Shown: positions 1 through 62,083, numbered from the whole stretch's first letter. The stretch is DNA of 62,083 nt, filler included, from Asterionella formosa (GCA_002256025.1; 13 parts of 13 records of this genome joined end to end with filler, not necessarily neighbours in it), one strand, 5' to 3'. Notes: generated by a model from the letters alone, not told the origin. A program made the numbers and translations.

Positions 1-2
1 TA

Positions 3-500
3 GGAGCATCGCCCGACGCTCTCTTGTGCTATCCGAACGGAACAGTTGAAGTCTTGGAAGTGAAAAATCATTGTCCTTTTGTGATGATCAACGGCCGAAC
101 GCGCTTTGCAATTCGAGAAATGTTCTTTCAGAAGCCGTACCTTCCGCCATTGTATGTCTCCCAAATGATGATGGAAATGAAATGTGTCGGTCCGGATTGC
201 AAATCTGCCGTTATGGTCCGCCAAACAGCATCCACGGGAGCATTTATCCTGCGACTCCATCGAGACGACGAGTGGATTGATGAAATGATTTATTGGCTAA
301 CCACGTTTCAATCAGAATTTGTCGACAATGAATGTCCGCCTCCTCAAGACTTCTTCTGGGAGGACCAACGATATCGACGGTTTTTAGAACGAACCATAGA
401 GCTATGTTGGGGGGTGCAGGTCTTGAAACATGTCCCTCACCATGAAATTCAACGCAAGGTGGGTCGTATGCCGAATGCAACGCCCATGTTTTTGGACTAA
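3..500 (+). CDS. 3' part of a YqaJ/lambda-exonuclease-like PD-(D/E)XK nuclease (5' end outside the window)
   Basis: Reading in frame from position 3 gives GASPDALL...VEVLEVKNHCPF...YVSQMMMEM, the GASPD / ExK-CP / YxxQxxxxM motif order of YqaJ-like nucleases. Stop TAA at 498-500. Confidence 0.7.
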   Translation, partial: GASPDALLCYPNGTVEVLEVKNHCPFVMINGRTRFAIREMFFQKPYLPPLYVSQMMMEMKCVGPDCKSAVMVRQTASTGAFILRLHRDDEWIDEMIYWLTTFQSEFVDNECPPPQDFFWEDQRYRRFLERTIELCWGVQVLKHVPHHEIQRKVGRMPNATPMFLD

Positions 501-995
501 AACAGGCAGAAATTGGATGCTACATTAAAGCTTTCAAGCAAACCTAGCAATTTTTTTCTGATGAGCTGCCATGGAGCTTTTTAGTCGAATAAAATTTCAA
601 TTGAATAAGCGCTGTGATAAAGTTCTTTACCAAATCACCTGAACTCACATTGCTGAACAAATTGATGGCATTAAAATTTCTGGTTAATAAATTTACTGGG
701 ATGTTGTATCACACGTATTTTCCTCAAAAATGGATTCCATTTTCGCCAAAATGCATTGCATGCAACCTCATTTTGAGATGCTGGTATGTTGATGCCAACG
801 GACTTTTTTGGTGCATAATATTGCCAATGCATCATCAGTTCAGTTCTGCCAGACAAAGTACCAGGATTCTGTGTGCCTCCACTGGACAATTGTCTGGTAT
901 TTGAGAAAATGATCAAACTGTTGTTCATCAAGACAAACACAGTGAAGCTAGTGATTTTCGGTTGAAGTTCAGTGACGACCACCTTCACGGCATAA

Positions 996-1024
996 TCCCA
1001 GACAATTGTCCAGTAAATATCTAG
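996..1024 (+). mobile_element. Possible Helitron 3' terminus
   Basis: Near-palindrome ccagacaattgtccag, then 7 nt, then CTAG|T at 1021-1025. An inverted copy of the same 20-mer lies at 881-900. Confidence 0.3.
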
Positions 1025-1910
1025 TACTAGCTTGCAGTAGCTCTCTACTGAAGGCTAATTTTTTAAATGGAATCCTGATTGAGCAAAAAATGTGCTTTTT
1101 TGTCAGTACAACTGTGATACATATGTGGCTTCAACTGTTATTTAGAATTGCACCAATCAACATCACTCTAATGTAAGACATATACCATTTCTGTGAGTAC
1201 AAGTATGGTACATAATAATTATTGAAATAACTGCTATAATTTTTGCGTGCACATTCATTATCACATTTTTCTTGCTCATTTGCAAATTCTTGGTTGCATC
1301 CTCTTCCCTTTGTGCTCACCATCATGATGCCGCATGTCCCTCTTCATCCTCATGGCATTCCTTTAGAGGAATTCAATCAGCAGATGATGATGGACAAGGG
1401 TACATGCTGGGCATACATATCTGACAGTTTGGCCTCTTTTTGCTGGTGTGTTGAACACAAGCCAGGATGGCTTACATCATATGCCCAGAACAAAGTGATT
1501 CTTCCCAAAATGGAGGCAGCATGCATAGGTACAAGGGAAGAAAAAATCGTGTGAGAAACAGATTTGTTGAATTGATTCAGCATGCTGCAGGGGAAGCCAT
1601 CATGATGCTCTCTGCAATCACTCCAGCAGGGTATATGGTATATCTCCAGAACCTTTGCCATTCTTGGTCACAAGATCGGCTGTCCAAGAGCTGCTATGGG
1701 AATAAGTGATCAGATCAATTCAACTAAATCAAGCTACATAATGGCACAGGCTTCATAGTTGATTTTGAGCAGGAAGTGAGCAACTTTTTGCATGGTTTTT
1801 ATCGGATTATTGCAGTAGAGAATCATTATGGGTTAGGAGAGATTTGTGAGGATAATTACCCCATGAACAATCAACTATATCACCTCATTTGTAATTGGTT
1901 CATTGAGTTA

Positions 1911-2149
1911 AAAGTTAATTAAATTTTAATACTAGTATGTTAAAGCTATCCAATAATTGTACTCGTGCCCAGTTAAATGGAAACAATTAGTACCAGTTGT
2001 ATTCATCCATATGGTACAACAGTACCTGTCTCTTTGTCAGCCTCACCCCCAGAACCCTAGGGACTACTTCATAAAGGAAATACAGGTGGAAATTGCAGGA
2101 ATCGAACCCGTTACCTCATGAGGTGTGCTAACCAATTAAGTCATTCCCC
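1911..2149 (-). mobile_element. tRNA-derived SINE, copy 1
   Basis: The minus strand starts GGGGAATGACTTAATTGGTTAGC (A box) ... GGTTCGATTCC (B box). It is collinear with 19602-19838 and flanked by a 19-bp TSD with 2 mismatches (taattggttcattgagtta 1892-1910; tacttggttcattgactta 2150-2168). Confidence 0.85.
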
Positions 2150-2413
2150 TACTTGGTTCATTGACTTAGGAACTTTGTGGGAAGGTCCTTTTGTGGTCTA
2201 CCCATGTTACTTGCATGATTCTCTTCCTCTCCCCCTATGTTTTTAAAATCTGAAACGTTTGGTAATAAAACCAAAGCTGCAGTGTTTCCAATGATGCTCT
2301 TATGGACTATGTACCAGTTGATGGACTCCCCAGTATATCAGCAGGCGGTATTTGTCGTAGTCACGTGATCATTTTCATATTCTATCGCCTATTACATACT
2401 GGAGTGATATTAA

Positions 2414-3602
2414 CTAGTAAAGGATAAATGGATCACGATATAAACAACTGCTTTGCAAATCATGACAAACCCAATCGTTGCCAGACACAGAGAAAAGTGT
2501 TCACCAAATGTTTAATTCTACTAATGTGTGCTGTATAATTAATTTCATACCCTGTTGGTTTTACTGCTGTCTGGTACCAGGTACCAGCCAAGTAGCTGTT
2601 GGCTGCCCGGTATAAATCCATGCATGGGTTGTTCAACATATATGTGTATTGGTCATACATATTTCCGCCATACTGTGCCTGTTCACTATTGAATGACTTT
2701 GCTTACCTGGGGCACATTGTAATATTTCTCTGCTACTCCCCTTCATTCAAGCTGTTAATCAATGTATGGTGGTTGTCACAAGATTTCCCAGGTTTGCTGT
2801 GGAATCAATCTGAAATTTGAACAAATATGGAGAAGTATCTCATCAATTCATTTGCCTGATTTCTGTGATGCAATAAGCTCCCCTTTTTGCTATTCTGATG
2901 CCATGGGACATATCTCCCCCATCTGCGGTGTTCCAGGGACAAGTGGCCAGTGAAAAGAAGAAAGATATTCAAGAACACAGTCTCCCTCTCATCATAGTGT
3001 AGGGTTCTTGTACATGCTGGCAAAGGAAGTCCTTGGTTGTTGGGAGAGTAAAATAATAGAGAAAAACCCCATGTTATGAAACTTTTGTTGTTGCTGTGAG
3101 CATCTGAGTAGGCTAGATCCAGCAGTGTGCCGAGAGCTTTGGGTAGAGAGAAATACAACAGTAAATGCTGAGACACACACAAACTACTGAGGCACACCGC
3201 TTCTACATGGTGACTTTTGGTTTGCAACAACAGCTGCTTTGACCAGATGGAATCTGCGTCAAAGTACAATGGGTCCAAGGAGGAGAGGGAGCGGAAAGGT
3301 CTGATAAACTAGTAAAGGATAAACGGATCACGATATAAACAACTGCTTTGCAAATCATGACAAACCCAATTGTTGCCAGATACAGAGAAAAGTGTTGACC
3401 AAATGTTTAATTCTACTAATGTGTGCTGTATAATTAATTTCATACCCTGTTGGTTTTACTGCTGTCTGGTACCAGGTACCAGCCAGGTAGCTGTTGGCTG
3501 CCTGGCATAAATCCATGCATGGGTTGTTCAACATACATACCACCAGTATGTATTGGTCATACATATTTCCACCAGGGGCACGTTGTAAAATTTCTCTGCT
3601 AA
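2414..3602 (-). mobile_element. Putative non-autonomous Helitron-like element in partial tandem (about 0.9 kb unit plus about 0.3 kb 3' duplicate)
   Basis: Direct repeat 2412-2735 vs 3307-3602, with one internal deletion of about 40 bp. Both copies end CTAG|T on the minus strand (2414-2417, 3309-3312). A TC start at 3304-3303 follows the junction. Confidence 0.5.
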
Positions 3603-4194
3603 TTCCCATCATCGTCACAAAAGATAATAAATATTATTTATGATGTCGTTCTGTTGATTTCGACATCAAGTATGGCATACGAACAGATTCTGGATTCCGT
3701 CCTGTGGTACACTCGTGTGCGGAATATATTGTATGTAGCCTATTCATATCTGACCTACGTAAATGTCGAAGTGTCCGGTAAAACTGAAATGCAACTCATC
3801 GTCACTGCCCAAAATATTCCATATGCATTACCGTTATACCGGTATATGATAAAATGCGAGCATTTTCAAATTACAAGAAAAATGCATTTCCTGTATATAG
3901 CTCTAGACTATGTAATGTGCTGCCGGTTTACTGGGTAGTATTCTAAAACATGTTCACGTACGAACAGAGCCTAATGCCTATCACCATTCGCCTGCCATTT
4001 GTACCTGTTGCTCCTCCCTGGAAGTAAACTACCGGTAAAAAGTGTTGTATCTCATTACCGGTAGGCGATGGCTTGGTTCGACCAGCCATCATGTATTTAT
4101 GTTTATCATACAGCTTCTAACCGCTAAGGTGCTTTCCCTCCATGTTTTATTGTACCAGTAAAGTAGTACAAAAAATGAGGATAAGTAGTAACTA

Positions 4195-4335
4195 AATTAG
4201 CTACCTACTGTACACTACCGGTACGAATTCTCAATTAATTGCCTCCTAACCTTCGTTGCGACTACTCAATTAGCTACCTACTGTACACTACCGGTACGAA
4301 TTCTCAATCAATTGCCTCCTAACCTTCGTTGCGAC
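4195..4335. repeat. Tandem duplication, 73-bp period
   Basis: aattagctacctactgtacactaccggtacgaattctcaat(t/c)aattgcctcctaaccttcgttgcgac at 4195-4262 and 4268-4335. Confidence 0.9.
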
Positions 4336-4810
4336 CATGTATTCCGGTAAATGATGTGATTGAGCGAACTTCGTCCGGCTGGTACGTGTTCAGCGAAAAG
4401 ATTGGCATATAAATGTATTCTGTCATGTATATAAAATGGTATTTTGGTGTTCTCGTTTTACCAGTATCTCACAGCCTTTCAGTTCGATGCCTTACAGTTG
4501 AAATGATGGAAAAGTGAATGCTCCACGCTCGCCTTCCCATTTGATCGCCCCGCCCCGCTTGCTGTATCACATTCCGACTATTTCCCTGTGCGACAAATTC
4601 AAGCCTTGACGGTTGAAAATCTAAAACCTTCTCGATTTAACAATCGTGCGATCTATTTTGCTCCCAGCATGTCGGCATCCCGGACTGCTGCATTGAGTCG
4701 CTACCTGGCTNNNNNNNNNNNNNNNNNNNNNNNNNNNNNNNNNNNNNNNNNNNNTTAATTAATTAANNNNNNNNNNNNNNNNNNNNNNNNNNNNNNNNNN
4801 NNNNNNNNNN

Positions 4811-5392
4811 AGTAGGTGAACAAGCAAGGAATCTGCTGGACTGAAGATATATGTGTTAGCCATATCACAGGATTTACTGAAATCAATAAACAAGCTTCCC
4901 CTGAGCGTCAATTGATCATATCTTTGCTGTAAGACTCCAAATGTTGACCTGGCTTGTAAGGATACACAAAGAAGTTTGAATCTTGATGTTTAGTATGTTG
5001 TTATCCTTCATCAATTGGACCACTGGAACTTGAGAGGACATCAACAATATTAATTCTAATTGGACTCTTTTTGAATTCAAAGTGAAGTATCTAACTAGAA
5101 GTAGTAGTATTTGTTGAATATATGAGCTTATTTGTTAATCCTTGTGTGTAACTCGTTCTCCAAGTCGACACCAAAGTATACAATGAGGGTTAGTCGAGTT
5201 CTCTCATTATTGAGTTCTTATACATACATGATATAACACTAACCCTATATACATCTGTATTGATGCGCAAGATCGCTCACCTGGTACCAGGGGTGAATGT
5301 TAATAGTTGATACTATTCGTAGGTTCCTTGGTTGTCCACCACCACCGCCGCACGCTACATACATTATATATATTTATATGTGTATGACAACA
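4811..5392 (-). mobile_element. Ty3/Gypsy 5' LTR plus degenerate gag start (same family as 28776-32286)
   Basis: 5056-5288 aligns with 32057-32288 and 4811-5050 aligns with the gag N-terminus at about 31810-32045. LTR 5112-5392 is bounded by TGTTG...CAACA. Confidence 0.8.
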
Positions 5393-5483
5393 TTTTGTTA
5401 ATGCAGTTGGCCTGCCTTCTTTATGCTCACACCATTTGCCTCATTGATTTCTGTGTTCCTTTAATTCTTGGAATGCAATACAG

Positions 5484-6370
5484 CAACGACATGTAAGCGT
5501 GGAGATGTAACGATAGATCAATTTAATTACGCTTCTGTCACTTCTTTGTCGAGTGCAGGATGGTTCAACGGCAAGTTAGAGGCTGATTGCCCAGCCCTCA
5601 CCCAGTTTCTTGGACGATTCGGTAATGCTGGTCCATTCCCCTACAAGACTTACACTATTCCTCCTGCCACAACACAAGTGAAGGTGGAGTTCGACTTCTA
5701 CCAAATAGACAGCTGGGATGGTGGCACTGATAGCCTAAGGGTACTTCTCAATTCTCTTTCGATTGATTTGGGTTCGTTCCAGACTTCTGACATCTCTACG
5801 CCTGGACACGTGCCAGGAACCCCAGTTAACCGACAATACCCTACCGACGTTTCCGTTGTGTTAACCACCCCTAAGAGGACTACTTCAATCGCTTGCTTCT
5901 CTTATGGAAATGAAATCATTCATCACATCACGATTACCTTGCCTAGCAAATATTTCAGCACGGGAAAGCTAACTTTGGAATTGCAGCCCTGGTTATCTAG
6001 TGATTATTATTATGAGGCCGGCGGCTTTGACAACATCAAAATCACCATACTTGATTGTGACATGGACCGTGATGGTTACCCTGATTATGCAAACGATAAA
6101 TGTCTTGGAACTCCCAGCGGTGCAAAGGTTGATTGGCAAGGCTGCAGCGGAAAGCAAAATGTCGTGAAGAATTGTGGCAGTTTATGTTCGGATGCCAGCA
6201 CGTGCTCAAAGAGCAAATATGTAACATGTGTGAACAAATATGCCTCCTCCCAGCTTCAATCTGGACTTTTAACATCTACGCAGAAAGACACAATGGTCTC
6301 ACAATTGATCTTAGGTTGTGGTTGCCCACACACCAGAAATCTTCGGTCTGGTCCTGACAGTGATGAATAG
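5484..6370 (+). CDS. Terminal exon of a probable secreted Cys-rich protein with a thrombospondin type-3-like Ca-binding repeat
   Basis: About 295 open codons after a polypyrimidine tract and a TACAG acceptor at 5483. Contains DMDRDGYPDYANDKCLGTPSGAKVDWQGC (TSP3-like), FDFYQIDSWDG, a Cys-rich C-terminus and RNLR near the end. Confidence 0.65.
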
Positions 6371-7337
6371 ATAAGCCAGAAATGTGAACCTGGAGAATCG
6401 GCAGTAATAATGCGTGCTTGAATGAAGGAATGGTACATGGTTGATATTCAAACCTTCCAGCAGATACAGGTGATCAACGCGAAGGAATACATAGAATTTA
6501 GTGAGAACAGAAAAAACCCATCTAACCAACAAAAACAATACATATCATTAATAAAGAAAAACAAATACGTATTTAGGAAGAATGGTTTTATTGCAAAGTA
6601 GTGCAAGCCTCCAATGTTGCCAATGGCTATTATATCTTCCGCCCCAAGTGACAGTAGGGAAGCAGTAGCCTTCATTGAGAACTTTCAAGTAATGGGAGGT
6701 ACTATCAACTTATTTTTGGATTCATAGACCACGCTAAGTATTGTTGTGCACCCGACCATCATTTGGCCCATTACATGTTCCTCCAAACGAGCACAAAACG
6801 TTCGTTATGCCTCCTACTTAGACTGTTAGCTTTTGTGGGTACAGTTGTATGACAAAAAATAGCTACAGAATGTAGGCATGAGCATGGCTGCTGATCCTGA
6901 AGTGGTGAGCACATTCATCCTGAAAAAGTGCACGGGAGACCTTGAATAGTGACAAAATGCAGCAATAAGTATTTTCAAGAAACGTGATCGAATCAAGCAC
7001 CTTCTGTAGATCGAAACCCTCATACAAAAAATGAAACCATCAAAGCCTTAAATATTAATAATAAATGTAAGTTGTCTAATTTGTATAAATATAAATGCAC
7101 ATCGCCTCCAACAACGGTTTAGTACTGGCAGCAGGAAGTCACATGTTCAATCACTTTAAGTTTCGTAAATTTCGTCTCTCACTTGGATTGCTACTCCATG
7201 AAGAAATTCTGCACCCAGGACGACGCTTCCGTCTCTGAAAAGCACCCTCAATCCCAGTGTATTTTACTTTGTAGGGATGAGATCAGGCATTAGGAAGAGT
7301 TGACCACTTTATATCGGCTCATCAACCAGTCATGATG

Positions 7338-7652
7338 TTATGCCTCCGAACTGGTGGGCAATGGTGCATTTGGAGGTCCACCATCATGTAGTGGTTTCCG
7401 AGGATGAACCAGATCTTTCACTTCAAAATAGCGATTACTGCCGGAATATTCATCTACAAACCATGCAAATTCTTTACCTTGGTCGTCCCGGAAAACACTT
7501 CGAGCTGCCACGATCGGCGGACCGTCCTCAATCACTTCAGCAGGTTCTGAAATTAAAATGGTGGGATGTGGATGTGGGGGAATGGAGGGAGAAAATGTTT
7601 CCGTTGAATGAAGCATGGAAACTAAAGCAAGACCAAAACGCTGGATGTTCAT
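7338..7652 (-). CDS. Small hypothetical protein or pseudogene with a signal-peptide-like N-terminus
   Basis: MNIQRFGLALVSMLHSTETFSPS resembles a diatom bipartite presequence and the composition is protein-like, but the ORF is short with no recognisable domain. Confidence 0.3.
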   Translation of the reverse strand: MNIQRFGLALVSMLHSTETFSPSIPPHPHPTILISEPAEVIEDGPPIVAARSVFRDDQGKEFAWFVDEYSGSNRYFEVKDLVHPRKPLHDGGPPNAPLPTSSEA

Positions 7653-10600
7653 GATGAGATTTTACGTGTTGGGTTAAATGATTTCTATGATGGGAGAAAA
7701 ATGAGAAGCAAGGAGTCGTATCATGTACATCATACATGTATAGGAATGACAAGATTTTCCAATGAGAACTGATTTGACATGACATACCGGTAACCAAAGA
7801 AAATAGGTACCGGAGTACCAGGTACAATCATACCGGTAGATGTTGTTGATTCGCTTACATATGATAGTGGTGATTGAGGAGTTCGTATGCCGGTTAATCA
7901 TGATGTGTGCGACATGACTACCCCTGGTACCAGGTATCTGGTACCTGGTTCCTGGTAATATATAATACTACGGGGTATATCATAGCAATTCCCGCTCCAG
8001 CTATAGTCTTGCCATTCGGGTACTTCTAAGTAATTTTTAGTCTCTAAGTAATTTCTTAAGTAATTTTTATTTAGGGGCAATATGGGGCACATCGAATTTT
8101 TCGGCAATAAAATTGCCGATTTTAGCATGACAACCAGAATAACGGTAATATGCATAGAGATGGTACAACAAGCGTAAAACACACGAGAATGATTGTAACA
8201 TGCAACATCAATGAAAATTGAACATGATGTTTGGAGCAACCAAAGTATGAAATGCGATGTAATAAGTAGCATCAAATGAGAAATAGAAAAAATTGTTTTG
8301 AGTTAGAAATGAAATAAAAAATAAGAGTTCCAATGGAGACGTATGCATTGTGAATCATTGTAGTAGACTACTTACACAGGCAGCATTGACTTTCCATCAG
8401 CACCATACAATCGAAGACCGAAAGAAGAAGAAAAAAAGCTCAACCCAATGTAGACCTGCATCGTTTTTAGCGTCAAAGGTCTGGTTGCTGCAACCATGCG
8501 CATCGCTGTAGTATCCTGACACCACCCAGTAGCAGTATTTCCGCCACAGTCATTCCTCTCCGCCCACCAAACAGGCAACCCTGATCATTCCATTCTGAGC
8601 AAGCGTGATCGCCACGCTGCTCCAGCACTTTTGACTCTCTCTAGCTGAGTATTCATGTAGCTTCTGATACGAACTCGCAGTAGAAATGTAGAAAAGCGCG
8701 TTAGTACAAGAAATGCATTGCTTGGCGGCAATATTGACATCATTGTCAATGACTATACAAATCAACAACGGCACAATACCACATCTTCAATGAGTAGTCA
8801 TTGATAAATGCATTGGTTCTCATGTAGATATGTACAATCGAAACAAAACTACAGTGCGTAACGACAAACAACGATGGAAGCGATCAAAACAAACCACGGA
8901 AGCAATCAAATCGGAAAGTCGATAAATTCGATAAATACGATCTACAATCCACATTCAGTATTTCACTGTTGTACTCACCGATCCGCTTCAACTAGCATAA
9001 CAAGCAGCAGAAGATGGGATAAAAGAAAGACGAACGTTGCCTATTGCAAGCCCGAATAGAGCAAAGGCAGGCAAGATAGAGTGAGAACTATATTTGTGAG
9101 GACGAAATCGGGCATATGGTACTTAAAATCAATGAATATGTGAACGATATAATTCAACATTTCAGGTCTCGTAGAAATAATACTGAGTCTACAGAGGTAA
9201 TATTATAACGTGTTCAAAGTAAGCGTTAAAGCATGCATGGTTGTTTTTAGTACCACGTACGTATGTAGACTAGATGACTGCCGGTACCGGTAGAATATCC
9301 GTTAAGCATCATTACATACCGGTACATGACCGGAGCAAAAACTTGCCACCAACATCAGATGTATCGATATCATCGTGCGTCCGACGAAATATGGACGATG
9401 CGACTACATGAATACCTCGAGAAGACAAGCAATCCAACAATCAACCGCATCCGTTAGGCAAAGAATCGCTACTGGCGTCATCGCGGAACTGATTTCGCTT
9501 CAAACCGGTCATGATGGACNNNNNNNNNNNNNNNNNNNNNNNNNNNNNNNNNNNNNNNNNNNNTTAATTAATTAANNNNNNNNNNNNNNNNNNNNNNNNN
9601 NNNNNNNNNNNNNNNNNNNGATAATCAAATTTCGGGGAGCATTGCCACTGAATTATGATTTCGCAGCACAAACTGAAATATTTAACCAACAAATGGAAGT
9701 TGTTATGAATCACATGACAACTAGCTACCGATGTAACAATTCGGCTTCTGCCACTTGGGAAAGTCACTGCAGAAAGCAGCATTTTCAAACTGGAAAAGAT
9801 GGCCAAATAAGAATAAATCAAGGTCACTGAATGTTTTCGCGAGGAAGAAATACATTGACACATATTTTTTCATAGAAAGTCACAATAACACTATTCAAAC
9901 ATAAGGCGGTTAATCCTAGTAGTGCCATGTCTAAAAGAAAACGTTTTTTATTGACAAGGACAAGCTAGTCTACTGGACCTAGAAGTATACAATGTCCAGA
10001 TTGGATAGTTGTTTTGGAAAAGTAGTTTTGCAGTATCAGCAGATAGAACAAATAAATGGCTGTTATGTTCATTACTGGGACCAGAGGTTTCAATAGACTC
10101 GGACTTTCAGGTCAGGAGTCAAGGTATCAAGTTTGCAAAATTTCTTTGCAAACAAGCAGTGCGAGAAAGATCTTGATTGGTCATTCCAGGTCATTACAGC
10201 AACTAGTAGGAATAAGTGCCACTGTCAACATCTTCCATATAAATGTAAGGGTTTTGTTGACAATGAATGCCACGATGTGACTGAGAAAATTGTACTGGAG
10301 TACCGGTACTTGGACATATGTAGCCCTACCGGTAGACGCGACTGCTCGTCGGGCTCCGGATAAATTCTTAGCATCGTCGCCGCAATTATTTTCATGCAGG
10401 GGAGCGCGAGGGCGAGTACCGGTACCGGTACCGGGAACAGAATTCTTTTTTTGCTACCGGTATCATCATTCTTGTCGTTGGCGAGGAAAAAATTGATTGG
10501 CCCATATGAATCATGCATTCAGACTGATATCCCGAGATGGCTATAGCTAATTAAATATCAACACGCACTTCAAAAAGCCAGAAGTAAATGATGGGTTGTG

Positions 10601-10784
10601 TGATGTTTTGTTCTTGTACTGGAGTACTACCGGAATGTATACCAGTAGTTAATATTTTTTATCTATCGGCATATGCGAATCTGCTACCGGTATTCGTTCC
10701 TTTTCGAAATTGCAGAAGCAAAGGACGACAAGACAATAGTCACCTGATCGCTATAAAGATCAAATCACGAGGGAGCCTTGCAAC

Positions 10785-12491
10785 ATGAAGCGAACAGTAG
10801 CCCTCGTTGGTGCTCTGCTCTTCTCTGCCAACCATGCTGGCGCGTTTACTATTCCAAGCTCTGCGTTGTCCCGATCTCTGATTGCCAAATCCATAATGCC
10901 GGGGCCGACGACAAGCGCTAGCTGGAACTCGAAAGGTTTGAAAATGAGCGACGTTGTCGCAGGGGAGGATCCTTTGTTCGAACCCCTTGGCGTGGGCATC
11001 AAGCGAGATATTTCCACGAGACTTCCGCACTTCAAGTCAGACATCACCGACGGATTCAATCTTCAGTGCCTGGCCGCAATTATGTTTCTATTCTTTGCTT
11101 GTTTAGCACCTGCCGTTGGCTTTGGAGGACTTTTTTCTATTGCCACAAACGGCGCTATAGGAACTATGGAGATGGTCAGTTCAACTGCTGCTTGCGGAGT
11201 CATCTACGCATTGACTGCTGCACAGCCATTAACGATTATCGGATCAACTGGGCCGGTTCTTGCCTTTGTGGCATGCTTAGTGCAACTTGCCAGTATCATG
11301 AGCCTCCCCTTCCTTCCTCTCTACACTTGGACTGGACTCTGGACTGCTGCTATCCTTTTTATCTCCTCTATTACATCGGCGTCTAACCTGGTCAAGTACT
11401 TGACTCGATTCACTGATGAGATCTTCTCAGTCCTTATCAGTGCTATCTTCATTGTTGAGGCCGTCTCCGATGTCAGCGCAACGTTTTCTAGTCCATCCTC
11501 TAACTTTGCAAAAGCCTTGTTGACCTTAACTTTGACAACTGTCACGTATGCTACGTCCACCTTTTTGAAGGGACTCCGCAACACTGCGTACCTATCCAAA
11601 TCTGCACGAGACACCATTTCCAACTTTGCTCCTACTATTGGTGTCGTGGTTGCATCATTGATTGCCAAGTGGGCCAGGGTTACTCATGGACCTGGAATTG
11701 CCGGACTTCCTTCTCTTTCCCTCCCTGCCACCTTTGCCTCGACTTCTGGACGCCCATGGTTGGTACCTCTCATGGAGTTGCCAGTATGGGCTCGTTGGGC
11801 TTCCATTATTCCTGCCTTGATGGCCACTGTGTTGCTGTTTTTGGATCAAAACATTACTGTTCGTGTTGTCAACAACCCTCGCTACAAGATGACAAAAGGA
11901 CGTCGATTGGGTAATGTCTTGGATGGAATGCATGCTGATATGCTCGTCATATCCATTTTGACCGCCCTTCAATCACTTATTGGCTTTCCTTGGCTCGTTG
12001 CTGCTACAGTTCGTAGTATCTCTCATGTTCGGGCACTTTCTAAATTCGATGAGAAGACTGGCGAAATATCCGGATCTATCGAACAGCGGGTGACTGGCAC
12101 AGCAATTCATGCTCTTATCGGATGCTGCGTCTTGTTACCCAAACCTCGAGCACTCCTCACACAAGTTCCTCTTCCTGTTCTAATGGGATTGTTCATGTAC
12201 TTGGGGGTTTCCGCTCTACCAGGAAACGAAATGTGGGAAAGAATTACGGGCTTCTTCAAGGACAGTGCGGTTGCTCCCAAACAGCCTTGGACGGATAAAG
12301 TCCCTACTAAAATTGTCAACCTATTTACCATGATTCAAGTTGCCTGCCTTGGGGCCATGTTCTACGTCAAGAGCAGTAGCTTCGGTGTCCTATTTCCCGT
12401 GGTTATTGCTATGCTCGCTCCTCTACGCTTCGCTCTTGAGAAAACAGGCCTAGTCAAGAAGGAGTACATTGATATTCTCGACGACGAATAA
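10785..12491 (+). CDS. SLC4: SLC4-family bicarbonate/anion transporter, probably plastid-targeted
   Basis: 568 aa multi-TM ORF with SLC4/BOR motifs FLFFACLAPAVGFG, QPLTIIGSTGP, TRFTDEIF, LLFLDQNIT, AATVRSISH, EQRVTG and GLFMYLG. The N-terminus has a signal peptide, an AGA|F cleavage motif and a Ser-rich transit peptide. Confidence 0.93.
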   Translation: MKRTVALVGALLFSANHAGAFTIPSSALSRSLIAKSIMPGPTTSASWNSKGLKMSDVVAGEDPLFEPLGVGIKRDISTRLPHFKSDITDGFNLQCLAAIMFLFFACLAPAVGFGGLFSIATNGAIGTMEMVSSTAACGVIYALTAAQPLTIIGSTGPVLAFVACLVQLASIMSLPFLPLYTWTGLWTAAILFISSITSASNLVKYLTRFTDEIFSVLISAIFIVEAVSDVSATFSSPSSNFAKALLTLTLTTVTYATSTFLKGLRNTAYLSKSARDTISNFAPTIGVVVASLIAKWARVTHGPGIAGLPSLSLPATFASTSGRPWLVPLMELPVWARWASIIPALMATVLLFLDQNITVRVVNNPRYKMTKGRRLGNVLDGMHADMLVISILTALQSLIGFPWLVAATVRSISHVRALSKFDEKTGEISGSIEQRVTGTAIHALIGCCVLLPKPRALLTQVPLPVLMGLFMYLGVSALPGNEMWERITGFFKDSAVAPKQPWTDKVPTKIVNLFTMIQVACLGAMFYVKSSSFGVLFPVVIAMLAPLRFALEKTGLVKKEYIDILDDE

Positions 12492-12654
12492 TAACACTTG
12501 AACTATGCAATTCGAGATTCATTGTTGAAATCATGGCTTATCCGTGCCTGCATAAGCAATATAATATGCCCCCGTAATATGAGTAGATTGATATTTGGGA
12601 AAAGCAATTAGGGATAATGCCACATGTCACGATCTTAAGACCTCAACCCATTCC

Positions 12655-14226
12655 TTAGCTGCCTTTGCTCTTAGCCTTACTTGCGCCTATAGCAACAATA
12701 TCAATCCCCAAACGCTTCAAGTTTCTGATCGTTTTTCGACGACACTTCTTGAAAAATTTCTTCTCCTGCACTCGCCGCTTTTCTCCCTGAATCACTTGGC
12801 TTGCGCGGAGGGTTTCTATTGAAGGCTCTTGCTGAATATTCTTTAGCTTTGTGAAAACATCAACGGGACCACGCCCAGGACCTTTGGGCAGTTGGGTAAG
12901 AATATCAATCATTTCTTCTTCGTCATAGTCTTCTTCATCTCGCTCATCAAGGAATTCAACTCGTCGTTGCGAAGGCAGAGAAATATATTCTAGCAAGTTG
13001 GATCCTGCCGGTGGCGTGTAACGAAATGGGTCATCTTGTACCCATGATCGTATCAAGGAGTACATCGAAGCATCTTCTTGATGTGCATCAAAGTTAATCC
13101 TTCGATTGAGAATATGAAAAATTGCGGAAGCGTCCTTAGGCATGGCCTTTCTAATTTGTTCCTTTGTGACTTTGAAAAGAGTAGTATCATAAAGAGCACA
13201 TTTGTTTCTACATTCGGATGTTGCGGCCACATCAGGTGCATGCCGCAAAGTGGGTAAAATTGCGTTTGAAAGCGGGGGCATGTCTGGCACATTTTCGTGT
13301 TGTGGATTTTTCTTGCTGTAATAGTAAGCTTCACGGTTTTCTTGTTTATTCCTACATTGATGATTCGTAGCAGACGTGGCACCAGCAGTCATAATGGCGA
13401 GCCTCTCCTTTCTGCTGGGTAACAATGCGGCTTTACGAGCAGCTTCCTTGATTGCCTCGTGCTTGGCTCTTGTTTCGTCACCAATTGGAGGCCAAGTTTG
13501 AGACGCATTTCTTGTTGACCGCCCATCTGGTCCAAAACTTTGAACCCGATATTGCAAATTGTTGATCCCTTTTCTATTTTTTGAGTGGAATTTCACGTTC
13601 GTCATATTATAGGTCGATGGATTCTTCGGCACATTGGGGCCACTATGGGCCGATGTCGATGTGGGATAGAGTGATGGACCATGTTGTTGGTAGTGGTGGT
13701 GGTGGTGGTAACAGTGGTGCTGATGTTGATGCTGCACTTGTCCATATTGGGGTGGAGACTGCATGAAGCTGCCACCATACGGAGCATTCACTGCTTGGAA
13801 ATTGGGTCCTCCTGCGACCATCATTTGTCGCGATGCGAAGGGATACATGGGCATAGCTGGCTGAGGAAAATTCATTTGCTGATGATTAGGATGAGCGAGG
13901 GGCATGCCATGATTTGTAGCCCCAAATGGCCGAAGTCCCGATACAGTTCCATTGATGTTGTGTTGATACATGTTCATATTGAGTTGTGAATGAGGAAAAG
14001 GAGGTCTTTCCTGTCCTACATTCATGAATTGATTGGAATGGTGTAAGTTTGTAGCAGAACACGGATGTCTCCGACCTGGCGAGTTTGCGGATTCGTCTGT
14101 GTCTGCCGTTGCTGATGGAATGTCGTTGTCATTGTGTGCTGGAGCGAGCTGGGCAGAGCGAGGATCAGTACCAGTACAGCTGGCACCTCCGTCCGTTTCA
14201 TTCTTGTCGAAGCCATTCGAGTTCAT
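12655..14226 (-). CDS. LIN37-like (MuvB/DREAM) protein with a long low-complexity N-terminus
   Basis: 523 aa ORF. RRINFDAHQEDASMYSLIRSWVQDDP resembles the LIN37 core (LYxxxRxW). The N-terminal half is His/Gln/Pro-rich and the C-terminus is basic. Confidence 0.6.
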   Translation of the reverse strand: MNSNGFDKNETDGGASCTGTDPRSAQLAPAHNDNDIPSATADTDESANSPGRRHPCSATNLHHSNQFMNVGQERPPFPHSQLNMNMYQHNINGTVSGLRPFGATNHGMPLAHPNHQQMNFPQPAMPMYPFASRQMMVAGGPNFQAVNAPYGGSFMQSPPQYGQVQHQHQHHCYHHHHHYQQHGPSLYPTSTSAHSGPNVPKNPSTYNMTNVKFHSKNRKGINNLQYRVQSFGPDGRSTRNASQTWPPIGDETRAKHEAIKEAARKAALLPSRKERLAIMTAGATSATNHQCRNKQENREAYYYSKKNPQHENVPDMPPLSNAILPTLRHAPDVAATSECRNKCALYDTTLFKVTKEQIRKAMPKDASAIFHILNRRINFDAHQEDASMYSLIRSWVQDDPFRYTPPAGSNLLEYISLPSQRRVEFLDERDEEDYDEEEMIDILTQLPKGPGRGPVDVFTKLKNIQQEPSIETLRASQVIQGEKRRVQEKKFFKKCRRKTIRNLKRLGIDIVAIGASKAKSKGS

Positions 14227-15276
14227 TGCTCATCGACTTTGCATTTCCTCCTTCTGGTAGAGGATGTGATGTATTAATTATGTTGCACTTGCTGTCACAG
14301 GTCATGCTTTTTGCANNNNNNNNNNNNNNNNNNNNNNNNNNNNNNNNNNNNNNNNNNNNTTAATTAATTAANNNNNNNNNNNNNNNNNNNNNNNNNNNNN
14401 NNNNNNNNNNNNNNNCTTGCAGGATGTTGGCATGCTGTGTTGATTTGTCGTGACCACGTGAACTCTCGAGGGCCTGCGATCCTGTTACCTCAACATAGAT
14501 CCTACACTCCTGTGAGGTTCACAATCGTTGTGTTGTGGAAGGGAAATCCACAGTTGGGAGTGTCAGGAAAAACCGAAAGAAAGATATACTATAGCGTTGG
14601 GGATAGGGTCAATGTCAAACTCGCCGTGCTCGAAACAGCAAGGAGTCTTCTGCTTGATATTCATCCGTGTTTGAAAAATATTGATACCGGGATACCGGTA
14701 CCAGGTAGTACGTCCTGCTTGCCGCCCATGTCATCATCTCGCGGTATCAGGTGTACCTGGTACCCTGCTACCAGATGCTTTTTTTTTCTTCTCTGAATTT
14801 TAAGGCCCTTATTTTAGTTACTATCTAATTAATAGCCACAACTGCTTTGCCGGGATGCTGCAGCAGCTGGCATGCTGACGATGCAGCGCCTTGTTTGTGG
14901 TTGCTTCAGCACTGTTTACCTAGCTAACATAGCTAGGAGGAGTAAAAAATACTCCGGTACGTAACGACCAGTAGCCTCGTCAACCAGCCACAATGAAATC
15001 ATATGAAATATAGGATAAGATAGGAGTACTCCTCCTATACTCTGTACTTCTTCAAAATAGAGTATAAACATTCCTCTACATGTAGCTACAGTGTAGGAGT
15101 ACCTACCTGCTACCTGGTAGCATTACTCGCAGTACGAGGTACCTACCGATATGTTGTGTGGTACCCTGGTACCTGGTACCTCGTGAGTACCAGGTAGCTA
15201 ACAATCAGGTACCGGTAGGCTCACAAATTCTGCATGCAGGCAAGGGAGAGGCAAATCAGTCACAAATTCTGCCACC

Positions 15277-16662
15277 ATGATTTCGACGAAGAACTGCCAG
15301 AACAGCCGCCGCAAGCTTGCTGTGGCAGCCTTCTTGGCGGCACTATCACCGTCTCATGCCTTTGTAGTTGTTTCACCCAGAGAGGTGGCAGCGTCGTGGA
15401 GGCTCCATTCCATGACTGAAAACGAAGCAGCAGCGCGCGAAGATCTTCCTGATTACGGCAAAACAAGCGTTGACATTGACCAGATATCCCTTGAAAAGAA
15501 GGAGACTTGGCGGCGCAAGGACCTCTTCGGAACGACTCTTCTAGATCAAACAATGGAAGGACTTGAGACAGATGAAGACTATCAATTGACAACTGAACGC
15601 CTCAAGACCATGGGCGCAGAGAAAATGTCCAAGGAGGAACGAACTCAGCGCCGCAGGGCACTAGACTCCCTAGGTGTCCCGGGCTTTACTACCTTTCTGG
15701 CACAAAACTTGCCAACTGGTGAAAATTTGCGACGCAAGACACCAGAAGTGCTACAAGTCAACATTGGACTATACTGCAATCAAGCCTGCGGTCACTGTCA
15801 TGTAGAGTCTAGTCCATTGCGCACGGAAATGATGTCTGCGGAGGCTGCAGCTCAATGCTTGCAGCTATTAAAAAACACTCCTTCGATCACAACTTTCGAC
15901 ATTACGGGGGGAGCGCCAGAGCTCAATAACAACTTTCGCTTTCTAGTCAAAATGGCTAGAGAGCTACGACCTGATATTGACATTATTGATCGCTGCAACT
16001 TGACTGTCTTGCAAGAACCAGGACAAGAAGATCTTATTGACTTTCTCAAGGAACACTCCGTACACATTGTTGCCTCTATGCCATGTTACTCGGCAGAAAA
16101 TGTGGACCAACAGCGCGGTAACGGTGTCTTTGATAGATCCATTTCTGCCCTACTGGCCTTGAATGATGCTGGTTACGGGACTACGGAGACATTGAAACTT
16201 GACTTGGTTTACAATCCTCTTGGAGCATTTTTACCTCCGCCTCAAGACAAACTAGAAGCCAAGTATCATGAAGTCTTGGAACAAAATTTTGGGATCTTGT
16301 TCAATCAATTGTTTACCATGACGAATATGCCAGTCAAGCGATTTGCTGATTTCTTGCACCGACGAGGCGAACTCAAGGATTACATGGATTTGCTAGTGAG
16401 AAATTTTAACAAGGATGCAACGAAAAGTCTCATGTGTCTAAACACAGTTAGTGTTAGTCACAACGGAAAGATTTTCGATTGTGATTTCAACCAGCAACTT
16501 GGATTTGGTGTTGGTGAAAAAGATAAGATCCATGATGGTGGTGTATCCATCTTTGATATTGAATCTTTAACGGATCTTCAGAAATATGGTATTCGTTTCG
16601 ACAACCATTGCTTTGGATGCACTGCTGGTATGGGATCTAGTTGCCAGGGTACCACGGCATGA
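15277..16662 (+). CDS. arsS: ArsS-like radical SAM / Cys-rich domain (DUF3641) enzyme with a predicted plastid presequence
   Basis: LQVNIGLYCNQACGHCHVESSP (CxxxCxxC), DITGGAPELN, DRCNLT, LVYNPLGAFLPP, DCDFNQQL and C-terminal HCFGCTAGMGSSCQG. N-terminal LAVAAFLAALSPSHA|F. Confidence 0.85.
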   Translation: MISTKNCQNSRRKLAVAAFLAALSPSHAFVVVSPREVAASWRLHSMTENEAAAREDLPDYGKTSVDIDQISLEKKETWRRKDLFGTTLLDQTMEGLETDEDYQLTTERLKTMGAEKMSKEERTQRRRALDSLGVPGFTTFLAQNLPTGENLRRKTPEVLQVNIGLYCNQACGHCHVESSPLRTEMMSAEAAAQCLQLLKNTPSITTFDITGGAPELNNNFRFLVKMARELRPDIDIIDRCNLTVLQEPGQEDLIDFLKEHSVHIVASMPCYSAENVDQQRGNGVFDRSISALLALNDAGYGTTETLKLDLVYNPLGAFLPPPQDKLEAKYHEVLEQNFGILFNQLFTMTNMPVKRFADFLHRRGELKDYMDLLVRNFNKDATKSLMCLNTVSVSHNGKIFDCDFNQQLGFGVGEKDKIHDGGVSIFDIESLTDLQKYGIRFDNHCFGCTAGMGSSCQGTTA

Positions 16663-16879
16663 ATACAGTTAGTTCACCGGGGTAAAACCTGAGACTTATC
16701 TGCGTGAGCAGACAATTTTATAACGAAACAGAATAACTCGTGTTGAAACAGCCGCATTGTAAATCGTGAAAATGAATGTCGTTGACCGCATCTTGCAAAG
16801 TTCCATTGATAATGATTTCAATATTTAACAAGAAAATAACCCATCATTTACCATGCTTGACTGTGGTCAGGTCATCTCT

Positions 16880-17700
16880 AGACATGAAACTTCACAAGGT
16901 TGGGTGAACTTTTAAATGCATAAGCAGTAGCCTGTCCACTTTTTTCTGTCGTAACATTCTCAACTCGCAACCTGTGCCCAACAGCCTCGACTAGTATGGT
17001 CCTTCCACCATATTCTCGAAGAATCACTACAAGGATACCCAACTCACCAACACAATCCCTCTTGTATTCCACTTCTCCACTCAAGCAAATTACCGTTCTG
17101 TGGATGGAGGAAGAGTACTTTATATCAAATGAACTTGTATATGACTTCCTCTTATCAACATGACCAAACATGTGCAATGAAATTGCTCTTCCCCTTTCTC
17201 CTTCAGTCACAAGTCTTGATATGCCCAGAATATATATTTAACCCCCCCCTCCAGCCAGAAATGTCTGCATGACATTTTGGGGTAAACTTGACCTCCTTTC
17301 CAATCTTGGTCTCAATCTGGGGCTGCATCACTGCTTTCTTATTCAAGAAGTCAGCACAAATTGACATGATTCATGTGTCTCAAATTTCACTCAATATTGA
17401 TGATTCCATACGCATCTTTCTGTTCAGTTCAAGTGTAGTAAGATACATTTTGCTACCAGCAACCATCCCTCAATCCCACAATCATTGGATTAACTTGTTC
17501 TTGTTGCCTCCTTGTTGACTTCCTTCACTTTTCTTTCTTGGCTAGCAGTTTCAATTTCATGCTGAAAACAAAGATTCTGAAGCTCATGTTCTTTTCTTTT
17601 TCTTTTTGATGCAAGGGCATCAGACAATTGGGAACGCTCCCAAGAATGATTTTCCATCTGAGGTGGCCATTGTGGACCACAATGCTGCTGCTATCAAATG
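16880..17700 (-). pseudogene. Degenerate IS630/Tc1-like DDE transposase (C-terminal part)
   Basis: The minus strand around 17220-17360 reads DFLNKKAVMQ...KFTPKCHADISG, then after frameshifts GV-Y-W, resembling the PKxHxELxxxxIEYxW motif. Many stops and frameshifts. Confidence 0.5.
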
Positions 17701-18184
17701 TCCAGATGTATTATACCATATTGTTGGTGCCAAAACGATACAACAGGCACTACTATGCTTTGTCAATTTTGTGACACAAACAGAGAAGAAGACCTTCTTT
17801 CATAGTGTTTTGCAGCACTGTATGCCCTAGGGGTTGGTGATGATTCTCAAGTGTGCAATGAATGCCAATTGATCAAGCAATTGCTCATTTTGTATATAAT
17901 GAACATTACATAATTTGCATGTCTAAGTAATACATGTTTATAGATAGTCTATGTAACCTATGTATTTATTGATAGAATATTCAAATGTTAAAAATCTATC
18001 CTCATGCTAGGACTTATAAATTGGCTACGAAATATACTTGTAGCATGATTCCAGACATGCATTCACCACCACAAGAATTGAAGCAAGTGAATAAATCAAG
18101 CATGGCCTAAATTGCGCACTTTGTTCCATCATCATTACTCCTCGTTGCTACCTTCATCATACTCTTGTAAACTGGTACCAGGTA

Positions 18185-19106
18185 CCACCTAAAAACTGAG
18201 AGTCATATAAAGTTTACCCCATGTTTCGACTCAAACTATTTTAGTCAAATTTCATGGTGACAACAAATCAAGTACGTAGCTAAATGTAGAACAGGCTCTC
18301 CGCTTTCAATAGGTCTCTTTAATTAGTAATGAAGCTTCATAATTCAAGAGATATGAAGTTTTTAAAGTTGATGATTATGGTCGTTTTGTATGACTATCAA
18401 TACATATTTTTTACTACGTACCAGAAGAAAATTTTATATTCGAATTCTGGTTTCGATTACCCTATTGTTCACTCTAAAGCTTTTTCCTGCCACAAAATTA
18501 TTTGTCCGTTGCATCATCTACCCATTTATGATTCATTGTTTTCATTTTTTAAACCTTAAATAATAATGTGTTTGCCTTTTAACTCAAATATTATTTCAGT
18601 TTTTGTGTCAATAATCTTACCTACATTCGTTTTGATGATGGTTTGATATAGATTTATATAGGGATTATTTACGTTCGTCACTAATTAGTGTTCTGCTTAC
18701 ATCAGGCTACTGGTTTGGTATTACACTATGACAGATGTCAGCCAAGCGAGAATTTTTTGTTTGATTGCTTGTTGGCTTCTCCACCTTGCTCCGCTTCCGC
18801 TTCCGCTTCTGCTTACGCTATCGCCTCCTTGTTTCGTCGCTTCCTTCATATTTCTCCTCTCAGCCAGCCACCCTTCATATTCTTCCTTGCCCGAATCATG
18901 CAAGGCAGTGCGGCTGGACTTTCAATTTCCCCCTTATGTGCCAGCACAATTGTCAACTCCAGGCCAAGGGGGGAGAATAGGGGGATTGGACTCGCAGCAA
19001 GAACCACAGCAGTTTTGATCTCTTCTGCTGGCGCCTGCTGGTCTCCTCGGTGTGAGGTCTCTCCCAAGCGGGTAAGTATGGCTTGTCTTGTTTGTGGTAC
19101 CGGGAA
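18185..19106 (-). mobile_element. Tc1/pogo-like TIR element fragment, running into a gap
   Basis: Terminus gTA|ccacctaaaaactg resembles those at 25106 and 32287. 19000-19106 encodes VPQTRQAILTRLGETSHRGDQQ, homologous to 32820-32900. Confidence 0.6.
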
Positions 19107-19601
19107 NNNNNNNNNNNNNNNNNNNNNNNNNNNNNNNNNNNNNNNNNNNNTTAATTAATTAANNNNNNNNNNNNNNNNNNNNNNNNNNNNNNNNNNNNNN
19201 NNNNNNATGATACCTAGAAACAAAAGCAACGAAGCTAGTAAGAAATTCTTGTCCCACTGTCCCTAATTTTGTACAGACAAAGCAACTCACCCGATGACTA
19301 TTACAATTGTACATGGTCTTCAATGAAGGCAAATGAGCAGGACTGTTGCTTTGTGTGCTTCCCTAGTTCTTTTATGTAGATGAATCCCTAACCATCTTTT
19401 GCGAAGGTTTCATTATCAACCAGCCCTTCATTTTCATCATCTTGCATGATGTATGCTACATAAAAATGCACTCATATCCTACCATTCTGCACACCCTTCA
19501 TGGTCATCATTATGCACCTGAACGATGATAAGAAACCTTGTGAGGAATGAATCAGAAACAATAAACACAGGAAGTGTACAAATATGTTACCTACGCTAGA
19601 A

Positions 19602-19838
19602 GGGGAATGGCTTAGTGGTTAGCACACCCACTGTGGTGGCGGGTTCGATTCCTGCATTCTCCATCTGTCTTTTTCATGTAGTCCCTAGGGTTCCGGGGGG
19701 TGCGGCTGACAAAAAGACAGGTCCTGTTTTACCTTACGGACGAATAAAACCGGTACTAATTGTGCCCATCTATTTGGTGGGCCCGAGTGCAATTATTGGA
19801 TAGCTTTAATGTACTATAATATTTAATTGACATTTATG
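19602..19838 (+). mobile_element. tRNA-derived SINE, copy 2
   Basis: Head GGGGAATGGCTTAGTGGTTAGC...GCGGGTTCGATTCCTGCATTCTCCA has A and B boxes plus acceptor and T stems. AT-rich tail. 13-bp TSD accta(c/t)gctagaa at 19589-19601 and 19839-19851. Confidence 0.87.
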
Positions 19839-21487
19839 ACCTATGCTAGAAACTTCAGAATGAACATCTGCCAATCTTTCCAGTTCAAATGATAAAGTCA
19901 TATACAATCCTTCACTGGCTAATCATGCATACTAGGCCCTTCCGCCACCATACTACTGCTATACTGCTAGCAGTTCATACTCTCAATGTAGACAAGACTT
20001 ACTTCATATAAATGGTGCATATATACTTCAACACCAAACATGTTGATGCATGCAATCAAAGTCAAATCACAATCACAAAACTGGTTCAAAACTACTAGTA
20101 TAATGGATATGAAATTCTTGGATGAATGTAGCAAACAAAGCAATTTGGCATATACACCTAGTAGTAATGAGGATCTCTGACCCTCAGTAGTATAGCAAAC
20201 AATGAAAAAACATACATGGCTGAGATTTCCACATTTCGTAAATCCCACTTACATGAAAGCTAGGATAGCTAATCTTACCCTGCAGCTCATAATCATTACT
20301 TCTTTCACCTTTTAACTTTCAAATTGCACAAGAACTTGAGGACAAGATTTGCATGGGTGCACATAATTGTGTTAAAAAATCTGATGTGTTACACTCAAGA
20401 TGAATATTGCGGGTTATACAGAATATGGAAAGGAACCCTAGGTGTCAGTGTTAAAATATATTTCACTATGTTAAGAGAGAAAATAATTCATTTTGATTAT
20501 TAAATAATTTAATCTTTTCGAAACAGAACAGTTTTGTGCCCTGCTCCTTTAAAAAGAGAAAATAATGTATTCTAATTTTTAGATAATTTAATCTTTTTGA
20601 ATATNNNNNNNNNNNNNNNNNNNNNNNNNNNNNNNNNNNNNNNNNNNNNNNNNNNNNNNNNNNNNNNNNNNNNNNNNNNNNNNNNNNNNNNNNNNNNNNN
20701 NNNNNNNNNNNNNNNNNNNNNNNNNNNNNNNNNNNNNNNNNNNNNNNNNNNNNNNNNNNNNNNNNNNNNNNNNNNNNNNNNNNNNNNNNNNNNNNNNNNN
20801 NNNNNNNNNNNNNNNNNNNNNNNNNNNNNNNNNNNNNNNNNNNNNNNNNNNNNNNNNNNNNNNNNNNNNNNNNNNNNNNNNNNNNNNNNNNNNNNNNNNN
20901 NNNNNNNNNNNNNNNNNNNNNNNNNNNNNNNNNNNNNNNNNNNNNNNNNNNNNNNNNNNNNNNNNNNNNNNNNNNNNNNNNNNNNNNNNNNNNNNNNNNN
21001 NNNNNNNNNNNNNNNNNNNNNNNNNNNNNNNNNNNNNNNNNNNNNNNNNNNNNNNNNNNNNNNNNNNNNNNNNNNNNNNNNNNCTTCGAGCATTTGCGGC
21101 AGCTATTGTAATCGATTTCGGGTTTGTAATGGAGTGGCGGTGAGTCTAGACTGGTCAACCCGGCTAACAATTACTTCACTATAAAGCCAGACAATTTTTC
21201 TTGTGCCGAGCATGATTCCCCGGTTCCCTCCCTCTGACAGATACCGTTGTAAATAAAGGGAAAACTACTGAATGTGACTGTGCCTTACTAAAAACCTACG
21301 CAATGCGTGAGTTTACGCCAAGTACAAAGATATAGAAGAAAGTAATCATGAAAATGCCTCCTACATACTAACTGGCGGCAAATCGAGTATCAATAGAATA
21401 GATTTTTCAGGCGTAGAATATTGAGTCGATGCATGCTCCTGTTCATGGATCCATTGAAACAACTCTTAAAAAAACATTTTAGTCTCT

Positions 21488-22630
21488 TCAATTGGGTTCC
21501 CAAAGGGTATTTGGCATGAATCGAGGCCTACACGTATGGCAGTAGCAAAACGACCGATCGCACCCCACAAAGGCCTTTGGGTCCTGCATCGTCACAAGAG
21601 CATTGATATTCGTCCAAACCTCTGCCACATCGGCATGTATTTCGTTCAATAAGACATCACGTTGGTCCTGGGTTGCTCCCATATCCATATCTAAATATTG
21701 ACCTGGGCCATCTTCACTGGTGAGAAATAAAAGGCGTAACATGCGCAAGTCGAGGCCCTTCAATTTATCCACGTTCTTTTCTCTCAACAACAGAGCATAG
21801 ATTTTCAACTGATAAAAGGCTTGAGTGACAATTTTCTCATTCATAGTTGGACTGTATTTGAGATTCGGAGCTTTACCCGTCTTGTAATCCACAATGCGTA
21901 GTGCTGTGCGACCGTCGTCTGGGCTCTTGTACATGTCGATGCGATCGATAATTCCCCTCACATGAAAACAAGGAGCGTCTGGTGGAGTGGGTTTCGTTGT
22001 CGCCGTCACTCCAAGACTGGAGTCTAAGGCCAAGTCACTTCGGACCCAAATTTCCCGCTGCACTGGGTTGGGCCGACAAATCTGCGTGGGATCCTCAAGT
22101 TGATAATAATTCTCCAGGAGTGCCAGCCCCGACTTTCCCCACGTTCGCTCTCCCTCGGTATCCCATTTTCCTTCCTGCGAACCAAATAAGATGCGATAGG
22201 TATCATTGTTTCGGACTTTGCTCCAGCTGACGCGAAATAGGTTTTGTAGCGTTTCCAAGCTGCGCTCTTCTGGGGCCAAGTCAAATAGTTTTTCTAGCGC
22301 CTCGTGACACATACTACCTTTGGCCAATACCAGGCTTGTCGGTTGACGGATTCCCCAAAGATATTGAAATAGATAGCTCTGCGGGCAGTTCTTGAACTCC
22401 GAAATCGCCGATGGCGAAAGAGATTTTGGGGCTGGAATGGTTCCATTGGTCATTGCGCTTGGATGTAAAAGTTCGGGTGTGACATCACGATCTTGTTCCA
22501 TGGAGGTCAGGAGGGTCGATAACGCTCGAGTTGATTTGTGACAATAGGATAACAGAGCGCCTGAACGTCGCAACACATGTGCCATCATCATTAGAAAGTA
22601 AAGGGCGGTCGCTGAATTGCGCATGAACAA
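21488..22630 (-). CDS. PD-(D/E)XK RecB/AddB/Cas4-like exonuclease with a probable Fe-S staple, likely organelle-targeted
   Basis: SLSPSAISEFKNCP, GSMCHEALE, RGIIDRID, IVDYKTGK, QLKIYAL and C-terminal CDRSFCYCHTC. Has an N-terminal targeting-like extension. Confidence 0.85.
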   Translation of the reverse strand: MFMRNSATALYFLMMMAHVLRRSGALLSYCHKSTRALSTLLTSMEQDRDVTPELLHPSAMTNGTIPAPKSLSPSAISEFKNCPQSYLFQYLWGIRQPTSLVLAKGSMCHEALEKLFDLAPEERSLETLQNLFRVSWSKVRNNDTYRILFGSQEGKWDTEGERTWGKSGLALLENYYQLEDPTQICRPNPVQREIWVRSDLALDSSLGVTATTKPTPPDAPCFHVRGIIDRIDMYKSPDDGRTALRIVDYKTGKAPNLKYSPTMNEKIVTQAFYQLKIYALLLREKNVDKLKGLDLRMLRLLFLTSEDGPGQYLDMDMGATQDQRDVLLNEIHADVAEVWTNINALVTMQDPKAFVGCDRSFCYCHTCRPRFMPNTLWEPN

Positions 22631-23435
22631 GGGCTGCGCCGAAAGGAAGAGCCTACTGCAGCGAGTGTGTCGCTACCAAAGGTCAGCCAGAGTACGTAAG
22701 GAGGAGCGACAGTAGTCTAGGTCTTGCTTCATGCGTATTAATTAAATAATGTACAAACACATTCTTTATTTGATGCTAGTTCTTTGGCTTTTCGCTCAGC
22801 CTGCCAACCATCATCATACATAGCTATCGGTATCACATTATTTACACCCGTATTGGATTTTAGCGTTGTTGTTAGACTCGTACGACCGGTGTTCGTTTCA
22901 GTTTTGGCGCGCCATTTGGGTGGAAACCTACCGGTATTCGTGACAGACAGTGTCGTCTCTTTCACTTTAGTTCAAGGTATACTACATAGACTACCGTGGT
23001 CCACTGGTCCCAGGTACGGTAGACTAGTCTACCTAGTCTACCTGGACTTGAAATTATACTAGAGTCTACATAATGGCTAGTACTTCATTGGCTAGTTTAC
23101 GTCTGGTAGAACCAGAGTGAGAGTGATGACTGACCGCTCCATAGATTTCAGCTCATCGTTTTCTCACATACCAGTACATCAAATGCTACAAAGTTCAACC
23201 ATTGATGGCATCTGCATAATTCTGGCATAGGCGTCTTATACAATCATTGCAACGACATCAATCATGTTCCTAGCTTCAAGCCTCATTAGCCTTGATTGTA
23301 TTATACACATTCACGATATGGCCTGCGAAAGTTTCGTTTCTGTTTGATTCATAGAACAACATTGGCACAGGCAGCATAATTTCAAGGGAGCGCAATAATC
23401 CTTCTTAAATATTCCGCAGTTTTAGTTTCATTTCC

Positions 23436-23858
23436 TCAATCATAGTCCTCATCATCTTCAATAACCTTCATCTCTGATGCCGCAGCATGATCTGCCTCCA
23501 CAACTAGCACTTGATTCAATGTAGCAGCATTAAGTTTAGTGGTTTGTCTGACAGTAGCAGTCTTTTTCCTTCTTTTCGAGACAACCGGAACCGTTTCAAG
23601 AAAAATATCTTGTAGGAATTCAGGGCAAGCCTTTTGAATATCATGAAGCGTCACTTCGTTTGTAGAAGTAGCAGCAGAAGCAGCATTGACGACAATTTGT
23701 TGCAGAAACAACGCCGAGGAGATGGATGCAAGATCAATTGCTTTCTTGGACAGCTTGCCAACATTTGCATCGCGCGTCAACTGAGCCTTGATCTTGCCGG
23801 GAGGAAAAAGCTGAAACCAATCTACCACTGCCGAAGCTGCTGCCCGTTTATTCGCCAT
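23436..23858 (-). CDS. H2A-like histone-fold protein (NC2-alpha/DRAP1, NF-YC or Dpb3 group)
   Basis: LFPPGKIKAQLTRDANVGKLSKKAIDLASISSALFLQQIV...VTLHDIQKA..FLQDI, with an acidic DDEDYD tail. Confidence 0.75.
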   Translation of the reverse strand: MANKRAAASAVVDWFQLFPPGKIKAQLTRDANVGKLSKKAIDLASISSALFLQQIVVNAASAATSTNEVTLHDIQKACPEFLQDIFLETVPVVSKRRKKTATVRQTTKLNAATLNQVLVVEADHAAASEMKVIEDDEDYD

Positions 23859-23992
23859 GTGGTATCAACGAACAAAACATGTGGGGTATGGGNNNNNNNN
23901 NNNNNNNNNNNNNNNNNNNNNNNNNNNNNNNNNNNNTTAATTAATTAANNNNNNNNNNNNNNNNNNNNNNNNNNNNNNNNNNNNNNNNNNNN

Positions 23993-24942
23993 AATAATTA
24001 TTTCTCAACATCACAGGATTAAGTAAACGAATTTGATTGGAAAATATTGCTTGGGCATCATTTTCATGTTGGTCGAATCGAGTGAAATCAGATTGAGAAG
24101 CATGGAACCAAAACTATCAGTCAACAGTAATACTGTTCACCAGTGTTTCTTCAAAGTCAGCTATATTTGGTATTCTTTCATTAACTTCCAGAATTTTCTG
24201 GCTGACCGTCCCTTTGTTGGGATATCTGAAATGGCTTGTACCTTGTGTCATATCATAACACACTTTAATCAGTCAGATCCAATTTTTTTATTTGAGTGTT
24301 CAAAAGTGGTGGTCCTCGTTTTCATTGCTATTCTAACTAAAGGAAATCACACAGAACGAGCAAAGTCACTTTTTCGCAATCTTGCTATGCCGCCATATCA
24401 TCCACAGACACGCATATCCATACCAGTAGAGGATTCTTTACTCTGATCAATGCCAACTCCTTATCCTAAGCTTGACACCTGCAACATTGTCCTTGACACT
24501 GTTGACTTCTTTCCTGTCTCTGTCAGTATTCACTGTAACTTGGGCAGACACGCCATTGCTTTGCAGAGACTATTCTCAGGGTGAGCGGAATGGGTCCTGA
24601 TAAACTAGTAAAGGAAAAATGGGCTGGCTATTCTTGTTAGCCAGAAACCATCTTTCAACAGTGACAATATTCTCAGTGGCAATACCGGATATTAAAGGTT
24701 AAAAATGTAAAACGTAAACTAAAATTATGATATTAACTGTGAAAAATGGAAATGATCTCCAATGGTCAATCCATTCCTCGAATTCATGGGAATTCACATG
24801 CATTGTCTTCAATCCTCACGCTTGTACATGCGTGACAAAAGTATAGAGCAGTACGGTAATTTGTACTAAACTAGTAGAAATTGCCTAATAAGAGTAGACA
24901 AAGCTATATCGAGTATCATGGGAGAAACAAAGCTTTAGCTTA
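23993..24942 (-). repeat. Left arm of a ~950-bp inverted repeat (Helitron-like composite)
   Basis: Reverse complement of 27719-28675 with scattered substitutions. Hairpin ctggcta..tagccag (24624-24644) lies near CTAG at 24605-24608. Confidence 0.85.
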
Positions 24943-25105
24943 GAATTCGCCACTGACCAGACAAATATTCTGGCGCTGCAGCCTACAAACAACCAGTATA
25001 GTATAGGCATACCACTCCTTCTGCCAGATGCACATCACGGGTGGCGTGTAATATTACAAATATTATTATTCAGTACCAGGTACCTGGTACCTGGTACACA
25101 GAGTA

Positions 25106-27176
25106 CCACTTAAAATCGGCAAGCCACCGTTATTTTACTTTATCTTTCGACTTAAAATATTTATGTAATTCAACAATCAAAACTTGACGTAAGTACAAAG
25201 CTTACTTAGACAATGCTCTCTGCTATACTATTAAGGAATTAGTTTTGATTCAGTGTATCAAGCCATGAAGAAATAATTTTTCCAAAGTCACTAAGATAAT
25301 TGCATAGCGCTGGCTTACAGTGCATATTTTTCTATGTGGACATGTATATATTTTCCACTCAAACCGTGTTTATTTTTAATCAGTTAACACTACAAAAATT
25401 TATTTTCTAATCTTGTAATCAGAGCTTGCCTTATTTGTGGAACCGGCAAATCACCTGATCGTTTGTACCAACGCACCATTAATTTCAATTCTGGCACAGA
25501 CATCTGTTCTTTTGTTTTGTTCTGTTCCTTCAATGTAAGTACTTTTCCGCGAAGTGTGTTGAATTCTTGATGCCTTTTTGTTTCTTTTGTACTAATGACA
25601 ATGTCTGAAATTCGCTTCTGTTCCAGTGTAGCAGCAAGAATATTTGGCCCAAGGGCAAAGGTTTGTGCAGAGGCCAGTAGGCCTGCTGTTATCCACTTCT
25701 TGTGTCACTCAATGTGTGAATCCGCTGTCTCCTTTCTCTTCCTAGCTTGGGCCTCCCGGTCGATTCCATTTCGCACATCCTTGGGTTTGCAAAACTCGTT
25801 AATTCTTCCAACAATTGTTCCAGCAAAGCCAGTTTGGAGTTTTAACTCATCAGGAAGGAGAGTGCCAGTCTCTGTGGGCGCATTGATGTTCTGTTGTGGT
25901 TGGGTTAGTTGAATCTCAGGTACGTTTGTTGTTATTTTTGCTGTCTAGCATTTTATTCATGTACTCATCTGTTGCTTCACTCAATGCATTTTGCATCTGG
26001 GATTTGTTGCTAATGGTGGCAGCAATGGTGGCACCTTTGGGCTGTCCACCAACAGTTGTACTACTCATGTCCTCCTTGTTTGTTTTCGTTGTGTTCGTAT
26101 TTGCCTCCAAACTTTCCCAGGTAAGCACACCATTGTTTCCAGTTTCATATGCCAAAGTGCCCATTGTAAACTGACTATCATAATGCTCACTCACACCTTC
26201 ATTGTTGTCATCTTCTTCCTCCTCGACATTTTCATATGAATTATGAATGAGATTGCTGGGAAATAACAAGGCAAAGCTGCCATCAGCATTCAAGAGTTGG
26301 GGTTTAGTAGGGCCACAATGGTCAGGTGTCAATGTAGACACCATGGTTGCAGTTGATGGTTGAAAGATGGACAAACCAGAAGTAGTATACATAGTAGTAC
26401 TAGACTTAACTTCTAGTTTAGCACTTCGTTTTAGTTCATTCTTCACTTGGTTAACAGATATCCAAACAAGGAAAATGCATTGCTTAGCTGATGTTGTCCT
26501 AGAAATAGCACCATAAGGCACTTTTCCACCATTGTTAGCCTTCTTAGCTTCTAGCTCCCTAATCACATTGTAAAGACAAATCTGAACACTGACGAACTCT
26601 TCAGGAGGCAATTTCTTTCGAGGCAAGGCATTGCCTTGTCGAGGTGCTTTCGAGCTCATGATGTTGGTATTGTGATGGGTGATGGGTGATTGTTGTGTTT
26701 GCATTTAATTTTTGTACTCATAATTCGGGCGCGCCAGGAATTCCTATTTGACGTTTTCCATTAGTGAATTTATCTCTTTATTATGGCGCACGAGCGAAAG
26801 CACAATGACATCGTAGCCATATTAAATAAATTTTAGAGGATACAAAATTAGTTTTCTAGCGAAGGAATATTTCTATAGCTGTATGCGTATATTAAAGATG
26901 ATGCTTGCTCAATCGAGTAAACGTGAAAATATCCAATTTTGCAATTTCACGCCGACAGCAACATTTGGGCGATAATACCTAATTAACAATGTACCCTGGT
27001 ACACAATGCAACAATACAAGTGCGGAAGTATTTACTACCTATATAAATCTGAACAACTCGTTCGTGACAATAAATAGCGTATCTTGTAAACTCAGTTCAA
27101 ACCGTGCGTTTACTCCGTTTAGCGGTGGCTTACATTTCAAAAGTCGCCGTAGCGGTGGCTAACAGTTTTTGAGTGG
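25106..27176 (-). mobile_element. Non-autonomous Tc1/pogo-like DNA transposon (internally deleted)
   Basis: Imperfect TIRs ccacttaaaatcggcaagccaccg / cggtggctaacagtttttgagtgg, flanked by TA within GTAC. Subterminal tagcggtggct repeats. Contains ORF 25916-26704 plus a broken C-terminal frame with a SAP-like motif; no DDE core is visible. Confidence 0.75.
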
Positions 27177-27718
27177 TACCTGGTACCGGTATATTGATTC
27201 CGACAAAGGCCTGTCTATGTATATAATATTTTATATACTACCGGCATCTATCACCGATGCACACAAATGCCACATGTTGAGACACCATACCGGTCACTAT
27301 ATGCATAGCATACAACGCGGTAGACAGAATATAACCACAATATCCATCAGATGCCGTACACACATGTGTTAACGGCCATCACGGAGGTCGAAGGGGAGTG
27401 GGGGTTGTACAGCAGATACTCACTCCTGTTGTGAAAATCCTACGGTAGAATGAACAATCTATACCCATAGTAAACCACACAATAATAACCCTCTCGTACA
27501 AACGATCATCAAGCGGTCAACCCTTAGGCTACGCTTACTTGTGATAGCTACCAGGTACCAGGGCTCGTACGCATACACATATTACCATCACCCAGCATTG
27601 AGTCTTCACTACGCACACTCGAACACATTGATTGCTTGTCCGCATTATTACATGGACGAGTTTTCGAGCCTAAAAGGCGTGACTAGAATTTTAGTCTGCC
27701 TTTGATATTGACAAGTAT

Positions 27719-28675
27719 TAAGCTAAAGCTTCGTTTCTCCCATGATGCTCGATATAGCTTTGTCTACTCTTATTAGGCAATTTCTACTAGTTTAGTACAA
27801 ATTACCGTACTGCTCTATACTTTTGTCACGCATGTACAAGCGTGAGGATTGAAGACAATGCATGTGAATTCCCATGAATTCGAGGAATGGATTGACCATT
27901 GGAGATCATTTCCATTTTTCACAGTTAATATCATAATTTTAGTTTACGTTTTACATTTTTAACCTTTAATATCCAGTATTGCCACTGAGAATATTGTCAC
28001 TGTTGAAAGACGGTTTCTGGCTAACAAGAATAGCCAGCCCATTTTTCCTTTACTAGTTTATCAGGACCCATTCCGCTCACCCTGAGAATAGTCTCTGCAA
28101 AGCAATGGCGTGTCTGCCCAAGTTACAGTGAATACTGACAGAGACAGGAAAGAAGTCAACAGTGTCAAGGACAATGTTGCAGGTGTCAAGCTTAGGACAA
28201 GGAGTCAGCATTGATCAGAGTAGAGAATCCTCTGCTGGTATGGATATGCATGTCTGCAGACAATATGGCGGCATAGCAAGATTGCGAAAAAGTGACTTTG
28301 CTCGTTCTGTGTGATTTCCTTTAGTTGGAATAGCAATGAAAACGAGGACAACCACTTTTGAACACTCAAATAAAAAATGAATAAATTGGATCTGACTGAT
28401 TAAAGTGTGTTATGATATGACACAAGGTACAAGCCATTTCAGATATCCCAACAAAGGGACGGTCAACCAGAAAATTCTGGAAGTTAATGAAAGAATACCA
28501 AATATAGCTGACTTTGAAGAAACACTGGTGAACGGTATTACTGTTGAATGATAGTTTTGGTTCCATGCTTCTCAATCTGATTTCACTCGATTCGACCAAC
28601 ATGAAAATGATGCCCAAGCAATATTTTCCAATCAAATTCGTTTACTTAATCCTGTGATGTTGAGAAATAATTATT
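27719..28675 (+). repeat. Right arm of the inverted repeat: two stacked Helitron-like 3' ends followed by a TC start
   Basis: Hairpin ttgtcta..taggcaa with CTAG|T at 27787-27790. Hairpin ctggcta..tagccag (28017-28037) with CTAG at 28053-28056, then TTTA, then TC at 28061. Confidence 0.75.
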
Positions 28676-28775
28676 NNNNNNNNNNNNNNNNNNNNNNNNN
28701 NNNNNNNNNNNNNNNNNNNTTAATTAATTAANNNNNNNNNNNNNNNNNNNNNNNNNNNNNNNNNNNNNNNNNNNN

Positions 28776-31700
28776 TGCGACTTCTGACCATGGTAATAAT
28801 AATGCATTCCTGGGTGGAAGTTCACCAAAACCAGTACCAGGTAATTTTGTACGTTGACATGCTTCACATACTCTTACAATATGTTCCACTCTTGCTTTTA
28901 ATATAGGGTGATAAAAATGTGTAGCAATTGTAGCATTTAATCTTGTCATACCCACATGAGCTAACATCTGATGATACCAATTAATAATAGGATCCAATAA
29001 TGATGTAGGAATAGCAATACGCCAAGTATCTCCTGGATTCTTCACAAAACATATTAAAAATATATCATGAAAATTGATAGAAGGAAATTTTAATGGATGT
29101 GTTTGTTGATTGAGAATCAATTGTATCAATTGTATATCCAGCAATTTTCTATCATGTTTTAAATTATAATCCAGAGGATATTGAATATTGTCTTTGAAGA
29201 TAGGATGATTAAGGAAACATGTAAGCAGAGGTTCATCATCTAATTCAATTGAAAAGGTAGAAGCGGAAGTTGATGTTGGAGATTTCGGTCCAATATCAAT
29301 ATCATCCTCCACCAAAGACTCAAGCCTCGGGAGGCGAGAGATGGAATCTGCAATAGCATTGTCAGTTCCTTTCACATAGTGAAAAGTAGGATGGTATTCT
29401 TCAATGTAAAGTCTCCATCGTAGAACACGTTGAGTATGTAATGTATTATAAATAAGATTTCGATGATCAGTGTGAACATGTAAGGATCTGTTCCATAGTT
29501 TTATATAAACCAAATGGAGTTGAAATAACACACAAGTTTTGACTCTCCACATCCAATGCAAAAGTATAGTATTACATGGAAACATCCAATTTGGTGAAAA
29601 ATACATATCCAGCACGTTTAGTGAGAATAGTTTGTATTCGAGGCAAAGGATATATATTGCGATTGATGACTTTATTAAGTTCACGAAAATCTGATACCCA
29701 TCGGACACTTCCGTCCTTTTTGGAATAATAAAAGTGGGAGATGCCCATTTAGAAGCACCACATTTTTGTAGGACTCCAATATCACATAATCGTTGTAATT
29801 CCGTTTTGAAAACTTCTAAATGAATATGAGCGACCGGATATGCTCGTTGATGACGAGGGACAGCATTTGATAATAATTCCAAATGTACCTGTTTATGAGG
29901 ATAGACTTTTAATTTGCCATCAAATAATGTTTGATATTTAACCAATATAGATCGTAAACATGATCGTTGTATTGTTGTCAAATGTATCTGTTTATCCACC
30001 ACTGTATCAATATTTAAGTAATTATATTCAGCAGCTTTAATTTCCAGCGCATATGAAGATTCCACAATCATAGGTGCATCGAAATATAATAATACATCTC
30101 GTAAACGTTCTCTATCATCAAAGAATGTGAGAGGATGCATAGGAACAATCATATCCATACAGGACATGGTGTTATTTACGAAATCAATGGTTGACGTAGG
30201 AAATCACGTCCTAAAATAACATCAAATGTGCATTGACCATTAAAGACTTGACACTTTTGTTGTAAAATATGAGCGGATCGATTAAACTCTGGTAAAATCA
30301 GGTCATATAGCATGACACTGGCATGAGATGAATAAGTACCAGATATGGTATGTATTAATTGGGACGTCTTGTCAGACAAAGAAATACCTTGAGGCATAAC
30401 CCGTTCATGTATTAAGGATAATGATCCTCCACTATCGAATAATACTCGTAGTTGTTTATGTATCGGTATATTATCCACCAATCTTGGCGCTAAAAGGGAC
30501 ATCGGAATCAAATCAATTGATGTTAATATATCCTTAGAAGTAAAACAGGAAACCGGAATTGGCCCTGATATGTATGTGGAACATCATGTCCATCAATACA
30601 GTTATATATATCCCGCGTAACATTAACAGCGGTATCCATAGTGTATTCAACCTGTAAATAAACAATATTATTCAGGTGATGACTAACGTGAGATATACTC
30701 AACGAGTCATTATAAATAGCATCGCTATTATTGCACATACCTCTGTGATGGCGATCAGCAATCTGCTGTTGTGTAGTAGGGACAAAAGTCACTATCTGAC
30801 CAGCAGGAGGGTTCGTGACGACTGAAATTTCCTGGGCAGATGTATTCTCGGTAGCTAGGATCGGCACGTGGCACAGTACCCTAACCGGATGGACGAGTAT
30901 TATGACCCCATGTATTTAACATACGAGCATGTGGAACAGGCACAGGGTTAGCAGTGTCAGTATGATAGCTTTCCATAGGATTGCTGTGTGCACCGCCTCC
31001 ACGACCACCAAAATGTCCTCCTCTACCGAAACTGGAACGGCCACATCCATTATGATGACCAGCCATGCGACCTGCTCGACCACCTTGAGTGCGAAGATTC
31101 TGGAAACAATTGCCCCAAGTATGTACACCTTCAGGATGTACCGGGCAAGGACCACGATAATCATGGTACGTACGACTGGCTTGTAGAGCTTGATGACGAA
31201 CAGTTGCCTGACAATCCCATGCGCGTCCAGCTGCATTGACAATAGCACGCGCCCTTCCACGAGCGCTTGGAGTAAAATTATCCTTGTAGAATTGACGACT
31301 GACACGCTCGTTTTCTTGACGCATCACACGATTGCCTTCAGGAATGCGAAGACGGTTCTGTGTGTTTGTTTGAAAACTGTTCTTGGGAAGATGCTTGTTT
31401 CGATCCTTAAACGATTGTTGACTCTCGAAGTAAGCGAGAACCGAGCGAATCGATTGGTCTGAAGTCTTTGCATGATTTAATTCAAACTCTTGTTGCCACT
31501 CATTGGGCATAGAACGGATAATGATAATCCGCATATCTTCTTTTGACAATCCAACTTGATCTTCTGGATGAGGCATTAGTTGAAGTGGCCTGTTTAAAGT
31601 TTTAATACGAGCTCCGAAATCCATTACCAACATAGAAAAGGGTTTAGATAAATAACATAGCATCCATTGTCGTTGATGTTGAAAACTCTCGTTTGGTAAA

Positions 31701-32286
31701 TGATCGTCTAACCATAAAACCATCGCTTCGTCGAAACTATCGTAAGATTGATCTTCTGGGTTTACTTCCACATTCCACCAATCCGATAAGGCAATGTCTG
31801 TCAAACACCTTTTAAAGTAGGAAAAGGTATCTGCAGGGCTAAAGGCACATGTGTTAGCCATGTCACGAAATTGACTCGCTCCAATTAACAATGCTTCCAC
31901 TGAGCTTCCATCGATCATATCTTGCTTGATCAAACGATTCAAACCTTCCACCGGTTAAAGCAACTCTGAATGTTTTAGTCTTGATAGTCAATACATTGTA
32001 GTCTTTGATCAAAGGAATCACAGGAACCCTTGAATACATTGCCATGTTTGTTGTCTTCTAATTCGACTCTTTTTGAATTCAAAGTGAAGTATCTAACTAG
32101 AAGTAGTAGTATTTGTTGAATATATAAGCTTATAAATTAATCCTTATGTACAACTCATTTCCTGAACTGTCATCAAAGTATAGAATGGATGATAGTCGGG
32201 TTCTCTCATTATTGAATTCCGATGTATTTGATAAAACCCTAACTCTATATATATCTGCATCGATGTGCAGGATTGCTCACCTGGTA
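28776..32286 (-). mobile_element. Ty3/Gypsy LTR retrotransposon, defective
   Basis: Order is gag (32045-30881, frameshifted, CPVHPEGVHTWGNC knuckle), protease (VLFDSGGS...DVILGRDFL), RT start ([10 protein letters not shown]), RNase H end (HTDHRNL, RWRLYIEEY, NAIADSISRL), integrase HHCC (YHQMLAHVG...CEACQ). The 5' LTR 32114-32286 is interrupted by a TIR element and the 3' end is lost in a gap. Confidence 0.92.
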
Positions 32287-33325
32287 CCACTTAAAAACTG
32301 TAAGCCACCGCTATTTTACTCTATCTTTCGACTAAAAATATTTATGTAATTCAACGATCAAGACTTGACGCAAGTACAAAGCTTATGTTAGACAATGCTC
32401 TCTGCTATACTATTAAGGAATCAGTTTTGATTCAGTGTATGTAGCCATGAAGAAATAATTTTTCCAAAGTCACTAAGATTATTGCATAGCGGTGGCTTAC
32501 AGTGCATATTTTTCTATCTGTACATGTATATATTTTACCCCCAAACCGTGTTTATTTTTACTCCGTTAATACTACAAAAATTATTTTCTTATTACTTTAC
32601 GTTTTACACTTTTGCAGGGGCAGCATCATCGTTGGAGAATTCTTCTGATGCATTACATTAATCTCGAGCTTCTTTGCATCCAATTACTTGCTTGCGGAGT
32701 CTCAAACTTCATCACGGAATGGTGGATCGGCAGTAGCAGTTGTAGAAGGAGAGGGAATAGCAACAGGAGGAGGTGAATTAACAACAACCACAGCAATAGG
32801 AGGTGCATGGAGAGGGACTGGCGGCTGCTGGTCACCACGGTGATTGGTGTCGTCGAATCTTGCAATCAGAGCTTGCCTTGTCTGTGGAACCGGCAAATCC
32901 CCTGATCGTTTGTACCAATGCACCATTAATTTCAATTCTGGCACAGACATCTGTTCTTTTGTTTTATTCTGTTCCTTCAATGTAAGTACTTTTCCGCGAA
33001 GTGTATTGAATTCTTGTTGCCTTTTGCTTGGTTTCTTTTGTACTAATGACAATGTCTGAAATTCGCTTCCGTTCCAGTGTAACAGCAAGAATATTTGGCC
33101 CAAGGGTAAAGGTTTGTGCAGAGGCCAGAAGTCCTGCTGCTATCCTCTTCTTGTGTCCCTCAATGTGTGAATCCGCTGTCTCCCTTCTCTGTCTACTAGC
33201 TTGGGCGGCGTCCCGGTCGATTCCATTTCGCACATCCTCGCATTTGCAAAACTTGTTAATTCTTCCAACAATTGTTCCAGAAAAGCCAGTTTGGAGGTTT
33301 AACTCATCTGGAGGGAGAGTGGCAG
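32287..33325 (-). mobile_element. Tc1/pogo-like element (3' part) inserted in the Gypsy LTR
   Basis: gTA|ccacttaaaaactgtaagccaccgcta terminus. Collinear with 25106-25870. Encodes KEQMSVPELKLMVHWYKRSGDLPVPQTRQALIARF (SAP-like). Confidence 0.8.
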
Positions 33326-33452
33326 TTCGACTCTTTTTGAATTCAAAGTGAAGTATCTAACTAGAAGTAGTAGTATTTGTTGAATATATAAGCTTATAAA
33401 TTAATCCTTATGTACAACTCATTTCCTGAACTGTCATCAAAGTATAGAATGG
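33326..33452. repeat. Exact duplicate of the Gypsy leader/LTR segment 32062-32188
   Basis: 127 bp identical by eye, ending at a gap. Confidence 0.85.
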
Positions 33453-33552
33453 NNNNNNNNNNNNNNNNNNNNNNNNNNNNNNNNNNNNNNNNNNNNTTAA
33501 TTAATTAANNNNNNNNNNNNNNNNNNNNNNNNNNNNNNNNNNNNNNNNNNNN

Positions 33553-34073
33553 ACGGAGCCAAGGCCATTGCAGAGGCTCTCAACGTCAATACTGTCTTGA
33601 CTAAACTTGATCTCTGGCGTAATTCAATTGGTGATGACGGAGCCAAGGCCATTGCAGAGGCTCTCCAGGTCAATACTGTCTTGACTAAACTTTCTCTCGG
33701 ATGGAATTCAATTCGTAATGACGGAGCTAAAGCCATTGCAAAGGCTCTCAAGGACAATACTGTCTTGACTACACTTTCTTTCAGTAATAATTCAATTGAT
33801 GTTGACGGAGCCAAGGCCATTGCAGAGGCTCTCAAGGTCAATTATGTCTTGACTACACTTGATCTCCGGTATAATTCAATTGATGATAGCTTACTTAATG
33901 AAATTCAAAGAACAGTTGAGATAAGCAAGCACGTTCCCAAACCGGATAACATTGATGATTATGTTTTTAATTGTTTCAGGGATCTAGCAGCAGCCCGGAT
34001 CTGGGGGGAAACAGCCCATATCGGGGTGGATAATGTAGCTATATGTGCTATTTTACCTGGTACCGATTCATGA
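33553..34073 (+). CDS. RI-like/NLRC3-type leucine-rich-repeat protein (5' end in a gap)
   Basis: Four 84-bp (28-aa) repeats of consensus DGAKAIAEALKVNTVLTxLxLxxNSI. Confidence 0.8.
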
Positions 34074-34284
34074 GGATCGACAAAATTTTCGGCATTTTCC
34101 ATCTATCATGCAGGAGCAATAATGAGTTGCATCGTAGAATTCTACGACAAGTGATAGAGAAACTATTTTTGCAGAATTTAATCACGATAACGACAACGAC
34201 GACGAGACACGAACAAGAACCAAACAAAGAAGTCGCACGAATAAACCAAAGACAACCCTCATTTCATTCAAGACGACATTGACA

Positions 34285-35738
34285 ATGCTAAGAGCCTTTG
34301 GTTGGAAAACAAAACTGGAGAAATCTGTCAAACGGTTGAAAGCGAATGATCCAAGTTTGACTACACTAGATCTTAGCTGGAATTCAATTGGTGTTGACGG
34401 AGCCAAGGCCATTGCAGAGGCTCTCAAGGTCAATACTGTCTTGACTAAACTTGATGTCGATTATAATTCAATTGGTAATAATTTACTAAATGATATTCAA
34501 AAACTGGTTCAAAACAAGAACCGCAAACCAACAGCAGCCAACACAGCTGAACTCATTTCTGAAGGTCGATCGAAAATGAAGGAAGCTATGGACAATGTGG
34601 ATTCAAGACCAATCGAGCTTCCTAAGGAATTCATTATTAGTTGTACAAACAACTTTGCTGAAGATAAAAAACTTGGTCATGGTTCTTTTGGTGCTGTCTA
34701 CGAAGGCAGGGATGACAATCGGGATTTTGCTGTGAAATGTATTCATTTCCATTTAGTTTTTTTGGAAGATCAGAAAAAAGAAATTATTAAGAGTTTTGAA
34801 AACGAATTGCAGGTAAGCTCATCCGTAGTATTATCTATTACAGGTTGTCTAAGTCTTTTACATTTTCTCATTCTTCTATCATACTGTTCCAGGTATTAAA
34901 GAGGTTCCAACACCCTCATATTTTAAAGAGGTTCCAACACCCTCATATTTTAAAGAGGTTCCAACACCCTCATATTGTAACTTTGTATGGCTTTCATTTG
35001 TCCCCTGTTTTCTCTGATCAACACGTGGTATCTGATCAATACCTGGTGTATGAGTTATTATCTGAGGGGTCACTTGATACATTCTATAAGAGTGAACAAA
35101 AAAGATCAAGTCTTACAAGTAAGATCCGACTTCGAATCATGAACGAAATTATTTCTGCCATCGACTTCCTTCATGCTATAAAAACGGACGGCCACACTCT
35201 GTTTCATCGTGACATCAAGTCATCTAATATCTGCCTTGATCAGAACTATACTGCCAAGCTGATTGATTGTGGCTTAGCCAAGTTTGTGCCTAAAGGTAGC
35301 TCAGTAATAACCAATCCAATTCCTTCAGTTTGTTACACAGCAGGTGATGGAACATATGGGACACCTGCCTACACATGTCCATTTCATTTTCAGGGTGGAA
35401 AAGTTGAAGCATCATGTGATGTTTACTCATTTGGAATTGTAATGATTGAGCTTGTGACAGGCTGCCTCCAAAATGATAGGACAAAGTTGGGACAGTTCTC
35501 TGAACACTACTTACCACATGATTATGAAAGAACTCCAGCAGAGGTAGTAAAGGAGGCAATTCCAAAATTGGTAAAGGATGCTGATCTTCTAGCAAAGGAA
35601 TGGGAAGATGGAATTCTGGCCTCTGTTTGCAAATTAGCCATTCATTGCATTCAGAACAATCGCATGAGGAGACCAACGACTAGTGAATTGGTTAAAAAGT
35701 TGGGTCGACTTGCAAGGCCAACAGATCATGTTGAGTGA
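34285..35738 (+). CDS. LRR-Ser/Thr kinase (IRAK/Pelle-like), 2 exons: 34285-34812 and 34893-35738
   Basis: Two LRRs, then GHGSFGAVY and AVK. Phase-0 intron GTAAGC...CCAG at 34813-34892. Then HRDIKSSN, LIDCGLAK, YGTPAY, DVYSFGIVMIEL and RRP. Confidence 0.85.
34894..34974 (+). repeat. 27-bp in-frame triplication in the kinase (ILKRFQHPH x3)
   Basis: t(a/t)ttaaagaggttccaacaccctcata three times. Confidence 0.92.
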
Positions 35739-35994
35739 TGTGAATCACCACAAATGATAATTGCCTTTGACAATCCTAACATGAATGAAAGCATTTAACA
35801 ATGTTTTTTGTGTGCCAACAATTCTACTTTGTGGGAATTGCAATGCAGAGCTGATATAGGCAATGCAACAATTATCAAAAGTGAACAAGTGAAGTTGATC
35901 AGATTGTATCATTATAATTATTTTGAGCTAGTTAGTCTAACACGTCCCAAACAACCATACAGTGGAAATACTGGAACAATGAATGTGAGTGAAA

Positions 35995-36540
35995 GTACTG
36001 TACTATATCTTGTGTGTGGCAAAGATTCTACTTTTGTTTCCATGTGCAAAGATCATTTCATATGCCAACAATGCTTTGAGAATCATGTCTGTGCGCATCT
36101 TGGTGATAAGACCATTTGGTGCCCAATCAATGGTTGTGACAAATTCTTTTCTAATACAGACATGATCCAGAGCCTGATCTTGTCTAGCAATCTGTATGAC
36201 CTTCATGGGAAGAAACAAGATGAAAATGAGAAATGGTCCAAACTCTTGCAAAACCAATCACGAATTTCTGGAAAAGATGTCTCATTTAGAGTCACAAGTT
36301 ACAAAGGCCCTTGCTAATCTTACTGCTGGAGTAAAGGCAATCAAAACTGTCTTTATTGTACCACTCAATGAAAAAGTGGAACCAATCTGGAAATGGCCAA
36401 AACTTTGGATAAAAACTGAAGTTCAGATATTCTTTGTTTGTCAGCATTCAGGTGTTGATGTAAAAGAAGCCGCATCAGCTGTTCCAAGATCCACCAATAT
36501 TTCCAATACAGTCCAGTTAGTTGTAGTTGGTTCATGATTC
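35995..36540 (+). pseudogene. RING/IBR-like zinc finger plus a C-terminal module; a likely disrupted continuation of the LRR-kinase gene
   Basis: VCGKDSTFVSMCKDHFICQQCFENHVCAHLGDKTIWCPINGC. After a frameshift comes VFIVP...KLWIKTEVQIFFVCQHSG. Confidence 0.5.
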
Positions 36541-37354
36541 AAATCAAGGCATCATACTAGGTGAGTCTTGCCTCCATTGAATGGATTGAATTCATTATTA
36601 GCGAGCATGCCAAAAACAAAGACCAGCAGCTGATCTGGAACATTCTCAGCTTGGAAGAAAAAGCTCCACCAATCTGGAATATTCTCAGTTTGGCATGCTT
36701 CTAGCATGCGCAATTGCTTGAGTTCTCCAACATCGTCAAGCAAGGGATGCATGATGCAGAAGCGGCAAAATGTCATGCCGTGTTCATGAAAAAGTGGATC
36801 AGCAGTCATCAAGGGTTGCAATTTTTAATTGATTGAAGGAGCCTGGAAACGCAATATGTAAACAATGGACTTACACTTGTTTCAACCAGCATATGCAGAG
36901 CAAGCTGGGCATACAATTTGCAAATAAAAAGTACAATTTGCAAATAAAAAGTATTTTACATATAAGAACAGGGGTGCATATCATATGATAACTGGCACAA
37001 AAAATTTCTCTGCATGCATGATACATCTTTTTTATATGTATGATAAATGCATACTATGAATGTTAACAGGCTAATTTTACTCATAATAATCAAAACACCC
37101 TATAATAATAAAACACTGTCGTATGATGCACATTCTTTCATCATATATCTATCCTTCCATGATGGTGTCTCTAATTAACATAGCTGTTGAAAATAGGTTG
37201 AAATGGATGGTAACTCTCATCGAAACAGCTGTTAAAAAGAGGTTGAAATGAATTGTAATTGTACTGTTATATCATCAATTAATTTTTATGTTTCTACATT
37301 TTGTGTGGTTAAACAGCCAATGTTCCCCTTTTCTATTGTCTCAATGCTCTTGTT

Positions 37355-37560
37355 ACATGCCTCCCGCCTCCCTTCAATGATAATGAGGATGCATGCCTCC
37401 TCCGCCTCCCTTCAATTCTTGTGAGGTGCATGCCTCCTCCGCCTCTCTTCAATGTTTTTGATGCATGCCTCCTGCTTACCTTCAATGTTTTTGAGAATTC
37501 ATGCCTCCCTCCCCACATTCCACCTTCAAAGCTCTTGATGCATGCCTCCCGCCTTTCTTC
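37355..37560. repeat. Degenerate minisatellite, unit about 30-36 bp
   Basis: About 6 copies of gatgcatgcctcc(t)ccgcctcccttcaatg variants. Confidence 0.75.
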
Positions 37561-39469
37561 CACTTTGATTCTGAAACTTGTCTGACTACTTGCTGAAAAT
37601 CCCATTTTCTTTTGATCCAATTCTGAATTTGAATGCGCTATTCCAATCTTGTATTATCCATGTTGATTTCCTAATCATACTCACAATGAGAAGGAATTAC
37701 TCACTCATTAGCCATGTTTTGTTTATACCTCGCTCAACACTGCAGTCCCATTTAATCATGCTTCACTTACCACAAATTGATGAACTTTTTGATCAATGAA
37801 CCATTCCACCAATTTCATTTATAACTTACAACAAAACTGTTTGATTGAAAATATCCTGAAAGATTAAAAAACACACATGTGTCTATGATTGAGAATGAAA
37901 CAGATTTCTTTGTACAAGTGCAGGTGTTATTCAGCAATAATCTCGTCTATATAAGTCTACATACACTTGAATTGTTCATAGTCAATATTCGTGAAGATAT
38001 TCAGACCGATGACCATGTCGATAATCAGCTATTTCTCCATCAAAATGGCAAAGGAGTCGCTGCGCTTTTGCGGTCTAAGATATCATTGTACGAACGATGT
38101 AATAGAAAAGGAAATATAGATATATCTTTAAAATTGCATAAGAAATTACGAATCAACAATGTAGAAGAGGAACATTCGTCATTTTATATGATTGCAAACA
38201 GAACTATTGATTTGTTACGGCAACGACNNNNNNNNNNNNNNNNNNNNNNNNNNNNNNNNNNNNNNNNNNNNTTAATTAATTAANNNNNNNNNNNNNNNNN
38301 NNNNNNNNNNNNNNNNNNNNNNNNNNNAGTAGGCAGGACATCTGCGCTACTGTTATGCAATGCTTCTGGCGCTGTCTTAACTTCAATTTTGTCTTGGGAA
38401 GCCATGGCGCTGCAATTGTAAATCAGAATACCGGCAGTAAGGAGGAAAGAATAGTAGTCTGGGAATGTTTTGATATACTGGTATTACTCTACCGGTAGTC
38501 GTTTCTCCATCAGTGACGAAGAGACCGAGATTTGAGAATTACTGGTAATATTTGTCAAGTCTTACCTGTGCGTACCTGGTACAAGGTACATATCTACACC
38601 TGCTATCTAGCTTACAGGGTCATACCAAGGTTACCTCGTACTGCAGGATTCTACCTTTACTTAGACAAAGATTCAGCTAAATATCTCGATTAGCGGATCT
38701 TCCAGGAAGGCCCGGTCGCATACTTTTTTCTTTCACGTATTCAGTTTCGACTCACTCTCAATGACTAGACCCATGCCTTCTGGACGAGATATGATGGCTT
38801 TCCATTCCAAGCTCTCTTCCATACTAACTATAACTATGTGGATAGCAGCAGTCTCTTACATTTTCGTATCTCCTTCTATGCTGAATCTCAATTGTAGATG
38901 TAGTATGTGAGAATTTAAAATGTCAACAAGCGAGAACAAGTAGGATGTGTTTATTTACGAATTGATTGGCAAGAACGTAATGCTGGTCGATGGAACAGAT
39001 TTGCTTACTATGTGCACTGTGTGCTGAACCATTCCGATTTTGTATGATGATTTCTTCTCTGTAAACTCTTAATTGAATGATTATGAAGAACATAAGGTGC
39101 ACTCCACATGATGATTACTCAAAGATAATAATGATCACTTGACCAACAATTGAAAGCATTATTGCAAACAATCATTCCACTTGTCATCACTAGTATTTAT
39201 TGTTGCTACAAAAATCGGCATGAGGACTGATGAAGATGACAAGCCAAAGTACATTACTTTAGCTAGTGCATTTTCCTACCAATTTAAATACATGAACCAA
39301 ATAGAAACAATACATATAATATTTAAATATACATAGTCAAAAGGGTTACTTTTTAATTTATGAGGGCATTTGTCAACATTATTAGATAATATAACGAAAA
39401 ATTATGATCAGATGACCATAATTCTATGATGCATCACAGGAATATGATGGTTTTTATTTGCAGACGCCA

Positions 39470-40260
39470 CCATGATCATATCCCCAATCCCACCTCCACC
39501 AAACCGGTCTGACCTTCTGATGCAGGCTTCCAACAAATTTGGCTGTTTTTTTCAACTCCCCATGCCACATCTTACTCCGATCCCACCAAACTATTCCTCA
39601 CTGGAAATCGTTGCTGCTCTCTGCCAAATCTTCATGACTGTCTCTTTTTACAACTGTCACGCTTCTTTTCTTACTATATCTGGGAATCCAGACAATCATC
39701 TTACTATGGATCACATTACAGCACCTAGCTCTGCTCAAACTCTTCAGCACCTGATTCGACTGAACAACTTTTTATATCTACTCCGTGGTATCAGGAATTT
39801 AAATGAACGAATCGTTAAAGGAAGAATCCATTTGCGCACCTGCAAAGTCACCTCTGTTCGCCTAAACCTCATTGAGACTTCCCACGCACCCTACCTGGAC
39901 ACTCCAAGTAGATAAGTTCTTCGGAGACCTACCCACTGATTGCGGCTGGCTTTTATACTCCTTGTCTAGAATGAACCGAAATGATCTGCAGCTTCAACTC
40001 GCTCACAGAACCTAGTATGACAATGTTGCAGTAACGCCATTTCCAAACCTTCATATTCAAATTTTGTTATCCATTCTGTAACCTTTTCTTGATTGTCATA
40101 GCTGGGAACATTCACTTTGGACAAGGCACAACCGGACCTGGGGTTGAATATTTGTTTAAGCCATTGATATTCCCTCTTCAATTGTTACGCATGAATAATT
40201 AATTTGAGTTGGCTAGCTTCCTTTCTTGTCAGCTTGGAGTTGCGGCAAGCTACCATTGGT
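39470..40260. mobile_element. Probable non-LTR retrotransposon (LINE) remnants in both orientations
   Basis: The minus frame LSKVNVP...EGLEMALLQHCHTRF resembles the EN-RT linker of algal LINEs. Broken plus-strand frames at 39472-39960. No YxDD is visible. Confidence 0.35.
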
Positions 40261-40399
40261 GCCAGTTCCGTTTCCAACTCCTGTGGCAGTCATCTTACAT
40301 TTACAGATTGTTTTTGAATGGTGCTGATGGCGATCTCGCTCGCCTGTACCACCACATTGATTTCCACTGACATATTCAAATCTTGACTTATCTCATTGA

Positions 40400-42470
40400 T
40401 TAGCACGGCCGGTTCTTAGAGCCTGGAGGACTTCCATGCTTTCTAACTACACTGACCACTGGATTGATAACAAAGCATATGTAGCTAGCGGTCGAGAAGT
40501 GGCTTCCACAAGTCTTTGCAATAAAACGGGAACTTGATCAACATCTACCGAATATAGGGTCTCTTGGATTGAGTTCAGCCGTTTCTGTCGTGGAGAGGAG
40601 ATGTTGGCTGCTGGGGATGAAGTCTCGTACTGAAGCATCCAATGCTCGTGAAAATCGGCGCTTTGGAATGTTCCGGAGCTCTCCATTTTGTCGTAGATAG
40701 TATTTGTGCATAGGTTACCATATTTTGTGCTGAAGTTACATTTGCAAATTGATTTTTCAACATTCTTGGCAGCTTTAAATTCCACCATGAACAAATCTAG
40801 GGCATGTTGCGACATTTTTCGAGTCAATGCAGCAATCAATGGGTTAGACTACCGGTGGGTTATCTGCATTGTCTCTTTCCCTATCAAATCATTAATCTCT
40901 GTGAGTTGGTTGTCAAGCATTGTGTCTATCTTTTTTTGAATAGACAGAAGCAAGTCATTATTGATTTCTTTGAGATACTTCTTCAAAACAGCATGGTTGC
41001 CTTCAATTCTAGAAGTGGTAACTGACCCAAGATGGATGTGTTCCAAGTTCTGGTAATATATTCTAAGGAATGTTTTGCAATAGAGTTGTACTTATCCTGG
41101 AAGACCTGCCAATTATTTAAGTCAATTTGTTTCCCAGAATAAAGGAGAGAATTCCAGTCGGACATAAAGTTTTTGAACCTTTCCTCAGAGTCCCATTCAT
41201 CTGTCATGGTGTTCATAAAAATATTGGTGTTGATACGTCAAATGCATAGCAAATGTATGCGATTCGGGAAAACACTATTAATGGCATTCATCAGCGCAAG
41301 CAAGCTCTCGGTCTGTGATTAGAAATTTAGGCCCAACAATTGACCCAAATGCTTCAAGAGCCCATTGATAATCTTATTCTTTTTCGGGAGACAAAAAAAA
41401 ACCAGCATTGATTGTTTTGAAGGTGGAAGTGAACCCAACAATTTTCAGTAACGGCATCCCAAATCGATTTGTCTTGTAGGTACAATCCATCATAAACACA
41501 TATTTGTACCTGCATGTTGAGAAAGCCAGCATGCTTTCCTTCGAGAAAAACAATGCTTTCAAATTGCCATTTTCGCCTAGTTTCACTTTAAAAGTATATC
41601 CACCAGTTGAAATCAAATCATAGAGTGCTTGTACTGGGGTTATCCCATTGAGAAATTCTTTCCTGGCAGCTGCCTTCATTCGAAAATTCTCTTGCTGTAG
41701 TTAGCCGGTTGCCTGTTGTGAACTTCAAGTGAGTCTGGATTTGTGAGGTGGTCACCCCAGCTTTGGCCATATCTCGGACAATGGCTTTCTCCACCTCTGT
41801 CAATCTTCTTGCTGCCGAGTACCCAGCAACATGTTCAGTGTTTTCATGGTTGTGATCTGGAACAGTTTCGCCTTTTAAAGTCCACATCTTCGTCTTCTTG
41901 CTGTATGTGGCTCTGGCCTTGAAAGGGCAATCTGTCAGTTTTGGGCTGGTTTGTCTTTGCCGAGTTGCATCATTCAGATCAAGGCGGTTATAATAGACTC
42001 CTCCATGATAGCATCCGAAAATAATTCGTCTACTGTCACTGCCTTTGTACAACTTCAAAAACACGTTCATATCCTTCTAATACTTGGTAGCTAACAGTTT
42101 CAATGCATTTTTCTAGAGAATCAAATGTGACTTGATCCATCAGATTTACCTAGGATAAAATTTCATCTCCCTCCTCTGTATTGTCTCCAATAGGTTCTGA
42201 CAGCTTTGGTTGAGGCATCAGAATCAATTCGAACACAATGATGTGCATGTGTTTGTGTAGCACAGCAGTGTTGTCAAGGAGCCAACTAAGCAAGATTTGT
42301 GTGGCAAAAAAGTATTGGTGTTTTATTCGAAGACTATGTAGGCTAGTAGTAGGGTTTAAGGGTTTATCAAGAAGAGGGGGACGAAATATCGAACTAGTAG
42401 GGGGCGAAATATCTTTTTCCTATATATATACACGTGATATAATAATTTTTTATTACAAGAGCGCGCCCAC
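40400..42470 (-). mobile_element. Mutator/MULE (FAR1-type) transposon, frameshifted transposase, one TIR
   Basis: KLTDCPFKA...HNH (FAR1), MDCTYKTNRFGMPL, ITDRE, HLGSVTTSRIEGNHAVLK and SWIM-like CKCNFSTKYGNLC. Terminus gtgggcgcgctcttgtaataaaaaattattatatcacgtg ends at 42470. Confidence 0.88.
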
Positions 42471-43105
42471 TACGCACTCCTCTGCAGTATGCAGTTTAGC
42501 TAATATGTCAGTATACGTATGCTGCATCTATGGCACCGGCACCGGCACAGGCACAGGATTGGAAGTGTACTACCGGTACATGGATGAAAGGAGAACTCTT
42601 TTGACCTCATATGATGGCGCGCCAAAATATTGTTCCTGGTGGGGTTGCCTTGCTTGTCGTTGCAATTAGTGTACATTTAATGACCCGAATAGTTTTGATA
42701 ACCAGGTATTCGCTCCTCATAGAAGGTACACCCTGGTACTGGAGTATCATATATACCAGGTACTTGTAGCAAGTATGGATGCAATGTGTGCTGTGCATGG
42801 TCGATGCACCGGTTTTACTTTTCTTTTAAAAAGCAAATCGAGGAATCATGTGCAAACGCATAGTGTGCACGCTGTTGGAAAGATTTAATTGCTTCTTCCA
42901 TCATGGGAAAGAAAGAATTAGCAAACGGCGCTTTATTTGAGTTCATCACAGTAAGGGAGTCGGATCGCAACATTGCTGAAAAGGAAGTCAGTGGTGATGT
43001 GNNNNNNNNNNNNNNNNNNNNNNNNNNNNNNNNNNNNNNNNNNNNTTAATTAATTAANNNNNNNNNNNNNNNNNNNNNNNNNNNNNNNNNNNNNNNNNNN
43101 NACAG

Positions 43106-43390
43106 ATGACCCGAAATGGAGGAGGCATACAAATAAATGAAGCAAACCATAGCACCATGACTCCTGCTGCTAAGCTCAATCTGACAGAAGGAATTTCCGG
43201 ATCATTGACCAACCAAATTGTGGAGTATCATATTAAGAGGGAAGATGCAAGAAGTAGAGCAAATGCAAACGAAAATGAAAGGCGGAAAAGGCGAGCAACT
43301 GCACAAGGCGGAATTGACCAGCACGAAAGGATGACTGAAGGGCTGCACTTCCTCGCTGTTGGGAATACAAGTTTGTGTCCAACTTAACTT
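43106..43390 (+). mobile_element. Fragment of a pogo-like ORF related to 33060-33310
   Basis: LNLTEGISGSLTNQIVEYHIKREDAR...KRRATAQGGIDQHERMTEGL aligns with LNLQTGFSGTIVGRINKFCKCEDVR...QRRETADSHIEGHKKRIAAGL. Confidence 0.5.
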
Positions 43391-45209
43391 GCACACATAC
43401 GGGAGACTCATTGGAGGCAGCAAATTTTTCGGAACCACATTTCCGACACTGTTTACGACACTCGTTCAAATTTATATCTAAAGTGACATATTTGTCTTAC
43501 TCTTCTAAAATGTTATGGCACTTCTTTCTGAATTTAGTTGGTTTTAACAACAATTTATATGTCCTAAATCAATTTTTTCACCAATTAAATAATTATGTGT
43601 TCAAACCAATAATTATGTGTTTTCGCGACAATATGCGCTGACCAACTAGTCGTTGCTACAGTATTATGGCGAAATTAGCTATGCTGCTTCGTGGCCATTT
43701 GATGCTCGTCTCACCACATAATTAAATAAAGAGTCCCTACTTTCGATTCAATTATTATTTTGAAGCGATCCAAGAATTCTCTGTGTATTTTCATATCTCT
43801 TCCTTCAACTAGTGCCCTAGCTATGTGTTTACTAGGTCGATGATTAAACATTTTGTCTTGACCATGGCAAACTTATTAGACCGAATATCTCAACAAAAAT
43901 CGACAATCAACTATTGCTATTTCGTACATGTATCTTTTAGTAGCCTAACATAGATGAGTTAATCGCTCAATAATAAAATCTTTTGTATTAATATTGTCGA
44001 CAAAAATTGAAATTTCTGCTAGCATTTGCTTTTGTCGTCGTTTGCTCAGTTTTGAGTATAAGAACAAAGTAGAGAAATAGTTGATTCCGCGGTGGGTCGT
44101 TTGATAACTTTTACGAGGTAACTATTTCTATCTACTGTACAAATGGATCAGAAAACTTTACCCAACGAATTCTCAGAAGTGGTACAACAGCTCAAGATGC
44201 AAGAAGATACCTCAAGGTATTTTTTGTACTGATTTTCATATATGTACTAATTGTCATGGATAATCTTTCTATTGAATCTTGAATAGTAGGTCATTTTGAA
44301 GTAAAATATAGACCTACATGTAGACAGACAGCATTGCATTGCTTATTCTTTATGTGACTACAAAATTCCTATTGCATGAATAGTCATAAATTACACTGAC
44401 TAAGTAATTAACCATTTTCGTAAACTTTTTTGCAAGAAAAGTTATTTCTCATCAATGTGAACCTTGATGATATTTCTTGCCATTGGCTATTCTAGCACTG
44501 GGATTTTTAACACCAGATGTTAATTCAAATGAAACCCTGTTGAGTGAACTACTTTTTGCCAACTTCAATCAATTGTAAACACTAAGGAAGAGGGTGAGTT
44601 TGCCAAGATGTGTGAAGCAATAAACCTCTTAGTTGCATTGATGGTAAAAATACCTGAAACCCTTCAGAAATTGGTCCAGTTCACAGGCTTTCTTTGTGGG
44701 ATGCCTTATCGTCTATGGGGAATGCTATTCTGGAAGTCAAAGGTGAGGAACCAAATCTGTCTCCCAGTTTTCTCAAATGTCTTCATGATTTTTAAGCAAA
44801 TCAATAAATTTACAAGAAGGAAATAGTTTTTAAGTGCTAGACCTTCGGCCAGGCAAACTTAAGGATCGCATCAAAGCAATTGGGACAGACCTTCTCCCCC
44901 ATCATACTCAGTCCAATGACAAAGCGCCCCTTAAAACAGGATCAAAGTAGTGGAATGATCTCCGAGTCCTTAATCCGATGGAGTTGCATGGGGATGAGGA
45001 TCTGTTTTGGTCTGCTGGAAGGTTTGCCATCATCCTCAAAGACAGATAACCAACAGGGGTCTCTTGTTGTCAGACTGCTGGAACACGAACTTGATTGAGA
45101 CTCATGTCCGCACCCTTCTGGCGGAGTTAAATGATCAGGCCATTAGGTTTGGTAGCCTGAGACTTCGGTCACTAGGTGAAGTGAAGAGTTAGTAAAGGTG
45201 CAAACTGGA

Positions 45210-45320
45210 GTTACCAAATTTGGTCAACACAAACACTAATTTTGGGGTTATGAGTACATCAGTTTATGTTGTAGTACACATTATACAATATTTATTTATT
45301 TATTACCAGAGCGCACCCAG
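45210..45320. mobile_element. Isolated MULE-family TIR
   Basis: Its reverse complement aligns with 60434-60540 (accaaatttggtcaacacaaacac.aattttggggttatg.gtaca...cagag.gcacccac/g). Confidence 0.6.
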
Positions 45321-45837
45321 TATCATTTATGCATACCGTATGCCTGCATGAATATTGATTAGCATGCGTGCATGATTCTCAACTCCAAGCATTACCACGC
45401 GTAAGCGAGGAGACCCGCCACTGTAGAATAAAACGGCATCCGAAGATATCATGGTTATACGGATAGTTTATATTACTATAGGTATCGCCCAAGACACTAA
45501 GGGATAGACCTCCCTCCTAGACTGGGAGTCCGAAAGCTCATTGTTGTAATAGAATGACGAGACATGATAAACGGTGGTGTATTATAGTCCTATCTGCTTA
45601 ATATATTACTCCGAGTTTTCCGGAGTTGCAGTGCCACTGTTCCTTGCATCTCCAGGAGTCGTAGATGATAGTCTCGTTTTCAATAATTTTGGTTCTAATA
45701 ACTGTATGATGAGTTCAGCCATGTAACCCGATGCATTTAAAAATTGTAAGCCATGACCAATATCCTGCTGGCGGAGTCAGATAAAAGAAGATACAAGTGA
45801 TCGAGGTTGACAAACCTGAAGACTTTGTTAGAAAACG

Positions 45838-47131
45838 TCAAAACGACCCACTAGTATCCATGTCTGGCGACTCAGTGTCAGATCTGAGGAGCTCTCCATT
45901 AAAGAGATCGAAATCGTCAACAGGCTCGGCGCTGATACTCGGCAGTGCCTCATGGTTTACAGAGTGACGGTAGCTGGCATTTTGCATCGGATGGCTGGTA
46001 TATCTGGGATATCCCCCATACATAATCGTTGGGTGACGAAGCGGCTGGTTTTCTTGTTGTTCATAAGCGATCCATGCATTTTCATAGTACCGGCGCCTCT
46101 TGGATGAAGAATGATACATCGGCTGCTGTTGGTAGTGCGCAGCTGGCATGGACCTCATCGGTGTTGGGGGTTCGTCCCGCATTGACCTCATCGGTGTTGG
46201 AGCTTCTCCTACTATGGACCTCATTGGTGTTGGGTGTTCTTCACGCATGGACCTCATTGGTGCTGGGGATTCTTCTCGCGTGGACCTGTGCAGATTAGTA
46301 GGGTAGCCTTCCCAATCTCTAGGACGTCGCCGACGATACATCTCCATTATTGGAGGCGCCGATCTGGACCGCTGCTGTTTTTCTGAAAGCGTCTCCATAT
46401 CTTTTTCAAGTTCACCCTCGCTAGCATCCGCAGCTGAATTCATTCCCACCGCAACCGCATCTCGCAAAACCTGCGAGGCCTTTTCACGTGCTACCTCGTC
46501 ACCCACATCTTCCCAAAAGCCTGCATCGTCCTTCTTGAGGAATCTACCTGGCGGATCCAACTCTCGAACGCGCCTCACTAGCTCGCGAGATATATAGGAC
46601 TTGCCCTTCTTCGAAGACATGCGGTAGTTCTCGGCCTGAGAGCGAGCCATGGTACGAAGCTTCTCGTTTCCGCACCATTGATTGTTTTTCCCACCTCGTC
46701 CCATCAGGACATCGTGGCCATGAGGCTCCATGTGCTCTGACTCTGTCGGCAAATGATGCAGAAGCGCCTGCTTGTATTGGTTGTCGTCGTACTCCTGGTG
46801 GCAAGGCAAGAAAAACAAGAAAAGAGTGGTCAGAACGACTGCAGTGAAATAAAACATTTATACGAATCGTAGATACGGATAAACACGACTTCGTCTCAGT
46901 GACTTCCGACCATGACTCTTATTCGAATGATGCGCCTACCTCTCTTTCCAAGACAACCTCCACACCGTACGTTCCATGCAAAAAATCTTCAAAGTCTGGA
47001 TTATTCCTGTTTTTACGGGTGATTGAAGGGGGCATTGCTAGTGAGTTTCCGCAACATGTGTACCGGTAATTGTTTTCAACCCAACGTCGCATTGTGTGTG
47101 CATCAGATTCAGAGAAAAGTGATGCTTCCAT
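45838..47131 (-). CDS. DUF6824-domain protein (diatom family); probable exons 47131-46940 and 46794-45838
   Basis: DVLMGRGGKNNQWCGNEKLR...PPGRFLKK...AREKASQVLRD. Phase-0 intron GTAGGC...CCAG at 46939-46795. Internal 33-bp repeats (PTPMRSM) at about 46148-46290. Confidence 0.82.
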
Positions 47132-48160
47132 TTATATATGACAAAAGATCAAAGAACGATGTACATTTATCGGGGAGCGATGGTCGCACAGTAACAGCTT
47201 AAGTACAGTGCCGATCGTGTTTTCAACCATCTATTCAGTACCGAATTACGTAGAAAACGACAAGAAAGCGAGCCAGTCGGCGCAATCTTGGAACGACGTC
47301 GACTCACTCGACTGGTTTTCCTACAAGACTCCCTTCGAAACCCTTGACAATCATCAATTTCCCCTCTTTATGCATCATGATTGATACAATGAGGTCATGA
47401 GTTGCAACAGCCTATTATTGATTGCCTGTCTACGATAAATTTGCCGCGAACCCAAGAAAAGGTAGAGCTCCATGTTGTCATTGAGGCCGTACAGAAAGTA
47501 CCTTGTGCCCAAGAGGTCACTCGTAGTAGGTCCTTAGACTATTGGCGTGCACCGAGCGAGCAAGCTGTCCACGAACCACTCCGACCGTGGCGGATGGCTA
47601 TTGCGACATTTGAATATACCAACGACAAAGAAAATGTCGACATGAAAATGGTGATGAACTTACCCCATCGACTGAATTGACGCTTCGAGACTAAAGCTGC
47701 TAAAAATCGATGGTTTGTTGACGTGATGGGGTGATTCGAATTGAATTCCTGACGAAACACTGATTTGTTTATTNNNNNNNNNNNNNNNNNNNNNNNNNNN
47801 NNNNNNNNNNNNNNNNNTTAATTAATTAANNNNNNNNNNNNNNNNNNNNNNNNNNNNNNNNNNNNNNNNNNNNCTTCTTGTGTTACAATGGGCTCAACAC
47901 TGAAAACGGCAATCTCGGGTTCAACACCCTTCTCGTCCTTGATAGTCATCCTTGCCTTCGTGGGGTCAGGATGCGAAAGAAGCAAAATATATCTGTGTGT
48001 ATGTCACGGTTGCGGCCCCGCACTTACACATTGCGAGGTCTACTATTTTCCAAAATACTTTTTTGATGTACCTCAATCAACACATTACGAACAACTAAAT
48101 AAAATAGTTAAAGGTAAAATTAGCGTTCACCAATACATTGCACCAGTTAGAATATGCTTA

Positions 48161-50408
48161 GGGTCGTTCTTATCATTCCGAATTTGCTGTATCATTTCCG
48201 GGTTGCGGGCAAAAAGTGACGGTTGGTATCAAAACACGGTATCAGCAACGGTAACTTGATGGTATGATACAAAATTGATACCTTTTTTGCCCCCTCCAAA
48301 AACGGTATCAGTGATACTGACGTTTTCACGCGGGTATCATTTCCGTTGTCACTAATAAAATAACCGAAAATAAGCCTGCAAGGCAAGGCACCAGTGATAA
48401 TATTAGCTAATGGCATATACTATTCCTTCAATTTTATGCTGGCTGCGTACATCGTCCAAGCAACACCATTGATACAACTATACAGCACCAGACAGAAAGT
48501 TATACTTGGCAATCTTATAACTCCCAAGTGTTTTTGTGTATTTGTTACTACAGATCAGTCATTTGAATCTCCCTGAAGATACTACAAGCAAGGCAAATGG
48601 AACAGCATATGGAACCAGTCACACAAATGCAAACAACAACTGTTGATGTGGAGACCACTGTATATCAAGATCGACCCACCACCTTCAACAATACAATGCA
48701 GTCTCTTGCTACAGATACTGAAGTCGATCGATTTGTTGACTCCCTCATACTTCCTGATGACTTTGTGCTTGATAGTGAAAGGACAAAGGTGATTTTCATC
48801 AAAGGTGTTGCAATGAAGCAGATCTCGCTCGGTCAAGGTTCTCCGAAAAAATTGCGTCAGATACAAAGTTTCTGGATACAAAAATGCGAAGAAGGCTTTC
48901 ACTGTTGCTTTGATTGCTCGACTTTTGAAGAGAGACAGCTTGTCACAGAGAATATATACCCTAGATCTTTCAATGTCAATGAATCAGACATTGAATTGCT
49001 GGATAGTGATAATGATAATCACGAAGATTCATCAATTAATGATGAGGAATTCAAAGTTGATGAAGATTGCGAAGATGATAATGATGAAAGGAAAGACAAA
49101 GTTCAAGAGGCAACAGCAGTGCAGCCACATGAGTCTTTGGTCAATCCTCAGTTTGAACAAGAGGAAGTGAACCCTCCTGTAAAAAAGGCGAAAAAGAATA
49201 AGGCACAGGCAAAGTCAACCCCTCCAGATGCTGTGACCTGCATCAACACATACTTCTGTGTCATTAATGTCTACATGTGCAACAAGCATCGCAGTGATGT
49301 TTTGCGTCTAGGTCAGCCACCAACTCTGGCTGAACTTGATGCAAGAAGATTTCGACACAAGTTCATTTTCGATCGACTTGTTGTCACATATAATGATGAT
49401 GAGGATGACGACTGCATCATTCTAGCGTTTCCCGAAGATGAATACTGGGACCAAGTTGGAATTGATGCTGACTATGCAAAAAAATATGATGTCCTCACTT
49501 CCAAAGACTTTTCATTGGTAATGGGATACATTAATCATCATTATCAAGTTGCCTATCGAAAAAAAAACAATCAGGCAATCATGATGATTTTGTCAAATTT
49601 GTTGGGTCACGTCATTTCCTATATTACTACTAACATCTTTGGTTGTGTCAAGTTCCACATCTATTGAATTTTGCTGTACCACTGTTACCAAAATATTCCT
49701 TCCGTGAGAGTAAAAGCGTCCTCATGACACAGCTTCTTGACATGAGAATGCCATGACATTCTCTCATGCTCCCATTTCGCCTTCCTCTTTTTAACTTTCG
49801 TTTCAGCCTCCAGAGCCAGATGACAAAGGATAAAGAATTGATCATGGTCATCGTAATCAAAGAATTGATGGTTGTTTTCATTATCAAAAAATTGATTACT
49901 GATGACATCATTACCATCATCATCATTGCCATCATTGATATTCACGGAACCTTCTTCAGTTCAATGTTGATCCACTTGTTCGTCATTGTGCACTGACAAT
50001 GATGACATGGTGCTGATTGCTTGTAAACATGAAAGGGGATGATGGCAAGCGGAAGTGTAAGAAGAAGTGTATAGAGGATCTTGCTTGTCTGTGTTGACTC
50101 ATGGCAAATCAAAAATTAAGCAGGTATGTCAGCTATATATTCCATACTGCTACATAATACGCGTAGTTTTCCTACATGGTTTTTGTAATGGAAAATTATC
50201 GAAATAGTCTGGAGGGAAGCCTGGAGGGATATGCACATGATTGTAGCTAGCCAACCCGTAACCGTTGAATTTTCGTGATACTTTTTGGGTGATACAATTT
50301 CATTTTTATTTTTGTGGAGAATGGATTTTTTCGGTTTAAATCGAGTAGCCGTTACATGATACTTTTTCAAAAAAAATGATACCAAATCGAAAATGATAAG
50401 AACGACCC
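48161..50408. mobile_element. PIF/Harbinger DNA transposon, internally deleted
   Basis: Perfect 17-bp TIR gggtcgttcttatcatt / aatgataagaacgaccc, with TTA TSD at 48158-48160 and 50409-50411. Convergent ORFs: an accessory ORF at 48597-49700 (+) and a transposase-like N-terminus RMSWHSHVKKLCHEDAF (-). Confidence 0.85.
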
Positions 50409-51079
50409 TTAGATTCAGTCATGATATAGACTTGGGGGTATCATCTATATATACAGATATGGCAAGGACCTCAATGATCAAGAGCAGTGGCAGTTATCCC
50501 CATAGGAATCGTAACTATGATCCAAAATAACAGACCATGAAGCTTTTAAAAACATTTGCGAGGGATAACTGCCACTTCTCTGCAGAAAAACTCTTGACGT
50601 AAATGGTTACACTCCTAAACGGCTATCTATTTTACTAGTCTTCATGAAACCCCGCAGATTTAGAGCAATCCTCCTCCAAAAAGTCGACCCGATCAGATTT
50701 TTCAAAAGTCGCCAAAATATTGGAATGGGAATCTGTAGGTGCAAAAAGTTCTCGTAGACTTTGAGTCTTGTGTAGGTATGTTGAAGATGCATAATTCTCA
50801 TTTCCCACGTCACTGCACATATTCTGATTGGTTGGATTGAATGTACTCACCTGCTACAGATTGGCTAACGATGTATGCCGGTCTTGTAAAATCACGCCAG
50901 CCACACTTTAATCTCAGTACCGGTACTTAGTTGCTTCATCCTGTCTTCCATCGTCATGCGGAACCAAGATTATTTGAATTGAATTCTTTATTTCATTGAG
51001 TCCCCGCATTGGGACAACAGATTGACGACCTGATCACGCTTTCTCTTAAAATAATGCAATTTCCAAATGAGCATGGACA

Positions 51080-52140
51080 ATGTCGGCACTTGAAGAATCA
51101 TAATCGATAATGATGGCTGATGTAGCCCAGCCATGACCATCGAAAACTCTTTGGATGACAAGAAAACATATGTCTTTGCATAATCAGCCAGCATTAATTG
51201 CAACTTGGTCCCAGTATTCATTTTCAAAATATGAACATGCTGCTAGGAGGGGGCATTCATCGTCATCATCAAGATATATAACTACAACAAGTCAGTCGAA
51301 AATATATTTATGTCAAAATCTCCTTGCATCAAGTTCAGCCATGGTGGGTAGATGAACTAGCTTCTTAGAAACATCATTGTGATGTTTTTCGCACAAATAA
51401 ATGTTAACAACACGAAAGTATGTGTTGGTACAAGTCACAGTATCTTTTAGGGAGTTTACTTCTTAGCTTGTGCCTTCCATGAACTCACGTTTCTTCTTTC
51501 TCCACCAGGTATCTGGTTTGCCATTCCAAGGATCAGCAGGGGCCCTGATATCCTTATTATTAGATGAGATGTCAGAGTTAGGATGTTTAATATCACCTGC
51601 CTTCTTAAGCATTAGTTCCAGTTGTGTTAAAGTGAATTCAGAAGAGGAGAAATTTCCATAACCAACTACCAGCTGGCGCTGGCGGAACCAATCCCAAATT
51701 GCATATAGCCATGACCGTTTGCCTGCTGATAACTTTGTGGCTGGTGTAAAGCATGACAAAATGGTGTTATCATCCAATGGTCCTAGGCTCATGGCCGTAT
51801 CAATGTCTTCTCCAACCAGGCGGTTCACCTGTTGCTGTGTCAACTGTAGTATTCCAGTATAGACTGAGCGTCTTTTCGGTGTCCGCTTCTTGTGTTGTTG
51901 TTTTTTAACTGGATGGGAGGACACTTCTTCATAATCATAATCATATTATTATTCAATGACCAAAGGAGGTTCCTCTACTGCTGTTGGCTTTTGCTCTTTT
52001 TCATTTTCGTCTTCCAATGGAAGCATTGCGTTTGGTGTCATCATCAAAATCATGTTAGTTATCTGTTTCATTCTTGTCATTGAAAGTTCTTGAGGTACAG
52101 TTTCTAAGACAAGCTGTCTCTCCTCAAAAATCTATCGATC
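51080..52140 (-). pseudogene. Second, degenerate copy of the Harbinger accessory ORF
   Basis: The reverse complement of 51150-51450 aligns with 49210-49510 (gtgac.tg.a.caacacatactt, gaacttgatgcaag, gaatactgggaccaagttg). Confidence 0.6.
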
Positions 52141-55074
52141 AAACCAACAGTGTACCCCGACTTTACCAGCGAGTTGTGGTAAAAGACGGTTTTTACTGTG
52201 AGGAAAACACAGGTATATGACTCAACTACAGAAACTGGCAGATGGTAAATTATAGTCATTTAGTCTACCAGTTTTAGGCAGATTGCTTAGTAGACTAGCT
52301 AGAACAAACAAAGACAGATATTAACGACAAAGTTGGTCTAACTGTAATGAAAAGTATAAAATGGTCATCTGCAAAAAAAGTATTTTAGTAGCGTCCTACC
52401 TCACTCCTTGCTCCATCCCAAATGATCATCTTGAAAACGGGTTTCTAAGCAAAATAATCCAAAGATCCCTTCTTCTTGGCCGCTACAACTGTAATGGCCT
52501 CAACAAAGTCTTCATGCATAATGATACTCGACTCTCGTCTCAATNNNNNNNNNNNNNNNNNNNNNNNNNNNNNNNNNNNNNNNNNNNNTTAATTAATTAA
52601 NNNNNNNNNNNNNNNNNNNNNNNNNNNNNNNNNNNNNNNNNNNNGTCGTGTCGTACATACTGTGTATTAGTGGATCACTGTTGTAGCTAAGGCGTGATGA
52701 CGATGGCAGTGCTTCGTGGTTTGAATCATACCAGTAAATATCAGCCATGTGTAATCTCGTCTTCCGACTACGGGCAATGGTCACTGGTGAGTGCCAGGTA
52801 CCTGGTAGTTTAAGCCGGCGTGTCCGTATCATACTTCCTCTAGGATGGCTGTACAGGTGGACAGACTATGGTCTACCTGGTACTTGTAATGATATGACAT
52901 GTAATAATAGTACAGTAGGTACCTGGTACTAGTTACATGGTACTTGGTACCAGGGTACCATGTAGAGGTACCTGGTACCAGCAAGTTGCGTCAATTGTGC
53001 TGAAACTAAACGTTTAGCTATCTTTATCCCATATTAAATTGCTTATTTAAGCAAAATGACATCAATTTGCAGGTATTCACTGTCAACTCCTTGTCGTTGC
53101 TGTTCAAATAGCCTACTACAATTTCGAACACCCTACCAAATATTCGATTGGTTATATATATACTTATGATTAGACAACAATAAACCATCGCCAACATTGG
53201 GAGGGAAGCGAACAAATGGCATGATGATTCCATTGCCACCAAATGACGATTCAACAAATCACAGACAAACTCATAAAATTAACATCATGGAGTCATTGAC
53301 ATGCATCTTGAAAAGGTCTGCTCGATTGTAGTTTGAATAGATCAGACAAACAAATATGTTCACTGTGTCAAGTCTTGCAAGCCAAGTGAAGAGAGGATGA
53401 TGGCCTGATGCGGCCTTATGGGCTTCAAATGTTGGTGCACAATTGGGAGTGCTGATCCCAAAGGTCCATCCAAAAGTCTCACGTAAATACTGCATGTCAA
53501 GCTGTGATACTAACAGTATGTACAACATGAACTGCCAGCTGTGCGGTAAGTAGCTTCTTGGAATATTTGTAGGGGCCACTGATACCCTTGCATGGCTGCT
53601 GATACACATACATACACTTGGCTCATTGTCGCTTCTTCTTGTTTTGTTGTTCTGCATCTGCACTTGATGTTCTACAAATTTTCGTTCCATATACTTCCAA
53701 TCTTGTTATGTGACTTCATCAAAAGTAAGTGTTACATATGGTTACAAAAAGATCCGCTTGGATCGCTTGGATGATAAGACCTTGATAGTGGTGGCAAAAC
53801 AAACTTTCAACAAAAATCCAAATATCTTCTTAGAATATGTTGATTGTTTTTCATTTTCTGCGATAACGTCATTCATAATTTCACATAAATCTTCCTCTTC
53901 ATTCATGAATCTCCGGTAGCACCAGGCGGCGTTAGTGATTCAATGGGGGGGGAGACTGTATGGTAGAGGACTGCTGATGAATGAAACAGGAAGAATATTT
54001 CATGGACATGATGTGACGGAACCCACGAAATCAAGGATCCTGGTGACATTCTCAGAGAGAAGAGCAATTTCGAGTTGGCCAGATTCAGGAGGTGCTGGAG
54101 GGTAGTGATGAATCCGAAGAAAGTTCCTGTTGATACCTTGTGTAGAATCAGCAAGTGATTTTACATCCAACAATCTACCAATCGACCTATCCATGAGCCT
54201 TACGAACTCACTAGAATGGAGGGTGATACATTGATGTTCTATAAAATAGTGGCAATCCTGCTTAATATTCCATCAGCCTCTTAGTAATGACTAGAAACTG
54301 CAGTTAGAATATTGATTTCATCCATGTTGCCTGAGTTGTTCGCCATGATAGTTATTCATCTGATGCAGACATCGTTGATGATGAGCGATTTTTAATTGAG
54401 AATTGGTTGTTTATATCAATGCCGCAAAAGGAGGCATTGCATGCCTTGGATACTATCTTAACAATGCACCCAAATATTGAAGGGAATTTTTTCGTCATAG
54501 CTAATGCACAAAAATCATACCGGTAGCTTGATTTGATTGGCTTGTAGAAATTCCGGCAAGACAGAACTCTGTAGAACCTAGTACACAAGATAGCATATGT
54601 GTAGAACACATGTATACACACCAGCTATGTCACTCTAGAATTTGCTTAGTATGCGAATTGTGCTAATTTTGGAAGATCACTTGATCATAGAAACTGATTC
54701 AACCAAGAACAATATCACTTCTTAGTCGCATTTGTATCTTTTAAACTATGGAAAAGAGAATGGGAATGATGTTGTGATCAACAGAATTGGGCAAGCAATG
54801 TCAAAATTGCCATCATCCTGACTCTTTACTACTAAAAAGACATTGTGTACCCGAATACTCCCCTTCTAAGTTTGAGAAATGATCCTCAGTTTATTGGCCT
54901 ATGTCATATTCTTGAACAGTGCAAAACAGCATCCAAAATTGCTTTGGCAAGTCTCGACAAAGATTGGATTACAGCAACCTGAGTTTAGCTATCATGCACA
55001 TACCGGTAGACTAGTTTTGTTATAAATATACAGGCAGGTTCTTGTCTCCCTGCCTCCCAGCCATTCAGGAGTTA

Positions 55075-55180
55075 ATGAAAGTTTCCTACGTTTCCTGAAG
55101 TTTCTTGACATTTCCTTAAGTTTCCTGAAATTCATAGGAATTTCCTGAGAGTCATAATGTTTTCCTGAAAGTCATAGTCA
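55075..55180. repeat. Degenerate 10-bp tandem repeat (tttcctgaag)
   Basis: gtttcctacg tttcctgaag tttcttgaca tttccttaag tttcctgaaa ... Confidence 0.6.
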
Positions 55181-55268
55181 TATGCTTTGTATTCTCGTTT
55201 TTGCAAAAAGAAGAATTCCGCCATTTATTTTGCTGAATCGTGCTATGAATTCAAGATGTCTTTTAGTA

Positions 55269-56130
55269 CCAGTAAAGAACTGCTGTGACCCGCCCACTGA
55301 AATCTCCTATTCGTCTGATTAGTTCGACTAAACCTATTCCATGCCTTGCAAGAATCAAACTTCAATGTCTTGTTAACCAAAGGAGTCAGCAGGTTGTGGA
55401 TCTGTCGATATTCTCTTAGAAGGTCGAGGTTCTGTAATACGACCCCTTTTATGTCAACAAAATTTTCCGATAATGGGTCACAGCTGTACTTAAATTTTTA
55501 TTTATAATTGTATATAATTTTATATACCATTACGATCACGGATTACCCTGTTTGGTTTTCGCAAAATAATTTTTAAGAATTTTCGTATCCAGATGTACCA
55601 GGATACCTGGTACCATCGGTACATCATGATCACACACAAATACATTCAGCCACCGATACCGGTATGTGCCGGTATCGGTACACACTTTCTTTGTATTGTT
55701 GTATGGGGGCTGATGGTATGTAGGTCGACGTTGGCGCGCCCGATTACCGGTATACATGCTCAACTTACTTCAGCAATATCAGGGAATAGGGATAGGTTTA
55801 TGACAAGAATCATCGGCAAAATAAATCGCATGCGACATTTTTGTATATAGTTGCGTATATCACAAAACAATGAATCCTCAAAACATGGGGTAATCCGTGT
55901 TCTGGCAATATTTTCGTCGATTGCACTTTTCAACCAATATTTTAGGAGAGACAAATGGCTATAAACTTGTATCTAATTGCATATCCTTAAAGCGTACATG
56001 GTCAAGATTTGGGTCGAAGTTTTAAAATTAACTTATTGGCATTTGGTGGGGTCAAACCGTGTTTTTCTCCTGTTCAGTGGGTCACAGCGGTTCCAATTTT
56101 TTTTAGTGGGTCACAGCAGTTTTTTACTGG
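55269..56130. mobile_element. MITE / non-autonomous Tc1-mariner-like element (862 bp)
   Basis: 23-bp TIR with 1 mismatch, ccagtaaa(g/a)aactgctgtgaccc. TA within GTAC on both sides. Internal gggtcacagc repeats at about 55475 and 56079. Confidence 0.82.
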
Positions 56131-58481
56131 TACTATTTATGATAAAATGTGTCGCTGTCCGGTAACAAGTTGTCCGTTTCAGGAAAATGACCGCAGCTTG
56201 CAGGCAAGGCAACCAGATGCGGTCATTTTGCTTAAATAAACAATTTGATCTGGGATAAAGACAGCTGATGCAGATGCTCAAGATGTTTGATTATATACAT
56301 GTATAAATAAATATATAGAACGGTATGTGTTTTGATGGTCTGTGGCGGTTAGAAATATGTATCCTGTATGAAGTTTTTCCCTACCGGTATTTCCTCTCAC
56401 ACAGTGTATGCAGGATTCGCATGTATAGGGTTTACGTCATCCTCTCCCACCATGGTGAGCGAATGTTTGAATTTGCGATTTTTCAGCACTGCCCTTTCAA
56501 GATACCGGTATGTCCGGAGTAGCGCTGAAACCGGTACGGTAGGTAGCTTTGGACTACCGGTACGCATAAATATTTTACGACCACATCTAAGGAAGAATGT
56601 ATGGTGTTGTATAACAATATATTTCTACTACAATTCGGTGGGCACTACACTACCGGTAATCATGAATCATGCTTACTTAGCATCAGCAGAGGATTGTTGC
56701 AACATACCTCTGGTGGAGTCATTCTATGGTCCACAGATTGCTAAGTATAATACATTTACGACTTCATACGACATCTTGAATACCGGTACCAACCGGTATA
56801 TGGACAAAATGTAGGAAAGGAAATGCTTCGATACTAAACATATGAAGAAACAGTTCAAAGTAAAAGTACCGGTATCCTGAGAGACTGACTGACGGACTTG
56901 CTTTCATTATGATTCATCATCTGAAGCATGTTGAAACATACATGACAAGATACTTCATGACTACTACTAATAAATGATTCTTACCGGAAGTCTAGTGCTA
57001 AGAACACATTTACATACAAGTTTTACACGTGATGCAACACTTTCTTTGTTCCAGATAGCACTCATTTTGTTTCGATGGTAGTCGTCCACATCTGTATCAT
57101 AATCTTGAAATCCTCTCTCCCCCGCAAAGCAACAACAAGGACCACCAGATTGAACAGCACGAGACCATATAACAATGACAACCAATGCTACCAACACAGG
57201 TAATATGGATGAGTGCCATTTGAAGGAAGCGCCAGTTGTGACAGCAGGCAGTACCAAGGTCGCGGATTCGACTACGCCATGGCCATTGCAAGGAATCGGA
57301 GAACCTCACGAGAATNNNNNNNNNNNNNNNNNNNNNNNNNNNNNNNNNNNNNNNNNNNNTTAATTAATTAANNNNNNNNNNNNNNNNNNNNNNNNNNNNN
57401 NNNNNNNNNNNNNNNGGAAGCAAGCAAAAACCGCTGCTGACAGAACTGGCCGTTAGGAAAAATGTGGACAAAATCCCCCACAGATTTACGTACAGAAACT
57501 ATATATGTTCCACATTTTTCTGTACTTCCTCCCTTGTCTTATGGATACTGCACATATTGTGTACCTTGGCACTGTAGTAAGTAAAAAGCAGCGTGGCACC
57601 CGGTAAACTTGTTGAACCTCCGTATAAGATTCACCTCTATAAGATACAAAAAGGCCATACTTTTTACAGCAGCAAACAGGGTGTATCTTGAAGTGAAGTG
57701 CCACTGTACTGGCATATTACTGATATAATTGTGTGAATGGGGTCGTGGAGTAAATATTTCATCTACATCCACCAACGAGGATATAATATAAACGTGAGAA
57801 TACTTCACTTGAAGTATCTTTTGATACCGAAGATTTGATACTGACATTTTCTACTTTCCTTTACTTAGCTGGTCATTTGACGACAAGTGAGGTCATTGGT
57901 CCCATCTGCTTTGATATTTAATTTCATTTCCAACTTGTTCTGTTTCATTCGATGACAAACAAATTTTTTTTGCCACTTCGATGCCAGCTATGTACATTTG
58001 ATTTTTAATGAATACAAATTTACCGATAAATAGGATTTTGACATTTATGTGCACATATATCCCTGGTAAAAGGCGAGCCAACATACCGGTATCCATTCTT
58101 GTTACCTGGGCACCTGCGACACTGGAAGATGTTCGTCGTTTATGCATGTAGAGGGTCCTGTGACTATGCCTCGACAAGATGAACAGATAGTCATCATTGC
58201 TTTATGTACAGATGTCCTGATGTTATTCTCGCCATCCTGGAATTTTCTTTAAACATTGCATACCAAATACCGGTACCGTACCTGCATGTATTATTGTATC
58301 GGTCCGGTATTTATGCTGGCACCTGGTAGGTACCAGGTATGTATGTAAAAACAAACCCAACCGGTATACCGGTAAATACTCCGAAAAACCAAACAAACAA
58401 AAAAACGAGAATCGATTCTGTTGTTGGACACAAAATTATTCATCAATATTATTCCCTGAAGTTTTCCGTATCAGTCGCATC

Positions 58482-59189
58482 ATGCACTCATCTTGTTCAC
58501 AGACAACACCTGACCGCCGACGAGTCCGCTTCGAGATGGAGGGCGACAGCATTAAGACCACGATGCAGCCTTCAACTTTTGTTCGAGAGTCATGTGATGA
58601 CTTAAACCTGTGGTGGCAACCAGATGAAGTCGTAGCCATCAGGAAATCAGCCGCTAATGTTTCGCTCCTAGTGAAAGAGCATGACAGGAAATTCGGCAAC
58701 AGAAGGAATATTCCCTCCTACATTGAAACAATCTCCCAGGTCTACACAACAACTTCGAAGGGCAGAGTACTTGCTAGGGCGTTGTTTGACGACCTTACCT
58801 TCTGGACATCACATGGGCACTCTCGGCGAGGTTTGGAGAAGTCAATCTTAGATGCCACAATGAAATACCAAATGAGTCCACGAAAAAACATCGTTGTTGC
58901 TGTCCGTTACATGCAAGAAAAATGTTCAGAAATGGGAATGAAGGACGATGAAAGAATGCGCTTGATTCGAAAAACGTCTAAGCGTTTGAGCAAGCCTGCA
59001 ACTGAAATCGCCCGTGTAATGGGAATTGCAGATATGTTGGCTGTTACGGCTACAAATCAAATCCTAGAATGCATGATATCGATTCCCGAAAATGCCGAGA
59101 CTTATCCCTCTGACCAGGCAGTGAACGACATCACAAGATCGTCCATGATTCCTTTGAGGCCTCGATTTGTCACTAACCGGTCTGCTTGA
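58482..59189 (+). CDS. Diatom-type conserved hypothetical protein
   Basis: 235 aa single-exon ORF with the RRVRF...LWW...SRRGLE...SKPATEIARVMGIAD pattern common in expanded diatom families. Confidence 0.7.
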   Translation: MHSSCSQTTPDRRRVRFEMEGDSIKTTMQPSTFVRESCDDLNLWWQPDEVVAIRKSAANVSLLVKEHDRKFGNRRNIPSYIETISQVYTTTSKGRVLARALFDDLTFWTSHGHSRRGLEKSILDATMKYQMSPRKNIVVAVRYMQEKCSEMGMKDDERMRLIRKTSKRLSKPATEIARVMGIADMLAVTATNQILECMISIPENAETYPSDQAVNDITRSSMIPLRPRFVTNRSA

Positions 59190-60433
59190 AGATAAAACTG
59201 TAACCTTTTGAGTCAAGGCCTGATAGTCAATTGGTAGTTCTTCAGTAGGTTCTATGTTGGTTGATCATTCAACTCGTTGTGTATCTGCTGTTACTACCGG
59301 TAGATAGCTAGAAATACAATTAATTGTCTGGTATCATAAGGGAAATTGTTTTAACGAGTTGATTTACATGGAACATCAGGCAGGTACCACAGGAGCCAAA
59401 TTGGTTGGTCGTGCAATGGTTTTTCGATGTTCATCTTTTCTTTTTAAAATAGCGTTGACGAGGCGATTGACGTTGATAATTGACTCAGCCACCACGACAG
59501 CCGCAGGAGCAAAATTATTACCGGTTGGTGGTTTTGCTTCGTTTGATCATTCGATGTTGTCTTGTTCTGTCAACTCGCTCCTAGTACATACAGCTTGACC
59601 TATGATATTCCTGCCAGAATTTTCTTTGAATTTTGAGCGCGGTAAGGCACGAATGAATGTATTGCAAGAATGATGACTTTGAAATTGATTCAAAGTAGGG
59701 CTAATTTCAACAAGACTTTCGAATATATCGCCGTCATCATTCTGTTTCCGGTATGTACCTGGTAATCATAAAATGAATACCTGTATCCTCTTAACTAATG
59801 TAGACGCTACTCCGAGTTGCGAATATGAATCACTCTCTGCAGTCATTTCCATTGGACTTCATTACGAACATATGACACCTCATCGTTTAATTAAGGTTCC
59901 TGGATTTGAACCCCTAGCTCGAGGTAGGGTTAAAAAAATAAATATTGATTCAGACTACCGGTAATCAAACACGTACTTTTCACGTCATAAATACCAGCCT
60001 TCACCATTAGACACCATTTTCCACATGTTTACAGTCGTTTTTCTTCTCTTTCTTGATTCGTCCATATGCCCGAGAGGATGATCAGGTCCTCCAGAACCAC
60101 AACCAACAAGAACGAGGCTCAACAAGTGTACCAACTTCTCCAATTTGCTGTGTCAACAAATTCAGAAAGTGATGCATTTTAACAATGCATCCCGATCACC
60201 ACTACATTATTCTGTGGCCTCCGACTGCCCGAAATAATTCTGACGCATACTGGATTTTTAAACCACCACAAACCATCTTAGCTAGAAGCACATGGTGAGG
60301 TGTTGGTAAACTCCATACATCGTCAGGATATAGGATCTGGAAAGAAAATGCAGAAGGAACTTCCCGGTTTTTGTTTACTCTGCTAAAACGACTAGATAAT
60401 TTGGGGAAATTTGGTGTTTATTTGCTAAACCAT

Positions 60434-60584
60434 AGTGGGTGCACTCTGATAATGAAAAATTATTATATCATGTGCATTATAACACACATCGTTGTACCCA
60501 TAACCCCAAAATTTGTTTTTGTGTTGACCAAATTTGGTTTTACCAGGTTTACCAAATTTGGTCAACACAAACACAAATTTTGTA
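60434..60584. mobile_element. Fold-back MITE with a MULE-family TIR (right arm runs into a gap)
   Basis: The start gtgggtgcactctgataatgaaaaattattatatcatgtg matches the MULE end at 42470. Central palindrome tgtgttgaccaaatttggt / accaaatttggtcaacaca around 60545. A further related end lies at about 61405-61444. Confidence 0.65.
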
Positions 60585-62083
60585 NNNNNNNNNNNNNNNN
60601 NNNNNNNNNNNNNNNNNNNNNNNNNNNNNNNNNNNNNNNNNNNNNNNNNNNNNNNNNNNNNNNNNNNNNNNNNNNNNNNNNNNNNNNNNNNNNNNNNNNN
60701 NNNNNACTCAGTCATATCTTGAAGTTTTTCAAAGGAATTTATTCAATCAACAACCTAGCAGATCAAGTGGAGGGCTCATGCGTCAACTGTTACCTCCCAT
60801 TTCGAGTGGATAAAGCGATATACCATAGTCAAGAAATATTTTTCGTGTCCTGCTGGGGGGTCAGTAGTTTGATGTTCGTTCGAAGTAGGCGACTTTTCAA
60901 TCTCTACTTCTCCTGGCAAGTCAGCATCAGACTAGGGCTTGTGTATCGATATCGATATCATTAGTTCACAGGATGTTTCTTTCTTTCATTGTCATAGTCA
61001 TGATGCTCGATCTCTGGTATTTCTTTCCTTTGTATGCTTCTCGTTCGCAATGATCCTCTTAAGAATAATAATAAATTGTCAAACCATTCCGCTCAGAAAT
61101 TTTGTTAAGGTGCATTGTTCCATTACCCATTTTATTCAAAATGAAGCCTTTGTGAGTTGTTTCGAGATGTCAATGCAGTCGAAGGGTAAATCATGAATGC
61201 ATGACTTTGGACGGAAATATCTCACAAATAATGGACAAGAGGAGGCATATTGCAAAGAAGGATGCATCGCTATGAAAACTTTACTGATAGAAATACAAGT
61301 TAAATTTATATTTGATGTCAGATAAATAATTTAAAATATCTCGATTATCAGAGCGCAACGACGCTATTAAGTATCAAATTACCAAAATAATTTGTGTTAA
61401 AATACGCACATGATATTTAAATTTTTTATTATCAGTGCGCCGTACAATTTATTATCCTGGCCCCCCCCCCTCCCCAAGCAATGTACGCTGCCATGACTGA
61501 ATTTGGCTGATTTTACTTAAGGGGATTATGAAAATGAAGAGAATTCCCTTAAAATAGACCTACGTAAATTTTATAGGTTCTACAGGATTGCGCGCATTTT
61601 TCTAATTTATATTAGTATGATCATTATTCTTTCCGTTAAGTGAAAAATGAGAACAAAGTTCTTGACTTTGCAAGAAAAAAGTGACATCACGGATGAAGCA
61701 TAGGAACTCCTCGGCAACATCACAGCTATTGCACTGGAAAGCTAACTTTGTTATTCTGATGTAGAAGGTTTACTGTCATATGAAGGTTGTTTGTTTTTAA
61801 AGAAATCTATGTTTCATTTAAGGAAGGCATGGATCAATAGTGCAGCTGAATTTGCTGCGATTCGTTTTGTGTATGATCAGCTTTGTGGTGCTGATGATTG
61901 CGCTTGTTCGGTCATGTTGCTTGCTGCCAAGCTGAAGCGCTTCTTTTCAGGACATGATCGTCTGCAAATAAAAAGTATCATGCATATATGATCAAGGGTA
62001 TCGTACGCTAAGTGGCACAGGATTTTCATATATATGATAATTTTTGGATCAAAACTATGATCAAGGTATCCTGTAACTATGAT

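Follow-up and report, generated by a model that had tools for sequence, protein, structure and literature searches.

tRNA-derived SINEs (SINE2/tRNA), found in animals, plants and fungi, combine a tRNA-like head bearing A and B boxes with a body unrelated to tRNA; they have no coding capacity, are bordered by flanking duplications of variable length, and occur as hundreds or more of dispersed copies. Some SINE superfamilies (CORE, V, Deu, Ceph, Nin-DC, Meta and others) take their definition from a conserved central domain, and some plant SINEs, for example the Au SINE, have a tRNA-related head and a T-rich 3' end that finishes in a T stretch.

In microbial eukaryotes such elements are represented by AfuSINE2 of Aspergillus fumigatus, where the available portion of the report describes tRNA-related SINEs with flanking direct repeats of 4-14 bp (PMC5063351). 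The accessible text of two diatom genome studies records that earlier reports had SINEs lacking from most unicellular species, or that unicellular eucaryotes were believed to have none (PMC5859163, PMC7466962); by automated repeat annotation, the same texts report SINEs in Phaeodactylum tricornutum (PMC5859163) and in Cyclotella cryptica v2.0 (PMC7466962), and the roles of these elements in Cyclotella cryptica are there called poorly understood (PMC7466962). A further source gives, in the part available, only a GC content for the SINE class (PMC12803021). In the accessible main texts of the literature on SINEs in diatoms and stramenopiles, supplements aside, we found no anatomical description of a diatom SINE.

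Here we define the parts, termini and dispersal of a family of elements of about 240 bp, two copies of which lie in the window (the whole stretch of DNA analysed, 62,083 nucleotides in length with filler included), and which very probably constitutes a tRNA-derived SINE family of a diatom nuclear genome. An initial annotation had proposed a SINE from these two copies, a reading now supported by the head with its boxes, the lack of terminal inverted repeats, the variable length of the flanking duplications and the existence of dispersed copies. The elements share with tRNA-derived SINEs each of the general attributes listed above, and differ from them in two respects: the head, only 62 nt long, has a mini-hairpin where the anticodon arm would be and lacks a variable loop, and the short tail is made up of T and A in place of poly(A) or a microsatellite. 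Judged by description only, they resemble the Au SINE in the tRNA-related head and in a 3' end that is short, rich in T and not poly(A), and, across kingdoms and as far as the available text describes it, AfuSINE2 in being tRNA-related SINEs of a microbial eukaryote with short flanking repeats. The SINEs reported from Phaeodactylum tricornutum and Cyclotella cryptica belong to the same host group and carry the same class label, and in the accessible texts the comparison is by class label only.

The element is an ordinary kind of SINE, present in abundance, from a diatom group in which SINEs are, in the literature available to us, hardly described. Knowledge of how SINEs work is unchanged by this family. 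It would lend itself to several uses: a curated repeat model for the annotation of diatom genomes, a supply of presence/absence markers for work on strains and populations of a common freshwater diatom, an entry point to the active non-LTR machinery of diatoms, and a compact internal promoter, as yet a candidate, from which Pol III might express small RNAs in diatoms.

Two collinear copies, each with its own flanking repeat

The two copies lie on opposite strands, copy A at 19602-19838 (+; 237 bp) and copy B at 1911-2149 (-; 239 bp), and are collinear. A BLASTN search of the window with copy A aligned the two at 80% identity over 245 columns (E 7e-56), or at 83.8% when gap columns are left out, which confirms the pair of collinear copies of about 240 bp recognized in the initial annotation. 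All other matches of copy A within the window had E-values of 0.49 or worse, and a profile built from three copies (two from the window and one described below) found no further copy there. The similarity between copies A and B stops exactly at their flanking repeats, and the flanks themselves do not align with each other; because neither the 395 bases nor the 462 bases that flank copy A recur in the window, the similarity is confined to the element. Open reading frames inside the copies did not exceed 66 aa. The parts of the two copies, with positions counted from the first base of the window, are:

19589..19601, + strand: left flanking duplication (TSD) of copy A, 13 nt, matching 19839-19851 at 12/13 bases
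19602..19663, + strand: tRNA-like head of copy A, 62 nt, with A box 19608-19618 and B box 19642-19652; cloverleaf fold, sub-threshold match to the Rfam tRNA model
19664..19789, + strand: body of copy A, unrelated to tRNA and collinear with copy B and with the metagenomic members L001 and L002
19790..19832, + strand: conserved 3' block of copy A, with an identical stretch of 20 nt common to copies A and B
19833..19838, + strand: short and variable T/A tail of copy A, differing in length and sequence among copies A, B and L001
19839..19851, + strand: right TSD of copy A, pairing with 19589-19601
2150..2168, - strand: upstream TSD of copy B, 19 nt, matching 1892-1910 at 17/19 bases
1911..2149, - strand: copy B element, with a B box that is exact (2098-2108), an A box that is degenerate, and a single T4 run, located in the 3' tail
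1892..1910, - strand: downstream TSD of copy B, pairing with 2150-2168

The separate TSDs of 13 bp and 19 bp that had been assigned to the two copies hold up on comparison of their bases (12/13 and 17/19 identical), and the pair belonging to copy B contains an exact 12-mer (2153-2164 = 1895-1906). As a gauge of chance, 5000 pairs of sites were drawn at random from the window, the two members of each lying 230-245 bp apart, and were scored by the same rule and with the same slack. The score of copy A was reached by nine of the 5000 pairs; copy B scored 12, and two of the 5000 scored 11 or more. With so few random pairs scoring as well, the flanking repeats are not attributable to chance. An own flanking repeat was present in all three full-length copies examined (13 nt in copy A, 19 nt in copy B and about 12-13 nt in L001), and this duplication is the sole direct repeat at the ends of the element. 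A search with a seed of 6 and a minimum length of 8 revealed no terminal inverted repeats in the element, which likewise lacks long terminal repeats.

A reduced tRNA-like head with predicted Pol III boxes

The boxes were located by general consensus motifs, TRGCNNAGTGG for the A box and GGTTCGANNCC for the B box. The only exact A box in the window is that of copy A (19608-19618). The B box occurs twice in the window, against 0.25 occurrences expected, and both matches lie inside the copies; it is exact in all four member sequences (A, B, L001 and L002). The A box has one mismatch in L001 and is degenerate in copy B, where it departs from the motif by more than one mismatch. The initial annotation had placed Pol III boxes in each copy: this applies to the B box, exact in both, and to the A box of copy A, but not to the degenerate A box of copy B. 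The starts of the two boxes in copy A are 34 nt apart (19608 and 19642), against a usual spacing of about 44 nt in tRNA genes, and for this reason promoter function is assumed. Together, the A and B boxes form a predicted internal Pol III promoter at the 5' end of the element.

The first 62 bases of copy A align end to end with the Rfam tRNA model, at 26.2 bits and an E-value of 0.0018 (gathering score 29), the anticodon arm comprising five bases against the 13 of the model. Folding of the head yields a cloverleaf having a 7-bp acceptor stem, a 3-bp D stem and a 5-bp T stem with a 7-nt loop, in which the anticodon arm is replaced by a mini-hairpin with a stem of 4-5 bp and a loop of 4-6 nt (4 bp and 6 nt in copy A) and the variable loop is missing. 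This fold was found for copy A, for L001 and for the consensus of three copies, and was lost when copy B was folded alone. The initial description of a head of about 62 nt, with paired stems and a collapsed anticodon region, is accordingly sound for copy A, and extends to L001 and the consensus, but does not apply to copy B by itself. Fold energies were ordinary in comparison with shuffled sequences (z about -1.3), and the argument for tRNA-likeness therefore rests on pattern and not on stability.

Other searches place this head outside the genuine tRNAs. Rfam returned no tRNA match for copy B (at E-values up to 10) or for L001, and ARAGORN found no tRNA in the window, L001 or L002, nor in any of the three heads even at 70% thresholds; we therefore describe the head as tRNA-like, and not as a tRNA. 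A genuine tRNA has an anticodon stem of 5 bp and a loop of 7 nt, and the candidate of a true tRNA gene was rejected on the reduced anticodon arm, the null ARAGORN result and an Rfam score below the gathering value. At gathering thresholds Rfam detected nothing in the window; sub-threshold pieces resembling Plastid-ycf2 (on the opposite strand), mascRNA, U4atac and tmRNA reached only E-values of about 1 or worse and were set aside as chance matches.

A wobble pair, G3:U70, is kept in all three heads. We take this pair to be the alanine identity element, and regard it as a lead only with respect to the parent tRNA.

Body, 3' block and tail

The body of copy A matched no Rfam family at an E-value better than 1. 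Toward the 3' end all copies have in common a conserved block, which ends in ...TTAATTGAC and is followed by a T/A stretch of copy-specific length. This block (19790..19832 in copy A) is presumed to be the region recognized by the reverse transcriptase. Reading of both copies bore out the AT-rich tail first noted in each. Partner LINEs use SINE 3' ends made of poly(A), a simple repeat or a LINE-derived tail; the tails here have neither of the first two forms.

Runs of T are distributed differently among the copies. Copy B and L001 each contain a single run of at least four T, located in the 3' tail at element positions 237-240. Copy A has two private runs, T5 at 19670-19674 (element position +69) and T4 at 19727-19730 (+126); at position 19729, within the second of these, about 95% of the contig depth in public runs (see below) reads G where copy A has T. 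Consensus sequences of the loose contig ends behind 19832 and 19835 start with T runs. The source RNA would have ended at a Pol III terminator within the tail, and the internal T runs of copy A would probably stop Pol III early.

A dispersed family in public sequence runs

Contigs matching a stretch of 2.4 kb around copy A came from metagenome runs of freshwater, lake and algal origin. From four public runs we aligned the contigs to positions 19200-20240 at 80% likeness or more, with the following coverage:

X1, DNA, 6812 contigs: depth 868-1021 over the flanks, 468,000-1,410,000 inside the element (19620-19829)
X4, lake DNA, 964 contigs: depth 20-26 over the flanks, 4,900-17,900 inside the element (19620-19829)
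X13, DNA, 67 contigs: flanks mostly without cover, up to about 200 inside the element
X15, RNA, 43 contigs: flanks mostly without cover, 340-5,100 inside the element

Depth over the element was about 190- to 1600-fold above that of the flanks and the excess was confined to the element; as a sum over contigs it is not a copy number, and is read only as indicating hundreds of copies or more. Within the element, contig depth was lower over the body (19664..19789) than over the head and the tail, climbing again in X1 to about 1.08 million in the bin 19795-19829.

The contigs also define the ends of the element. In X1, at least 74 contigs exit into unrelated sequence just before 19601/19602 (agreement among them 0.38-0.41) and at least 87 exit just behind 19832/19835; in X4, at least 71 exit before 19601/19602 and at least 78 behind 19828-19835. 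Among the loose ends listed, mutual agreement is only 0.38-0.52, and the flanks are therefore unrelated. The termini so marked agree with the boundaries that the flanking repeats define. Such break points typify numerous dispersed insertions that end at the same positions of the element. The high copy number that had been extrapolated from two copies in 62 kb is thus borne out by contig depth and by the shared break points; and further dispersed copies, whose existence had been set beforehand as a test of the SINE reading, were found with the same termini, each of the three full-length copies having a TSD.

Contigs of both X1 and X4 cross the 5' junction of copy A without difference, and a contig of X4 likewise crosses the 3' junction, so that the insertion of copy A is present in both runs. 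Among the 15 of 31 joints listed none skipped the whole element, a count that is uninformative on polymorphism. Internal "skips" within contigs were not counted as deletion variants, since the intervening sequence may consist of divergent bodies.

Host and genomic context

The host had been guessed to be a diatom, in agreement with a bicarbonate-transporter frame encoded in the window (Pfam HCO3_cotransp), the named relatives of which are exclusively from diatoms: Seminavis robusta (71% identity), Thalassiosira profunda and Cyclotella atomus (each 69%), the closest relative of all being 84% identical. The runs that match the locus of copy A include freshwater and lake samples.

Pfam comparison of 46 of the 63 stop-to-stop frames of at least 110 aa in the window revealed no non-LTR reverse transcriptase or endonuclease. 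The sole retroelement remnant in the frames scanned is of the LTR type, at 28.7-30.6 kb on the minus strand, with an integrase zinc-binding domain and a retroviral-type protease.

Further members and age of the family

An exact 24-mer of the head was used to search collections of metagenomes, prokaryote genomes and viruses. It occurred in two stretches of the metagenome collection, denoted L001 and L002, and in none of the prokaryote genome or viral collections. The family is accordingly known to us as actual sequence from four members, copies A and B, L001 and L002. In the first of the metagenomic stretches, bases 519 to about 768 form a third full-length copy, which is 83-85% identical to copies A and B and is bordered by a flanking repeat of about 12-13 nt with one indel. 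The second carries a fragment (184-348, as delimited by the profile) that lacks both ends of the element and lies between two convergent open frames, one of which ends inside it. A frame of 66 aa inside L001, used as a protein query, gave a single weak match and is uninformative on distribution.

The three full copies are mutually 83-85% identical and thus about equidistant, and their flanking repeats have decayed by about 8-10%. Equal distances and decayed repeats together fit one old burst of amplification, the best reading being that members of the family have diverged by about 8% from their source. Copies A and B are old insertions that are now probably inactive, in view of their identity of 83-85%, the decayed duplications, the internal T runs of copy A and the damaged A box of copy B.

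Of the eight CpG sites in copy A, six carry C>T or G>A at a tenth or more of the depth; the CpG within the B box (19646) is not variable among the positions listed. This pattern would reflect decay at CpG sites in methylated repeats, the promoter having been preserved in lineages that amplify.

Proposed amplification and alternative explanations

From these features we infer a cycle in which Pol III, starting at the head, would transcribe a source copy through the body, some 125 nt without relation to tRNA, and then through the conserved 3' block of about 45 nt, and would halt at the T run of the tail. An autonomous non-LTR retrotransposon, a LINE-type partner, would then supply the enzyme that reverse-transcribes this RNA into staggered chromosomal nicks (target-primed reverse transcription), and each insertion would leave flanking duplications of variable length, 12-19 bp in the copies described here.

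It is improbable that a non-autonomous retroposon of this same kind was instead mobilized by an enzyme other than that of a LINE (a Penelope-like or other reverse transcriptase), or was copied from Pol II read-through transcripts. This reading would accord with a tail devoid of poly(A), with the absence of a LINE from the frames scanned in the window, with RNA contigs of X15 that nearly all (0.96) run into unrelated sequence, and with the short spacing of the A and B boxes; yet the three full copies start at the same base of the head and contigs break exactly at 19601/19602, as expected if copies begin at a Pol III start site. The B box, exact in four of four members, suggests selection for the promoter in source copies, and the T run in the tail of two of the three full copies fits termination by Pol III.

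We consider it very improbable that the copies are not mobile at all, and represent either dispersed functional Pol III genes of a tRNA-like type or pieces of segmental duplications. Conservation of the head and B box, and an RNA contig with a depth of about 3036 that matches head and tail, could be expected of functional genes, but each copy has a flanking repeat of its own within flanks that are unrelated between copies, the copies have decayed in a neutral-like manner (83-85% identity, with loss of CpG), and the fragment in L002 lacks both ends. Least credible is a DNA-level element, a MITE or other derivative of a cut-and-paste transposon that holds a tRNA-like segment by chance: the element is, as MITEs are, short, non-coding and dispersed, but it has no terminal inverted repeats, and a given transposase makes target duplications of fixed length, whereas those observed vary (13, 19 and about 12-13 nt), so that this candidate was rejected.

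RNA contigs and a possible expressed form

For the tRNA-derived SINE family that we favor, the RNA contigs of X15, a lake metatranscriptome, bear on whether members are expressed. In these, 96% of the aligned portion runs on into unlike sequence, which suggests copies contained in longer transcripts, or DNA carry-over, and not transcripts of unit length.

A more comprehensive reading, which we advance tentatively and which as a whole is rather doubtful, is that this is the first anatomically defined SINE family of diatoms, with a minimal head, an oligo-U tail and some members that are still expressed. According to this proposal the element may be lineage-specific, with a tetraloop-type mini-hairpin standing for the anticodon arm in its 62-nt tRNA-like head, and poly(A) may be replaced by an oligo-U tail of the Pol III terminator type. 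Such a tail, if real, implies a partner that recognizes the conserved 3' block, either a LINE of the stringent type or a Penelope-like element. Expression of some members is proposed on account of the deepest matching contig of X15 (depth about 3036), whose match covers only the head as far as 19669 and the tail from 19785 onward. A contig of this head-plus-tail form could derive from a short source gene or from a domesticated small RNA, and is offered as a lead and not as a finding; the same joint of head and tail is present in a DNA contig of X4, at a single-copy depth of 19.7.

Loop variation and possible SINE subfamilies

In place of an anticodon arm, the 62-nt tRNA-like head of the SINE carries a mini-hairpin whose stem is conserved and whose loop differs in each sequence seen, that is, at 19622-19639 in copy A (19602-19838, +) and in the corresponding parts of copy B (1911-2149, -) and of the third full-length copy, from metagenome stretch L001. 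When contigs from two public DNA runs, X1 and X4, were aligned around copy A (19200-20240, at least 80% likeness), many left the alignment at 19635 with a differing loop, accounting for 36 (X1) and 30 (X4) of the loose ends listed. Retention of the stem, variation of the loops and these breaks into other loop sequences suggest SINE subfamilies distinguished by the mini-hairpin loop.

Immediately upstream of copy A, 19235-19409 is occupied by a low-copy repeat distinct from the SINE. It was represented by several variant contigs among those aligned, and its X1 contig depth was 2- to 11-fold that of adjoining unique sequence; no further copy was found within the window. Among the joints listed is one (19286/19783) in a contig where this repeat, in reversed orientation, is linked to a portion of the SINE.

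A truncated SINE between convergent frames

A second metagenome stretch, L002, contains a truncated SINE fragment positioned between two convergent open frames:

L002 3-236, +, open frame
L002 347-808, -, open frame

The plus-strand frame encodes an acidic, D/E-rich stretch and then enters the SINE head, where it meets its stop codon; the fragment may therefore provide the final codons and stop of a gene.

Genomic surroundings

Six long, intron-poor frames of the window matched Pfam domains, and none includes copy A or copy B:

10740-12491, +, bicarbonate transporter
15202-16662, +, radical SAM with DUF3641
21488-22672, -, PD-(D/E)XK nuclease
33501-35738, +, LRR and protein kinase
41618-42076, -, AFT-type transcription factor domain
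45838-46857, -, DUF6824

Pfam domains in two successive frames, an integrase zinc-binding H2C2 domain in one and a retroviral aspartyl protease in the next, mark a further feature, without relation to the SINE:

28728-30583, -, LTR-type retroelement remnant

No reverse-transcriptase domain was matched by Pfam in the 46 stop-to-stop frames of at least 110 aa scanned in the window.

Paired 44-base N runs, with 12 bases between them, recur about every 4.78 kb across the window, which also holds two longer N runs. Because their spacing is regular, the recurring runs look like an artefact of record making or masking rather than biology; the N runs lie clear of both SINE copies and their flanking repeats.
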